A stretch of 64,000 nt of DNA from Ostreococcus lucimarinus (taxonomy: Eukaryota), in the NCBI GenBank assembly GCA_000092065.1, contig CP000581.1. One strand, given 5' to 3'. A program made the translations under genes and the position numbers. Numbering within the stretch: the first letter of the stretch is position 1; each line of letters starts with the position of its first letter. Below are positions 1-64,000 of the stretch, one piece after another. A model generated the notes under the pieces. It did no database searches. It had not been told where the DNA came from and worked only from the letters and a program-made list of their open reading frames with translations.

Positions 1-2397
1 GCCATGGGTAAGATGCTCATCGATAGCAACCAGAACCCAGAGCACTTTTTGCTCACAAACGAGTACTACGAGTCCGCCATCGTCGGTCGCTACTGCGAGA
101 AGCGCGATCCGTACTTGGCGTGCGTAGCGTACAAGCGTGGCAACTGCGACGCAGAGTTGGTGGATTGCACGAACAGAAACAGTATGTTCAAGGTTCAGGC
201 GAGATATGTCGTCGAGCGTATGGACGCCGATCTCTGGGCATCTGTGTTGACGGAAGAAAACAAATACTGCCGCCAGCTTATCGACCAAGTCGTGTCTACC
301 GCACTCCCAGAAAGCAAGAACCCTGAGCAAGTTTCTGTGACCGTGAAGGCGTTCATGACGGCAGAAATGCCGCATGAACTCATCGAGTTGTTGGAGAAGA
401 TCGTGCTACAAAACAGCGCGTTCAGCAACAACCCGAACTTGCAAAACTTGCTCATCCTTACCGCCATCAAGGCGGACGCATCTCGCGTCATGGATTACGT
501 CAACCGACTCGACTCTTTCAACGGTCCGGAGGTCGGTGAGATTGCCGCCGGTAACGAGTTGTACGAAGAAGCCTTTGCCATCTTCAAGAAGTTTGATCTG
601 CATGTTGACGCGATGAAGATTCTTCTCGAGTCTCTCGAAGACCTCGATCGTGGCATCGAGTACGCGCGCAAGGTCGACTTACCCGAAGTTTGGGTCCAAA
701 TCGGCAAGGCGCAGCTCAAGGTTGGCACTCCGGAGGCGGTTAAAGCGGCCATCAAGTCGTACATCAAGGCGCAAGATGGGAGTGATTTCGTCGACGTCAT
801 TCACGCCGCGCGCCAAGCCGACATGTACGAAGACATGGTTCCATATTTGCTCATGGTGCGCAAGAACAAGAAAGAAGCTCGCGTCGATACTGAACTTGTG
901 TACGCGTACGCCAAGATCAACGATTTGGCCAAGCTCGAAGACTTTTTGGCTACGCCGAACAGCGCGAATCAGCAGTCCGTCGCCGACAGATGCTTTGGCG
1001 AAGGTTTGTACGAGGCTGCTCGACTTTTGTACACCGCGCTCAGCAACTGGGGCTGCCTTGCGAGCACTTTGCTCAAACTTCGCATGTTCCAAGGTGCAGT
1101 CGACGCCGCGAAGAAGGCTAACTCCCCGCGTACGTGGAAGGAAGTGTGCTTTACGTGTCTCGAAGAAGGCGAAAACAAGCTCGCGCAGCTCGCCGGTCTC
1201 AACATCATTATCCAAGCTGATGAACTCGATTCCGTCAGTGAGTACTACCAAGCGAATGGTAAGTTCACCGAGCTTATCCAGCTTATGGAAGCCGGCGTCG
1301 GCGTTGACCGGGCGCACATGGGTATTTTCACCGAGCTCGGCATCTTGTACGCCAACCACATGGCCGACAAGCTCATGGAACACATTCGTTTGTTCAGCGC
1401 GCGCATCAATATTCCGCGACTCATAACCACGTGCAACCACGTGGCGTTGTGGCCCGAGCTCGCGTATCTTTACAGGTGCTACGACGAGTACGATAACGCT
1501 TGCGAGGTGATGATGAAGCACCCCGACGCTTGGGAGCACGTGGTCTTCAAGGATGTGTGCGTCAAGCTTGCCAACGCGGACTTGTACTACCAGGCGATCG
1601 AGTTTTACCTTCGCGAGCACCCAACAGAGATGACCAATCTTCTCGGTGTACTTCAGTCGAGACTTGATCACTCTCGCGTGGTGTCGCTCATGCGCAAGGA
1701 GGGTAAGTTGGCCATGGTGAAGGAGTACCTTTTAGCTGTGCAGGGTGCAAACTTGACGGCGGTGAACGACGCCGTGAACGAACTCGCGATCGAAGAAGAA
1801 GATCACGCGGCGTTGAAGACTTCGCTCGATATGTACGACAATTGCGATCAACTATCTCTTGCGGTACAATGCGAGAGCCACGAACTGATCGAGTTCCGAA
1901 GAATTTCTTCGTACATCTATCAGCGCAACGCGCGATGGCAGCAAGCCATCGATCTTAGCAAGCGGGATGGGTTACTTAAGGACGCCATGGAAATCGCCGC
2001 GAAGAGTGGAGACGCGACCATCGTGGACGAACTTCTCGACTACTTCATCGATCAAGGCAACAAGGAGTGCTTCTCCGCCGCCTTGTGCACGTGCTACGAC
2101 TTGTTGAAGCCCGACGAAGTCATGCAAAAGGCATGGTTGAAGGGTCTTAGCGACTGGGTCATGCCTTACATGATTCAAGTCATGCGTGATATGAACGGTA
2201 AGTTGGAGATTTTGATGAAGGATAAGGCGGACCGCAACGAAGAAAAGGTGAACGAGGAGAAAGAGCGCGTCGCGGCCGAGATGAATAGCAACCTCTACGC
2301 GCAACTCATGCCTGCGGCGCTTCCGGCTCCGCCGATGCCGGGCATGCCGGGGTACGAGCAACCGCAACCGGGATACGGGCAACCGCAGTATTACTGA
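1..2397 (+). CDS. CHC: Clathrin heavy chain, C-terminal ~800 aa. The 5' part of the gene lies upstream of the window, and the ORF is open to position 1.
   Basis: Translation matches clathrin heavy-chain repeat region and trimerisation domain (…YCEKRDPYLACVAYKRGNCD…, C-terminal Pro/Gly/Gln-rich tail PGMPGYEQPQPGYGQPQYY). No start codon expected at position 4. Established family knowledge. Confidence 0.9.
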   Translation, partial: AMGKMLIDSNQNPEHFLLTNEYYESAIVGRYCEKRDPYLACVAYKRGNCDAELVDCTNRNSMFKVQARYVVERMDADLWASVLTEENKYCRQLIDQVVSTALPESKNPEQVSVTVKAFMTAEMPHELIELLEKIVLQNSAFSNNPNLQNLLILTAIKADASRVMDYVNRLDSFNGPEVGEIAAGNELYEEAFAIFKKFDLHVDAMKILLESLEDLDRGIEYARKVDLPEVWVQIGKAQLKVGTPEAVKAAIKSYIKAQDGSDFVDVIHAARQADMYEDMVPYLLMVRKNKKEARVDTELVYAYAKINDLAKLEDFLATPNSANQQSVADRCFGEGLYEAARLLYTALSNWGCLASTLLKLRMFQGAVDAAKKANSPRTWKEVCFTCLEEGENKLAQLAGLNIIIQADELDSVSEYYQANGKFTELIQLMEAGVGVDRAHMGIFTELGILYANHMADKLMEHIRLFSARINIPRLITTCNHVALWPELAYLYRCYDEYDNACEVMMKHPDAWEHVVFKDVCVKLANADLYYQAIEFYLREHPTEMTNLLGVLQSRLDHSRVVSLMRKEGKLAMVKEYLLAVQGANLTAVNDAVNELAIEEEDHAALKTSLDMYDNCDQLSLAVQCESHELIEFRRISSYIYQRNARWQQAIDLSKRDGLLKDAMEIAAKSGDATIVDELLDYFIDQGNKECFSAALCTCYDLLKPDEVMQKAWLKGLSDWVMPYMIQVMRDMNGKLEILMKDKADRNEEKVNEEKERVAAEMNSNLYAQLMPAALPAPPMPGMPGYEQPQPGYGQPQYY

Positions 2398-2453
2398 GGC
2401 ACATCATCTCAATAGCTCAGCGCGCGACTCGCGCGCGCACACTTAGTTCAGCA

Positions 2454-4262
2454 TTGAATAAAAGCGAAACTCAGACGCAAACGCAAACGTTCAGTGGTAT
2501 GGTAATCTCGGTCGCCGCGCGCGCCGCACAACGCGGCGCATCCCTGATCCGCTCGCCGTGCGCGCTCGAACGCGCCGCGCGCTCGAACAAAATGCCGCGC
2601 ATCGTGCGTGACGCGCCGCGCCTCGCCGCACCGCCCGCGTCGTCGCCACCCGTCGCCGTTCGCCGCCGACAGTTGCCACTCGGTCGACGTCACCGCGCCG
2701 CCGCGCTCTGCGTTTGCCGCGCGACGACGCCGCGGGAGATCGCGCGCGCGATCGAGGACGCTCCGTGGCGCGGTGGACTCGAACCAGCGGCGAACGCGCC
2801 GTGGACGGCGGCGGAAGTGGTGTCGGGACGGATACCGGCCGAGCTCGCGGGGACGCTCTATCGCGCGGGACCGGGACGGATTCGTCTGGGGGCGACCAAG
2901 TACGCGCATTGGTTCGATGGCGATGGGTACGTCACAGCGATCGAGATGGATGCCGATGCGAACACGGCGCGGTGCGCGGGGAAGTACGTGGAGACGGCGA
3001 GATGGACGAAGCAGCGGGCACGCGACGGCGGCGATGGGACAAACGACGACGCGGTCGGGAGCAGCGGCGTCGCGGTCCGAGGAGCGTGGACTCAAGCGAG
3101 CGGAATGATGGCAAATTTAGGACGGTTTCCGACGAACCCGTCGAACACGTCCATCATCGTGCACGCGGGGAAGGTTTTGGCGTGTTGCGAAGGCGGCGCG
3201 CCGGTGGCGATCGATCCGGCGTCGCTCGCGACGAGAGGTGAAGTCGTCTTCGGACCGAGTCTTCCGATGGGTTTCAGCGCGCACAGTAAGCAGGACCCGC
3301 GCGATGGAACGTTGTACACGTGGGGGTTGAAAAAGCCGCCGTTCATAGGTATTTCTGTCGGCAAGGTGAACGCCGCGGGCGAAGTGATGCAAGTCGCCGA
3401 CATGCCGTTTCCGCGAGCGGCGCCAGAATTTGCATTGTTACACGACTGCGCGATGAGCGAAAATTACTTGACGTTTTTCATGTGCCCGTGGGAGTTACCG
3501 AACGACGCCATCGTGGGTGCACTCAGCGGGATGAAGTCTTTCGGACACTCGTTCAAATGGAGCGACGAACGCGAGACGTGGATGGTCGTGCTGAGGAAAT
3601 CAGATTTAAGCGTCGTGCACGCGAAAAACGTGCCTTCGTTTTCGAGTTATCACACGTGCGACGCTTACGAAGAGAACGGAAAACTCAAGGTGCTTTACGG
3701 CAAGCTCAGAGGCGATCGCACCGGGCTCGAAAAGAATTTTGGCGACATGTACGCCGCCGTGTGGTCGTCGCGACATTACAACGATTTGCACGAGATGACG
3801 ATCGATATCGCCACCGGTAACGTCACAGACGCGCTCGCGATGCCGACGAACGCCGATGGCGAACGAGATATGACGAAAATGATCGGCATGGAGTTCCCTG
3901 TGGTTTCTCCGCGAACGATGAGCCGCCGCAAACCAAAGTACGTGTACACGCTCGCGAATTCGTGCGGCGAGCACGGCTACTTTGACTCCATTCAAAAACT
4001 CAATCTCGAGACGCAAAAGGCCGAGACGCGCTTGAGCGCCCTCGGTCACTACCCACACGAGTGCGAATTCATCCCCAAGACGAACGCCGACGACGAGGAC
4101 GCCGGATACCTCGCGTACGTCGAGTACGACGTCTCGCGCGACGCCGCAAACGTCGTCGTCCTCGACGCCCAGCGCTTCACCGAAGTCGACCCCGTGGCCG
4201 TCATCGCCCTCCCCATGCACGTTCCGTACACCTTTCACGGCACCTTCGCGCGACGCGCGTGA
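2454..4262 (+). CDS. Carotenoid cleavage dioxygenase (RPE65/CCD family) with N-terminal transit-peptide-like extension. The real start is probably a downstream Met (2499 or 2592).
   Basis: Motifs typical of carotenoid oxygenases: AHWFDGDGYV, the four conserved His regions (HSKQDP, HDCAMSENY, HTCDAYEE, HVPYTFHGTF). R/A/S-rich N-terminus. Only 56 bp after the clathrin stop, so the annotated first Met is doubtful. Confidence 0.85.
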   Translation: MNKSETQTQTQTFSGMVISVAARAAQRGASLIRSPCALERAARSNKMPRIVRDAPRLAAPPASSPPVAVRRRQLPLGRRHRAAALCVCRATTPREIARAIEDAPWRGGLEPAANAPWTAAEVVSGRIPAELAGTLYRAGPGRIRLGATKYAHWFDGDGYVTAIEMDADANTARCAGKYVETARWTKQRARDGGDGTNDDAVGSSGVAVRGAWTQASGMMANLGRFPTNPSNTSIIVHAGKVLACCEGGAPVAIDPASLATRGEVVFGPSLPMGFSAHSKQDPRDGTLYTWGLKKPPFIGISVGKVNAAGEVMQVADMPFPRAAPEFALLHDCAMSENYLTFFMCPWELPNDAIVGALSGMKSFGHSFKWSDERETWMVVLRKSDLSVVHAKNVPSFSSYHTCDAYEENGKLKVLYGKLRGDRTGLEKNFGDMYAAVWSSRHYNDLHEMTIDIATGNVTDALAMPTNADGERDMTKMIGMEFPVVSPRTMSRRKPKYVYTLANSCGEHGYFDSIQKLNLETQKAETRLSALGHYPHECEFIPKTNADDEDAGYLAYVEYDVSRDAANVVVLDAQRFTEVDPVAVIALPMHVPYTFHGTFARRA

Positions 4263-4464
4263 CGCGCGTCGTCTTCGTGTTGTAACTCTAGCGCCCGGAT
4301 CTTTCAGTCTTCGCGTCAACCGTCAGTCGTCGGTTGTTAGTTGGTCGTTAGTTCCGTCGCGTCGCGCGCCGCCGCGCGCCCGTAACATCGAGGCGCCGAA
4401 AGAATTCGAGCGCGCGAAAACAATCGTCGCGAACGTTCGTGCGTCGAGATCGCGGCTGGATACA

Positions 4465-6003
4465 GTGAAGATACGATTGCAATTTTTGTCCCGCGCGGTC
4501 GCCGCGCCAGAAATAGCCTCGCGGCGCATGCGCGCCGCGGTCGCGCGCGGCGTCGTCGCGCGGGCGGCGCGCGCGCGGCGCGCGACGCGCGAACCCGCGC
4601 GCGACGCGCGACGCGCGACGCGAGGAACCGCGGCGCGCGCGCGACGCGACGAACGCGCGAACGCCTCGGCGGCGGACGCGGTCGCGGTCGACGGGACGGT
4701 CGACGACGACGCGCGCGCGGTCGATAGCGCCGAGACGGCGGCGCGCGCGGTGAAAACGCCGCACAGTGGATACCATCGACAGCGCGGCGTCGCGCGGGCG
4801 TTCTTCGAGGGATGGTACTTTCGGTTCACGCTGCCGAGCGCGAAGGCGTCGGCGAGTCTGATTTATCACGTGTACGACCCGGATTTGCCCGAGTCCGCGC
4901 GGGGAGGGGCGGGCGCGCAGGTGTGCGCGCCGTGTGGGAAATATTTGTACTTTGAACAAGGCGCGGAGGAGGCGCGCGCGGGATTCGAGGGGGCGGCGCA
5001 CGCGTTGGAATTGAAATCGACGCGCGGCGACGATTTCTTCGAGGTGTCGCGCGAGGGCGCGAGACATCGAGGAAGGTTGACGAGCGAGGGAGAGAGCGAG
5101 GAAGGGCCGTGGGGCGGAGGACGCGCGGCGAAGAGCGTGCGATGGGACATCACGGTGACGCCGCTTCGAGGATGGGGGGGAGGACCGGGGGCGAAGATGG
5201 TGTCGCCCGCGGGCTGGATGACGGCGCTGCCGGTGTTCGAGCCGCATTGGCAAGTCACCATGGCGCACGGATTGGCGAGCGGATGGATCGAAACCGACGG
5301 CGAGCGCGTTGAGTTTAGCGATTGCCCGGCGTACAGCGAGAAGAATTGGGGCGGCGCTGGGTTTCCGTTGAAATGGTGGTGGGTGCAGTGCAACTCGTTC
5401 GCGGATTATCCCGATTTGAGCGTAACCGCGACTGGAGGGAACCGAGGCGTCGTCGTGCTCCCGAACGTTCGCGAAGACGTCGGTCTGGTAGGCGTGCACT
5501 TCGGCGATCGATTTTTTCAATTCGTTCCCGCGCAGCAAGTGGAGGTTGACTCGACGTCGGCGTACGGCGCCGAGTCGGCGTTGGAGGCGAGCGCCGTTCG
5601 ATGGGACGTCGAGTGGGGTCGGTGGAGCGTCACCGCCGTCGGTGAACGATACGAGTGCTCGATAGAAGGGACGTGCACGAACGACGACAAATCCACCGTC
5701 ATTCGCGCGCCTTCGGACAGCTTGGACGAGGGTATGGCGCCGTCGTGCCGCGAGACGTTCACGGGCGTCGTCGTCGTATCCCTTTGGCGTCTCAACGACC
5801 GCGGCGAGCGCGTCGAGACCATCATCGACGCCGCTACGAGCGATACCGCATGTCTAGAAATCGGCGGCGGACCTTGGATCGGACCCTGGCGCTCGGCTGC
5901 GGAGATCCGCTCGCCGCTCGGCCCGCTCATGGGTTTGCCCGTCGACGTGCGCGCCGTGGCGAGTTTGCTCTCACCCTTCGGCGACGTCCTTCCCGGGCTG
6001 TGA
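4465..6003 (+). CDS. VTE1: Tocopherol cyclase (VTE1/SXD1 family), plastid-targeted
   Basis: Strong matches to tocopherol cyclase signatures: PHSGYH…FFEGWYFR, PVFEPHWQV, YSEKNWGG.FP.KWWWVQCN, EIGGGPW.GPW, C-terminal …PFGDVLPGL. Arg/Ala-rich N-terminal ~100 aa transit-peptide-like. Confidence 0.85.
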   Translation: MKIRLQFLSRAVAAPEIASRRMRAAVARGVVARAARARRATREPARDARRATRGTAARARRDERANASAADAVAVDGTVDDDARAVDSAETAARAVKTPHSGYHRQRGVARAFFEGWYFRFTLPSAKASASLIYHVYDPDLPESARGGAGAQVCAPCGKYLYFEQGAEEARAGFEGAAHALELKSTRGDDFFEVSREGARHRGRLTSEGESEEGPWGGGRAAKSVRWDITVTPLRGWGGGPGAKMVSPAGWMTALPVFEPHWQVTMAHGLASGWIETDGERVEFSDCPAYSEKNWGGAGFPLKWWWVQCNSFADYPDLSVTATGGNRGVVVLPNVREDVGLVGVHFGDRFFQFVPAQQVEVDSTSAYGAESALEASAVRWDVEWGRWSVTAVGERYECSIEGTCTNDDKSTVIRAPSDSLDEGMAPSCRETFTGVVVVSLWRLNDRGERVETIIDAATSDTACLEIGGGPWIGPWRSAAEIRSPLGPLMGLPVDVRAVASLLSPFGDVLPGL

Positions 6004-6051
6004 CCCTCGCTCGCGTCGCGCGTCATTGTAACCATTCTTTTTGCGCGCGAT

Positions 6052-7806
6052 GTGCGGTCTCACGCGCCCCGCGCGCGCCGCCCCGCTCCCGCGCGTCCAA
6101 CCGTCGCCGCCGCGCGCCGCACACGCCGTCGCGCCATGCCGCGCGCGTTCGCCCGCGTCGTCCTCGCGCGCGCGCTCGCCGCCGCGCGCGCCCCCGTCGC
6201 GCACGCCGCGCGTCGTCTCGCCGTCGCGCGTCCGCCCTGCGCCGCGAAATCCACCGCCGCCGCCGCCGCGTCCGACCGCGGCGACGTTCGCGTCGGCGAC
6301 GAAGTCTCCGTGGAGTGCGTCGATTTCGCCACGTCGGGCGAGGGCGTGTGCAAGCTCGCGAATGGGATGGTTTTGCTCTGCGACGGCGCGACGCCCGGAG
6401 AGGTGGTGCGCGCGCGGGTGACGAAGCTGCGGAAGAAGCTGGCGCACGGCGCGAAGACGGCGACGGAACGCGCGGCGCCGAACGCGGTGACGGCGCCGTG
6501 CCCGCACCACGAACAGTGCGGAGGGTGCGCGTGGCAGCACGTGAATTACGACGCGCAGGTGGGGCATAAGCGGAATCGGGTGGTGGACGTGCTGGCGAGA
6601 ATATATAAAGCGGGCGAGGACGCCGAGGCGAAAGTCGGCGCGTGCGTCGGCGCGGACGAGACGTCGAGGTATAGGAATAAAATGGAGTTCGCGTTCGCGA
6701 GTGGAACGAGAGGAAAGACGGTCGTCGGGTTGCGACCGCGAGGGGCGAACGATTCGGTGGTGGATTTAAGCGGTGGATGTCTGTTGCAGAGCGAGGAGGC
6801 GGATCGCGTGTTGGCGGCGATTCGGGAGACGCTGGAACGCGCGGACGGGCGCTTGGAGGCGTTCGATCGCACGAGCGGCGAAGGCACCCTTAGAAGCGTG
6901 ACGATTCGCACGGCTGGTGGCGAGCGCGGCGGTGAGAAGGCTGTGATGGTCGATTTAGCGACGACGGCTTCGCCGAACGAACTGAAAACGGGACCGCTCG
7001 CGGGACTCATCGACGTCGTCTCGAAGGTACCGGGCGTGGTGTCCGTGGTGCACACTTCCGTGCCGAGCGAAGCCGAACTCCGACGCGCGGGCGGTGGACG
7101 CTCGTCAAAGTTCGTCAAGGGTGGCACGACGACGAAGGCTGGGTCAACTAAGAAAGTCGAGGCGGTGTTCGGCGAGAACAAATTAGTCGAAACGCTCAAC
7201 GGCATCGACTTTGAACTTTCTTCGGCGTCCTTCTTTCAGACCAACACTGAGCAGGCTGCGAGATTGGTGCGACAGGTTCGCGAGGCGTGCGCTTTCAGCG
7301 GCGATAAGTCTGAGATCGTGCTCGACCTGTTTTGCGGTGTCGGTACGATGGGACTCAGCGTCGCGAGCGACTGCTCGCGAGTGATGGGATGGGAAGTCGT
7401 TCCAGAGGCGGTGAAAGACGCGAAACGCAACGCCGAGCTGAACAACATCACGAACGCCAAATTCTATCGCGTTGATTTGGCGAGATTAAATCCGTCCAAA
7501 GGCCCGAAAGGTCTTCTCACGACGCCGAAAGGCAAAGAGCTTCCCATGCCGGACATCGTCATCACGGACCCGGCGAGGCCTGGTATGGACTCCGCACTCA
7601 TCGCGATCCTGCGCACAATCGGTGCTCGGCGTATCGTCTACGTGTCGTGTAATCCCGCGACGCAAGCGCGAGACTTGCTACTTCTCACGGCGCCGTCGGA
7701 GGGCGCGGACGACGTCGCGTACGAGCTCAAAACCGTCACGCCCGTCGATATGTTTCCTCACACGACGCACGTCGAGTCCGTCGCCGTGCTCGAACGCAAA
7801 GCTTAG
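6052..7806 (+). CDS. RNA (uracil-5)-methyltransferase of the RumA/RlmD/TrmA family, with TRAM domain and Fe-S Cys cluster. Organelle-targeted. The start may be the Met at 6136.
   Basis: TRAM-like OB fold (VGDEVSVECVDFATSGEGVC…), four-Cys cluster CPHHEQCGGCAWQH, SAM-MTase motifs (LDLFCGVGT…, ITDPARPG, C-terminal …YVSCNPAT). Established family. Confidence 0.8.
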   Translation: MRSHAPRARRPAPARPTVAAARRTRRRAMPRAFARVVLARALAAARAPVAHAARRLAVARPPCAAKSTAAAAASDRGDVRVGDEVSVECVDFATSGEGVCKLANGMVLLCDGATPGEVVRARVTKLRKKLAHGAKTATERAAPNAVTAPCPHHEQCGGCAWQHVNYDAQVGHKRNRVVDVLARIYKAGEDAEAKVGACVGADETSRYRNKMEFAFASGTRGKTVVGLRPRGANDSVVDLSGGCLLQSEEADRVLAAIRETLERADGRLEAFDRTSGEGTLRSVTIRTAGGERGGEKAVMVDLATTASPNELKTGPLAGLIDVVSKVPGVVSVVHTSVPSEAELRRAGGGRSSKFVKGGTTTKAGSTKKVEAVFGENKLVETLNGIDFELSSASFFQTNTEQAARLVRQVREACAFSGDKSEIVLDLFCGVGTMGLSVASDCSRVMGWEVVPEAVKDAKRNAELNNITNAKFYRVDLARLNPSKGPKGLLTTPKGKELPMPDIVITDPARPGMDSALIAILRTIGARRIVYVSCNPATQARDLLLLTAPSEGADDVAYELKTVTPVDMFPHTTHVESVAVLERKA

Positions 7807-7858
7807 TATCGCTAAACAAATTCGTCTGTTGTTACATTATTCTTAGTCGCACAAGTTC

Positions 7859-8566
7859 TCACCGTCGCACATCCGTCGCCGCCGCCGCCGCCGCCGCGCG
7901 CGCGCCGAAATCGGCGCTCTTCCGAAACGCGACGCTCTCCCCAGTCTTCACGTTCCGATACACGACGCCTTTCCCCGCCATCACGCTCGTCTCCATTCGA
8001 CCGAGCATCAACAAGTACCCCCACTCGCTCGCGATTCTCTGCGTGAAGACGCGATGCCAGCCCACCTCGCCCGCCGCCCAGTCTCGCAGCGGTCGCTCGC
8101 AATCCGCCAGCGTCCCTTCGCGCGCGCCCACGCGCCAGAGCAAGTGCGCGAACGCCGGCGCGCACTCCGCGCACAGCCGTTCGAGCTGTTCGGCGCCGCC
8201 CAGGGCGTTCGCCGCGCGTTCGATCGCCGCGCGCGTCGCCGACGTGTCCAGCGTCAGCAGCCCCGGGCGCTCGACGGCGAGCTCGAACGCGTGGCGCGCG
8301 CACGCGCGCGGCAGCGCCGAGCTCAGGGCGTACACGCGCTCGGTGAGCACGCTGAGCGGAACGTCGTCGCGCACGGCGCGCCCTTCCACCGTGTGATCGA
8401 GCTGCTGAAGCGCGCGGTCGTCGAGGCCTAAAATCGCTCGAAGCGACGCGACGCGCGCGGCGGAGGACGGCGCGTCGGCGGAGGACGCGCGGACGCGAGC
8501 GCTCGCGCGTCGCGCGCGAACGGAGACGACGCGCGCGACGCGGACGCGCGGGGCGAGGCGGGACAT
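7859..8566 (-). CDS. Hypothetical protein with Arg-rich presequence-like N-terminus
   Basis: 235-aa ORF with coding-like composition (W, Y, F, codon third-position GC) between flanking genes. No recognisable domain by eye. Confidence 0.4.
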   Translation of the reverse strand: MSRLAPRVRVARVVSVRARRASARVRASSADAPSSAARVASLRAILGLDDRALQQLDHTVEGRAVRDDVPLSVLTERVYALSSALPRACARHAFELAVERPGLLTLDTSATRAAIERAANALGGAEQLERLCAECAPAFAHLLWRVGAREGTLADCERPLRDWAAGEVGWHRVFTQRIASEWGYLLMLGRMETSVMAGKGVVYRNVKTGESVAFRKSADFGARAAAAAAATDVRR

Positions 8567-8674
8567 GCGTCGGCTTGTGCCGCGGGAGCGGGCGTGGCGC
8601 GCTGCGCCGCTACGTTACAAATGTCTCGCTACTGTGTGATGATGCGGTTCCGGTGGCACCGTCGCGCTGTCTAT

Positions 8675-9442
8675 TTACCTACGACTGTTGCTTCGCGTCG
8701 CGCGCCCAGCGGACGCGCGCGGACTCGCGAGCGCGCCGACGCCGTCGTCGCCGTTCGCGAGTTCGACGAACGCCTTGCGCGCGTCCCGCACAAACTTCCC
8801 GAAATCATTCGAACGGTTACACTCCGCGAGCAACGCGTCGATCGACGCTAACATCGGCGCGCACTCCATCACCTCGTACGCCGTCCCGCGCAATCGCACC
8901 GCGAACGTAAACTCTCGCTCCGGCGCGCGCGCGTCGACGTATTTAAACACCAACCGCAACCGCTCCGCCTCGCCGTATTCAAATCTCAATCCCAATCGTT
9001 CCGCGTACATCGCGCTCGCCCCCCTCAGCGCGTCCAATTTTGCCATCGCGCTCGTTCCCGTCGCTTTATTTTTCGCGTGTTCGATCGCCGTCCGTTCCTC
9101 CCCGACGCGTTCGCGCAGCGCCGCCAACTGCTCGGGCAGTCCTTCCGCCAGTTCTCTCGCCGCGTTCGTCTCTTCGAGCGCCTGTTCCGCCTCCATCTCG
9201 TACCGCTCCGCTTCGCGCGCGTTATCAGCCGCGCGTTCGCTCAGCTCTCGCTCGCGATTGATCAGCGCGTCGTACTCGCGCTCGAGCTTTAAGATTTGTC
9301 GGTCGTGCGCATCCTTCAAACGTCTTTCGCGCGCGACGTTTTCGCCGACCCAGCCGTCGATGATGTCGCGGAACTCGGCGAGCTCGCGCTCGAGATCGGC
9401 GACGTCGACGTCGCGGTGGCGCGCGGCGCGGTTGGGGGGCAT
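8675..9442 (-). CDS. Coiled-coil plus RWD-like C-terminal domain protein. Resembles kinetochore protein Spc25.
   Basis: N-terminal heptad-rich region followed by LRFEY…LVFKYVD…EFTFAVRL…YEVMECAP, reminiscent of the Spc25 C-terminal RWD fold. Assigned from remembered motifs only. Confidence 0.45.
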   Translation of the reverse strand: MPPNRAARHRDVDVADLERELAEFRDIIDGWVGENVARERRLKDAHDRQILKLEREYDALINRERELSERAADNAREAERYEMEAEQALEETNAARELAEGLPEQLAALRERVGEERTAIEHAKNKATGTSAMAKLDALRGASAMYAERLGLRFEYGEAERLRLVFKYVDARAPEREFTFAVRLRGTAYEVMECAPMLASIDALLAECNRSNDFGKFVRDARKAFVELANGDDGVGALASPRASAGRATRSNSRR

Positions 9443-9654
9443 GACGACCGCGCGCGGTGGTGCGACGCGTCCGTGAATGCCGATTCGAGACGGACGACGT
9501 TTGAAAATTTGGATCTTCGAGCGGCGCGAGGACGCGCGCGAACGAGGGCTCGAATTCGCGCGCGGAGTCGACGCCGCGAGCGATGCGCGAAATAATGGGT
9601 TCGATAAACAAAGGATACGCGTCGAGAATGGGTTCGATCGCGAGAGAACGCGCG

Positions 9655-11751
9655 TCAGTAGCCGAGCTTTTTGTTGAGCGCGCTCGCGCCGTCGCCGGAT
9701 TGGTTCGCCGGGGCGGTCCAGTCGGAATCGTCGGCGGCGGCTTCGGCGTCGAATCTCGCGCCCGAGGAGGCATCAAGAAGGCGCTGGATGTCTGACATGA
9801 CGGTATCCTCCGCGGATGGTGCGGCCGCGTGTGATGGCGCGGCTTTGGTTGGGGGTTTGCGAATTTCCAAGCCGGCGCGCACTTGATGCGGCATCAAGAA
9901 ACCGTCATCGTCGTCGCGCACCACGGGTTCAGTCTCAGCGGCGGTATGTGCTTCAATCTCGCGCTCGGTCGGTGTGACTCGTTGTTCGACGTCTTCGACG
10001 ATCACTGGGCCTTCGTCATCGGCGTTATCGGCGTTATCGGCGTCATCTTCGACGACGGCGGCTTTCGCTTTCGCCGGCGCCGACGTTGAGGCGGGATCGA
10101 CGCCTCCCGTGAACTTTCGCTTCTCTTGCAAGTTACCTTGCTCTTCCCATTCCGCTTGCCGTCGCATCTCTGCGTCACGTTTCTTGCGCGCTTCGAGTTC
10201 TTCCGCTCGCTTCGCTTCGGCGATTTCGGCGCGTCGTTTTGCCTCCTCGGCGCGTTTCGCCTCCGCCTCCTCGGCGTGTTTCCGCATGGCGTCTCCTTTG
10301 GCCGATCCAGGACGGAATTCCTCGGTTGGGTCGGCGTACTTCAACAGTCGAGACACTCGCTCGAGTTCAGACACTTTTTCGGAGAGCGTCACGCGTAATC
10401 TCTCGACTTGAGACGTGAATTTCGACGCGCCAATTTCGTCCATGTACGCATCCAACGCGTCGCCGTCTGCCGAAAGTCCCGCCGTGCGCTGACGTTCGGC
10501 GAGCGCGGCTTCTTCGGTGACTTTGATGAGTTCTTCCGTTTCCGTGATCGACGTCTCAATCGCTGTGCGCTTGTCCCACAACGTAGCCGCCGTCTCTAGC
10601 GTTTTCGGTGCCGCCGCGCCTTGCGTGGATTCTTTCTTCGACTCTTTTCGACGCTTACGACTCGCGCTCGTCCGCGAACGGTCGTAAAAGTCGTCTTCAT
10701 CTCCACTCTGACCGTCTTCGTCGTCCGAGTTCGCTCGCGTGCCCCGACGTCGCTTGGACACCGCAGCTTGCAAACCCAAACTCACGCGCAACGATTCGTT
10801 GAGCGTCTCATCGGCGTCCTCGATCTCTTCTTGCAACGTCTCGATCGCGCGCTCGACCGCAGATATTCGCGTCGATTGCCCGGACGATAGCCCACCGTCT
10901 TGCTGCGACTCCTTGGCTCGAATTCGATCGACTTCTAGGCGCATGTTTGAGATCTTTTCCTCCTTGCGCCGAATGTTTTGCTTTTGCTTTTCCTGTTTAT
11001 CGCTAAATTTCCCATCGTGCGTGCGCCAATCCAGCTCTTCGATCGCGCGTTGACGCTCGTTGATTTCGTCATCGGCATCCATCATCCCCCAAGACGACCC
11101 AGCCTTTGCCGCAGCCTCTTGTTCGCGCGCCGCCGCGCGTTCCGCCTTCAACGCCGCCAGTTCGCGCTGCATCTCAGCCTCCGCCGCGGCTTCCAACGCC
11201 GCTAACGCCTTCATCTCTGCCGCACTCAGCCCTTCCTCTGGCATCAAGCTCTCATCGCCGTCTAAAATATACAATCTACTCGACTCGCCGAGCTTGATCT
11301 GATCGCCGACTCGAATCGGCGCGTGCACGCCCGGCTTGACGCGTCGCTTATTCACAAACGTCCCGTGCGCGCTCTCGCAATCGTACACGTACGCCTCTGT
11401 CCCGTTCGCCTTGAACTGAATCACGCAATGCAAACGTGACGTCGACGGGTGTTCGACGACGACGTCGCACGCCGGATGCCTTCCGAACGTCACGTGTCCT
11501 CGCGGCGCGTCTTCGCCTTCGCCTCGGTCCAGTCGCGTCCTCGACGCCAACGCGCCGCCCTTGACGCAATCGAGATAAAACTCGCGCGCGGGCGCCCCGC
11601 CCCACGCGGGCGCGTCGTACGTCTTCCCGAGCGGCGGCGCGGACGCGCGATCGCGCGCGTCCGCGCTCGGCGCGGCGGGCTCGACGTCCGGGGCCGCCCC
11701 ACCGGCGGCGTCCTTCGTCGGCTTCGCGCGCGGCGCCGGCGGTCGCATCAT
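9655..11751 (-). CDS. FHA-domain coiled-coil protein, kanadaptin (SLC4A1AP)-like. The longest ORF extends to 11898, but the Met-Met at 11751 is the more plausible start.
   Basis: FHA core: …WGGAPAREFYLDCVKGG…VTFGRHPACDVVVEHPSTSRLHCVIQF…YVYDCESAHGTFVNKRRV…SSRLYIL. This closely parallels the kanadaptin FHA region. A long K/E-rich coiled coil and acidic tail follow. Contains a small GVIGVIGVI-encoding repeat on the opposite strand (~10040–10070). Confidence 0.7.
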   Translation of the reverse strand: MMRPPAPRAKPTKDAAGGAAPDVEPAAPSADARDRASAPPLGKTYDAPAWGGAPAREFYLDCVKGGALASRTRLDRGEGEDAPRGHVTFGRHPACDVVVEHPSTSRLHCVIQFKANGTEAYVYDCESAHGTFVNKRRVKPGVHAPIRVGDQIKLGESSRLYILDGDESLMPEEGLSAAEMKALAALEAAAEAEMQRELAALKAERAAAREQEAAAKAGSSWGMMDADDEINERQRAIEELDWRTHDGKFSDKQEKQKQNIRRKEEKISNMRLEVDRIRAKESQQDGGLSSGQSTRISAVERAIETLQEEIEDADETLNESLRVSLGLQAAVSKRRRGTRANSDDEDGQSGDEDDFYDRSRTSASRKRRKESKKESTQGAAAPKTLETAATLWDKRTAIETSITETEELIKVTEEAALAERQRTAGLSADGDALDAYMDEIGASKFTSQVERLRVTLSEKVSELERVSRLLKYADPTEEFRPGSAKGDAMRKHAEEAEAKRAEEAKRRAEIAEAKRAEELEARKKRDAEMRRQAEWEEQGNLQEKRKFTGGVDPASTSAPAKAKAAVVEDDADNADNADDEGPVIVEDVEQRVTPTEREIEAHTAAETEPVVRDDDDGFLMPHQVRAGLEIRKPPTKAAPSHAAAPSAEDTVMSDIQRLLDASSGARFDAEAAADDSDWTAPANQSGDGASALNKKLGY

Positions 11752-11917
11752 CGCGCGCGACCGCGCGAGGACGACGCTGAACGCTCGCGCGCGCTTCGCG
11801 CCGAACCGCGCGGCGAGCGACGGCGCGAACGATCGCGCGTCGGCGTGTCCCGCTCGCGCGCGGGCGAAAACATTCCAAATTCGCATTCGGGCCGTCACAC
11901 GCGCGCGCGCGCCGGCG

Positions 11918-12643
11918 ATGCCCGTGGCGAGAAAGCTGTTCGATCAGAGCGACGCGTCGGCGCCGGCGCGAGCGCTCGAGCGCGCCGGATCGTCCGCGAC
12001 GCCGATCGCAGACGGCGAAAAGTCGGTACAGTTTAAAAAGATGACTTTGAACGGTGACGAGAGCGGCGACGACGCGGAAGGGACTCGACGGGTGTCGTTC
12101 GACGCGTCGTCGGAGATTTTAAGCCCGATCGCGAAGCGCGCGGGAGTTGAGGCGGCGGAAGCGGAGGAGACGACGCCGGCGTCGCCCCCGCTGCGACCGG
12201 CGGGCGCCGGGACGAGCGAGACGTCGTTTCGATTCGACGACGCCGCGAGCGATGAGTCGAAAGAGAACGCGGGCGCGAGCGATGACGATGCGATGAGTTT
12301 TGAGAGCGCAGACGCGAGCATGGCGGTGAACATGACGAGGGACAGCGAGAATATGACGTTTCAGAGCGCGGGATATCGTTCGGCGCTGCTCGATTTCTCT
12401 AGCGACGACGAGTTTTCGGCGAGCTCGAAACGGCGCAAGTTCAGGATAGGCGCCCTGCTTCGACCGATGTTGGCGTTCGCGGCCGGATTCGCGGTCGTGG
12501 CCGTGATCGCGATCGAGGTGGCCTCGTCGAGCGGCGCGAAGGAGGGCGACGCCAAGCGCGGCGCGAGGCGAAAGCAGACGTTTCGCGAACTGTTCACCGC
12601 CTCCAAGGGCAGCCAGTCGTCGAAGGACGCCGCCGCCGTGTAA
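11918..12643 (+). CDS. Hypothetical acidic/Ser-rich protein with a C-terminal hydrophobic (tail-anchor-like) helix
   Basis: 241-aa ORF with a C-terminal segment IGALLRPMLAFAAGFAVVAVIAIEVA. An AT-richer UTR-like sequence follows the stop. Confidence 0.4.
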   Translation: MPVARKLFDQSDASAPARALERAGSSATPIADGEKSVQFKKMTLNGDESGDDAEGTRRVSFDASSEILSPIAKRAGVEAAEAEETTPASPPLRPAGAGTSETSFRFDDAASDESKENAGASDDDAMSFESADASMAVNMTRDSENMTFQSAGYRSALLDFSSDDEFSASSKRRKFRIGALLRPMLAFAAGFAVVAVIAIEVASSSGAKEGDAKRGARRKQTFRELFTASKGSQSSKDAAAV

Positions 12644-12723
12644 CAAAGATACCGAGAGTAATATACATTACATCACAGACGCCGGCCGATCGCGATCGTC
12701 GCCGCGCGGCGCTGTCTGCGCGT

Positions 12724-12966
12724 CTACGCGTCTACGCGTTCGCCCCGCTCGCTCGCCTCCAGAGCCCGCGCGAGCTCCTTCAGCGCCTCGACGCGCTCGA
12801 TGACGCGCTCGACCGTCGCGTCGACGCGCGCGATGTCCCGCTCGCACGTCGCGATCGCGTCGCGCTCCGCGCGCGACCGCGCGCGCTCGAGCGCGTCGCA
12901 CAACTCGCGTCGTCGTCGCACCAACCGATGGCCGCGCTGAAGTTCGCGCGACGCGCGTCGCCCGAC

Positions 12967-12998
<32 letters not shown>

Positions 12999-13017
12999 CG
13001 AACGTCACCGTCGCCAT
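12724..13017 (-). CDS. Possible small coiled-coil protein. Strand assignment is uncertain in this GC-rich block.
   Basis: The C-terminal ~98 aa of the minus ORF (MATVTFASS…ELCDALERARSRAERD…IERVEALKELARALE) looks heptad-like. The upstream part of the ORF is low-complexity. Confidence 0.2.
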
Positions 13018-13131
13018 CGTCGCGCGCGCCGCGCGCCGCGTGCCGCCGCGCGTCGGCGCCTGGCGTTCGGCTCGCGGAACGCCACAGACAACACCCAACC
13101 GCCGCACGCGCCGCACGCGGCGACGCGCGCC

Positions 13132-13590
13132 ATGGACGACGACGACGTCGAGCGCGGGACGAAATCCGCGACGATCGCGGCGTCGGCGTCGTCGCCGCGC
13201 GCGGAGCGGCGCGCGCTGTTGCGCGAGGACGACGGTCGCGGTCGGGTCCAGGGTGTTGGACGACGCGCGGGGTGGCGACTCGCGGCGGTGTGCGCGCTCG
13301 CCCTGATCGGCGCGGGCGCGGCGGGATACGCGCTGGGGGCGTCGCATCGCGGGCACGGATTGCTCGCGTGGCGCGGGGGGCGACACGGGCATCACCACCA
13401 CCGGTCGTCGTCGTCGTCGGGGCGTCGGCACCGCAGTCGGCGCGGCGACGGCGAGCGGCGAGGACACCGCGACGCGGCGACGGCGGTGACGAGCGCGGAG
13501 GCGAGGGACGCGGCGAGAATCGGTGTGAAAGGGGCGTCGCGCTCGCGCGCCGCGGCGCTGGCGGCGGCGCCGGAATTCGAGCGCGCGTGA
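13132..13590 (+). CDS. Possible small membrane protein (one TM, His-rich). Overlaps the previous candidate, and only one of the two is likely real.
   Basis: Contains the TM-like segment WRLAAVCALALIGAGAAGYALG. Followed by an AT-richer 3'-UTR-like stretch before the convergent stop at 13678. Confidence 0.25.
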   Translation: MDDDDVERGTKSATIAASASSPRAERRALLREDDGRGRVQGVGRRAGWRLAAVCALALIGAGAAGYALGASHRGHGLLAWRGGRHGHHHHRSSSSSGRRHRSRRGDGERRGHRDAATAVTSAEARDAARIGVKGASRSRAAALAAAPEFERA

Positions 13591-13677
13591 AACGCGCGAA
13601 AACGCGTTGCGAACGATGGCGGCGCGAGTCGTCTAGTCTAGTTTTGTTAATCTTCAATGCCTATCGCGTGTTGCGTT

Positions 13678-15576
13678 TTACGTGTCGTCGCTCTTTGGCT
13701 TGGGTAGTGCCGGCTCGAACGTCACTTCTTGCTTCGTTCGCGGGTCTACGATTCGCACTCTGCTCGAGCTCGACGGCGTCGCGACGGTCGGCGGCGGAGC
13801 CTCGGCGACGTCGGATCCTTCGTTCTCGGGCTCGACGACCGCGGACACCGGTGGCTCCTCGTCCGCGGGTGTTTCGACCACGGTTGTTTCGTCGACGTCG
13901 TCGATGTAGTCTTCGAGATCAGACGGGACTTCGACGCGGCCGTCGTCTTCGATAAATTCCTCCTCACCCGAGTCGTATTCTTCTGCGCCGTCGTCGTCCG
14001 CCGCGGTCGAGGGTTCGTCATCATTCATGACGTCCTGCATTTCGATCTCTCGCGGCGCCGCATCGTCGGGCGGGGAGGTCGCCGGCGCAGCGCTCTCCTG
14101 CTGCGCCGTCTCTTCGACGCTCGGCGACGCCGTCGCGCCTGCGCCCTCCTCCTCCGACGACGACGACGACACATGCGTCGATCCATCTTCGGCAACCTTA
14201 CCTTCCTTGGCTTCCTTCCTCTTTTTCTTCGCACCCTTATCCTTCTTTTTCTTCTCCTTTTCCTTACCCTGCTCCGCGGGCGTCTTCTTTTGTGCACCGA
14301 ATCTTGATCGAGCCTCGATGAACGACTCGGACGTGAGCTTGGAAAACAAGCTTTGCTCTTCGTCTTGCACGAGCTCTTTGGCGACGTCGGAGCCGAACCA
14401 ACGGTGTAGAGTGCCGTACATGAGCAAGCACGTGAGACCGAACGACACCGCGGTGACCATCTGCATCCCCAACATCACCTCGTCGCACACCTGCGCCGTG
14501 GCGAGCTCTATCGTGTCGCTCATCGGCTGGCAGCTCCCCAAGCCTTCGTCGATGATGCCAAAGTCTGCTCCAAAGGATGTCATCGCCGCGTTCAACGCCG
14601 TCATGTACTGCGACGACGCGTACGCGCCTCCCAGATCTTGGACGTTGCCGATCGTCTCCTTCAGCTTGACGTTATCTGCGTGCAAATCTTGCAAATACTC
14701 TCCGAGCTCGTACCCAAAGCGCGGACACACGAAGTACAGCTGCACGTTTTCCGGCACCACGAACTCCACCATGGCTTCGTAGGAGTAGCACACCTCGGCG
14801 CCGATCACGCTCACGGGCCAATACACCGAAGTCATCAAGAAGCAATAGATGAGCGTGAACAACGGAAGCGCGCGAACGAAATACTCTGGCGTGACTCGTC
14901 CCGGCGCTCGCTTCCACCACTGCGACACGGGCGTCTTGCCGTGATGGGCGATGATGGGCACCACCGACGTCGTGAGCAACGAGATCAGCAGCAGCATCAA
15001 CAACGTCATCGACGTCACGTAAATCACCACGAACGTCTTCACCCACTTCAGCGACTCTAAATCCTGAATAAACTCGATCGAACCGCTGTGATGCAGCATC
15101 GCCTCCGTCACCGCCGTCAGCGCCGTCGCGATCGTCGCCGTCGCCCCGACATCGTTCGCCGTCACCGCTTCCCGGCGCAGCATCGTCAACGAATCATCCA
15201 TCGCCATGATCGGCGCCCCGATCGCCCGCATTCCGCTCTGTCCATTCTCCGCCCACGCCTCGATCGTCTTCAGCGTCTGCAGCCCGCCTCGAAATCCTTC
15301 AATCAATCCAATCAGCGCCGCCGGTATGAACGCCAGGATCACCCCGATCGTGATGATCGCGCGCGTCTTCGCCTCTTTTATGTTTGTGTTCTCGAATATC
15401 GTCCGGTTTTGCGCCGTGTACGTGCGATAGTACATCAAACATATTCCCGCCGCGACGACCCCGGGCGAGGCGTAGGTGACCGCGATGAGGACGCAGGACG
15501 TGCGCAAGCCGTACGCGGTGAAGTGATGGAACGGGAGCTTGTGCACGAGCTCGCGCATGTCGAGCACGTACGACAT
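13678..15576 (-). CDS. Polytopic membrane protein (5 or more TM helices) with a long acidic, K/E-rich C-terminal tail. Family unassigned.
   Basis: 632-aa ORF with multiple hydrophobic helices (…LIAVTYASPGVVAAGICLMYY…, …IITIGVILAFIPAALIGLI…, …TLLMLLLISLLTTSVVPII…, …LFTLIYCFLMTSVYWPV…, …AVSFGLTCLLMY…). The C-terminus has a KEKEKKKKDKGAKKKRK stretch followed by a D/E-rich tail. Confidence 0.65.
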   Translation of the reverse strand: MSYVLDMRELVHKLPFHHFTAYGLRTSCVLIAVTYASPGVVAAGICLMYYRTYTAQNRTIFENTNIKEAKTRAIITIGVILAFIPAALIGLIEGFRGGLQTLKTIEAWAENGQSGMRAIGAPIMAMDDSLTMLRREAVTANDVGATATIATALTAVTEAMLHHSGSIEFIQDLESLKWVKTFVVIYVTSMTLLMLLLISLLTTSVVPIIAHHGKTPVSQWWKRAPGRVTPEYFVRALPLFTLIYCFLMTSVYWPVSVIGAEVCYSYEAMVEFVVPENVQLYFVCPRFGYELGEYLQDLHADNVKLKETIGNVQDLGGAYASSQYMTALNAAMTSFGADFGIIDEGLGSCQPMSDTIELATAQVCDEVMLGMQMVTAVSFGLTCLLMYGTLHRWFGSDVAKELVQDEEQSLFSKLTSESFIEARSRFGAQKKTPAEQGKEKEKKKKDKGAKKKRKEAKEGKVAEDGSTHVSSSSSEEEGAGATASPSVEETAQQESAAPATSPPDDAAPREIEMQDVMNDDEPSTAADDDGAEEYDSGEEEFIEDDGRVEVPSDLEDYIDDVDETTVVETPADEEPPVSAVVEPENEGSDVAEAPPPTVATPSSSSRVRIVDPRTKQEVTFEPALPKPKSDDT

Positions 15577-15673
15577 GGCGGCAGACGGCGGCGCTCCGCG
15601 ACGCGCACTGGGGATGGATGCAGGAGTGTTTTTTTAGTGTTACAGCGGCGCGAGGTGTTACCGCGAACCATGA

Positions 15674-16786
15674 CTACCCGCGGGTCGGCCTGCCTACGCG
15701 CCCGGACGATCGATCCGGCGCGCGGCGCAAAAACTCGTCCATCGCGAGCACGCGCATGTTCGTGTCGTCGACGCGCATCAGAACGTACGGTTTGGGCGAG
15801 CCCGGGACGACGCGCGCGACGCCGCTGGCGTCTCGCGTCTCGACGGCGTCGCCGCGCTCGGAACGAATCTCTAACAAGCGCACGCTCGGCCTGTGAACGT
15901 ACAGCGCGCCCGTGTCGGCGTCGAACGCGAACGTGGCGTCGCGACACCCCTTGATGATCGCTTTCAGTCTCAGCTTGCCGTGACTCAGGATGCGAAAGAG
16001 CAATACCCTGCGCGTCTCGTCGCCGACGGCGAAGCAGTCGCGCTCGGCGCAAATCTCAAATCTCGTGTACCGTCGCGGCGCGTCCACGAACGCGCAGTTC
16101 CACGTCGGCTTCTCTCGTTTCAGCGCGCTCACCTCATCCATATCCACGCCCTCGTACTCCCCCACCGCGTCCTCGCTCACGTCGGCGTCTCGGTCCACGA
16201 ATGTCTTCGCCACGCTCAGCGCCGTCGACGAAAACTTTCGTAACATCGCGAGTCCACCGCCGAGCGCCGTCTCGCGCTTCCCCGCGTCGTCGCTCGTCGC
16301 CGACGTCGACGCGATCGCCGCCCCTCCCACCGCGATCAGCGTCGTCGTCCCATCGTTCGCTCGCGCCGCGCCCGCGCACGCCGTCATCGGCGCCAGCCGC
16401 GGGAGCGTCCACCGCCGCGTCGCGCGTCCCGTCCTCGCGTCCCATCGCACGCACCGCTCGACGCTCGACGCGTACTCCCCGCACGCGCGAACGACGCGCG
16501 CGACGTCCACGCGCGTCTCCACGCCTCGAGTCGTCGCGACGTAGCCCGCGTCGTCGCCGACGACGACGCCCGTCGCCGTCGCGGCGCAGCACGCGATGGG
16601 GACGTCGCGCGCGAGCGCCGCCTCGCGCGCGTCCGACCGGCGCAGCGCGCGCGGGTCGCGACGCGAGCGGTAATACAGCGCGCCGTCGCGATACGCGACG
16701 CACTCGACGTCGACGTCGGCGCCGTCGAACGCGGCGGACATCGCGGTCTGGCGGTTCGCGTCGGCGTCGCGCGCGACCCGTAACAA
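15674..16786 (-). CDS. Hypothetical protein. Beta-rich and possibly a propeller-like fold.
   Basis: 370-aa ORF with normal amino-acid diversity (W, Y, F, C, N). No motif recognised. Confidence 0.45.
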   Translation of the reverse strand: MLRVARDADANRQTAMSAAFDGADVDVECVAYRDGALYYRSRRDPRALRRSDAREAALARDVPIACCAATATGVVVGDDAGYVATTRGVETRVDVARVVRACGEYASSVERCVRWDARTGRATRRWTLPRLAPMTACAGAARANDGTTTLIAVGGAAIASTSATSDDAGKRETALGGGLAMLRKFSSTALSVAKTFVDRDADVSEDAVGEYEGVDMDEVSALKREKPTWNCAFVDAPRRYTRFEICAERDCFAVGDETRRVLLFRILSHGKLRLKAIIKGCRDATFAFDADTGALYVHRPSVRLLEIRSERGDAVETRDASGVARVVPGSPKPYVLMRVDDTNMRVLAMDEFLRRAPDRSSGRVGRPTRG

Positions 16787-16822
16787 CGCGCGCGCGCGCG
16801 CGCGCGACGCGTGACCTCCGAA

Positions 16823-16839
16823 AACGGTCCCATATATTA
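16823..16839 (+). promoter_or_regulatory. GGTCCCATATATTA element immediately 5' of the U6 snRNA gene. Resembles the plant pol III upstream sequence element (USE) fused to a TATA-like sequence.
   Basis: Plant U6 promoters carry a USE (RTCCCACATCG) and TATA. Here both-like sequences sit abnormally close to the predicted 5' end, so the function is uncertain. Confidence 0.25.
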
Positions 16840-16840
16840 C

Positions 16841-17043
16841 GTCTTATCTTCGGATATGACACCTGATAAACTGGAAAAAAATACAGAGAAGATTAGCATG
16901 GCCCCTGCGCAAGGATGTGAGTGTTCGCTCGGACGCTCGCGCCGCGCACGCTCGGACTCGAGCGACGACGCCTATGCGCGGCGACTGACGGTCGCGTCGC
17001 GCGCGAATCGCAGGACACACAATAACTCAAGAAAAGTTACACG
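16841..17043 (+). ncRNA. U6: U6 spliceosomal snRNA gene, apparently split by a 97-nt spliceosomal-type intron. Exon 1 is 16841–16916 and exon 2 is 17014–~17043.
   Basis: Exon 1 carries the 5' stem-loop with CTTCGG loop, …CTGGAAAAAA, and the invariant ATACAGAGAAGATTAGCATGGCCCCTGCGCAAGGAT (16881–16916). Exon 2 GACACACAATAACTCAAGAAAAGTTACACG matches the U6 3' region (compare human GACACGCAAATTCGTGAAGCGTTCCATA). A T8 run follows. Confidence 0.8.
16917..17013 (+). other. mRNA-type (spliceosomal) intron inside the U6 snRNA gene
   Basis: GTGAGT donor at 16917. ACTGAC branch motif at 16984–16989, 25 nt before the acceptor. CAG acceptor at 17011–17013. Joining the exons restores the canonical U6 sequence …GCAAGGAT|GACAC…. 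Confidence 0.7.
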
Positions 17044-17051
17044 TTTTTTTT
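17044..17051 (+). terminator. T8 run: RNA polymerase III terminator for the U6 gene
   Basis: TTTTTTTT immediately after the U6 3' exon, as in other U6 genes. Confidence 0.65.
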
Positions 17052-17075
17052 GATTCGATTCGATTCGATTCGACG
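17051..17075. repeat. (GATTC)5 pentanucleotide microsatellite abutting the U6 terminator
   Basis: tgattcgattcgattcgattcgac read directly. Confidence 0.8.
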
Positions 17076-17394
17076 CGATTCGCGTCCGACGACCCGCAGA
17101 CGACGACGGACGTCCGGCACCACGACGCGCACGCTCGGATCGTTCGTGCGCGCGGCCGCCGCGCGCGCGCTCGTGCGAAGCGCGCTTCGCGTCGCGCGAG
17201 GCGCGCCGGACGAGGGCGCGCGACGCGCGATTCGCGACGAAATCCGTCGGCACGCCGAGTCGAACGCGTCGGCGGCGTCGCGCGGCGGCGCGTCGGAGGC
17301 GTCGCGCGCCGCGCACGCGATGAGCGAGGGACGGCGACGGTTGAAGGAGCTCGAGGAGATGATGCTGATGGTGAGGTAGGGGACGCGCGCGACG

Positions 17395-18378
17395 ATGGGG
17401 GCGGCGGCGGCGGCGCGCGGACGCGTCGCGGCGCTGGCGCGACACGCGGGCGCGACGTTCGAGCTCCCGACGCGCGCGATCGAGATCGCGGCGACGGCGG
17501 GCGAGGGCGGGGGTAACGTGACGCTGTTCGCGAACGCGCGCGTGGGTCGAAACGCGCGCGTCGTGGAGACGCCGTTCGCGTCGTGGGCGACGAGGAGCGC
17601 GACGTTCGCCGAACGCGCGGGACCTCGAGACTTTTTAGCGGCGTTTGAACCGGGCACCGTGCGCGAGACCGTGGCGCTGATGATGCACACGCTGAGCGAA
17701 AAGAAAGCGGACGAGTCAGCGTCGTCGTACGCCGCGAGTTGTCTGCCGGAATCGTTTCGGTTCGTCGACGCGTGCCTGAACGAAGCCGACGTTCAGGCGT
17801 TGGCTGGTACGGAGACGGAGTCGCGCGCGCGTTCGCGCGGTGAATTCGTGAGAAAGCTATCGGCGATGTCGAAGATCCCTGTCGCCGACATCGCGTGGGC
17901 GCTCGGCGCGGTGTCGTCGCGCGCGATGAAATCGGCGGCGGTGCCAGAATTCGCGCTCGTGCCCGGATGCGATTTATTAGACCATCACCCGCAACCGAAC
18001 TGCGAGGTGCGCCGAGACGGCGGGTCGACGCCGGACGTGTACGTTGCGACGACGAGAGACATCGCACCGGGCGAAGCGCTCACCATAAGCTATGGCAATC
18101 TCGGAAACGATCGCGCGTTGCGAATGTACGGCTTTAGCGACGCGGCGTTCTTTAAGAACGACACGCGACGAAGCGGTGTCCATCCGTCGAACGAGTCGGC
18201 GTTCGCGAAAACGCTCGACGCGCAATCTCTAGATGAATGGCTCGCGGACCGATCGTCGTGGTGTCGCGACGTTCCGGGACAAAAGGGCGAGGACGACGAG
18301 TGGTTTCGACACGTCTCGATTTTGCGCCGCGGGCAAACGGAAATCATAGACGCGTACGTGCGAGCGCTAGATTGCTAG
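17395..18378 (+). CDS. SET-domain protein lysine methyltransferase (Rubisco-LSMT/SETD-like)
   Basis: SET C-terminal signature …LVPGCDLLDHHPQPNCEV…GEALTISYGNLGNDRALRMYGF…. Confidence 0.65.
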   Translation: MGAAAAARGRVAALARHAGATFELPTRAIEIAATAGEGGGNVTLFANARVGRNARVVETPFASWATRSATFAERAGPRDFLAAFEPGTVRETVALMMHTLSEKKADESASSYAASCLPESFRFVDACLNEADVQALAGTETESRARSRGEFVRKLSAMSKIPVADIAWALGAVSSRAMKSAAVPEFALVPGCDLLDHHPQPNCEVRRDGGSTPDVYVATTRDIAPGEALTISYGNLGNDRALRMYGFSDAAFFKNDTRRSGVHPSNESAFAKTLDAQSLDEWLADRSSWCRDVPGQKGEDDEWFRHVSILRRGQTEIIDAYVRALDC

Positions 18379-18408
18379 GTGTATCAATTAGTAGAAATTT
18401 TGCTGGTG

Positions 18409-27738: not shown

Positions 27739-28941
27739 ATGGACGCGAGTCGCCGCCGGAGCGGGTCGTTGGAGTTCGGCGTGGTGGAGAACTGCGCGCC
27801 GAATGAAGCGTTTAATTTGAATGGCTTTGGGTTCGCGTTCGACGCGTGCGCGATACGAGGCGAACGGCCGTACATGGAGGATCGATGGTGCGCGGTGTTG
27901 GATGAGGAGATAGGAGCGTTTGTGCTTGCGGTGTACGATGGACACGGCGGCGCGGCGGTGAGTTCGCACTTGAGCGCGCACCTGGCGCGGGAGGTGCTGG
28001 GGGAGGCGACGCTGCGGAGTGATCCAGAGACGGCGCTGAAACGGGCGTTTAAGCGTGTGAATGACGTCGTGTGCGATCGGAATCCAGGTGATATGCGAGG
28101 GATGTATGGGAGACCAGGGGCGGGTTCGACGGCGATCATGGCGCTGATTATTCCGCCTAAAATGTACGTAGCGAACGTGGGCGATTCGCGCGCCACGGCG
28201 TTGGACAATCGAGGGCAGGTGACGTTTGAGTCGAAGGATCAGCGCCCGTGCGTGGCTGAGGAGAAGGAAAGAATAGTTAGAGATGGTGGGTTCGTCAAGC
28301 GCGGTAGAGATGGGACGTTGCGAACGTGTGGTATATTAGCGGTGTCGCGCGCTTTCGGCAACGCGGGCATCAAGCAGTTTTTATCCGTCGAACCGGAGGT
28401 GTACGCTGTAGATTTGGAGACCGTTGATTCGTTGATTTTATGCTCAGACGGGTTGACTGATGTCATGGGGAGTAAGTTGGCGAGTGAAACGATGCGCGCG
28501 GCGCCAGTCGGCGTAGTGGCCTCTTCGCCCTCGCCCGTACGGACGAGACGCGTCGCCAACTCGCTCGTCACTCTCGCGCGCGTTCGGCAAAGTAGAGACA
28601 ATATCAGCGCTGTCGTGCTCCAGGCGCGAAAGTTATCGTCCATTACGTTTCCTTCTCTAGATACTCCGGTCTCTGATGTGCAAGCCACGTTTGGAACGCC
28701 AGAGACGGTGCAGTATAATCCGGCGCCCGCCGACGTGAAGGACGGCCAAGACGCTGCGTCACGAGCGGCGCTAGATTTCGACGCGAACAAAGAGGGCGTG
28801 ACTGTAGACGAGAAGGTGAGCGCGCAAGAGCACGATGACGATGCGCAGGCTTCTGATGACGATGGACTCTCGTCGCCTGTTCCGAGTGTCATGAGAGAAT
28901 CGACACAAGCAATCACGCCAATCATTCACGCGAGCGGTTGA
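27739..28941 (+). CDS. Protein phosphatase 2C (PPM family)
   Basis: PP2C motifs: …RGERPYMEDRW…, FVLAVYDGHGG, …YVANVGDSRA…, …LAVSRAFGN…, …LILCSDGLTDVM…. Confidence 0.85.
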   Translation: MDASRRRSGSLEFGVVENCAPNEAFNLNGFGFAFDACAIRGERPYMEDRWCAVLDEEIGAFVLAVYDGHGGAAVSSHLSAHLAREVLGEATLRSDPETALKRAFKRVNDVVCDRNPGDMRGMYGRPGAGSTAIMALIIPPKMYVANVGDSRATALDNRGQVTFESKDQRPCVAEEKERIVRDGGFVKRGRDGTLRTCGILAVSRAFGNAGIKQFLSVEPEVYAVDLETVDSLILCSDGLTDVMGSKLASETMRAAPVGVVASSPSPVRTRRVANSLVTLARVRQSRDNISAVVLQARKLSSITFPSLDTPVSDVQATFGTPETVQYNPAPADVKDGQDAASRAALDFDANKEGVTVDEKVSAQEHDDDAQASDDDGLSSPVPSVMRESTQAITPIIHASG

Positions 28942-29015
28942 AATTGCAAGTTGATAGCAGCGCGCGCGTCTAGTGGGGATTACAAAGTGTATGTTTAATA
29001 CGAAGGACAACAGTA

Positions 29016-31166
29016 TTACGGCGTTGTCGTCGTTGCTTGGGGTTTATTTCGCATCTTCGTAGCGAGTTTCGCCGCTTTCTCGTCCGTCAACACTCCGATG
29101 GCGGACCAGTACGAAAAACCCGCCAAGACGTAAAACGCGGGAGCCAGGAGCAAGGCGTGTTGCAAGTCGTACTTCGAGGCCAGGGATGCCACTAAAAGCG
29201 GTCCAATTCCTGCGACCATGTTTCTCACTGCGAGGTGCGCTGCCGCGGCGACGCTCGGCGTCTCTGGTAGGGCATCTCGCGTCATCACCGCCGTCGGCGC
29301 TCGGAATATTTCCGAAGCTACGATGCCCGGGAACAAGTACATGAGGGACGTTTTATAGTCATCGGCGAGAAGAGACGCAGCGAGTAACGGACCAGCTGCG
29401 ATCGTCATGATGGATATAAACCACCTCTGCCCATTCGGTCCGCGGGATTGGAGTCTATCACAAATCCAACCCCCGCCGAGACCACCGGTGACGCCCGCGA
29501 TTGGGATGACCATCGCCAGGAGCGGGTCGTACTCTTGCGGCGTGAGCGAAAATACGCGCTCGTAAAACGCCGCTTGAAAGGCAATCATGGACCATCCGGC
29601 GACGTCAGATAATGTCGCCGCCGTCGTGACTTGTCTAAACGCTTCGCTATCGAAACATCTGGTCAAGGAGTCGAACATGTCGTTCTTCTCCGTCGGCTTG
29701 ATGGGGACGGAGGTGTACTGGCCAGCCATGTTGCTTTGCGCCGCGGCCGCTCGCGCGGCGGTTCTCACTCGCTGCTCCTCCGTCGTGAGATCGTCTTCGT
29801 CGATCGTCGAGCCCACGAGAGCGACCAACCCACCGTTGTCGATCGCGGGCAGAGATTTGTACATCTTCTCTTTGAGTTTGCGTCGCTCCCGCTGCGCCTT
29901 TCGCTCTTGCGCGCGCTTGCGCCGCTTCACCGCGCGCGATCCCGTGGACGTGCGCCCGGGATCACCTATCGTGAACAAAATCAGCGGTACTATGATCAAA
30001 CCCGGAAGCGCGACGATGTCGTAAATTTGATGCCACGACATCCCCGAAGACAGCATGGCGTCGCCGACTGTGTTCTCCAAGACGGTGCCGACGTTTGGCG
30101 TCAGCACGACGGCGTCCGCGGTGGTGTACAAAATCGTGTGCGCGCCCAAGGCGCCGATCTCCGTCAAGTACGTCAACGGAAGCGTGATTGGCTCGTTGGA
30201 GAATATGGGATCCTCCGCTCCCGGAGGCAGCGGCGTGCGCCCGACGAAAGCACCGCTCGCGAAACTCACCGCGCGCCCGGCGTGAATGGCCAAATTATAC
30301 ACGCTCAGCGCGAGCGCCTTGTTCCTCGGGAACATCTCCGGAATCATGCTAAACGCCACCGGGTTCTGCGCCCCGTTTCCGACCGCGAACAATCCACGAG
30401 AAATCAACAACGCGGTAAAATTCTCCGAGTGCGCCGTCATGAACGACGCCGCCGTCCACGTCGCCGCCCCCAACGCGAGCAAATTTTTTCGATCCACCGT
30501 ATCCGCCAACACCCCCACGAACGGCAACAGCAACGAATACGTCACCGTGAACAGCGTCGTCAGCACCGCGCCTTGCCCATCGTCCAGCTTCAAATCCGCG
30601 CTCATCGCCGGGAGCAAACTCGGCAACAGAAACCCCGTCGCCGACGCGTGACAGTACGCGCACGTCAGCAACCCCAGCGCCCACGCCGCGCGTCGCTCCC
30701 CTTCCGTTCGAAACCTCCCGCCTCGCCCGCCCGCGTCCGCGTCCGCGCCGCGCCGATCATCGCGTTCGCCCTCGTCGTCCTCGCTCGCGTCGTCGAACGC
30801 GTCCGGGAACGCGTCGAGCGTCGCGCCGTCGACCGACCGCGTCCCGTCCGCGTCAGCATCGTCGACGTCGTCGCGCCGCGCCGTCCCCGTTTCGCGCGCG
30901 CGCACCGCCTCGGCGCGCGTCGCCGCGCGCGCGCGACGTCGCGCGGCGTCCGCGCCGTCGCGCGTCGCGCCGCGCGTCGCCGCGTCGCGCGACGCGCGCG
31001 TCGTCGTCGACGCCGCGGATACGATTCGACGTCGCGGACGTTCGCGCGTCGTCGCGACGCGCGCGATCGCGATCGATCGCGACGGCGCGGACGTCGACGC
31101 CGCGCGCGTCGACGCCGCGCGCATCGAGCGAGCCCGCGTCGCGCGCGCGTCGCGCAGTCCCGGCAC
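29016..31166 (-). CDS. Major facilitator superfamily transporter (spinster-like), with a long low-complexity N-terminal extension
   Basis: 12-TM MFS architecture. Conserved region …LTTLFTVTYSLLLPFVGVLADTVDRKNLLALGAATW…ISRGLFAVGNGAQNPVAFSMIPEMFP…. Confidence 0.75.
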   Translation of the reverse strand: MPGLRDARATRARSMRAASTRAASTSAPSRSIAIARVATTRERPRRRIVSAASTTTRASRDAATRGATRDGADAARRRARAATRAEAVRARETGTARRDDVDDADADGTRSVDGATLDAFPDAFDDASEDDEGERDDRRGADADAGGRGGRFRTEGERRAAWALGLLTCAYCHASATGFLLPSLLPAMSADLKLDDGQGAVLTTLFTVTYSLLLPFVGVLADTVDRKNLLALGAATWTAASFMTAHSENFTALLISRGLFAVGNGAQNPVAFSMIPEMFPRNKALALSVYNLAIHAGRAVSFASGAFVGRTPLPPGAEDPIFSNEPITLPLTYLTEIGALGAHTILYTTADAVVLTPNVGTVLENTVGDAMLSSGMSWHQIYDIVALPGLIIVPLILFTIGDPGRTSTGSRAVKRRKRAQERKAQRERRKLKEKMYKSLPAIDNGGLVALVGSTIDEDDLTTEEQRVRTAARAAAAQSNMAGQYTSVPIKPTEKNDMFDSLTRCFDSEAFRQVTTAATLSDVAGWSMIAFQAAFYERVFSLTPQEYDPLLAMVIPIAGVTGGLGGGWICDRLQSRGPNGQRWFISIMTIAAGPLLAASLLADDYKTSLMYLFPGIVASEIFRAPTAVMTRDALPETPSVAAAAHLAVRNMVAGIGPLLVASLASKYDLQHALLLAPAFYVLAGFSYWSAIGVLTDEKAAKLATKMRNKPQATTTTP

Positions 31167-31249
31167 CGCGCGACGATTTGATTTGATTTGATTTGATTTG
31201 ATTTCACTTCGCGAGACATCGCGACGCGGTGACGCGCGAAGAAGGCGCC
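31167..31249. promoter_or_regulatory. Shared (bidirectional) promoter region between the divergent MFS transporter and ERGIC3 genes. Contains (GATTT)6.
   Basis: Only ~80 bp separate the two divergent start codons. (GATTT)6 at 31175–31204 read directly. Confidence 0.35.
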
Positions 31250-32428
31250 ATGCGCCGCGACGACGCGTTCCGCGACCGCTTCGACCTGTTCCCGAAGATA
31301 TCCGACGACTTCGCGCGGCGCACGGCGACGGGCGGCGCGATCGCGACGATCGGGCTGGCGCTCATGGTGATTTTGTTTCTTCAGCAGACGGCGGAACTGA
31401 TGCGAACGACGACGGCGTACGACCTGCGCGTGGACGACGGCGTCGCGGGAGCGACGAAGAAGATCGTGATCAACGTGGACCTGACGCTGCGGGCGATGCA
31501 CTGCGCGCAGGTGAGCCTGGACGCGATGGACGTGACGGGGGAGACGCGGCTGGACGTGTCGAGGAGCGAGGTGCGGACGACGCGAGTGGACGCGCGAGGG
31601 CGGGCGATCGCGATGACGAGCGAACGGACGGCGGTGAACGCGAAAACGGAGGCGGGGGAGCGCGAGAGGGAAGCGACGGGAGGGAGGTCGGCGTGCGGGG
31701 ATTGTTACGGCGCGGCGGAGGCGGGGACGTGCTGCGACGACTGCGACTCTGTGCGAGAGGCGTATCGCGTCAAGGGATGGGCGCTGCCGGATCTGCGACG
31801 GGTGACGCAGTGCACGAAGGAGTACGATGTGGTGGCGATGCGCAACGAACACAAGGAGGGGTGCCACTTTTCGGGACACTTTGAGGTGAACAAGGTGGCG
31901 GGGAACTTTCACATCGCGCCGGGGAAGAGTTATAACAATCTGGGACAGCACGTGCACGATTTATCCCCGTTCGCGGGCGTGGAGAGCTTCAATTTTTCGC
32001 ACATCATTCATAAGTTGTCGTTCGGGGAAGAATTTCCGGGCGTGGTGAACCCGCTGGACGGCGTGACGAGGACGATGGACGACGCGAACGCCGGCGTGTA
32101 TCAGTACCGACTCTCCGTCGTCCCGGCGCGTTACAAGTACCTAGGCTTTCGCGCGCGCGTGGTGGAGAGTAACGATTACTCTGTCACCGATCATTTTCGT
32201 GGTTTTGACGTGACGAAGAATCCAGGTCTGCCAGGCCTCTTCTTCTTTTACGATTTGTCGCCGTTGCGCGTCGAGTACGAGGAACGTCGAATCGGATTTT
32301 TTCAATATCTGTCAAACGTCGCGGCCATCATAGGCGGCGTGAGCGCGGTGGTGAACATCGTAGACGGCTTGGTGTATCGCGGCCAGCGCGCGTTGCGAGA
32401 AAAGGTCGATTTAGGGAAGCAAGGGTAG
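31250..32428 (+). CDS. ERGIC3: ER-Golgi intermediate compartment protein 3 (ERGIC3/Erv46 family)
   Basis: Near-collinear match to ERGIC3/Erv46: FDLFPK…DF..RT..GG…, …MHCAQVSLDAMDVTGE…, CCDDCDSVREAYR.KGWA, …FEVNKVAGNFHIAPGKS…, HIIHKLSFGEEFPGVVNPLDG, …FFQYLSNVAAIIGGV…. Confidence 0.9.
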   Translation: MRRDDAFRDRFDLFPKISDDFARRTATGGAIATIGLALMVILFLQQTAELMRTTTAYDLRVDDGVAGATKKIVINVDLTLRAMHCAQVSLDAMDVTGETRLDVSRSEVRTTRVDARGRAIAMTSERTAVNAKTEAGEREREATGGRSACGDCYGAAEAGTCCDDCDSVREAYRVKGWALPDLRRVTQCTKEYDVVAMRNEHKEGCHFSGHFEVNKVAGNFHIAPGKSYNNLGQHVHDLSPFAGVESFNFSHIIHKLSFGEEFPGVVNPLDGVTRTMDDANAGVYQYRLSVVPARYKYLGFRARVVESNDYSVTDHFRGFDVTKNPGLPGLFFFYDLSPLRVEYEERRIGFFQYLSNVAAIIGGVSAVVNIVDGLVYRGQRALREKVDLGKQG

Positions 32429-32536
32429 CGTTGTGATCAGATGTTGCATCAAATTACAGGACGTCAAAATACACTCGACGGCGAATTTTCATCCTTCCGT
32501 CGTTTTATTGAAAGTTGCGAGAATTTAAGAGTTTGT

Positions 32537-33379
32537 TCAAGGCGGCGGGCCGTCTGGGTGGCACCTCTTGCGAAGATCCATAGCTTCCTTCGCGCACCGC
32601 TGACCCAGCGCCGCTAACTTTCGCATGCCATCCAAGAAAGAAAGCGTACCGTCCGCGATGGCCGCCTTGATCGCGTCGTAATCGTCGTGGCACTGCCGTT
32701 CGAGCCTTCGCGCCTCGGCGTCGCAGTCATCCGGGTCATCGCCGAAAGTCTCGCCACTTCCGACGACTTGGATCTCCCCGACGCACTTCGACACCTCCGC
32801 CGCGGTCTCCGTCGCGCACGCCTGTCCGAGTTCGGCGAACGAAGCCGCGCACTCGAAAGGCGCCAGCTCGTTCTTTTCGCAACGCGTCTTCAACCGCGCC
32901 GCCTTCTCCTCGCATTCCTTTTCGATCCTCGTCAGCTCGCGCTCGCACGCCTTCGTCATTTCCGCGCACGATTGTCCGATTTCCATCATCTTCGTCGCGC
33001 ACGCTTCGCCCACCGTCACGAATTCCTTCGCCGCGTCCTCCGCGCTCGCGTCGCCTCGCGAAAACGCCGCCGCCGCGTCCCGCAGCGCCTTCGCGCACTT
33101 CTCTCCCTCCTCCGCGACCTCGTCCACGCACGACCGCGCGTCATCGGCGTCACCGCCGCCGAGCGCCGCGAGCGCGCTCCGCACCAGCGTCGCGAGCGCG
33201 TCCCGCGCGCTCCCACCGTCGCGAACCGCGCGCGCCAGCGCGCGCGTCCCGTCGTCTCCCGCTCGACGATTCGCGACCGCGCGCGCGTTCGCACCGCGTA
33301 TTCCACCGCGCGAGGCGACGATCGCGACGAGCGCGACGAGCGCGACGCTCGAGCGCGCGCGCGCGCGTCTTCGAGGCAT
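32537..33379 (-). CDS. Secreted Cys-rich alpha-helical protein (signal peptide plus repeated C-x-[EK] helices). Family unknown.
   Basis: N-terminal hydrophobic signal (VALVALVAIVASRGG). ~16 Cys in paired helical pattern (…EKCAKALRD…, …GEACATKMMEIGQSCAEMTKACERELTRIEKECEEKAARLKTRCEKNE…). Confidence 0.5.
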   Translation of the reverse strand: MPRRRARARSSVALVALVAIVASRGGIRGANARAVANRRAGDDGTRALARAVRDGGSARDALATLVRSALAALGGGDADDARSCVDEVAEEGEKCAKALRDAAAAFSRGDASAEDAAKEFVTVGEACATKMMEIGQSCAEMTKACERELTRIEKECEEKAARLKTRCEKNELAPFECAASFAELGQACATETAAEVSKCVGEIQVVGSGETFGDDPDDCDAEARRLERQCHDDYDAIKAAIADGTLSFLDGMRKLAALGQRCAKEAMDLRKRCHPDGPPP

Positions 33380-33528
33380 CGCGCGACGCGCTGTGCGACG
33401 ACGCGCGCGGGAGGATTCGACGCGCGTCTTGTAATCCGTGTGTTACATGTCCCGGTCGTGAGACTTTATCCACTCGGCGCGCCGACGCGCGCGCGACACA
33501 CGACGACGACGCGCGACGACGACGCGCG

Positions 33529-34284
33529 ATGCCGACGGCGATGACGACGACGATGGGCGCGCTCGCGTCGACGCGGAGCGGGACGCGACAGAGCGCGAAC
33601 GCGACGCGACGCGCGCGAAAAGCGCGCGGGACGATGATGGTGACGTCGGCGATGATGACGACGGCGGGACGACGCGCGGGACGCGCCTCGGTCGTGACGC
33701 GGGCGAGCGAGGAGACGGAGGATGAATTCGAGGCGAAACTCGGCGCGCTGCGAGGGAAGCGGTCGAAGCGGGCGGCGAACAGCTCGACGGGTGCGGCGGA
33801 TGAGGTCGGCGACGCGCCGAAGCGAAGCGCGGCGTCGCAGCAGAGCCGAGCGAAGGGCGTGCGCGAATTCACGGTGACGGAGAACATCGATGAGCCGGCG
33901 ATCGATTGGGGTAACGAGACGATTGTGTTCGAAGGACCGCCGGCGAGAGGGGAGGTGGTGGCGAACGTGGCGATGTCGTGGACGCTGGTGTGGATTCCGT
34001 TGGCGATTCAAGCCGTCGGTCGCGCGCTCTGGTTGAAGTATAAGATTACGGACAAGCGCGTGAGCGTGATTTCGGAATCTCCGTTGAGGAAGGAGCGCAC
34101 GGATATTCCGTTGGATCAAATCGCGGACGTCATCTCCGTCGGCCGCGGGATCGGGGCTTGGGGGGACATGGTCGTCACGCTTCGGAACGGAGAAAAGGTT
34201 GAGATTCGCTCGTTGCCGGATTTCAAAAAGTGCGAAGACGTGATTCGAGAGAAGATGTACAAGGAAAAAATCATCGATTTTTAA
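33529..34284 (+). CDS. Bacterial-type PH domain (bPH_2 / YdbS-like, DUF304) membrane protein with a transit-peptide-like N-terminus
   Basis: Two TM helices (…VVANVAMSWTLVWIPLAIQAVGRALWLKY…) followed by …KITDKRVSVIS…IPLDQIADVISVGRGIGAWGDMVVTLRNGEKVEIRSLPDF…, typical of YdbS/bPH_2 domains. Ser/Thr/Arg-rich N-terminus. Confidence 0.55.
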   Translation: MPTAMTTTMGALASTRSGTRQSANATRRARKARGTMMVTSAMMTTAGRRAGRASVVTRASEETEDEFEAKLGALRGKRSKRAANSSTGAADEVGDAPKRSAASQQSRAKGVREFTVTENIDEPAIDWGNETIVFEGPPARGEVVANVAMSWTLVWIPLAIQAVGRALWLKYKITDKRVSVISESPLRKERTDIPLDQIADVISVGRGIGAWGDMVVTLRNGEKVEIRSLPDFKKCEDVIREKMYKEKIIDF

Positions 34285-34347
34285 ATTCTAAATAATATTC
34301 ATTCTCTACGAGCTAAAACTACCCCCACCGTAACCACCGCTTCGTCG

Positions 34348-35027
34348 TCAACCGCTTCGATAATCGAACTCGACGACGGATTGGCCCGCGACGGCCGGCA
34401 TTTCTTGCGCCTCCCACGCCGCGCGATCGTCCTCGTACGACGCGCGCTTCACGACGCACGGCTCGACGGGCACGCACTTCCCCAATCGCGCCGTTCGCGT
34501 CGGACTCACGAACCTATTCGGCAAATTCCTCGCCCCCGACGGTCGCTCGCGCCACCAATTCACGAGCACCGTCACGCGTTGCCCGCGAAACCCACCCTCG
34601 TTCGCCAAAACCCCGTGCCAACGATCGCCCTCGAACGCCATCAACCTATTCTTCCTCACCTCGCACGCGAACACCCTCTCCGGCGTCTCCGGCCAGAGTC
34701 CGCTCGCCGTCTCCTCGCCCGCCTCGCTCGCCGTCGTCTGATCGAACGCCGCCGTCGCGCCTCCCCCTCGCTCCCCGTCGACGTAAAACACGCTCGCCAT
34801 CGCCGGAAACGTCCTCGTCCCGACCCCATCGCGCATCGCCACGTCACAATCCGCGTGATACGCCTTCGGCCGCTCGTTCCACGCGACGTCTTGTATCCAC
34901 CACTCCGCGCCCGCGAGCGCGTCGTCGTCGGCGAGCCCGAGCGCCGCCGCGCACCCGCCCGCGAGCGCCTCGATCGCGCACCGCGGCGCCGCGAGCGCGC
35001 GTCTCGGCGTCCAGAACGCGCTCGTCA

Positions 35028-35067
<40 letters not shown>

Positions 35068-35226
35068 GTCGTCGTCGCCGCCGACCGCGTCCTCGTCCAA
35101 CCATCCCTCGCGCGACGTCGCGGGGTCGTACCCGCCGTCCGCGAGCGCGACGTACGCGTCGACGAACGCGCCGACGCGCGCGAACGCGTCGGCGTCGAGC
35201 GCGTCGTCGACGACGGCGAATCGCAT
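34348..35226 (-). CDS. Putative 2OG-Fe(II) oxygenase-like protein with a poly-Thr tract. The track ORF extends to 35733, and the plausible start is the Met at 35226.
   Basis: HxD…H arrangement (…AYHADCDV…RWHGVL…RVTVLVNWW…) suggests a double-stranded beta-helix dioxygenase fold. Contains a T12 run encoded by (ACG)12. Assignment tentative. Confidence 0.4.
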
Positions 35227-35358
35227 CGCGCGCGTCGACGTGCGGGCGACGGATGGATGGATGGATGCCGAAACGCGACACGCCGACGCGCCGACGCGCG
35301 ACGCCGCGCGCGACGCCGCGCGCGACGTGACCGACGCGTCGCGACGCGTCGCGCGGCC

Positions 35359-36567
35359 ATGCCGCCGAAGAAGACGTTCACCGTGGCGACGAAGGAGGAC
35401 CTGGAACTGCGACGAAAGTATGAATTGCTGCGACAAAAGAAAGAGGCGCGCGCGCGGCGCGAGGAAGCCAAGGCGCGCGAGGACGCGCGCGTGAAGGGCG
35501 CGAGGATGCGCGCGGCGAGCGGCGCGCGGGGCGACGCGCGAGGGACGACGCGCGAGGGGGCGGAATCGAGCGGGCGCGGACGCGACGGCGGCGGCGGACG
35601 CGGAGGACGCGGCGGACGAGACGACGCGAGGGGAAACGCGCGCGTCGGAGGAGGGGGGGGGGACGAGAGGGCGGCGGAGGAACCGGTGGATCCCGCGCAC
35701 GCGCGCGCGAAGGCGATTCTGGCGGGATTGCATAAGAAGAAAGAGCCCGGCGTGGCGGCGTTGAACGCGCGGGCGGCGGCGACGACGGCGGCGGAGAAGG
35801 AATCGGAGGAGGATAAGAAGCCGAAGTTGGTGTTTACGATGGGGAAACGCGCGCCGAAGGTTGCTCCGGTGGTTGTGAAGGCGGCGGAGGAGGAGACGTT
35901 CGGGTACGCGGATACCGTGGTCGGGTACGCGTCGACGGAGACGAAGGCGCCGGAGCCCGAGGCGGCGCCCGAGGCGGAGGCGAAGCCTGAACCGGAGGCG
36001 GAACCCGTGGAAGAGGCACCGGCGCCCGTCGAAGAGGACGCGTCGCAGGGCAAGAAGGAGGTGAAGCGACCGAAGCGACCGGGTTTGCTCTCTCCTGGAA
36101 TCGCGAAACGACAGAAGATGAACACGCCTACGCCGTTCCCGGAAGCCACCGACGGCGTGGGGGAGAGGACGGACAAGGGCGAGCGCGAGATCTTCATCAG
36201 CGACTTACCGGACGGTTGCACGATCGAGAGTCTATCGTTGGCGTGCTATCGCTACGGCCGCGTCAACAGCTGTCGCGTGATCGAGAGAAAGCACTTCGGT
36301 TTCGTCACCTTTGCGGATTCGGCGTCGGCGGAGAAAATCGTAAACGCCGCCATCGCGCACATGAACGATCCCGACAAAGAGCCAGTGATCGTGGACGGGC
36401 GCGTCGTTATGGTTGAATACAGCGTGCAGGCCAAAGGCGACAAGCCTTTCGGAGATGAGATCCGCCAACGCGCGTTGGAGGAACTCGAACGCATTCGCGA
36501 CGGCGAAATAGTCGACGACGGCGGAGACGTCGTCAAGCGTGACATGCTCGTGTACGACGATATTTAG
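35359..36567 (+). CDS. RRM protein with N-terminal K/R-rich leucine-zipper-like region, RG-rich middle and C-terminal RRM. Resembles NELF-E.
   Basis: Start MPPKKTFTVATKEDLELRRKYELLRQKKEARARREE… (compare the NELF-E N-terminal …EEEALQKKFNKLKKKKKAL…). GGRGGRGGRD repeats, RRM (…REIFISDLPDG…GFVTFADSASAEKIVN…), C-terminal …RDMLVYDDI (compare the NELF-E …RTQIVYSDDVY…). The first ~980 bp of the track ORF are antisense artefact. Confidence 0.55.
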   Translation: MPPKKTFTVATKEDLELRRKYELLRQKKEARARREEAKAREDARVKGARMRAASGARGDARGTTREGAESSGRGRDGGGGRGGRGGRDDARGNARVGGGGGDERAAEEPVDPAHARAKAILAGLHKKKEPGVAALNARAAATTAAEKESEEDKKPKLVFTMGKRAPKVAPVVVKAAEEETFGYADTVVGYASTETKAPEPEAAPEAEAKPEPEAEPVEEAPAPVEEDASQGKKEVKRPKRPGLLSPGIAKRQKMNTPTPFPEATDGVGERTDKGEREIFISDLPDGCTIESLSLACYRYGRVNSCRVIERKHFGFVTFADSASAEKIVNAAIAHMNDPDKEPVIVDGRVVMVEYSVQAKGDKPFGDEIRQRALEELERIRDGEIVDDGGDVVKRDMLVYDDI

Positions 36568-36606
36568 CATCGAAATTCTACCACCTGCACCGATTAGCGC
36601 GTTGGA

Positions 36607-38028
36607 TTGTTTAATTCGTATCAATCTCCCGAAAACGCCGAAAACGTCGCTGAACACCCACCGCACACCATGGACGATCGCACCGCGCTCCTCGGCGAAG
36701 AGCCCTCGACGCCGCGCGAGAAATCGCGCGGGAGTAGAATCATAGGCAAGGAGTTCGCGCGTTTCTTCGTCCTGGGCATATTCGTCGCCGTCGGCGTCTT
36801 CGTGAGCGCCGATTTCATCGCCAACATCCCGGCGCGGCGAGGCGCCGTGACGCGGCTCGGTCGGACGTGGACGTCCGCGGCCCCGCTCGCGCGTTGGGCG
36901 CACGTCGCGATCGAGGCGAACGTCGACGGGCGCAAGTTCGTCCCGGCGGTGGCCCATCGCGTGGTGGTGCTCGCGCTGTCGACCGGGGAGTCGCTCGCGC
37001 AGACTTACGAGTGGGCGTTGTCTTTGAAAGACGTCGGCGTGCGTAAATTCATGATTGGATGCGTCGACGACGCGTGTTTAAAGACGTTACAATCGCTGGA
37101 TGCGCCGGTGTTCGACGCGAGCGCGAGCGCGGAGAAATTTTCGCTCGACGGCGAGTCGCGCGAAGACGCGTGTCGGTGGGCTTCGCTCGAGAGCGCGAAG
37201 GAGCTTTTAAGCGAAGGGTACTCGGTGATCCTCGCGCAACCGACGATAAGATTTCGTAGGAATCCGATGGAAGTCGTCGCGGATTCGATTTCAAGACACG
37301 GGCGAAATAGCGTGTTCGCGATGCGAGGCGTGCACTCGAACGTCGTCACCGAGAAGGATTTGCGCGTTTGGACGGGTGGGACCTCGCTCGCAAGTCTTCG
37401 TGATGATTTCTTGATCTTCACCCCGGGCTCGCAGTCGTTGATTGATGATATGTTCACGAGTAGGGATGCGGACGTTCCCGCGGACGTTTTAGAGGCTGCG
37501 GGAGCGTCGAGCGATTTAGGATCGGCGGAACTCAGCTGGCGATCGAACGTTGCCTTCGTTCTCAACCACATCCTCAGCGTGAAGACGGGCTTGCGATGGA
37601 AATTAGCGAACGGGCAGGGTCCGGTCGATGCGGCGCCGTTCAAAACGAAACCGTACGAAGTCAGCGTCGACGCCGCGCTCTTGGGCAAAGATGGTTCGGT
37701 GCCAGGCACGACTGCGGAGTTAAGCGGCGTCGCGCGACTGAGCCACGACCGCGTCAAAGTCGTTCTCCTCGACACCGTCGTCGCCCGCGCGCACTGCAAC
37801 GACGCGTCGACGGATAACATGCCGAAGACGTACGTCGTCGGTTGCGATTTGGACGACGCCGCGCTCGCCGGCAGGCGCGTCGAAGTCGACCACCAGTGCA
37901 TGCTGATGAAAGGTTTGGAATCGCGCGTCGGCGGCCTCGGCATGTTCTCAGTTTTCGAGCACAAGGGTGAGAGTCCAATCTCGGATTCTCGCGGCTTCAT
38001 CGGCGCCCTCGACGCGTGCAGGCTTTAG
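36607..38028 (+). CDS. Type-II membrane nucleotide-diphospho-sugar transferase family protein (GT77-like glycosyltransferase)
   Basis: N-terminal signal-anchor (FFVLGIFVAVGVFVSADFIANI) and a luminal domain with …HRVVVLALSTGESLAQTYEWALSLKDVGVRKFMIGCVDDACLKTLQSL…GYSVILAQPTIRFRRNP…. Confidence 0.55.
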   Translation: MFNSYQSPENAENVAEHPPHTMDDRTALLGEEPSTPREKSRGSRIIGKEFARFFVLGIFVAVGVFVSADFIANIPARRGAVTRLGRTWTSAAPLARWAHVAIEANVDGRKFVPAVAHRVVVLALSTGESLAQTYEWALSLKDVGVRKFMIGCVDDACLKTLQSLDAPVFDASASAEKFSLDGESREDACRWASLESAKELLSEGYSVILAQPTIRFRRNPMEVVADSISRHGRNSVFAMRGVHSNVVTEKDLRVWTGGTSLASLRDDFLIFTPGSQSLIDDMFTSRDADVPADVLEAAGASSDLGSAELSWRSNVAFVLNHILSVKTGLRWKLANGQGPVDAAPFKTKPYEVSVDAALLGKDGSVPGTTAELSGVARLSHDRVKVVLLDTVVARAHCNDASTDNMPKTYVVGCDLDDAALAGRRVEVDHQCMLMKGLESRVGGLGMFSVFEHKGESPISDSRGFIGALDACRL

Positions 38029-38475
38029 AATTTAATGTAGTTTGCGTTCGCGCGACGACTGTAAAATAACATGTTTCTCTTCGTGCGCTCGAGTCGACGA
38101 CACACTGCGTGACGCGCGGAGTTTCATGCGCGGCGAGCGAGGGAAGACGCAGCAAGACCCGAGGACGGGGACGATCGAAGACGAGACCGCGCTCGACACG
38201 GGTGCGCGACGCGACGACGCGACGACGTTTCTCTGAATCGCTGCGTGAGAATCTCAATCAGCGTTTCCAACCGTGACTGACGCGCGCGCCTCGCGTGACG
38301 CACAGAGATAGAGCGAGTCGTCGGTGCGGAACGTTTTGACGCGGGACAGGGCGCGGTGCGGACGGATATCGGGTTCTTCGACGACTTTGACGACGATTTC
38401 GACGAGAGGGCGATTCGAGGGGACGTCGCCGTCGCCGCCGAAGAGAGACGAGACGGCGCGTCGTCCGAGTAAATC

Positions 38476-39450
38476 ATGGCGGCTCGCGAAGACGACGTGG
38501 CGGACGATAAGTCACTTTTAGTTGTACTCGTGGAGACGAACCCGCGGTACTGGGCGGCGAGCGAGGGGAAGGGAGACGGCACCGCGGCGGCGAACGGGTT
38601 GTCGAGCGTGCTCGAGGCCACGACGGTGTTTCTGAATAGTTTCTTTGCTTTGAATCAGCAAAATAGAGCGGCGGTGATCGCGGTGCACGACGATGGATGC
38701 CATTATCTGTATACGTCGCCGTTGGGTGGGGCCATCGACGACGAGGCCGAGGACGCGGAGGACGCGCGTTGGACGAACAAGGTGGGCGGCTTGGATCCGT
38801 TGCAAACGGAAGCGGGACCGACGATGTTGACGCGGTTAGGAGAGTTAAACGCTGGAGACGCTTCGGCAAGTGCGACGGGTAAGAAGCGTACGAAGACGGC
38901 GACCCCATCGTCGCGCGCGGCGATGTCGTCGCCTTTCGCCGGCGCGTTGAGTCTGGCGCTGTGTTACTGCAACCGCGCGCAAACGCTGGAAACCGCCGCC
39001 GGTTTACGAGTCAGACCGCGCATTCTGTGCTTACAAGCATCTCAAGACAATCCCACGGATTACATCTCGATGATGAACGCGATATTTTCGGCGCAACGAC
39101 AATCAATACCCATAGACGCGTTCGCGCTCGGCGAGCACGATTTGCCGTTTCTCCAACAAGCCGCGCACATCACTCGCGGCGCCTACGTAAAGCCCACGCA
39201 TGGCGCCGGTTTGCTTCAATACCTCCTCTCCACCGCCGCCCTGGACATGCGCAGTCGCTCTCACCTCAAGCTCCCCGCCGCGCGCGGCGTCGACTTTCGA
39301 GCCTCTTGTTTCTGCCACAAGCGTCCGGTGAGCGTCGGCTTCGTGTGCTCGGTGTGCCTCAGCATCTTTTGCGAACGTCGATCGTCGTGCGATACCTGCG
39401 GCGCCGACTTCGCCGCCGACGCCCAAGTCACGAGCGTTCCATCCGCGTAG
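38476..39450 (+). CDS. TFB4: General transcription factor IIH subunit p34 (Tfb4/GTF2H3)
   Basis: …LLVVLVETNPRYW…LSSVLEATTVFLNSFFALNQQNRAAVIAVH…, plus the C-terminal Cys zinc-ribbon …CFCHKRPVSVGFVCSVCLSIFCE…CDTCG…. Confidence 0.8.
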   Translation: MAAREDDVADDKSLLVVLVETNPRYWAASEGKGDGTAAANGLSSVLEATTVFLNSFFALNQQNRAAVIAVHDDGCHYLYTSPLGGAIDDEAEDAEDARWTNKVGGLDPLQTEAGPTMLTRLGELNAGDASASATGKKRTKTATPSSRAAMSSPFAGALSLALCYCNRAQTLETAAGLRVRPRILCLQASQDNPTDYISMMNAIFSAQRQSIPIDAFALGEHDLPFLQQAAHITRGAYVKPTHGAGLLQYLLSTAALDMRSRSHLKLPAARGVDFRASCFCHKRPVSVGFVCSVCLSIFCERRSSCDTCGADFAADAQVTSVPSA

Positions 39451-39744
39451 TTTAGTCACCGCCGTCCGCCGCGCGTGTAACGCGACGCGTCCAATCAATC
39501 CAATCCGTTCCGTTCCCATCCGCCGCGCGTGGCGCCGGACCGCCGGAGACGGTTAAAAACAGTTGCGCCCGAGAATCATCATTCATCGTCGTCCCGCACA
39601 CCACCGCGCCGGTCGCGCGTCCCATCGCGAATCGTCGCGCGCGCGCGAACTCCGCGCGCGCGCGCGCGCGTTCGTCTCGCCTCTCTCGCGCGCGCGCGCG
39701 TCGAAACGAACGACGCGTCGCGACGAATTTCAAACTTGGCGAAC

Positions 39745-40509
39745 ATGTCGCGCGTCGCCGCGACGATGCGAGCGCAGCGCGCGGGAAACGCGGGAAATCG
39801 ACGCCCCGCGGCGCGCAAACGCGCGGCGAAGCGCGGGGACGACGCGCGAAGCGTCGGGGCGCACGCGAACGCGGTCGCGCTGCCGACGAGCTTGGTCAAG
39901 GAAGCGACGGATGGAAAGCTGGAGCTCGCGAGCGACGAACGCGTGTTGGTCCTGGACGTCGGGTATCAGACGATCGATATCGTGCCGTGGCAGCGAGCGA
40001 TGGTGCTGCAGATGATGATGAAGGTGGACGTGATCAGTTACTACGACGGGCCTTGGGCGCTGAGCGCGGAGGAGGCGTATTACGTGCCGGCGGTGGTGCG
40101 CACGCGATCTTACAATAGGCACCAGAGTCACAAAACGCCTTTGATTTCGTTGCATAGAAAAAATATCTTCATCAGGGATGGGTTTCGGTGTCAGTACTGT
40201 GGGAAGGGTGAGAATCTCACCGTCGATCACGTGGTGCCGGCGTCGAAAGGTGGGCCCTGGGCGTGGGAGAATCTCGCCACGGCGTGCGCGAAGTGCAACA
40301 ACAAGAAGGGCGACAAAACGTTGTCACAAAGCGGGATGCGGCTTCGAACGACGCCCACGGCGCCGACGGTGGCGAACATGTGCATGTATACGCGCCATGG
40401 ACGGTTCGTAAATCCACCGGAAGAGTGGGTGCCGTACATACCAGTCAATCAAATCGTTCGCACGCACAAGGACAAGAAAATTTCAAATCCCGCCGCGCGA
40501 ACAAGGTGA
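39745..40509 (+). CDS. HNH endonuclease-domain protein (conserved plant/cyanobacterial type), with Arg-rich N-terminal extension
   Basis: HNH core …RDGFRCQYCGKGENLTVDHVVPASKGGPWAWENLATACAKCNNKKGDKT…. Confidence 0.75.
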   Translation: MSRVAATMRAQRAGNAGNRRPAARKRAAKRGDDARSVGAHANAVALPTSLVKEATDGKLELASDERVLVLDVGYQTIDIVPWQRAMVLQMMMKVDVISYYDGPWALSAEEAYYVPAVVRTRSYNRHQSHKTPLISLHRKNIFIRDGFRCQYCGKGENLTVDHVVPASKGGPWAWENLATACAKCNNKKGDKTLSQSGMRLRTTPTAPTVANMCMYTRHGRFVNPPEEWVPYIPVNQIVRTHKDKKISNPAARTR

Positions 40510-40600
40510 GCGCTCACGAATCGCCGCACGCTGTAATTACTAGTGTACGCTGCTCTCTGTTCAAATATGCAAGTTGTTATCAAATAATTATCACTTTCCT

Positions 40601-41557
40601 TCAACTTTTCGTCGTCATCAATCGTTCTAAGCGCGCGGCCTCGTCTTTGACGTTTACAGTCACCGTGCGCACGTCGCCGCTCAACTGCACCAGTCCAGGC
40701 TTGGCGCCGCGTGGTTTACTCACTTGCCGGCATCGCACTAGCGACACGGGCGCGCGCCCGACCTGATTGGCCTTACTATTCGCAGCCGCTAAAACCGCCG
40801 CGTCTATCATCGTTTCCTTCGGTAAATCGTCTCCGGTGTATCGAATGACGACGTGCGATCCCGGACACCCCGCCGCGTGCATCCACCAGTCTCTCGAGTC
40901 GCGACACTGCGGATCACAACTCACGCTATCGTTATCTGAGGACGTTCGCCCGACGCGTATATCAATCCCATCCACGCTGACGAACGTCCAGTACGGCATC
41001 CTCGGTTTATCCGACCTCGGCCCTTTCACCTTTGGCACTCGCGGCGGTCGCGCGGGCGGCGCGTCGTCCACGCGCAACGCCTTCGCGCGCTCGTACGCGT
41101 CATCGACGAACATCGGCGAATTCACGCTCTTACACCCACGCAATACGTCACTCAACGCATTTAAATCATTGAGCTCAGTCTTGCAACTCGTGAGATCGCT
41201 CGCGATCGCGTCGACGTCCGGACAGGCGGCTAACTCGGCTTCGCTCGCGTCCTCCTTTGCCATGAGCGCTTCCACCGTCTCTCGCGCCACGCGAAGTTTC
41301 GTCGTCGCCTTGCCCACCTTCTTCAGCGCGCGCTCGATGCGTCGCTGCGTTTCCTTGCGCATGCCGTCGAGGTTTATCTCATCCGCTGGCTTGAACGACG
41401 TGGATTCTTCCTCAGTTTGTCCCGAAGTCTCAGCCGCCCTGAGCGGGACGACGACTTTGCGAGCAAATTTACGCGTCAACGGCGCGCGGTGGTGCGTCGA
41501 GGAGGTGATACGCGCGCGTGTGTTCGCACATGGCGTCGCGAGGCGCGTCGCGAGCAT
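40601..41557 (-). CDS. NFACT-R_1 (DUF814) domain protein with an N-terminal targeting-like sequence and a coiled coil
   Basis: …PYWTFVSVDGIDIRVGRTSSDND…WWMHAAGCPGSHVVIRYTGD…, characteristic of DUF814/NFACT-R (CCDC25/Tae2 C-terminal domain). The longest ORF begins at 41659, overlapping the upstream gene's stop. Confidence 0.6.
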   Translation of the reverse strand: MLATRLATPCANTRARITSSTHHRAPLTRKFARKVVVPLRAAETSGQTEEESTSFKPADEINLDGMRKETQRRIERALKKVGKATTKLRVARETVEALMAKEDASEAELAACPDVDAIASDLTSCKTELNDLNALSDVLRGCKSVNSPMFVDDAYERAKALRVDDAPPARPPRVPKVKGPRSDKPRMPYWTFVSVDGIDIRVGRTSSDNDSVSCDPQCRDSRDWWMHAAGCPGSHVVIRYTGDDLPKETMIDAAVLAAANSKANQVGRAPVSLVRCRQVSKPRGAKPGLVQLSGDVRTVTVNVKDEAARLERLMTTKS

Positions 41558-41655
41558 CGCGCGCGTCGTGCGTCCGGCGCGCGGTGCGTTATGACGCCGC
41601 GGGACGCTCGGGCGGCGCTGCGCGGCGTCGGCCGCGCTCGATCCGTCTCCAAGAT

Positions 41656-43041
41656 TCATCCGACGAACCCGAAGTATTCTGGATCGTTTTGTATGAGTTT
41701 CGTGCGATTATTCAATCGATGTGTGTCGTCGTCGCTCTCGCACTCGTCATCTTTGCGAGCGTCGCGTAAGGCTTCTTCCACGACGGCGGATGTCGGCACT
41801 GGGCGCGGAGCGAGCGCCTTCATCGCTTCCTCCAAAGTGGCGTATTGCGGGAGTGGACGGATCCCGAGGAGTTCTGGCGTTCGTGCTTGTTTGTTCTTCA
41901 CCAACATATCGTCGTCAGCTCGCATGAGGGCGTACATGATCATGTCTCGCGTATCTGCCATCGCGTCTTCGACGACGAAACGCGAGGCGCCGGCGACGAC
42001 GTACGCGCGCGACGATTTGGCGTTCATCGAAGCCGCTTTGACGATGAGCTCGGCGTCGCGCGCGTCGATGCGCGAGGAGTGTTCACCGTATACAACTGCG
42101 AAATGGCACGACACAGTTTCGATCGATCTCCACACTGAGTCTTCGTCGTACTCGCAATAAAACTCAGGATCCATTCGCCAGCGCCATAGCGCCTCTGCGC
42201 CATCGTCGCGTCGCGAACCGCGCGTGATCGTGCAAAGCGCGCGCAAGCACACGTGTTTCAAGTTACGCCGCTCCGGGTCCACGTCACTTGTGGTGATAGA
42301 CGGCGATAACAATGCGTGTACCGCACCTACCGCGTCCTCAAACGCCGCTGCTTGCAATGGGTGGAATGCAAACGCGTCGATCGGAGCCAGCGGCGAACAT
42401 TCCACCAGCACCGTCGACGCGACCAGCCTCGGGTTCTTGTTTTCCACCATCGTCGCGACGATGCCACCCATACCGATTCCGACGATCGTCAACGGTCGAA
42501 CGTATAAATCGAGCTCGATGATGAAAGACTCGATGTCGTCGGCTAAATCGCTCGGCGAGTATCGCTTTTCGCGCGACCACGTCGTCTCGCCGTGTCCACG
42601 CAAATCGATCGTGTACGCCCGATACCCGCGCTCACTCAAAGACTTTGCGATACCACAATACACGTCTCCACACTCCCCGACGTCGTGCAAAACGAGCACG
42701 ACGCGATCATCGCCGCCGTACTCGCGATACCGCATCCGCATCCCAGTCCCGACGTCCGCGAACCGCGCCTTTGCCCCCGAACCCAACTCGCGCTCGTGCG
42801 CCTCCGCCGCCACCATCGCGCGCTCCAAACGCCTTGTGTCAGCGTGCGGCGCAGTCAACGCTCGCACGATCACCGCGCTCGTCGCCATCGCCGTCAACGC
42901 GCTCGTCGGCGCCTTCAGTCCGAATAACGCTTCGCACTCCGCCCTTCGTCGTTCAGTTCGCGCGCGTCGGTGCGACGGCGTCGGCTCCCACGTCTCGAGC
43001 GGGATCGCGTCGAGCGCGGCATCGATGTCGTCGAGATCCAT
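41656..43041 (-). CDS. Alpha/beta-hydrolase fold protein. The longest ORF extends to 43194, and the start is taken as the Met at 43041.
   Basis: …RVVLVLHDVGECGDVY…YRAYTIDLRGHGET…LTIVGIGMGGIVAT…, the nucleophile-elbow G-x-G-x-G context of the AB-hydrolase family. Confidence 0.65.
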   Translation of the reverse strand: MDLDDIDAALDAIPLETWEPTPSHRRARTERRRAECEALFGLKAPTSALTAMATSAVIVRALTAPHADTRRLERAMVAAEAHERELGSGAKARFADVGTGMRMRYREYGGDDRVVLVLHDVGECGDVYCGIAKSLSERGYRAYTIDLRGHGETTWSREKRYSPSDLADDIESFIIELDLYVRPLTIVGIGMGGIVATMVENKNPRLVASTVLVECSPLAPIDAFAFHPLQAAAFEDAVGAVHALLSPSITTSDVDPERRNLKHVCLRALCTITRGSRRDDGAEALWRWRMDPEFYCEYDEDSVWRSIETVSCHFAVVYGEHSSRIDARDAELIVKAASMNAKSSRAYVVAGASRFVVEDAMADTRDMIMYALMRADDDMLVKNKQARTPELLGIRPLPQYATLEEAMKALAPRPVPTSAVVEEALRDARKDDECESDDDTHRLNNRTKLIQNDPEYFGFVG

Positions 43042-43182
43042 CGCCGTTCGCCTCTCGCGCCGCGTCCGCGCGCGCGTCGTCGAGTGCGCCCGAGCGCGCG
43101 CGCGACTCGAGCGTTTATTAAAGTAACGCCTTTCGCGCGCGTCGAGCGAGTCAACGCCTGGCGCGCCAGTTTTAGTCGCGCG

Positions 43183-45219
43183 ATGTCGCGTCACGCGCGC
43201 AAGCGCGCGGCGAAACCGCCCGGGTCGAGCGCGAGCGCGAGCGTCGACGACGCGGGGAGCGCGCGACGGGTGTTCGACGACGACGGGCGCGAGGTGACGC
43301 CGCGACCGCTCGGCGGAAGATCAATCGGCGCGGAAGCGACGACGACGCGGGAACGCGCGGACGCGCGCGCGCCGAGACCGTCGCTCACGGCGTCGGTGAG
43401 CGCGTTCGAGACGGTTTTGAGCGAGACGAGCGAGACGACGAGCGCGGAGTGCGCGATAGGGCAAGATGCGCTCGCGCGTCGCGATCGAGGACGAGGAAGT
43501 CGAGGCGAACGCGAACGCGCGTCGACGATTGAGATTGTTCGCGCGGATGGATCTGAAAGCGAATCGTCGAGCGATGACGACGGCGATGCGCGCGCAAGAG
43601 ATTTGGCGTACTTGGCGAGGGTTGAAGATCGACGCGCGGCGCGCGTACGAGTGAACGACGCGAGCGCGCAAACGTTGGGCGCGCTGCGCTTCGACGCGCA
43701 CGCGTTGACCGAAAGAATCGAGCGGGAGGTGCGCGTGGTGCAAGCGGATGAGTTCGATTGTGATCGCGATGACGATGATAGTGTTAATGGCGCGTCGTCG
43801 TCGCGAGCGCCGGAGATTCGCGTGAACGTTTTACGCGCGATGGAATCCGCGCTGCGAGAACGCGAGCGATTGGAGTATTGCTTGAAGTATCGCGGTTTAC
43901 GTCCGAGCGACGACGACGCGAGCGCTCTGAGCGCGCTCACGATACTAACGTGCGAGCAAACGCGAGGGATGAACGTGTCGAGCGTGAAGTTAAATCCGGT
44001 ATGGGGAGACCTAGTGTGCGTCGCGTACGGCGAGTTTAGTTTTGCGGGGGCGAATCGGGAAACGCGTGAAAAGGGCGCGCTGGCTTTTTGGTCGATTAGA
44101 TCGGAAGCACCCCTGTGCGTCTTACGACTCGAAAGTGGTGTGATGTCCATAGATTGGTCGCGTCGCGATCCGAACTTACTCGCCGTGGGGTGTTACGACG
44201 GTGAAGTATTCGTTTACGACGTTGGAGAATTTGTGTCGCGCGATGGCTCGGCGACGACGAGCGATTCGACGACGATGACGACGACGACTCGACGTGGTCA
44301 AATCACGTCGAGCGAGCAAAGACACAGCGATCCGGTGTGGGCGGTCACGTGGGTTGCGGTGAAAGCAACCGATGGATTCGAAGACGAAGAGAATGTGGAT
44401 ACGGTAACCGCTCTGGTCTCGGCGTCGACGGATGGCAAAGTTATGCGATGGGATTTGCGCGATGGCTTGTACGGGACGGAGGTGCTCGCCGTGCGGTGGT
44501 CGCCGCCGGGTGTCGAGAACGATGGAGCCGTGAGCTCGAAGGCGAGTGAGACGCGCGGGGGGGATCTTGTTCAGCACAGCGGGGTGATGTGTCTGGACTT
44601 TTCGTCGGATGCAAAGTACTACGTCGTCGGAACGGAGGAAGGGAAAATCCACAAATGTTCCTTGTCGTACTCTGATCAATACTTGGCCTCGTACGCCTCA
44701 CACGTCGGTCCTGTGTACGCGATCAAGTTCAATCCGTTCCACGAACGCGTTTTCGTGACGTGCTCTGCGGATTGGACGGTGCGCGTTTTTCTCGATGATA
44801 CTCAAAGAGACGACGACGCATTTGCGTCCATCGACGAGGCATCATCACGATTGAAAGCATCGAGCCTGATTCAGCCTCGCGTTGTGATCGAGTACAGCCA
44901 ACAGCCCATCAATGCCGTGGACTGGAGCCCATGGTGCGCGACAGAATTCGCACTGGTGACGGACGCCGGGACGATCGAGATTTGGGATTTGGCATCCTCC
45001 TCGGTGGTGCCAAAACATGAACTTTCAATCACAGACGATAAAACAGCCGCGGTGAGCGTGACATACGCGCATGACGCGCCAGTCATTCTCGTCGGTTGCG
45101 CATCAGGATCGACGCACGTGTTGCGCATGAAATGGCGAGACCCTACGGAAGGCATCGCTGCTAAAGAGACTCAACGCGAGCGCCTTGAAGAGGTTTTAGG
45201 CACGTCGATAAAATCGTGA
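43183..45219 (+). CDS. WD40-repeat protein resembling dynein intermediate chains (axonemal/IFT dynein IC-like)
   Basis: Acidic N-terminal region then a 7-blade WD40 domain (…LLAVGCYDGEVFVYDV…, …SDPVWAVTWV…, …LVSASTDGKVMRWDL…, …YYVVGTEEGKIHKCS…, …VFVTCSADWTVRVF…, …FALVTDAGTIEIWDL…). Domain order is like the IC70/IC78/WDR34/WDR78 class. Confidence 0.6.
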   Translation: MSRHARKRAAKPPGSSASASVDDAGSARRVFDDDGREVTPRPLGGRSIGAEATTTRERADARAPRPSLTASVSAFETVLSETSETTSAECAIGQDALARRDRGRGSRGERERASTIEIVRADGSESESSSDDDGDARARDLAYLARVEDRRAARVRVNDASAQTLGALRFDAHALTERIEREVRVVQADEFDCDRDDDDSVNGASSSRAPEIRVNVLRAMESALRERERLEYCLKYRGLRPSDDDASALSALTILTCEQTRGMNVSSVKLNPVWGDLVCVAYGEFSFAGANRETREKGALAFWSIRSEAPLCVLRLESGVMSIDWSRRDPNLLAVGCYDGEVFVYDVGEFVSRDGSATTSDSTTMTTTTRRGQITSSEQRHSDPVWAVTWVAVKATDGFEDEENVDTVTALVSASTDGKVMRWDLRDGLYGTEVLAVRWSPPGVENDGAVSSKASETRGGDLVQHSGVMCLDFSSDAKYYVVGTEEGKIHKCSLSYSDQYLASYASHVGPVYAIKFNPFHERVFVTCSADWTVRVFLDDTQRDDDAFASIDEASSRLKASSLIQPRVVIEYSQQPINAVDWSPWCATEFALVTDAGTIEIWDLASSSVVPKHELSITDDKTAAVSVTYAHDAPVILVGCASGSTHVLRMKWRDPTEGIAAKETQRERLEEVLGTSIKS

Positions 45220-45300
45220 TGAAATAAGACACATAAGGCAACATTACAGCGCAGTTCTATAAGAGAACCAGGTTAAACTACTCTAAAGTAAAAACGAAGA

Positions 45301-45999
45301 CTATTCTCCGGAAACCGGAGACGTCTCCGCGGGTCGGGTTTCGATGACTTCATCAATGAGTCCAAACTCCTTAGCGTCTTCAGGAGTCATGAACGTATCA
45401 CGCTCCAGAGTCACGCCGATCGAGTCGAAATTTTGCTTGGTATGTTTCATGTAAATCTGAACGAGCTTCTGGCGAACGTTCAATATCTCTTGCGCGTGAA
45501 TGGCGATATCGCTCGCCTGCCCCGAGGCCCCTCCGCTCGGTTGATGCAACATCACGCGCGAATGCGGTAAACTTCTCCTTTGACCCGGTTCGCCCGCCGC
45601 GAGCAACAGCGACCCCATACTACTCGCCTGTCCCACGCACAGCGTGTGTATGGGCGGCGACACGTACTGCATGGTGTCATAAATCCCCAATCCAGCCGTC
45701 ACGCTTCCTCCCGGGGAGTTGATGTACATCCAAATCGGCTGCGTCGGGCTCACGCTCTCGAGAAACAGCAGCTGCGCCACCGTGAGCGAGGACACGTTGT
45801 CGTCGATCGGTCCGTTCACGAAAACGATGCGCTCTTTGAGCAGGCGCGAGTAGATGTCGAACACGCGCTCGCCACGGTTCGTTTGCTCGAGCACCATCGG
45901 CACGAGGGCGTACGTTCGCGGGTGCGCGATGCGCGATGGGTGCGAAGACGTGCGCGATATGAGCGCGCGAGAAGCACCACGAAGCGCGTTTCGAAACAT
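45301..45999 (-). CDS. clpP: ATP-dependent Clp protease proteolytic subunit ClpP (organellar)
   Basis: …[26 protein letters not shown]…[22 protein letters not shown]…[18 protein letters not shown]…MLHQPSGG…, a ClpP catalytic Ser/His/Asp context. N-terminal presequence-like region. Confidence 0.9.
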
Positions 46000-46128
46000 C
46001 GTGGCTTCTGAGCGCGCGCGCGACGGAGGTGAGCGCGCGGGTGTACGGATTGATTAATTGGCTCGCATAACTGTTTTGAACTGCCGCGCGGCGAAATATC
46101 TCAACACATTAAATTAAAATACTACGGG

Positions 46129-47583
46129 CTAGTCGAGTTGAATGGCGGCGATGCGCTGAACGATGTCGTCGAATAATAAACGACTGCCGCGCTCGCCGAG
46201 CAGCCCGGCGGCGAGCGCGGCGAGCGCGGCGATGGGATGGACGCCGTCGACGCCGTCGTGCCTCGCGCACACCTCCTCCAACACGGCGCCGAACGCTCGC
46301 GCTTCGTTGAGTTCTATCGTTCGTGCGTTCGATGAATCTCTTTCGTAGAACCAGGCGGCGCCGAAATCGCCGAGTTTTGCGCGTGGTTCGATGCCTGGAG
46401 ATTCTTTGACGTGCAAAATGTTGTGCGCGTAGACGTCGCCGTGGACGACGCCCATCGCGTGCAACTCTCGAAGCGCCGAACCAACGTCTCGCGCGACAGC
46501 CATGATTTCTTTCGCCGTGAATCGAACATCGTCATCGTACGTATCTCTCGCCACTGTATCAAAGCTCGGAGGTTTCCCGAGGTCCTTCCACGAAGCGTGG
46601 TCAAGATATTGCATCACCAAGCCTCGCGAATCGCCGCGTTGAAATCGCGCGATTGTCTTGATCGTACCCTCGCTCTTAATCGTCGCCGCGAGCACCGATG
46701 CCGTCATCTCATCTTCCGGGCGCCCGTCGCTTGTCTTTGCGGCGTTGTTGTACACCTTCACCGCCACGGTCTCGCCGTTCCATCGTCCCGCATACACGGC
46801 GCCCGACGCGCCTTTACCGAGCGGCTCGGCGTCCTCGGCCACGCCGAGCTCGGACCAATCCACCGTCACCACGTCTGCAGAATTTGCACGTGTCTTTGCT
46901 TTATCTCCGATCGTATCCGTCGCGGGATTCGCGGCGGCGGCGAACCAACTCAGTCGAGGCGACTCCAATATCCAACTCGGAAACGTTTCAAAGCGATTGT
47001 CCGCCAGTCTGAGTAACTCTAAATTCTTCAACTCCCGCATGCTCTCCGGCAACGCGCGCAACTTGTTCCCCGCTAACATCAACTTTCGCATCGGCGCGCA
47101 CCGTCCGAGCGACGCCGGCAACCGTTCGATTTGATTATCACTCAAAATCAACCACCCAAGACTCGGCGCCAGCGCGTCCTCGCTCACTTCTCGCACCGCG
47201 CACGCTTTGAACGAAACCATAAACAACTCTGGCAACCGTCCCAGCACCTCGGGCACGCGCTCGAACGCGTTCCCCAGAAAGAACGCCCGCTTCAATTTGC
47301 GACAATTCTCGATGCTCTCCGGCAACGTTCGCAGCGCGTTCCCGCCCGCGTTGAGAAACTCCAGGCGCGTCAGTCGCCCGACGGCGTCCGGCAGTTCGGT
47401 GAGCCCGCAGTTAGACACGTCCAGCTCCGTCGCGTCGTCCAGCGCGCCCGCGCGCAAGTCTTCGAGCACGCGCTCGCACTTCGTCGCCGCGTCGCCGCTC
47501 GCGCGCGCGTACGACACGACGCGCTTCGGCGCGACGACATCGATATCCACTCCGCCATCCTTCGTCGACGTTCCGGCGCCCAT
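46129..47583 (-). CDS. Leucine-rich-repeat protein kinase (cytosolic LRR plus non-RD Ser/Thr kinase). The first Met gives MGAGTSTK…, a candidate N-myristoylation site.
   Basis: About 8 LRRs (…LTELPDAVGRLTRLEFLNAGGNALRTLPESI…). Kinase subdomains: LGKGASGAVY, AVKVY, HGDVYAHNIL (HGD in place of HRD), DFG. The track ORF to 48276 carries a low-complexity antisense extension. Confidence 0.7.
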   Translation of the reverse strand: MGAGTSTKDGGVDIDVVAPKRVVSYARASGDAATKCERVLEDLRAGALDDATELDVSNCGLTELPDAVGRLTRLEFLNAGGNALRTLPESIENCRKLKRAFFLGNAFERVPEVLGRLPELFMVSFKACAVREVSEDALAPSLGWLILSDNQIERLPASLGRCAPMRKLMLAGNKLRALPESMRELKNLELLRLADNRFETFPSWILESPRLSWFAAAANPATDTIGDKAKTRANSADVVTVDWSELGVAEDAEPLGKGASGAVYAGRWNGETVAVKVYNNAAKTSDGRPEDEMTASVLAATIKSEGTIKTIARFQRGDSRGLVMQYLDHASWKDLGKPPSFDTVARDTYDDDVRFTAKEIMAVARDVGSALRELHAMGVVHGDVYAHNILHVKESPGIEPRAKLGDFGAAWFYERDSSNARTIELNEARAFGAVLEEVCARHDGVDGVHPIAALAALAAGLLGERGSRLLFDDIVQRIAAIQLD

Positions 47584-47725
47584 CGCGCGCGGTGCGCGCG
47601 CGCGGCGCGCGACGAACGCGACGCACAGAGCCGCGAGCGCGAGCGCGAGCGATCGTCGCGCGCGCGGCGGCGCGCGGCGCGACGACACCGCGCGCGACGT
47701 GACGCCGAGCGCCACTGTGTGACGG

Positions 47726-48544
47726 ATGCGCGCGGCGGCGGCCCGCGTCGCCTCCGGGACGCGCGCGCGCGCGTCGCCGCGGTGTCGCGCGCGGGCGGCC
47801 TCGACGCCGCCGCGCGCGCCCGCGCTCGTGATTTCGCGCACGGTGCGCGCTGGAGAGCGCGTCGAACACGACGGCGATGTGTTGGTGTGCGGGGACGTCG
47901 AGCGGGACGGTGCGGTGCGCGCGACGCGCGGCGACGTCACCGTCTGGGGCTCGCTCTTGGGTGAAGTCGAGGCTTGCGAACCAGACGCGTGCGTGCGGGC
48001 GATCGACATGCGGCCGGCGGCGCTGCGCGTCGGCGGCGCGCGGTGGCGGTTGTCGACGGCGAAGGACGCGACTGGACGGCCGGCGGTCGCGCGCGCGGCG
48101 GCGGACGGCGTGGATGTGGTCGTATGCGATGAAAACGTCGGAGGAGATTGCTCGACGTCGACGAGCGTGCGGCGATCGAGTCTGTTGACGGGCGCGTACA
48201 TCGGCGCCGTCGGTTTGGCGTTGCTCGTCGCGCCCGCGGCGACGTTTTCCATCCTGTTTAACGCCGCAGACATCACGAGCGCGTGGATTCGCGTGTTTGG
48301 AGTGCTTTGCGTGACGTTTGGGGCGTATTACGTCGGCACGCCGCTGTACGAACTTCGAGGTTTCGGCGCCGAATCGTTTTACCGCAGCACCGTTCTCGGT
48401 CGAGCCTTTGTCTTCGCCTCGCTCTGCGTCTTGGCCGCGTTCGAGCGGCGCGCCAGGGTCGGTTTAATCGCACTCGGCGTCATAAACGCTTTGAGTGCGT
48501 CTGTCATGCATCGCGCGCTCGAGCGTGGGCGGGATCGCGAGTGA
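47726..48544 (+). CDS. MinC C-terminal-domain-like protein fused to a C-terminal polytopic membrane region. The MinC N-terminal domain is absent.
   Basis: …RTVRAGERVEHDGDVLVCGDVERDGAVRATRGDVTVWGSLLGEVEACEPDACVRAIDMRPAALRVGGARW… aligns with the MinC_C beta-helix consensus (RSGQ.i…GDlvvlGdVnpGAevvAgGnIiVlGkLrGvahAG…rIvalel.ptqLrIag). Then ~150 aa with three hydrophobic helices. A/R/S-rich N-terminus. Confidence 0.5.
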   Translation: MRAAAARVASGTRARASPRCRARAASTPPRAPALVISRTVRAGERVEHDGDVLVCGDVERDGAVRATRGDVTVWGSLLGEVEACEPDACVRAIDMRPAALRVGGARWRLSTAKDATGRPAVARAAADGVDVVVCDENVGGDCSTSTSVRRSSLLTGAYIGAVGLALLVAPAATFSILFNAADITSAWIRVFGVLCVTFGAYYVGTPLYELRGFGAESFYRSTVLGRAFVFASLCVLAAFERRARVGLIALGVINALSASVMHRALERGRDRE

Positions 48545-48695
48545 ATAGGCGCGCGCGCGCCCGCTCTCGCGTACACCGCCCTGTTTTTGCCAATCAAAAT
48601 CGAAAACGCCCCAGGGGGACGACGTTCGAACAAACAATCCGCACACTCGACCTCGCGACGCCGCGCGAGCGCCGAACGCGCGCCTCTCGTCGTAG

Positions 48696-50468
<1,773 letters not shown>

Positions 50469-50665
50469 ATAAGGCGATCAAATGAGGCGGTTTTCTCTCG
50501 CGCGTCTCGGCGGCGCGTCTCTCGACGCGACCAACCAACCGACGGCGCGCGTTTCGTCTCGCCGCCTCTGCCTCGCGTTTCGGCGCATTCTAGACACCCA
50601 CGGTTAGCGTAGGACACAATCGATGCCTTTTCGAGCAACATATGTAAACGACAAACGATGATTAA

Positions 50666-51643
<978 letters not shown>

Positions 51644-51758
51644 ACGCATTGTTTTATCTCTGGAATACCACACAACCATTCATTAAAGATGCCCTCGTCC
51701 TCGTCGCGCGCGTATTTTTCTCGTTGAAGACTTGAATATTGTTTACAAAAACTCGACG

Positions 51759-52883
51759 TTAGTCGACGACTTTTACGCGCGGACCTTTTGCCCAAGGATT
51801 ACTCCTCTTGTAGTACCCGCCCACATACACGATTTCCGGTTTCGGCGGGGGCGGCTCTTCGATCTGTTGCTGTTGCGCCTGAGGCGCTTCGAGCAAGCGA
51901 CGACGTTCGGTGTCTTCGCGTTCTTCGGATTTCGGCGGCGCGACTTCTACTTGGACGACGGGTTCAGGCTCCAGTTCGGCGATTCGTTCGGGCTCTGGTT
52001 CTGATTCCACGACCGGTTCGATCGCACGCGGCTCGGGCGACGGTTCCGGTTCTGGTTCGCGAACGTCAGGCACCGGTGGGAGTTCGTCGACGGCTTCGGC
52101 GATGTCGATCGCTTCGTCTCGCGCTTCCTCCTCGACTTCGACTTTGCGCGCGTCCTTCTTCCCACCGAAGCGTGAAAATAAACCTCCGATGAAACCTTCA
52201 TTGCTATCGTCCGCGTCTTCGTCGGCGTCTTCGACGAGTTCCATCGCACCTTCGACGTCGGCGGCGGTCTCGTCCGTCGGCTCGGCCTCCGTCGGCTCCG
52301 CCGTGGACGCCGCCGTGGGCGCCGCCGCGGCCCAGTCCTCGACGGACGCGTCTTCGTCCGCGGTCTCGACGACTTCAACCGCCGCCGCGGGCGTTTCCTC
52401 TTCCTCGACCGTTTCGACCGTTTCGATCGTTTCGACCCAATCCACCGCCGAGGCTTCGACGTCGTTCGAATCGTCCGCCGCCGCCGCCGCCGCCGCCTCG
52501 GGCGCGTCTTCACTCGCGTCCGCGTCCTCGACCTCCGTCGCGCCGTCGCTCTCGACCGCGGCGCCTTCCCTTCCCTCGTCCTCGTCCTCGAGCGCGTCCG
52601 CCGCCGCCGCCGCCGCCGCGAGCTCCCGCATCACCGCCGCCGCGTCGTCCTCGAACGCGTCGCGCGCGTCGTCGTCCTCGTCCTCGAGCGTCGTCGCCGC
52701 GTCGTGCGTCGCGCCTTCGAATTCAAAATCGCCCCGCGGCTCGTCGACGACGTCGTCCTCCACCGCGTCCAACCACGCGTCGTCGAACGCGCGCGCGCGC
52801 GCGACGCGCGACGCGAGGCACGCGCACGCGCACGCGAGCGCGAGCGCGAGCGCGCGTCGACCGCGCGACCGCGCGCGCGACAT
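51759..52883 (-). CDS. Secreted, extremely acidic protein (signal peptide plus D/E/A/T/V-rich low complexity with ETV/VET repeats). Pro-rich C-terminus.
   Basis: The Met at 52883 gives MSRARSRGRRALALALACACACLASRVARA (signal-like) then a D/E-rich region. C-terminal …PPPPKPEIVYVGGYYKRSNPWAKGPRVKVVD. The longer track ORF to 53843 is antisense to the neighbouring ARM gene. Confidence 0.4.
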   Translation of the reverse strand: MSRARSRGRRALALALACACACLASRVARARAFDDAWLDAVEDDVVDEPRGDFEFEGATHDAATTLEDEDDDARDAFEDDAAAVMRELAAAAAAADALEDEDEGREGAAVESDGATEVEDADASEDAPEAAAAAAADDSNDVEASAVDWVETIETVETVEEEETPAAAVEVVETADEDASVEDWAAAAPTAASTAEPTEAEPTDETAADVEGAMELVEDADEDADDSNEGFIGGLFSRFGGKKDARKVEVEEEARDEAIDIAEAVDELPPVPDVREPEPEPSPEPRAIEPVVESEPEPERIAELEPEPVVQVEVAPPKSEEREDTERRRLLEAPQAQQQQIEEPPPPKPEIVYVGGYYKRSNPWAKGPRVKVVD

Positions 52884-53034
52884 CGTCCGGCCGTCGCGAT
52901 GTGCGACCGCGACCGCACGCACGCGCGCGCGCGACATGTCGCGCGCGAGCGCGTCCGAGAGCCTGCGCGCGCTCGCGCGCGATTGTCTCGTCGTTCCCGG
53001 GACGCCCAGGTGCGACGGCGCGCGACGGCGCGCG

Positions 53035-54537
53035 ATGATGGATTCGCGCGCGGGCGCGCTCGGTCGACTGACGACGACGACGCGACGCAGCGAAGACGCG
53101 GCGACGGCCATCCTGCGCGCGCACCCGTGGCGGGACATTTTCGAAGCGCTCGAGCGCGCGTCGACGACGGACGGCGGCGAGGAGGACGCGGCGGCGGCGC
53201 GAGCGCTCGCGAGGAAGCTCGGCGAGACGCGCGCGGGCGTCGACGCGCTCGCGCGAGCGTTCGACGAAAACGACGCGACGTTCGCGATGCGATTCGAGAG
53301 AGGGTTCGAGGACGCGGAGACGGTGGAGACGGCGTGCGCGCTGGTGCGAGGGGTGTACGAACGGGCGACGATGGAGGAGGGGGCGCGCGCGGCGGCGGCG
53401 GCGACGCGCGCGGCGACGACGCGGCGGTGCGGAGAAAAGGATACGGGAACGGCGATCGCGGCGAGCGGGGCGCTGTTGGCGCTGTGCGCGCGGTTTCCAG
53501 AGATGCTGGAAGATGTTTTAGGGGATGTGCTGGAGGAGACGTCGCGGGAGGGTGGGACGAGCGAGGCGAAGGTGCGCGGTTTGGCGTTCGCCGCGAGCGC
53601 GGCGGCGGCGAACGAGGACGCGGCGAGCGTCGTGGTGAAATCGGGCGCGCTCGACGCGTGCGTGCGTGAGATTGATGGTCCGGATTTATTATCGTCTCTC
53701 GCGTCGCTCGAGATTCTCGCCGAAGTCGCGGAATCGTCCTCCGCGGCTGCGAGAGGGTTGAAGAGCGTGGGGTCGCTGGGCGACGCGCTCGTGCGGGCGA
53801 CGCTGGACGAAACCGCGGACCCGGCGCTCCGCACGCGCGCCATGATCGTCGGTGCGAGAATCGCGGCGACTTGCGCGACGAGCGATGAGGCGCTCGTTCA
53901 GGAGATGGCGCGCGTGCTGACGGCCCAGGAATCGAATTTTCGCGACGCCGTCGTCGACGCCGCCGGCGAGCTGTGCTTGACGAACGCGATCGTCGCGACA
54001 AACTTTGTCAAGACGACGAAGACCGTCGTCTTCACCGCGGCCGACAGCGCGCTGCGAGGACGCGGCGAGTCGCAAGTGGTCGCATTGCACGCGTTGGCGA
54101 ACGTGTTCGGCGCCGAACGAGGCGAACAAGAAATCCTGGACGACGAAGCCGAGTCCATCCTCGCCGACGCGATTTTCGCCGCGTGCGGCTCAAAATCTTT
54201 CGGCGACATCATCTCCACCGCCTTGGCGAACAAGAGCGACCATTTCGTCAACCTTCGCGTCGCCGTCTATCGCCTCCTGTCCACCGCGGGCCATCGCGCG
54301 CGTTTCGCCGAGGAAATCGCCGCGCATCCCTCCGCGCGAGACGCCCTCGCGCTCGACGTCGAGCCCGCCCTCGTCGCCGCGCGCGCGCGTCGCCGCGCGC
54401 TCGCCGCCCTCGCCGACGCCGACATCGCCGACGCTCGCGCGCGCGACCTCTTTCGCGTCGCCGCCACCGCGTCGCCGCGCGCCTCGACCTCGCGTCCGAG
54501 CGCCGTCCCGGACGTCCTCGCGTCCCATCGCCAGTAG
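53035..54537 (+). CDS. ARM/HEAT-repeat protein (~500 aa). Weak resemblance to proteasome assembly chaperone PSMD5/Hsm3.
   Basis: Regular ~40-aa helical repeats rich in A/L/V. The first ~1.1 kb of the track ORF (51910–53034) is the Ser-rich antisense of the acidic gene. Start taken at MMDSRAG (53035). Confidence 0.45.
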   Translation: MMDSRAGALGRLTTTTRRSEDAATAILRAHPWRDIFEALERASTTDGGEEDAAAARALARKLGETRAGVDALARAFDENDATFAMRFERGFEDAETVETACALVRGVYERATMEEGARAAAAATRAATTRRCGEKDTGTAIAASGALLALCARFPEMLEDVLGDVLEETSREGGTSEAKVRGLAFAASAAAANEDAASVVVKSGALDACVREIDGPDLLSSLASLEILAEVAESSSAAARGLKSVGSLGDALVRATLDETADPALRTRAMIVGARIAATCATSDEALVQEMARVLTAQESNFRDAVVDAAGELCLTNAIVATNFVKTTKTVVFTAADSALRGRGESQVVALHALANVFGAERGEQEILDDEAESILADAIFAACGSKSFGDIISTALANKSDHFVNLRVAVYRLLSTAGHRARFAEEIAAHPSARDALALDVEPALVAARARRRALAALADADIADARARDLFRVAATASPRASTSRPSAVPDVLASHRQ

Positions 54538-54546
54538 CGTCGCCGC

Positions 54547-54576
54547 GTCAAACGTCAAATGTCAAACGTCAAATGT
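54547..54576. repeat. (GTCAAAY)4 tandem repeat just 3' of the ARM-gene stop
   Basis: gtcaaacgtcaaatgtcaaacgtcaaatgtc read directly. Confidence 0.75.
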
Positions 54577-54931
54577 CCACACCGCGCGAATCCCGCGATT
54601 CGCGCGACGCGCCGTCGTCAGCGCGCGACGCCCGCCTCTCGCGATGCGCGCGAGCCGCGGGGACATCAAGCCCGAGCTCGACGACGATAATCCGTGCGTG
54701 CGACGACGCGAACGCGACGACGCGCGCGAACCGACGACGAAAGAGACGCCGCCGCCGCCGCTGACGACGGACGACTGACGACGCGTTTCGACGGACGCAG
54801 CGTCGTCGAGACGATCCCGGTGTACTTTAATCGCCCGCCGGACGATGGCGGAGAGATGGTTCTGATTCAGGTGCGAAAACCGCGCGGAAAGCGCGCGCGA
54901 GACGCGCGCGAGGCGAGCGAGAGAGCGATCG

Positions 54932-56608
54932 ATGGGGACTGACGAGACGCCGCGACGGCGACGAGGAACGCAGTACCCGCTGCGACCGCCCGATCGGCCG
55001 TACGACGTGGCGAACGTGGAGAGCGTGCGATATAAACCCGATGCGGCGAAACTAGAGATGACGATGCCGATCGAGGAGAGCGAAAGAAATCGAGACGAGG
55101 ACGCGGCGGAGCACACGCGAATTTCTTCGCTGCTGTTGACGAGCTCGAGCGCGAAGGCGGAGGCGCACGGAGACGGAGTGGTCGTGGGCACGATACATAA
55201 CGGGGCTATGTATTTGACGCCGATCGAGGCGGTTTATCAGATGCGACCGAGTTTACAGCATTTGGACGCGGCGGATAGCGCGAGGCAACCGCACGACGCG
55301 GCGCGAGAGGAGCGAGAGTTGCAAGAGGAGGAGGAACGCATGCTGCTGCCTCTTCAGGTGCAAGTGCGACGACGAGAGACGGCGAAACAGACGGAAATGC
55401 GAGTGCAGTCGCACGCGTTTTTGCGGCAGCGTGAGCACGAGGAGGCATGGATTCCGTTGCAGCCCTCCATGCCGGGAGATGCGGATACAGAGTTCGTCAA
55501 GGCGTACGTGACGACGACGCACGGCGAGTCGTGCGGACAGGCGGTGACGGCGAGAGAATACCTCGACGTCATGTGCCCTGTGAGCGGAAGCAAACGCGTC
55601 GCTCCCGAGGACGAAAATGCCAACACTTTGGGCGATGGAACTGGGTTGAGCAAGTCTCAGCTCGCGTCTCTGCCGCTCGATAGACGTATTCGAGCGTTGT
55701 TCGCCAAGGGTCAAAAGTCGTGCATGAAATTTAGCAGGATTCGTCAATTCGTGACGGAACCCATAGAGCCTGAACAATTGATCGCGGTGATTCAAGACAG
55801 CGCACACTTGGTGCAAGGTAATTGGGTGGCCAAGTCCACGCTGCGGTGCGGTGGGAACGTGACCTGGGAAAACATGCGAGACTCGGCGCTCTTTCAGTTC
55901 GCGCGTTCGCGCAACGTCAAACCAGAGTTGGTATCCAACTGTTTGAAGCGTAACAGCACAAAATCGGATCCAACGTTGGCAAAGATGCGTCGCGAAGTTC
56001 TCGCAGAATTCTCTCGTCCTCGAGGTTACGGTAGCGCAGCAGATGGTTTCGAGTTCAACGAAGCCACCGACGAGGCGTTCGAAGCAGAATTCCCCGACGT
56101 CGTCTCGCGAGAGATGGAATCGTGGCTCGCCTTGGCGCCATCCCTCGACATCACGTTGCTCACCAACGAATTGACGACGCCGAGCGTACCGCCACACGTC
56201 TCACAAATTCGCCTCACCACCGTTCGCTCGCTCGTGTACGCGAAGTTTGAGAAGAGGACCCACCTGAGCTTGGCGGACATTCGCGCGTTTTTGCTGACGC
56301 AAGCCCCCGACGTCGCGGCGTGCGCATACTTTCGACAAGCCGAACTTCTGGGGATGTTCGACGGTGATATCGCGTGCATCGAGGGTATTTGCGTTCTGGT
56401 ATCCGTGAACGACCCCGCGATCGACCCTCTTCGCAGGAAAATCTTAGGTTTGCTCTACAAGCAGAGCGGCGTTGTCAAGCGTTCCGAAATCATGGACGCC
56501 CTCGGCGACGGCGCGCCCAGTCAGCACACCTACACCAAAGTCCTCTCAGACTTGTGCTCATCGAAAGGAAGCATTTGGACCATTAAGGCGGCGGAGGAGA
56601 TGAGGTAA
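54932..56608 (+). CDS. RPC5: DNA-directed RNA polymerase III subunit RPC5 (Rpc37/POLR3E)
   Basis: Collinear similarity to RPC5: …RPPDRPYDV…VRYKP…LEM…, …RVQSHAFLRQREHEEAWIPL… (compare human RVQSYEFLQKKHAEEPWVHL), …SAHLVQGNWVAKSTL… (compare VAMLVQGNWVVKSDIL), C-terminal …GSIWTIKAAE. Confidence 0.8.
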   Translation: MGTDETPRRRRGTQYPLRPPDRPYDVANVESVRYKPDAAKLEMTMPIEESERNRDEDAAEHTRISSLLLTSSSAKAEAHGDGVVVGTIHNGAMYLTPIEAVYQMRPSLQHLDAADSARQPHDAAREERELQEEEERMLLPLQVQVRRRETAKQTEMRVQSHAFLRQREHEEAWIPLQPSMPGDADTEFVKAYVTTTHGESCGQAVTAREYLDVMCPVSGSKRVAPEDENANTLGDGTGLSKSQLASLPLDRRIRALFAKGQKSCMKFSRIRQFVTEPIEPEQLIAVIQDSAHLVQGNWVAKSTLRCGGNVTWENMRDSALFQFARSRNVKPELVSNCLKRNSTKSDPTLAKMRREVLAEFSRPRGYGSAADGFEFNEATDEAFEAEFPDVVSREMESWLALAPSLDITLLTNELTTPSVPPHVSQIRLTTVRSLVYAKFEKRTHLSLADIRAFLLTQAPDVAACAYFRQAELLGMFDGDIACIEGICVLVSVNDPAIDPLRRKILGLLYKQSGVVKRSEIMDALGDGAPSQHTYTKVLSDLCSSKGSIWTIKAAEEMR

Positions 56609-56681
56609 TACGCGAACATTCGTCGTTGTATAATCCTACACAATAGCTACGCTACAAACATTTTCTAGGTTCTTCAAACCT

Positions 56682-57101
56682 CTACTTCTTCCCGCCCTGT
56701 TGATCTTGCATCCGAATCTTCAGCGTCTTCTCCGACTTCGTCAGCACGAAATCATCCCACGTCTTATCCAATCCCTTCGCTTTGCTTCGCATCCGCGCCC
56801 TATACGCCGCGATGAGCTCCGGCTGTTTCGCCAGCGCCTCCGCCCGCGCCGCCTCCCTCGCCGGCTTTTCGCGATCGCACTTGTGTCCCTTCCCCGGTCG
56901 CGTCAGCGTCTTCTGCGTCCCGCGCGGTTTATCGTGCGTCCACTCGTACCCGTTCGCGATCGCCGCCTTGCGCAGCTCGGCGACGACGCGTCCGGAGAAC
57001 TCGGGCGCGCGAAACCGTCCGTTCGCCGGGTTCACGCTCGCGCGCGCGGCGTCCGGCATCTTCGCCAGCGCCGCGCGCAGGCGCTCGACGTTGCGAAACA
57101 T
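56682..57101 (-). CDS. Small basic protein (~140 aa), possibly a mitochondrial ribosomal or assembly protein. Hypothetical.
   Basis: Met at 57101 gives [54 protein letters not shown]…[12 protein letters not shown]. The track ORF extends to 57377 with an Arg-rich leader. Confidence 0.4.
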
Positions 57102-57281
57102 GGCGCGTCGCGTCGTTCGGTCGCGCGCTCGGTCGTCGCGCTCGGTCGCGCGCGCGCGTGTGACGACGCGCGCGCGCTCGGTCGCGACCTCGACCATCCG
57201 TCCGTGCCGCCACACGCGCGCGCGCGACGACGACGACGCGTCCTCGCGCGCGGGAACCGCGCCCGGGCGTCGCGCTCCGCG

Positions 57282-58532
57282 ATGTCGAGCGACGCGCACA
57301 CGCGCCCGGCCGTGGTGATCGACAACGGCACCGGGTACACGAAGATGGGATTCGCCAAAAATGTCAATCCGACGCACGTGATCCCGACCTGCGTCGCCGA
57401 GAACGCGCCCGCGAGCGCGTCGAAGCGGCGGGGCGCGATGGATGACTTAGACTTCGCGATCGGTGACGAAGCGATGGCGCTGAGTGGGTCGAGAGACGTG
57501 CGATGGCCGATCAGACACGGACAAGTGGAGAATTGGGAACACATGGAAAAGTTTTGGGAGGCGTCGATTTGTCGATACCTGAGGTGCGATCCCGAGGATC
57601 ACTACTTTTTGTTGACCGAACCGCCGTTGAATCCGCCGGAGAATCGAGAGTACACGGCGGAGATCATGTTTGAATCGTTCAACGCGCCGGGGATGTACAT
57701 CGGCGTGCAGGCGGTGTTGGCGCTCGCGGCGAGCATAGCGAGCAAGAAGCAGAGTCAGTACGCGTCGGCGTTGACGGGGACGGTGATTGATATCGGGGAT
57801 GGGGTGACGCACGTGATACCGGTGAGTGATGGGTACGTGTTGGGGAGCTCGATCAAGAGCGTGCCGTTGGCGGGGAGAGATTTGACGACGTTTGTACAAT
57901 ATCTGATGCGAGAGCGCGGCGAACGCGTGCCGCCGGAGGACGCGATGGAGGTGGCGAGAAAGGTTAAGGAGGATTACTGCTACGTGTGCAAAGATGTTGT
58001 GAAAGAGTTCTTGCAGCACGAGCGCATGCCGGGCGAGTACGTGGTGCAAATACACGGCGTGCGGGGGAAAACCGGCGACACGTGGACGGCGGATGTCGGT
58101 TACGAACGATTTCTCGCCCCAGAGGTCTTCTTCGAGCCCGAGATATACTCGTCGGACTACATCACCCCGTTACCAGAGCTAGTGCACCAGGCGATTGCGT
58201 CGAGCCCGATCGATACCAGACGTAATCTGTACGGTAACATTGTGCTCTCGGGCGGAAGCACGATGTTTAAAGGATTCGGCAAGCGCATCAAACGCGACGT
58301 CAAAAGGCTCGTGGACGGGCGAATAGCGGCGACGACGAAAGGCGCCACGTTCGAGTCGAAAGAAGTCGAAGTCGAGGTCGTGACGCACAACTTCCAGCGC
58401 ACCGCAGTTTGGTTCGGTGGAAGCGTACTCGCGTCCACGCCCGGTTTTTACTCGAGCTGCGTCACCAAAGCCGAGTACGAGGAAAAGGGCGCGAGCGTCG
58501 TTCGGCAGAATCCCGTGTTTCGAGGTATCTAA
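57282..58532 (+). CDS. ARP3: Actin-related protein 3 (Arp2/3 complex subunit ARP3)
   Basis: Near-collinear with ARP3: [19 protein letters not shown]…IP, …WPIRHG.VE.W..ME.F…, [110 protein letters not shown], …AVWFGGS.LASTP.FY..C.TK..YEE.G.S.VR.NPVF. The track ORF begins at a TTG at 56700. Confidence 0.9.
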
Positions 58533-58584
58533 ACCAATTACGTTGTTAACGTCTAGAGTGTGTATTCTAAGTTAAGCCCCTGAG

Positions 58585-59328
58585 CTAACGACGCCCACGC
58601 TTATTCGCGTGTCCGTACCCAGCGCAATACTTCGTCTCGAGCCCGTCGTTCAACAGCGCAGCTTCGCGCGTCGATTCCTTCCTCTCCCGCTCCAATCGCT
58701 CGCTCCGAAGTCGTTCGAGATCATCGTTTTCCCTTCGATATTTCTTCTTCTCGCGATGCCTCTTCTTCTCGTGTCGATCGTTCCTCTCTCGCCTCTTCTC
58801 GTCGTCTCGCTCGGGCGTCAACCGCCGCGACTTCGACTTTAACTTCGCGTCGCTCGTAGCTCGAATCGCCTCCTCTTCCTCCCGTCGCCTACGCACTCGC
58901 GACGGAAGTGATGCGTACGCATCATCGTTCGCATCCTCTCTCTCTCTCACCCCGCTCGCGTACCACGGCGTCCGCGCGTCCCGACCGACGCCGCGTCCGC
59001 CGAAGCGCGTCCCGTCGTCCTCGCGCGCGTCCCCTCTCTCTTCTCTTCCATCTCTCGTCCGTCCCGTCGCGCGCGCCGCCGCCTCTTCCTCCGCGAAAAG
59101 GTTTACGTGCGCGTCGTTCGCACCGATCGTCGACGCGGACGTCGTCGTCGCCGCGCCGCGAAGCGCGCGCAAACGTTCCGCTCGGGACGCGTCCAACGCC
59201 TCCTTCGCCGCTTCCTCTCGCGCCTCGCGCGCCGCGGCCTCGTCCCTGGCCACGCGCGCGCGCTGTTTCGCGCCGTACACGTTCCAGGACTTGTGCGGCA
59301 GGATGTTCAGTCCGCCGTGCCCGCCCAT
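58585..59328 (-). CDS. Cir_N-domain protein (LENG1/Cwc25-like splicing-associated protein)
   Basis: N-terminal MGGHGGLNILPHKSWNVYGAKQRARVARDEAAAREAREE… matches the Cir_N motif (NILP.KSWHV…N…V..DE..A). R/E/K-rich remainder. Confidence 0.65.
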   Translation of the reverse strand: MGGHGGLNILPHKSWNVYGAKQRARVARDEAAAREAREEAAKEALDASRAERLRALRGAATTTSASTIGANDAHVNLFAEEEAAARATGRTRDGREERGDAREDDGTRFGGRGVGRDARTPWYASGVREREDANDDAYASLPSRVRRRREEEEAIRATSDAKLKSKSRRLTPERDDEKRRERNDRHEKKRHREKKKYRRENDDLERLRSERLERERKESTREAALLNDGLETKYCAGYGHANKRGRR

Positions 59329-60107
59329 CGCGCGTCGCGCGCGTCGACGTCTGCGGCTTCGCGGCTTCGCGCCGCGCGTCTCGCGCGCTCCGACTAAAAT
59401 TACAACGACGCCCGCGACCGCGCTGGAGGCGCGTCGCGACCGCGCGCGTCGCTAATTCGCCCAATCTCTCGCCGCGTCCGCGTCCGCGTCTCGCTCGCGC
59501 GCGCGCCGTCCCTCCTCCGCTCTCGCGCTCGCGCTCGCGCTCGCGCTCGCCCGTCTCGCCGCCCGTCCCGCCGCGCTCGCCTCGAACGCGCGCTCTCGCG
59601 CGCGCGCCGCCTCGCTCGCCGCGCGTCGCGCCTCCAGCGCGTTCGCGCGCTCCGTCTCCGCCGCGCGCGCGCGCCTCCGGCGCCATCGCGCGCCGCCGAG
59701 GCCGCAGCACCCCGCGCAACATCCGTCGTCGTCGCTCTCGTCGCTCTCGTCGCTCGCGCGCGACGTCGCGCGTCGCGCGCCGGCGTCGACGCGCGCGGAG
59801 TCCTCGCGCGCGTCGCCTCGCGCCGCCAAGAGCGCGTCGCCGTCGTCGAGCGCGGCGTACGACGCCGACGCCATCGCGCGTCCAACTGTCCGGTCGAGCG
59901 GCGACGGCGCGTCGCGCGACACCGCGACGCGACGCGACGCGCGCGCGGGTCCCGGCGCGCCGGCGCGGCGCGCGAACGCGGTTCCGGCGATCGCGCGACG
60001 CGCGCGCGCCCGACGACGCGCGCGCGACGCGCGCGAGGGTCGAGACGGCGCGCGCGCGAAAGCCCTGGCGCGACGACGCGCGCGACGGCTCTCGCGCGCG
60101 ACGCGCG

Positions 60108-61673
60108 ATGATCGTCGCGAGACACGCGGAGGGGAAGCGAGGGGAACATCATTACTGCGTCGACGCGAGGATCGAGCTGTGGAGCGCGGCGCAGGTGGAG
60201 GGACTCGGGGACGCGCGCGGGCGGGGGTCGACGGAGCGAGAGCGAAGGACGCCGAACGCGCGCGTGGGCGCGGTGCGGTGCGATATACGCGGCGCGAAGG
60301 ACGAGGACGCGAGAGCGAGAGCGAATGCGGTGGTGAGGGACGCCGGGATGACGGCGGCGCTCGCGAGAGGGGTCGGAGAGGCGATGAAGAAGGCGGGAGG
60401 GACGACGACGACGAAGCGAGGACGACGCGCGACGACGGCGTGCGTGGCGAAACGACGGAATGAACGCACCGGGACGGAGTTTTGGGTGGTCATCGCGCGT
60501 GGGGGGGGTGAAGACGAGGACGAGGACGCGTCGCGGGAGATGCGAACGATGTCGTTTCGCGTGGGCGCCGGCGAAAACGCAGAGGCGGAGGCGAGAAATC
60601 GGGCGGCGGCGTTCACCGCGAGCGCGGCGTTCGACGCGTGGGTGCGCGGGACGAAGTGCGTGCCGGGACCGAAGAAAGCTGGATTGGGTGGGTCTCGTGT
60701 GCGGGCTAAGAAGCATCCGTACGCGTACAGCGGGATCATGGGCGACGACATCATTGATTGCGTGTGCGGCGACAACGAGGAGTACGGGTTCATGGTGGCG
60801 TGCGAGACGTGCGGGGCTTGGGAGCACGGCGAATGCTGTAGAATCTACGCCGAGGAAGAAATTCCGAAAGATTACAAGTGCTCTTCGTGCGTTCGTCGGA
60901 GCGAGAAGGTGGTCGTGTTGCTCGAGTTTGCGTCGGATGACAAAGCCGCGTCGCTGCGAACGGCGCCCACCCCGGTGCGCTCGCCCGAAGGCGACGAGAT
61001 TAAAGACGATTATTTTGGTACTATAGACGGTGTCGCCGCGTTGCTAAAGGAAGATCGCATCGCCGTGTGCTGCGTGTGTGGATGCGAAGATTGCGATGGA
61101 GAGTATGGTTCAATGATTCGAGCGTGCGCGTGCGACAGCGGCGGCGCCATCGCGCACGAGAGCTGCATGAAGAATTGGAGCGATAAGTACTCACCACAAA
61201 AAGCAGGGAATGGAAGGTCACGCACGACGTCTCGAGCGCCCGACACCGTGCGCTGCAAAGCGTGTGGTGACGTAGGTGGAAAAGCTTCTGGTGTCACCGA
61301 AGTCGCGAAGCTTGATGAAATGCTGAAGGCGTTCGGCAAAGCCGTCGACGACACCTCGTCGAGATACGAAGCCGAAGCCATGGCGTATCGCGCCAACCCA
61401 CGACCGCGCCCTAGAACGCCCGTCGTTGAGACTAAGCCGAAGAAGGAGAAGCCTAAAGTCGAGAAGAAGAAGGTTCCCGCGGAGAAGCCAGCCCAAACGC
61501 AAGCTGAGGCTGCGCCGCCGACGCCGAAACCCTCCGTGAAGGAAGAAAAGTTTTCTGGAACGCCGCTGTCTATGTTACCTTTGAAGAAGAGGCGCATGAT
61601 GGCGTGGCATTCCGAACAAACTGGACTTAGTGAAAACGTCAAGCACGAGCTCAAGAATAATATCGCAGTGTGA
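60108..61673 (+). CDS. PHD-finger protein with a second RING-variant/PHD-like Cys cluster. The start is uncertain, since the ORF is open from 58908 through a GC-rich low-complexity tract.
   Basis: PHD: …DCVCGDNEEYGFMVACETCGAWEHGECCRIYAEEEIPKDYKCSSCV…. Second cluster CCVCGCEDCDGEYGSMIRACACDSGGAIAHESCMKNW…. K/P-rich C-terminus. Confidence 0.6.
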   Translation: MIVARHAEGKRGEHHYCVDARIELWSAAQVEGLGDARGRGSTERERRTPNARVGAVRCDIRGAKDEDARARANAVVRDAGMTAALARGVGEAMKKAGGTTTTKRGRRATTACVAKRRNERTGTEFWVVIARGGGEDEDEDASREMRTMSFRVGAGENAEAEARNRAAAFTASAAFDAWVRGTKCVPGPKKAGLGGSRVRAKKHPYAYSGIMGDDIIDCVCGDNEEYGFMVACETCGAWEHGECCRIYAEEEIPKDYKCSSCVRRSEKVVVLLEFASDDKAASLRTAPTPVRSPEGDEIKDDYFGTIDGVAALLKEDRIAVCCVCGCEDCDGEYGSMIRACACDSGGAIAHESCMKNWSDKYSPQKAGNGRSRTTSRAPDTVRCKACGDVGGKASGVTEVAKLDEMLKAFGKAVDDTSSRYEAEAMAYRANPRPRPRTPVVETKPKKEKPKVEKKKVPAEKPAQTQAEAAPPTPKPSVKEEKFSGTPLSMLPLKKRRMMAWHSEQTGLSENVKHELKNNIAV

Positions 61674-61711
61674 TAATTATCTATGTGTTGATATTGCCTA
61701 AAACGATGCTC

Positions 61712-63736
61712 CTACGCGCCTACTGCCTGCAATTTTTTTTCTATGTATGATTTCGCGCTCACCGCACCCGCACCCCACTCCACCTGCCACTCGAAATATG
61801 GCACGGTGACCACTTTCCAACCGCGCACCGCGAGCGCCTTGTCTCGCAGCTTTGTTTTCTGCGTCAATCCTTCCGTCAAGTTTGTGTAAAAGTGCGACGG
61901 CCCATCGCACTCGATGGCGACTCGCTTGTCCTTTAAGCATATATCCATGCTAAGTAATCCATCGTCCGTGAGTTCCTCCATGTATGGCTCGTGACCTAGG
62001 CTTTTGACCGTCTCCAAGACTTCCTTTTGAAACGTACTCACGCGAGTGTCCTCGGTTTGTTGAAGCCACGCCGAGCGGCCGAGCTCAGCCACCCAGTCTG
62101 GGTAAACAACATCCACAGTTTCACGTTCTGGATCGAAATCGTGCTGCATCAGCCTCGCGTGAAAGAGCATCTTCAATCCCTCCAGCTGGAAATCCATAGA
62201 ATCCCTGCGGAAAAGCTCGCGCACGGCAGCTTTGTACAGGTCTGATTGAAACGCTCCCACGGAAGCGATGGCCCAAGTGATATTGGAAAGATCTTGGCTG
62301 TTACATTCACTGAGACGAAACCACGATGGGGTGACGTCATTGAAGAGCTTGTTCAGGCCATCGTCTTCTGAGCCACCGAAGACAGAGAGACCGATGGTTG
62401 TGTTGGCCAAAGCTTGAGTGGTGTATTCTTCTCTTCGTTCCAGGAGCGAGCGTTCAAAAGTGCGCAGAGCCTCGTTCCCCGGATGGTGTGCAAACTGCGC
62501 AAAAGCCCACACTGAATTGGAAAGCTCTTGTGCTTTGAAGTTTTGGGACGACTTCACGACAAAAATCGCCAAACGATCGAGAAGCTCGTATCCGGGATGC
62601 ACGCCCAATGACGACAGCGTCCAAAGCGCGTTGGACACCGTCTGCGTGCTGAACTCTCCTCCCGTCGCGCTCTCCGCTTGCATCAACTCTTTGTCCGGTT
62701 CGGGGAGCTTTGACAATATCACTGGTGCGAGAATTTCCGCCAACCTTTGCGCACGAGGATGTTTCAGCACCGTATACGCCCACAACGTATTCGTCAGCGC
62801 TTGCGGGTAAAATTCATCCACCTTCTGCTCCATGCGATCCGCCACTAAACCCAAGAGATCATCTCTCGGTTTGTATTTCAGCACCGCGCACGACCACGCA
62901 AAGTTGCTCAAGTTCTGAATCTGAAACGTCGCGAGCAACCGCTTGGTCGTCGCCTCCAAATCCATCACCCTCGCGTCGCTTCCGGCTTCCCACGCTCGCG
63001 GTAACAACCGCTGCCGCGCCTTCTTCGCCAATCTGTGCCACGCCGTCGCGCAATTCACCCGATTATATAGATGTGACCGCACGCGAACGTGTTCTAATAT
63101 CTCCTCCCCCGTGCGCGCGCTCGTGATCTCACCGTTTAACTCCGTGCTCAGTCTCCGGTCGACGCGCTCGCCGCCGTACGCGAACCCCTCCGACGCGCCC
63201 TCGTACCGCCCCCTCGCGCGCGTCGCGCTCGCCCCTCGCCCCGAATCGTTCGCGCGCGCTTTTTGCTCGCCATCGCGTCGATATCTCGGCACGAACGCCG
63301 CTCTTTCGCGCGCGCCTCGCTGCGCGCTCGCGATTTCGGCATCATCATCGCGCGCGCGCGATTTCTCCCCCCCCTCGCTCTCGCGCGCGTCCCGCGCGAG
63401 CGAGGACGTCGACAGCGACGCCGCGCATCGATCGCGAAGGTCTCGCGCGAGGCGGCGCAGCGACGACGTCGCGAGGACGCCGCGCGTCATCGTGTGCGGC
63501 TTCGCGCTGGGTTTCGCGTCACTGCGCGACGCCGAGATGGAACCGGGAGCGATCGCGCTCGGCAAGGTGGCGCGCGCGCCGGCGCAGCCGTGCAGGGTGC
63601 GCGCTCGATCGACCGCGCGCGGCGACGACGACGACGAAGGACGAGGCGACGACGCGAACGGCGGACTGACAATTCGACATCGAACGCGTCGCGCGCCGTA
63701 GATTCTGCGCGATGACGAAGCCGCGGACGCGCTCAA
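61712..63736 (-). CDS. RAP-domain protein with FASTK-like helical repeats (organellar RNA-binding type), long Ser/Arg-rich N-terminal extension
   Basis: Repeats …Q.LSN..W..A.L… (FAWSCAVLKY, NTLWAYTVLKH, NALWTLSSLGV, NSVWAFAQFAH, NITWAIASVGA). C-terminal RAP domain …GHEPYMEE.TDDGLLSMDICLKDKRVAIECDGPSHFY…RDKALAVRGWKVVTVPYFEW…. Confidence 0.7.
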   Translation of the reverse strand: MSASAASSSRRIYGARRVRCRIVSPPFASSPRPSSSSSPRAVDRARTLHGCAGARATLPSAIAPGSISASRSDAKPSAKPHTMTRGVLATSSLRRLARDLRDRCAASLSTSSLARDARESEGGEKSRARDDDAEIASAQRGARERAAFVPRYRRDGEQKARANDSGRGASATRARGRYEGASEGFAYGGERVDRRLSTELNGEITSARTGEEILEHVRVRSHLYNRVNCATAWHRLAKKARQRLLPRAWEAGSDARVMDLEATTKRLLATFQIQNLSNFAWSCAVLKYKPRDDLLGLVADRMEQKVDEFYPQALTNTLWAYTVLKHPRAQRLAEILAPVILSKLPEPDKELMQAESATGGEFSTQTVSNALWTLSSLGVHPGYELLDRLAIFVVKSSQNFKAQELSNSVWAFAQFAHHPGNEALRTFERSLLERREEYTTQALANTTIGLSVFGGSEDDGLNKLFNDVTPSWFRLSECNSQDLSNITWAIASVGAFQSDLYKAAVRELFRRDSMDFQLEGLKMLFHARLMQHDFDPERETVDVVYPDWVAELGRSAWLQQTEDTRVSTFQKEVLETVKSLGHEPYMEELTDDGLLSMDICLKDKRVAIECDGPSHFYTNLTEGLTQKTKLRDKALAVRGWKVVTVPYFEWQVEWGAGAVSAKSYIEKKLQAVGA

Positions 63737-64000
63737 GGCGAAGAAGGGTTCGCGCAGGGTGTATTGGTTCGGCGCGAGGTCCCTCGGTCACGTGGCGGAG
63801 AAGGAGTTGAAGGCGTGGGACGCGGACGCGTTCGAGGCGTCGCTGGCGGAGGTGAAACGCGGGAGGGATAAACTGGAACTCGCGCTGGAAGAGGCGAGAG
63901 CGCACGAGAACGGTGGCGGTGCGGTGAGCGTGGACGTGGGATCGACCCCAGAGGCGGTCGTGGAGACGGCGGCGAAGGAGGGGAGCGAGGCGGAGACGCC
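63702..64000 (+). CDS. Partial ORF open to the window end, with no in-frame ATG. Begins immediately after a TAG, so it is possibly an internal exon or an artefact.
   Basis: Translation …KKGSRRVYWFGARSLGHVAEKELKAWDADAFEASLAEVKRGRDKLELALEEARAHENGG… has coding-like composition. Overlaps the 5' end of the minus-strand RAP gene by ~35 nt. Confidence 0.2.
   Translation, partial: MLRDDEAADALKAKKGSRRVYWFGARSLGHVAEKELKAWDADAFEASLAEVKRGRDKLELALEEARAHENGGGAVSVDVGSTPEAVVETAAKEGSEAET

What the first reader, a model, noticed from the sequence alone, without database searches (positions are those of the whole stretch)
2454..7806. Tandem, same-strand trio of organelle-targeted genes: carotenoid cleavage dioxygenase, tocopherol cyclase and a RumA-type RNA methyltransferase
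CCD (carotenoid cleavage) and VTE1 (tocopherol/plastochromanol ring closure) both act on plastid prenyl-lipid antioxidants. They lie 200 bp apart in the same orientation. A third organelle-targeted gene follows 50–130 bp later. In a eukaryote this is not an operon, but such tight co-oriented pairing of functionally related plastid lipid genes could reflect co-regulation from shared chromatin, or a conserved syntenic block. The annotated first Met of CCD lies only 56 bp after the clathrin stop, so the true start and promoter are unclear.
Basis: partly seen in the sequence, partly recalled or inferred. Interest (0 to 1): 0.5.

Follow-up and report, generated by a model that had tools for sequence, protein, structure and literature searches.

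The report
Three neighbouring organelle genes, ordinary synteny
Three real genes for organelle enzymes sit head-to-tail in the tiny, gene-packed genome of the green alga Ostreococcus, but their closeness is what this genome does everywhere and their shared neighbourhood is inherited gene order, not a functional cluster.

Summary
Three intact, intronless, same-strand genes encode an RPE65/CCD-family dioxygenase (CDS 2499-4262), a tocopherol cyclase (4528-6003) and a RumA/RlmD-type RNA m5U methyltransferase (6136-7806). The window is Ostreococcus lucimarinus or a near-identical strain. The first CCD ATG lies 101 nt after the clathrin stop, not 56.

The tightness and co-orientation are not special. 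The window holds about 44 genes in 64 kb with a median gap of 125 nt, and six runs of three or more same-strand genes.

The order is conserved in all 9 Ostreococcus-like and low-GC (Bathycoccus-like) lineages sampled. It is conserved as part of a 7-gene collinear block that also holds clathrin, an unknown gene, Spc25 and an FHA protein. In all 9 Micromonas-like lineages VTE1 sits in a different neighbourhood, and the CCD ortholog lies elsewhere in the three loci examined. Auxenochlorella and 80 cyanobacterial loci show no linkage.

The CCD has its full His tetrad and is closest to retinal-forming apocarotenoid oxygenase. Published O. tauri data found no operons and no position-linked expression.

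Verdict: ordinary inherited microsynteny in a compact genome. Low interest.

The parts
4..2397 (+). C-terminal 797 residues of clathrin heavy chain (stop TGA 2395-2397). It is the upstream member of the conserved collinear block and is functionally unrelated to the trio.
   Evidence: PF00637 Clathrin E=6e-145. It is adjacent to the CCD in all Ostreococcus-like and low-GC loci with enough flank.
2499..4262 (+). Carotenoid/apocarotenoid cleavage oxygenase (RPE65/CCD family), 587 aa from the first ATG. A second in-frame ATG lies at 2592 (aaaATGc). The N-terminal extension of about 70 residues is Ala/Arg-rich.
   Evidence: PF03055 E=1.3e-96. His262/315/385/580 align to ACO His183/238/304/484, and three second-shell Glu also align. 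The exact 587-aa protein is on record in NCBI and JGI as 'carotenoid cleavage dioxygenase-like enzyme'. Codon 2454 is TTG.
4281..4285 (+). TGTAA pentamer 19 nt after the CCD stop, a candidate polyadenylation signal.
   Evidence: TGTAA lies within 60 nt after the stop in 11 of 44 window genes against 2.2 expected from shuffles. Its density is 4.17/kb there against 0.13/kb in CDS. It is not conserved at orthologous junctions. The function is inferred from Chlamydomonas UGUAA (own knowledge).
4528..6003 (+). Tocopherol cyclase (VTE1), 491 aa from the first ATG. The N-terminal extension of about 68 residues is Ala/Arg-rich.
   Evidence: PF14249 E=5.3e-87, full-length profile match. Homologs are named tocopherol cyclase across green algae, plants and cyanobacteria. 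Codon 4465 is GTG and the first ATG is at 4528. Its 90% cluster holds XP_001415456.1 from O. lucimarinus.
6027..6031 (+). TGTAA pentamer 24 nt after the VTE1 stop, a candidate polyadenylation signal.
   Evidence: with the same caveats as for 4281-4285.
6136..7806 (+). RumA/RlmD-type RNA (uracil-C5)-methyltransferase with a TRAM domain, 556 aa from the first ATG. The N-terminal extension is about 49 residues. An out-of-frame ATG lies at 6050.
   Evidence: TIGR00479 rumA 274 bits (cutoff 183.55). PF05958 E=1.9e-19 and TRAM E=3.4e-4. The best solved relative is S. pneumoniae SP_1029 (E=1.2e-52), with E. coli RumA at 1.8e-33. The motifs CPHHEQCGGC, VSCNPAT and HVE can be read. Its 90% cluster holds XP_001415457.1.
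7859..8566 (-). Unknown 235-aa gene, convergent with the methyltransferase (stops 52 nt apart). It is part of the collinear block.
   Evidence: No Pfam hit. Orthologs sit at the same relative position in Ostreococcus-like and most low-GC loci.
8675..9442 (-). Kinetochore protein Spc25, part of the collinear block.
   Evidence: PF08234 E=7e-21. Collinear.
9655..11886 (-). FHA-domain protein, the last gene of the block shared with the low-GC clade.
   Evidence: Orthologs in L004/L005 and L012 carry PF00498 FHA. Collinear. The gene after it differs in low-GC loci.

Best explanation
These are three independent nuclear genes of Ostreococcus lucimarinus, each encoding an organelle-directed enzyme of bacterial type. 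The first is an ACO-like carotenoid/apocarotenoid cleavage oxygenase, the second is tocopherol cyclase, and the third is a RumA/RlmD-type rRNA m5U methyltransferase. They are close together and co-oriented because this genome packs a gene about every 1.5-1.7 kb with gaps of about 100-250 nt everywhere. Their order has been inherited as part of a 7-gene collinear segment (clathrin, CCD, VTE1, methyltransferase, an unknown gene, Spc25, FHA) from the common ancestor of Ostreococcus and the low-GC Bathycoccus-like clade. Each gene is most likely transcribed on its own from the short upstream spacer. The adjacency carries no demonstrated functional meaning.

Shown: gene identities, active-site residues, spacing statistics and the phylogenetic distribution of the arrangement. 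Inferred: organelle targeting, separate transcripts and the absence of selection on the adjacency.
For: Identity of genes and organism.

Spacing and orientation are typical of the window: median gap 125 nt, tandem median 201 nt, six runs of at least 3 genes, P(run of at least 4)=0.97. Literature gives intergenic regions below 200 bp (PMC2850359) and 7,805 genes in 13.2 Mb (PMC3491373).

Collinearity is not specific to the trio. Genes g1-g10/11 are collinear among Ostreococcus-like lineages, and g1-g7 are collinear with the low-GC clade, including four unrelated genes. Published synteny is globally better conserved between Ostreococcus and Bathycoccus than with Micromonas (PMC3491373).

The distribution fits a single rearrangement. 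All 9 lineages of one clade have the arrangement and none of the 9 Micromonas-like lineages do. L007 (VTE1) and L015 (CCD) are tied to M. pusilla through neighbour proteins and share no genes. A third arrangement is seen in Auxenochlorella. None of 80 cyanobacterial VTE1 loci has a CCD or RumA gene within the flanks.

No operons and no position-expression link were found in O. tauri. CCD and VTE1 each have a TGTAA 19-24 nt after their stop, and the motif is enriched after stops window-wide.

A chance estimate gives N(N-1)/G expected adjacent pairs. For 60-100 plastid isoprenoid/prenyl-lipid genes among 7,805 genes this is 0.45-1.27 per genome (N is my assumption).
Against: The four-gene co-oriented run survives between clades whose VTE1 proteins are only 43-45% identical, while gene order breaks immediately upstream of clathrin and after FHA, and an insertion occurred just after the methyltransferase. 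With only about 8 junctions observed I cannot exclude somewhat stronger retention of this run than background.

No expression data for these three genes were available. The O. tauri supplement lists one carotene dioxygenase in a diel cluster without a gene ID and does not list VTE1.

TGTAA is not conserved at the orthologous junctions.

In plants VTE1 is a core plastoglobule protein (PMC4915526), and CCD4 is one as well (own knowledge), so a cell-biological link between the two enzyme families exists.
Confidence: 0.85

Rival explanations
1. The CCD-VTE1 pair, or the whole trio, is a selectively maintained co-regulated neighbourhood. Shared chromatin, a shared short regulatory spacer or transcriptional read-through would couple the expression of plastid prenyl-lipid genes under light or oxidative stress.
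For: The same order, orientation and short gaps (46-265 nt) persist in 9 lineages down to 43% VTE1 identity. Both enzymes act on plastid isoprenoid-derived lipids. VTE1 is a plastoglobule protein in plants.
Against: Conservation equally covers clathrin, Spc25, FHA and an unknown gene. All 9 Micromonas-like lineages do without the adjacency. Outgroups and cyanobacteria lack it. The O. tauri transcriptome found no position-linked expression, even for the nitrogen-assimilation cluster. The CCD is ACO-like, so it may be a retinal-forming enzyme rather than an antioxidant-lipid enzyme. The third gene is an rRNA methyltransferase with no link to lipids.
Confidence: 0.07
2. The three genes form a polycistronic, operon-like transcription unit in a eukaryote.
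For: The genes are on the same strand with gaps of 101-265 nt. One Logan assembly contig spans all four genes, but it is not known whether that run is DNA or RNA.
Against: The literature reports no operons in Ostreococcus and genes 'transcribed as autonomous units'. TGTAA candidate poly(A) signals follow the CCD and VTE1 stops. Each ORF has its own ATG and its own presequence. The spacing equals that of other tandem pairs in the window.
Confidence: 0.02
3. The adjacency is a relic of a cyanobacterial (endosymbiont) operon transferred en bloc to the nucleus.
For: All three proteins are of bacterial type. VTE1 and ACO-like CCDs both occur in cyanobacteria.
Against: None of 80 cyanobacterial VTE1 loci (1.32 Mb, 49 with at least 5 kb on both sides) has a CCD or RumA homolog nearby. 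The arrangement is absent from Micromonas-like lineages and from Auxenochlorella. A eukaryotic clathrin gene is part of the same block.
Confidence: 0.01

Closest known systems
Conserved microsynteny among Mamiellales genomes (Ostreococcus-Bathycoccus collinearity; Moreau et al. 2012, PMC3491373)
   Same: The gene order is kept between Ostreococcus clades and a low-GC Bathycoccus-like clade and lost in Micromonas. This matches the published global pattern.
   Different: Nothing differs materially. This is one local instance, 7 genes long, with lineage-specific insertions after the methyltransferase.
Synechocystis apocarotenoid-15,15'-oxygenase ACO/Diox1 (PDB 2BIW)
   Same: It is the best solved relative of the CCD (E=7e-35 over residues 86-585). 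The four iron-binding His and three second-shell Glu are conserved. JGI names orthologs 'all-trans-8'-apo-beta-carotenal 15,15'-oxygenase'.
   Different: The similarity is distant (124 bits). The protein has an extra presequence of about 70 residues and internal insertions. No NCBIfam equivalog cutoff is reached. Substrate and cleavage position are untested.
Plant/cyanobacterial tocopherol cyclase VTE1 (PF14249)
   Same: The profile match is full-length, and many invariant residues are shared with cyanobacterial and algal VTE1.
   Different: It has an Ala/Arg-rich presequence of about 68 residues. No solved structure is available for comparison.
Bacterial 23S rRNA m5U methyltransferases RumA/RlmD (E. 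coli, PDB 1UWV) and SP_1029 (S. pneumoniae, PDB 5XJ1)
   Same: It has the TRAM domain plus Rossmann methyltransferase architecture, passes the TIGR00479 cutoff, and has the SCNPAT nucleophile motif and a C-x5-C-x2-C Fe-S motif as in E. coli RumA.
   Different: It is nuclear-encoded with a presequence of about 49 residues and a low-complexity insertion of about 30 residues (around residues 306-337). The target RNA and organelle are unknown.
Eukaryotic metabolic gene clusters and the Ostreococcus nitrogen-assimilation cluster
   Same: It shows physical proximity of genes that can be given a common functional label.
   Different: Only two of the three genes share even a loose theme, and they are not steps of one pathway. 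Conservation does not exceed that of the flanking unrelated genes. Even the accepted nitrogen cluster in O. tauri is not co-regulated.

Membership tests
Carotenoid cleavage oxygenase / RPE65 family (PF03055) | Full-length match to the family profile above the curated cutoff | tested here: met
   324.9 bits against a cutoff of 27, profile positions 13-468 of 469
Carotenoid cleavage oxygenase / RPE65 family (PF03055) | Four iron-ligating histidines | tested here: met
   His262, 315, 385 and 580 (numbered from ATG 2499) align with ACO His183, 238, 304 and 484 (I counted the positions from the printed alignment, and the ligand numbering of ACO is from my own knowledge of Kloer et al. 2005)
Carotenoid cleavage oxygenase / RPE65 family (PF03055) | Three second-shell glutamates | tested here: met
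   The motifs ccEgG, mEFPvv and hECeF align to ACO wEgG, cEFPvv and aGEPiF
Carotenoid cleavage oxygenase / RPE65 family (PF03055) | Oxidative cleavage of a carotenoid or apocarotenoid double bond | not testable with these tools
   Needs an enzyme assay
ACO/Diox1-type retinal-forming apocarotenoid oxygenase (subfamily) | Orthology to ACO, shown by an equivalog-level score or phylogenetic placement | tested here: inconclusive
   ACO is the best PDB hit (124.7 bits against 58.5 for NCED VP14). However, the best NCBIfam equivalog scores 119 against a cutoff of 675. A 2012 survey labels one O. tauri CCD as 'APCO' (CAL50095), and I infer rather than show that it is the ortholog of this gene. No tree was built.
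Tocopherol cyclase (PF14249) | Full-length match above the curated cutoff | tested here: met
   292.5 bits against a cutoff of 26.6, profile positions 1-335 of 335. There are 248 homologs at E<=1e-20, many named tocopherol cyclase.
Tocopherol cyclase (PF14249) | Chromanol ring closure activity on DMPBQ or plastoquinol | not testable with these tools
   Needs an assay or complementation. No solved structure is available to check a catalytic site.
RumA/RlmD 23S rRNA (uracil-C5)-methyltransferase (TIGR00479) | Score above the equivalog cutoff | tested here: met
   274 bits against a cutoff of 183.55
RumA/RlmD 23S rRNA (uracil-C5)-methyltransferase (TIGR00479) | N-terminal TRAM domain | tested here: inconclusive
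   PF01938 scores 20.8 bits against a cutoff of 21 (E=3.4e-4) at residues 81-133 of the ORF. The region aligns to the N-terminal domain of SP_1029.
RumA/RlmD 23S rRNA (uracil-C5)-methyltransferase (TIGR00479) | Catalytic cysteine motif and Fe-S cysteine cluster | tested here: met
   VSCNPAT aligns with ISCNVAT of SP_1029. CPHHEQCGGC (C-x5-C-x2-C) can be read. Comparison with E. coli RumA Cys81/87/90 is from my own knowledge.
RumA/RlmD 23S rRNA (uracil-C5)-methyltransferase (TIGR00479) | Methylation of U1939 (or U747) of organellar large-subunit rRNA | not testable with these tools
   Needs RNA modification mapping in a mutant
Operon / polycistronic unit | One transcript covering several ORFs | not testable with these tools
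   No transcript data were available. The literature reports none in Ostreococcus. TGTAA after the CCD and VTE1 stops argues against it.
Functional (metabolic) gene cluster | Adjacency conserved beyond background synteny, or recurring independently | tested here: not met
   The flanking unrelated genes are equally conserved. The adjacency is absent in 9 Micromonas-like lineages, in Auxenochlorella and in 80 cyanobacteria.
Functional (metabolic) gene cluster | Members catalyse steps of one pathway and are co-expressed | not tested
   CCD and VTE1 are not consecutive steps of a known pathway (established biochemistry), and the methyltransferase is unrelated. Gene-level expression data were not available.
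Conserved microsyntenic block (Bathycoccaceae) | Same gene order and orientation in related genomes | tested here: met
   All 9 Ostreococcus-like and low-GC lineages have it. The taxon label 'Bathycoccus-like' for the low-GC clade is inferred from GC 0.44-0.53 and the published GC of 48%, and is not confirmed by a named sequence.

The most novel reading that the evidence does not exclude
The co-oriented run clathrin-CCD-VTE1-methyltransferase has been kept intact since the Ostreococcus/Bathycoccus ancestor, with VTE1 now only 43% identical, because ultra-short spacers force neighbouring genes to share regulatory DNA. Splitting CCD from VTE1 would then be deleterious. This would amount to a constraint-driven, or even adaptive, co-regulated pair of plastid isoprenoid-lipid genes in a eukaryote.
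Probability: 0.06. Interest if true: 0.4.

Novelty: already known. Interest (0 to 1): 0.12.

Why it matters
It matters little as it stands. The genes are already annotated members of well-known families in a sequenced model picoalga, and the local gene order is an instance of published Ostreococcus-Bathycoccus collinearity.

There are three small practical gains. First, corrected start codons and spacers are now available for the three genes. Second, the NCBI VTE1 model (296 aa, 'partial') can be replaced by an intact 491-aa ORF. Third, the CCD is ACO-like with a complete active site, which makes it a candidate source of retinal for the alga's rhodopsin.

If the adjacency were shown to be co-regulated, it would be a modest example of regulatory coupling imposed by extreme genome compaction.

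Tried and rejected
1. Loose linkage of CCD and VTE1 in Micromonas via a shared Methyltransf_23 neighbour. tblastn between the CCD-side loci (L015-L017) and the VTE1-side loci (L006-L014) found no shared genes, so I rejected it for lack of evidence. Distances above about 10 kb remain untested.

2. Endosymbiont-operon origin. None of 80 cyanobacterial loci shows it.

3. Naming the low-GC clade. Two cluster look-ups on its clathrin, CCD, LHC, FUN14 and methyltransferase proteins returned no organism names, so 'Bathycoccus-like' stays an inference.

4. Gene-level co-expression from the O. tauri microarray supplements. Only an unidentified KOG1285 dioxygenase is listed and VTE1 is not, so this is inconclusive.

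5. Settling the CCD start codon by N-terminal conservation. The presequences are not alignable between lineages, so ATG 2499 and ATG 2592 cannot be told apart.

6. Conservation of TGTAA at the orthologous junctions. It is not conserved, so I use it only as suggestive evidence.

7. Hidden genes or RNAs. Seven antisense or alternative-frame ORFs gave no Pfam hit. There is no Rfam hit or tRNA inside 2454-7806.

8. Literature on this specific neighbourhood. I found nothing.

I did not run the third large protein search, a structure prediction or a fold search, because the family assignments were already unambiguous.


Full report
**What is in the sequence**

The interval 2454-7806 holds three long + strand ORFs that follow the 3' end of a clathrin heavy-chain gene (4-2397; PF00637, E=6e-145).
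- The first ORF matches the RPE65/carotenoid oxygenase family over its whole length (PF03055, E=1.3e-96).
- The second matches tocopherol cyclase over the whole profile (PF14249, E=5.3e-87).
- The third passes the curated cutoff of the rumA equivalog model (TIGR00479, 274 bits against 183.55). It also carries a marginal TRAM domain.
- All profile matches are continuous, so I see no evidence of introns.

**Coordinates and start codons**

- In a eukaryote the first usable codons are ATG 2499 (a second at 2592 in an aaaATGc context), ATG 4528 and ATG 6136.
- These are the models held in public gene calls, at 587, 491 and 556 aa.
- The spacers from stop to first ATG are 101, 265 and 132 nt.
- The claim that the first Met of the CCD lies 56 bp after the clathrin stop is therefore wrong.
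- Presequences are not alignable between lineages, so conservation cannot decide between ATG 2499 and ATG 2592.

**Organism**

- The exact CCD protein is on record in NCBI and JGI.
- The 90% clusters of VTE1 and of the methyltransferase contain the consecutive accessions XP_001415456.1 and XP_001415457.1. Both come from Ostreococcus lucimarinus CCE9901, on a 1.15 Mb chromosome.
- The window is this species or a near-identical strain.
- The NCBI VTE1 model is 'partial' at 296 aa, whereas the window has an uninterrupted 491-aa ORF.

**Is the arrangement unusual for this genome?**

No.
- A simple ATG-ORF gene map of the window gives about 44 genes in 64 kb.
- The median gap is 125 nt (IQR 77-275), and the median gap between tandem genes is 201 nt.
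- The orientation string contains six runs of three or more co-oriented genes, two of them of length four.
- A run of at least 4 occurs in 97% of random orientations of 44 genes.
- This agrees with the literature: intergenic regions below 200 bp (PMC2850359) and 7,805 genes in 13.2 Mb (PMC3491373).

**Synteny**

I used VTE1 homologs, neighbourhood look-ups and a metagenome scan to collect 94 eukaryotic VTE1 loci. They fall into 20 lineages at 90% VTE1 identity.
- Five lineages are Ostreococcus-like (GC 0.56-0.66, VTE1 71-100% identical to the window).
- Four form a low-GC clade (GC 0.44-0.53, VTE1 43-45% identical).
- Every locus in these nine lineages with enough flank shows clathrin, CCD, VTE1 and the methyltransferase on the + strand, followed on the - strand by the unknown gene (not detected at this threshold in one of the four low-GC lineages, L129/L130), Spc25 and FHA.
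- I call the low-GC clade Bathycoccus-like from its GC content and the published 48% GC of B. prasinos. No named sequence confirmed this label.

Nine further lineages (GC 0.57-0.73) all show a different arrangement.
- There, VTE1 is followed by cyclophilin, XPG, FKBP and Med14, with no CCD, methyltransferase or clathrin nearby.
- The CCD ortholog in this group lies between an unknown gene and a segment holding (photolyase) another unknown gene, EMC7 and a Methyltransf_23 gene.
- One VTE1 locus (L007) and one CCD locus (L015) are tied to Micromonas pusilla through neighbour proteins that cluster at 90% or more with M. pusilla entries.
- The two sets of loci share no genes, and none of the Micromonas-context genes occurs in the 64 kb window.
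- Auxenochlorella has yet another neighbourhood.

**Is the trio conserved more than its surroundings?**

No.
- Among Ostreococcus-like lineages collinearity runs through genes g1-g10/11, as far as the loci reach.
- Against the low-GC clade it covers g1-g7. One insertion lies right after the methyltransferase (FUN14 plus an LHC gene). There are breaks upstream of clathrin and after FHA.
- The block therefore includes four genes unrelated to plastid lipids.
- The distribution needs only one rearrangement on the tree.
- It matches the published statement that genome organisation is better conserved between Ostreococcus and Bathycoccus than with Micromonas.

**An ancestral operon?**

No. A scan of bacterial genomes returned 80 cyanobacterial VTE1 loci (1.32 Mb in total, 49 with at least 5 kb on both sides). 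None has a CCD or RumA-type gene in the flanks.

**The proteins**

CCD:
- His262, 315, 385 and 580 align with the iron ligands His183, 238, 304 and 484 of Synechocystis ACO, and the three second-shell Glu are also present.
- ACO is the best solved relative (E about 1e-35), while NCED VP14 is far weaker (4e-15).
- JGI names the orthologs 8'-apo-beta-carotenal 15,15'-oxygenase.
- A 2012 survey lists an 'APCO'-type CCD among at least three O. tauri CCD genes.
- O. tauri has a retinal-binding histidine-kinase rhodopsin (a reference in PMC12558739). A role in retinal supply is thus at least as plausible as one in antioxidant lipid turnover. This is inference only.

Methyltransferase:
- It has the C-x5-C-x2-C motif, the SCNPAT nucleophile motif and the C-terminal HVE.
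- It is closest to S. pneumoniae SP_1029 (E=1e-52) and then to E. coli RumA (2e-33).

VTE1:
- It has no solved relative detectable by sequence.

Presequences:
- All three proteins have extensions of about 49-70 residues relative to bacterial homologs.
- The extensions are 23-41% Ala and 16-24% Arg, with no acidic residue in the first 20 positions.
- This is consistent with organelle import, but it does not tell chloroplast from mitochondrion.

**Transcription**

- The O. tauri diel transcriptome paper states that operons have not been identified.
- It also reports that the nitrogen-assimilation cluster is not co-regulated, and that no link between gene position and expression was found.
- In this window TGTAA is strongly enriched just after stop codons. 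It occurs within 60 nt in 11 of 44 genes against 2.2 expected, at 4.17/kb against 0.13/kb in CDS.
- It occurs 19 nt after the CCD stop and 24 nt after the VTE1 stop. TGTAA is the Chlamydomonas polyadenylation signal (my own knowledge).
- This suggests separate 3' ends, but the motif is not conserved at the orthologous junctions, so I treat it as suggestive only.

**Other strand and RNAs**

- Seven long antisense or alternative-frame ORFs in the interval have no Pfam match. They are what GC-rich coding DNA produces.
- No Rfam family or tRNA lies in the interval.

**Chance**

If N genes of a genome with G genes share a loose label, about N(N-1)/G adjacent pairs are expected. For N=60-100 and G=7,805 this gives 0.45-1.27 pairs per genome (N is my assumption). 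One such pair per genome is unremarkable.

**Verdict**

The 'conserved syntenic block' reading is true, but only as ordinary inherited collinearity within one family of picoalgae. The co-regulation reading has no support. I rate the finding as already known and of low interest (0.12). I keep a small probability (about 0.06) that the retention of the run reflects regulatory coupling imposed by extreme compaction.

Noticed in passing
window 16841-16917 (+): A U6 spliceosomal snRNA gene (RF00026, 60.2 bits, E=1e-12) sits in the 653-nt divergent gap between ORF genes 15674-16741(-) and 17395-18378(+). It is the only Rfam hit in the window.
   Followed up: no
window-wide; examples 4281-4285 and 6027-6031: TGTAA is enriched within 60 nt downstream of stop codons. 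It occurs in 11 of 44 genes against 2.2 expected from shuffles, at 4.17/kb against 0.13/kb in CDS and 0.39/kb upstream of genes. It is a candidate polyadenylation signal used by about a quarter of the genes here. It is not conserved at orthologous junctions in other lineages.
   Followed up: partly
window 4528-6003 (+): The NCBI protein model for this gene in O. lucimarinus (XP_001415456.1) is 'partial' at 296 aa. The window has an intact 491-aa ORF with a full-length tocopherol cyclase match, so the reference annotation looks truncated.
   Followed up: partly
window 6050-6052 (+): An out-of-frame ATG lies between the VTE1 stop (6003) and the methyltransferase ATG (6136). It opens a frame running to 6421. 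It would be an overlapping upstream ORF if the methyltransferase transcript starts before it.
   Followed up: no
L004 11531-13219; L011 11451-13065: There are lineage-specific insertions at the same junction, between the methyltransferase and the unknown gene g5. One Ostreococcus-like lineage has a 562-aa gene without a Pfam match. The low-GC clade has a FUN14 gene plus a chlorophyll a/b-binding protein gene.
   Followed up: no
L006-L010, L013-L014, L122-L123, L147, L156, L160-L168, L175-L177: The alternative VTE1 neighbourhood (VTE1, cyclophilin, XPG nuclease, FKBP, Med14) is itself conserved across nine Micromonas-like lineages whose VTE1 proteins are only 51-86% identical.
   Followed up: partly
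window 7807-7858: The convergent methyltransferase and g5 genes have stop codons only 52 nt apart. Convergent gaps in the window have a median of 74 nt (range -4 to 187), so the 3' UTRs of convergent neighbours must be extremely short or overlap.
   Followed up: no
window 22948-24601; 38124-39450; 41656-41659; 50465-50468: Several ORF-level gene pairs overlap by 2-89 nt in my crude gene map, for example 22948-24042(-) with 23954-24601(+). These may be true overlaps, mis-chosen start codons or unrecognised introns.
   Followed up: no

Follow-up and report, generated by a model that had tools for sequence, protein, structure and literature searches.

A putative U2-type spliceosomal intron in the U6 snRNA gene of Ostreococcus lucimarinus and the different intron sites of its orthologs

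The locus described here raises the question of whether a U6 snRNA gene that is interrupted within its catalytic part can be a working gene with a genuine spliceosomal intron and, if so, how the intron came to lie where it does. Introns in U6 genes are a classic genomic argument for the position of U6 in the spliceosome's active site and for the reversibility of splicing. Many fungi, Schizosaccharomyces and Rhodotorula/Rhodosporidium among them, have such introns, which lie close to the ISL and the ACAGAGA box and are interpreted as having arisen by reverse splicing (PMC5855946). In the window, by which we mean the whole stretch of 64 kb that was analysed, positions 16841-17051 on the plus strand most probably represent the U6 snRNA gene of Ostreococcus lucimarinus with a 97-nt U2-type spliceosomal intron between the equivalents of U80 and G81, which is presumably removed from the transcript. 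Judging from the sequence, we assign this reading a probability of roughly 0.9. The gene has the following features, with a slash marking each splice junction:

16841-16916, plus strand: U6 exon 1, 76 nt, ending at the bulged U at 16916 (equivalent of yeast U80 and human U74)
16841-16860, plus strand: U6 5' stem-loop, GTCTTATC-TTCG-GATATGAC, with G16841 as the first nucleotide
16883-16889, plus strand: ACAGAGA box, within exon 1
16895-16897, plus strand: AGC triad, within exon 1
16917-17013, plus strand: predicted U2-type GT-AG intron, 97 nt, GGAT/GTGAGT...CAG/GACAC
16917-16923, plus strand: 5' splice site GTGAGTG, kept in lineages A and A2
16983-16990, plus strand: branch site GACTGACG, with ACTGAC at 16984-16989; A16988 is the branch nucleotide and precedes the 3' splice site by 25 nt
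17011-17013, plus strand: 3' splice site CAG, with AG at 17012-17013
17014-17043, plus strand: U6 exon 2, beginning GACACACAATAACTCAAGAAAAGTTACACG, with the remaining ISL 3' strand (GACAC) and the 3' domain
17044-17051, plus strand: T8 run, Pol III terminator and U6 3' oligo-U
17052-17071, plus strand: (GATTC)4 tandem repeat immediately 3' of the terminator, differing in copy number among haplotypes

All hallmarks of U6 were found, namely the 5' stem-loop, the ACAGAGA box, the AGC triad and, after removal of the intron, the bulged U of the ISL followed by GACAC. Exon 1 carries the 5' strand of the ISL, its loop and the initial part of its 3' strand, and its 3' end reads ...GGCCCCTGCGCAAGGAT at 16916. 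The 3' strand becomes complete only when the 97 nt are removed, which recreates GGAU/GACAC, and joining 16916 to 17014 in silico gives a 114-nt RNA that is collinear with human U6 through GGAUGACAC. The terminal T run varies from T6 to T9 across all lineages. In the Rfam search, RF00026 (U6, gathering score 44) matched 16841-16917 with 60.2 bits (E=1e-12) over model positions 1-73 of 105, stopping at the donor, and was the sole family above its gathering score in the 64 kb. Exon 2 by itself, which is too short and divergent, received no score against Rfam in an E-value scan of 16780-17120, and the low matches in this interval to CRISPR-DR28, U4 antisense, Gl_U6 and sR32 lay below threshold and were dismissed as noise. 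Standard annotation of non-coding RNAs misses the window U6 or truncates it to model positions 1-73. The preliminary description of this DNA had placed the 5' half of U6 at 16841-16916, directly followed by GTGAGT, and had recognised the insert of 97 nt with its ACTGAC and CAG, the second exon with the T8 run, and the restoration of the conserved U6 junction by removal of the insert. Each of these elements was found again at the same place, and the Rfam match that ends at the donor agrees with the proposed break.

The numbering follows the human and yeast U6 sequences, which were checked by ACAGAGA, AGC and the bulged U standing at their textbook positions. On this basis the intron site, which is directly 3' of the bulged ISL uridine, falls between what we take to be U80 and G81 of yeast U6, and U74 and G75 of human U6. 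U80, the bulged residue of the ISL, is a ligand of a catalytic metal and takes part in a base triple with the AGC triad (PMC5855946).

The requirement for GT and AG leaves a single possible placement of the intron boundaries in the window gene. For O. lucimarinus, Irimia & Roy (PMC2483917) give GTGCGTG as the 5' splice-site consensus and report, for EST-confirmed introns outside chromosome 2, ACTGAC in 87% and the extended GACTGACG in 66.5%. Compared with this consensus, the branch site of the U6 insert is exact and its donor, GTGAGTG, has one mismatch. Because GACTGACG occurs only 10 times on the plus strand of the 64 kb, and because the spliced RNA is collinear with human U6, the signals of the U6 intron go beyond chance. 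The beta-tubulin gene at about 48.69-50 kb offers a comparison within the window; it contains three introns after a 5-nt first exon (ATGCG), with the donors GTGCGT, GTACGT and GTACGT and the branches GCTGAC or GACTGAC. The U6 insert had earlier been likened to two beta-tubulin introns with regard to both donor and branch motif. The CTGAC branch motif does match, but the introns number three instead of two and none of their donors is GTGAGT. The broader proposal of an mRNA-type intron inside the ISL region is supported by its place in the ISL 3' strand, by the host consensus and by the comparative data presented below, and it is retained here as the probable reading.

The identity of the organism and of the locus can be read from the neighbouring genes. 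A Cwc2-like protein encoded at 18409-19539 on the minus strand, 1.36 kb away, shares 100% identity across 376 aa with XP_001415803.1 of O. lucimarinus CCE9901, and a 632-aa flanking ORF together with 8.6 kb around U6 is 100% identical to a Logan contig. Micromonas, to which the GC content had pointed, was rejected as the source on account of the Cwc2-like protein. Orthologous loci were located in metagenome and SRA assemblies through the proteins encoded nearby and through a single DNA scan. All of those fetched have the genes in the order SAS-6, Cwc2, SET, U6, X, and the window U6 is the ortholog of the U6 gene that occupies this slot throughout the genus. The fetched flanks of Bathycoccus-like (L026, L027) and Micromonas-like (L024) loci, reached via Cwc2 homologs, were free of U6. 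In the P0020 lineage the contigs end before U6, one candidate from the metagenome scan (L014) was rejected because its similarity to U6 was a 20-nt chance match, and a scan of viral contigs gave no matches.

The comparison of these loci revealed a marked difference between exons and intron. Among the lineage-A haplotypes (n=7), the exons are invariant, and indels cluster at the centre of the intron, which accordingly measures 97-99 nt. Lineage A2, with 96% protein identity, has an intron of 110 nt at the same site. Between A and A2 the exons are identical at 113/114 positions (99%), as opposed to 64% identity in the intron and 57-62% in the flanks; exon 2 is the same in both, while the flanks diverge. 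In the deeper lineages, identity amounts to 78-87% for the mature sequence and to 33-49% for the introns, the latter being comparable to the flanks. The contrast between exon and intron identity gave Fisher p values between 1e-6 and 1e-16, and the 5' stem-loop is preserved by compensatory changes across lineages. The six intron-bearing lineages have introns of 97-145 nt, each with a single CTGAC located 25-33 nt from the 3' splice site, and the 5' splice site, branch site and 3' splice site are retained in every one of them, despite a divergence of the intron similar to that of intergenic DNA. Since the exons are conserved while the intron diverges like the flanks and nevertheless keeps its splice signals, the comparison supports a functional U6 gene with a real intron, whose exons appear to be under strong purifying selection, and argues strongly against a pseudogene.

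A disrupted U6 pseudogene with an inert insertion, accompanied by a functional U6 elsewhere, is accordingly a reading that we consider highly improbable. It could draw on the size of the genome portion inspected, which is 64 kb, and on Rfam giving just a truncated match to U6. A decaying pseudogene next to an intact copy had also been named in the preliminary description as the scenario that would speak against an intron, and it is contradicted by conservation across at least five lineages: both exons are invariant or nearly so whereas insert and flanks diverge, the splice signals persist wherever the intron occurs, and the syntenic slot of another lineage of the genus, lineage F, is occupied by a complete U6 without an intron. 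Furthermore, the metagenome scan found 5 Ostreococcus contigs with the intron-bearing junction and 0 matches to the spliced junction with the lineage-specific exon 2, and in O. tauri each spliceosomal RNA gene has reportedly been found in one copy only (Davila Lopez et al. 2008, as cited by Irimia & Roy, PMC2483917). The scan and the O. tauri report suggest that the window U6 is the only U6 gene, although a further U6 copy, lacking the intron and having a diverged 3' tail, may lie elsewhere in the genome, of which 64 kb are covered here. A split U6 is not a common artefact either, because all 20 U6 copies of unrelated environmental eukaryotes, found on 16 eukaryote-derived contigs mis-binned in bacterial MAGs, are uninterrupted at the point at which the window gene has its intron.

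We attach hardly any weight to the view that the insert is removed or tolerated without the spliceosome, be it as a tRNA-type endonuclease intron, a group I/II intron, a mobile introner or the gap of a two-piece U6. Introner families do occur in related Mamiellophyceae (Micromonas; PMC3879977 and PMC4540971). However, no second copy of the intron was found in the 64-kb window, where BLAST returned only short, low-complexity GC matches, and its classification as a repeat or introner was rejected for this reason. Rfam likewise gave no group I/II intron or other RNA family in the window, and neither a terminator nor a promoter was found between the halves. It also speaks against removal by other means that GT..AG and the exact branch consensus of the host, at a distance typical of the host, recur in six lineages.

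If the gene is expressed as we propose, Pol III would synthesise a precursor of ~211 nt through the intron to the T8 terminator, and pre-existing spliceosomes containing mature U6 would excise the intron by means of GUGAGUG, the branch GACUGACG (A at 16988) and CAG. The product would be a mature U6 of ~110-114 nt that is collinear with every other U6. Both transcription by Pol III and splicing in vivo are predictions by analogy, based on the established biology of U6 and on the precedent of S. pombe. The U6 intron contains no T run of 4 or more, and T4+ runs amount to 0 in 729 nt of introns from the six lineages; for sequence so rich in GC this is no surprise, the joint probability being ~0.4 under shuffling, so T-run avoidance was rejected as evidence for Pol III and is at most compatible with it. 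In view of a very small, intron-poor genome and the reportedly single-copy snRNA genes, splicing of its own catalytic RNA may be indispensable to the cell.

The U6 gene of S. pombe (Tani & Ohshima 1989; Frendewey et al. 1990) resembles the window gene in several respects. It is a Pol III-type gene with a short GT-AG intron in the catalytic part, the intron has signals of the host type and its removal restores canonical U6, and the gene is probably single-copy. Both introns also contain a conserved internal element, which in S. pombe is the B block (PMC5855946), whereas the conserved intron core in Ostreococcus is an unconvincing B box. The two further differ in that the intron of the fungus lies next to the AGC triad and that of the green alga beyond the bulged U, in the 3' strand of the ISL, and in that splicing was demonstrated in S. 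pombe and is predicted from sequence in the window. The literature searched in full text, with the Canzler 2016 survey represented by a summary, contained no U6 intron outside fungi and none for Ostreococcus or Micromonas, in line with the earlier suggestion that such an intron was possibly undescribed in algae. The window feature is therefore apparently the first green-algal U6 intron, and as such it would mean that U6 introns are not a peculiarity of fungi.

The second part of the question concerns the position of the intron, which is not the same in all lineages. Given GT-AG boundaries and an invariant mature sequence, its placement is unique in each of the six lineages, and four sites are occupied in addition to one lineage in which the intron is absent:

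Lineages D (L018) and G (L028): GCAAG/GT...AG/GATGACAC, site -3 relative to the window (yeast G77/G78)
Lineages A and A2 (window, L008, L012, L013): GGAT/GT...AG/GACAC, site 0 (U80/G81)
Lineage C (L015-L017): GGATG/GT...AG/ACAC, site +1 (G81/A82)
Lineage E (L019, L020): CACAATAT/GT...AG/CTCTTG, site +13, just 3' of the ISL
Lineage F (L035; 3' half also in L023): intronless, with a full and continuous U6 in this slot

A comparison of U6 loci in related genomes with regard to intronless copies had been recommended in the preliminary description, and it yielded the syntenic ortholog of lineage F, a natural control for the gene with its intron removed. This U6 scores 83.5 bits over RF00026 positions 1-105, with a further match to positions 48-105 for the 3' half, to which exon 2 of the window gene is homologous, and its contiguous sequence is identical to the mature window U6 at 93/114 positions. 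In the NJ tree, F is the sister of A and A2 with 70% support, and therefore a precise loss of the intron in F is implied; alternatively, the intron may have been gained after F diverged, as the deep nodes of the tree have bootstrap values of 14-31%. In the sister lineages C and G (100% bootstrap, 90% protein identity), the first ~45 nt of the introns are nearly identical (GTGCGTCG...) and the core is the same, yet the sites lie 4 nt apart. The exonic GAUG follows the intron in G and precedes it in C. To judge by these sequences, the shift between C and G looks like a relocation of the whole intron with its ends intact rather than a creeping of the boundaries via cryptic splice sites.

Whether the introns at the four sites have a common origin can be assessed by comparison with fungi. 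The U6 introns of Rhodotorula/Rhodosporidium and other fungi (Tani & Ohshima 1991; Canzler, Stadler & Hertel 2016) reportedly likewise occupy variable positions around the ISL and ACAGAGA, are present or absent among relatives, and are attributed to reverse splicing at the active site. They are, however, described as evolutionarily unrelated and often species-specific, whereas the Ostreococcus introns share a core and, in the sister lineages, near-identical 5' parts, which points to the relocation of a single intron. That the four sites instead result from independent insertions of unrelated introns is in our estimation rather unlikely. It would agree with the opinion, given by PMC5855946 as that of Canzler et al. 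2016, that most fungal U6 introns were inserted independently and gather around the catalytic core, with the weak support of the deep nodes and with the identity of just 33-49% between deep-lineage introns outside the core. Against it stand the block CGCACG[CT]TCG..GA[GA]CG, which is the only internal block common to the introns of all six lineages and is about equally far from the 5' splice site in each, and the resemblance of the C and G introns in spite of their different sites. From the shared core, the four sites and the precise absence in F it follows that the intron changed its site and was lost, or gained, as the genus radiated. An apparently related intron at four nucleotide-resolved sites together with an intronless ortholog goes beyond the unrelated insertions described for fungi.

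What comes nearest to this pattern is intron sliding in the U3 snoRNA genes of fungi (PMC5832005), in which similar introns are found at slightly shifted positions, and shifted positions in orthologs are also known as intron sliding from protein-coding genes (PMC5587772 and PMC2891723). Ostreococcus differs from sliding in that the exon is essentially invariant, so that the positions are exact to the nucleotide, with shifts of 1, 3, 4 and 13-16 nt, and in that the whole intron moves with its termini intact and without conversion of intron into exon.

As a tentative explanation, one ancestral U6 intron, kept for its conserved element, could have hopped repeatedly around the catalytic centre of U6 by reverse splicing, reverse transcription and gene conversion. 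The excised intron lariat would reverse-splice into a mature U6 that has itself been spliced before and resides in the spliceosome, the resulting RNA would be reverse-transcribed, and the single-copy gene would be replaced through gene conversion. The bonds entered would be G77/G78, U80/G81 and G81/A82 in yeast numbering and one just 3' of the ISL, and the same route with spliced U6 as the template would erase the intron in lineage F. Reverse splicing into U6 has reportedly been postulated from fungal genes by Brow & Guthrie and by Tani & Ohshima. Conceivably, though with considerable doubt, such a route would account for the relocation with intact termini, for the sites gathering near the metal-binding U and for the intron's precise loss in F. 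If it is true, Ostreococcus would hold a stepwise natural record of the spliceosome reversing on its own catalytic RNA. The series of sites on either side of the metal-binding U and the absence in F make relocation and loss directly testable in a non-coding gene of invariant sequence.

The conserved core of the intron leads to the question of the promoter, for which three further features have to be considered:

16945-16964, plus strand: intron core CGCACGCTCG.., putative hairpin CGCTCG-GACT-CGAGCG
17125-17139, plus strand: second core copy CGCGCACGCTCGGA, 74 nt past the terminator, kept in A and A2 only
16828-16840, plus strand: TCCCATATATTAC, TATA- or USE-like, at -13 to -1 and abutting +1, conserved only in A and A2

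No upstream element is conserved across the lineages: there is no TATA at -30, no USE and nothing else at -30 or -60. The USE consensus of O. lucimarinus snRNA genes is CCCRTAA (PMC8287931). The core is found 28-43 nt from the 5' splice site, which corresponds to +106 to +127 from the gene start, and is possibly a promoter or factor-binding element. Compared with the B-box consensus GGTTCGANNCC, the variants GCTCGGA, GCTCGAA and GTTCGTA match 5-6 of the 7 core positions (core GTTCGAA). The intronless lineage F is without the intronic copy of the core. The core could equally be a binding site for two divergent Pol II genes, with U6 inside their shared upstream region. The 6-bp hairpin shows one compensatory pair, C-G to U-A in lineage E; covariation was rejected as evidence for it, as 79/500 shuffles do equally well. 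The 11-mer GCACGCTCGGA has two occurrences in the 64 kb, both of which are located at the U6 locus.

In the window, the intron core, the block conserved within the U6 introns of Ostreococcus-like lineages, occurs a second time downstream of the gene. This copy and other features of the window are:

16789-16806: (GC)n run, just upstream of U6 in the short interval that separates it from the X gene
17052-17071 (+): (GATTC)4 tandem repeat, directly 3' of the U6 terminator
17125-17139 (+): second copy of the U6 intron core (CGCGCACGCTCGGA)
18409-19539 (-): Cwc2/RBM22-type splicing factor with Torus and RRM domains, matching XP_001415803.1 at 100% identity
48696-49302 (+): 5' part of beta-tubulin, with a first exon of 5 nt (ATGCG)

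The second core copy lies 74 nt 3' of the U6 terminator, just ahead of the SET-side ORF, and is kept only in lineages A (that of the window) and A2. The 11-mer GCACGCTCGGA of the core has two occurrences in the 64 kb, both at the U6 locus. A related sequence was found at the intronless U6 of lineage F:

L035 5810-5820 (-): CACGTTCGTA, gene positions -7 to +3

It matches exactly the form that the core takes in lineage E, and its presence there could be due to chance or to a relocated element. The beta-tubulin gene of the window contains three introns, with the donors GTGCGT, GTACGT and GTACGT; in each intron a GCTGAC or GACTGAC branch precedes the 3' splice site by approximately 32-36 nt.

The order SAS6-Cwc2-SET-U6-X is kept across all Ostreococcus-like lineages, and in the window 1.36 kb separate U6 from the Cwc2/RBM22-type gene. 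In yeast spliceosomes, the U6 ISL is contacted by Cwc2. On a Bathycoccus-like contig this gene order is only partly kept, with no U6 at the corresponding place.

Canonical eukaryotic U6 genes were also present on 16 contigs filed as bacterial MAGs (L038-L053, genome_contigs scan), including a 493-kb contig of 23% GC under a Sediminibacterium label (L038) and one with three tandem copies spaced ~900 bp apart (L043); these contigs look like eukaryotic contamination of the MAGs. In short-read metagenome assemblies, the recovery of U6 loci is limited by contig breaks in the U6 core, as seen at the ends of L002, L023 and L028, which break within the invariant core, likely because this ~40-nt sequence is common to co-occurring eukaryotes.

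The GATTC repeat has three copies in other lineage-A haplotypes as opposed to four in the window, and GTTC repeats take its place in lineage A2. The (GATTC)4 repeat loosely resembles a B box (GATTCGATTCG versus GGTTCGANTCC). A CRISPR-DR28 match at the (GC)n run was sub-threshold and was rejected as spurious. Two further lineages carry other sequences downstream:

L018 (lineage D), ~48 nt 3' of the U6 terminator, locus minus strand: partial duplicate of U6 exon 2 (ATGACACACAATAACTCATTGAAAAG), 26 nt
L019/L020 (lineage E), 3' of the U6 terminator: array of TTTTTTAGGCA-like repeats

The lineage-E array adds many T runs after the U6 gene.
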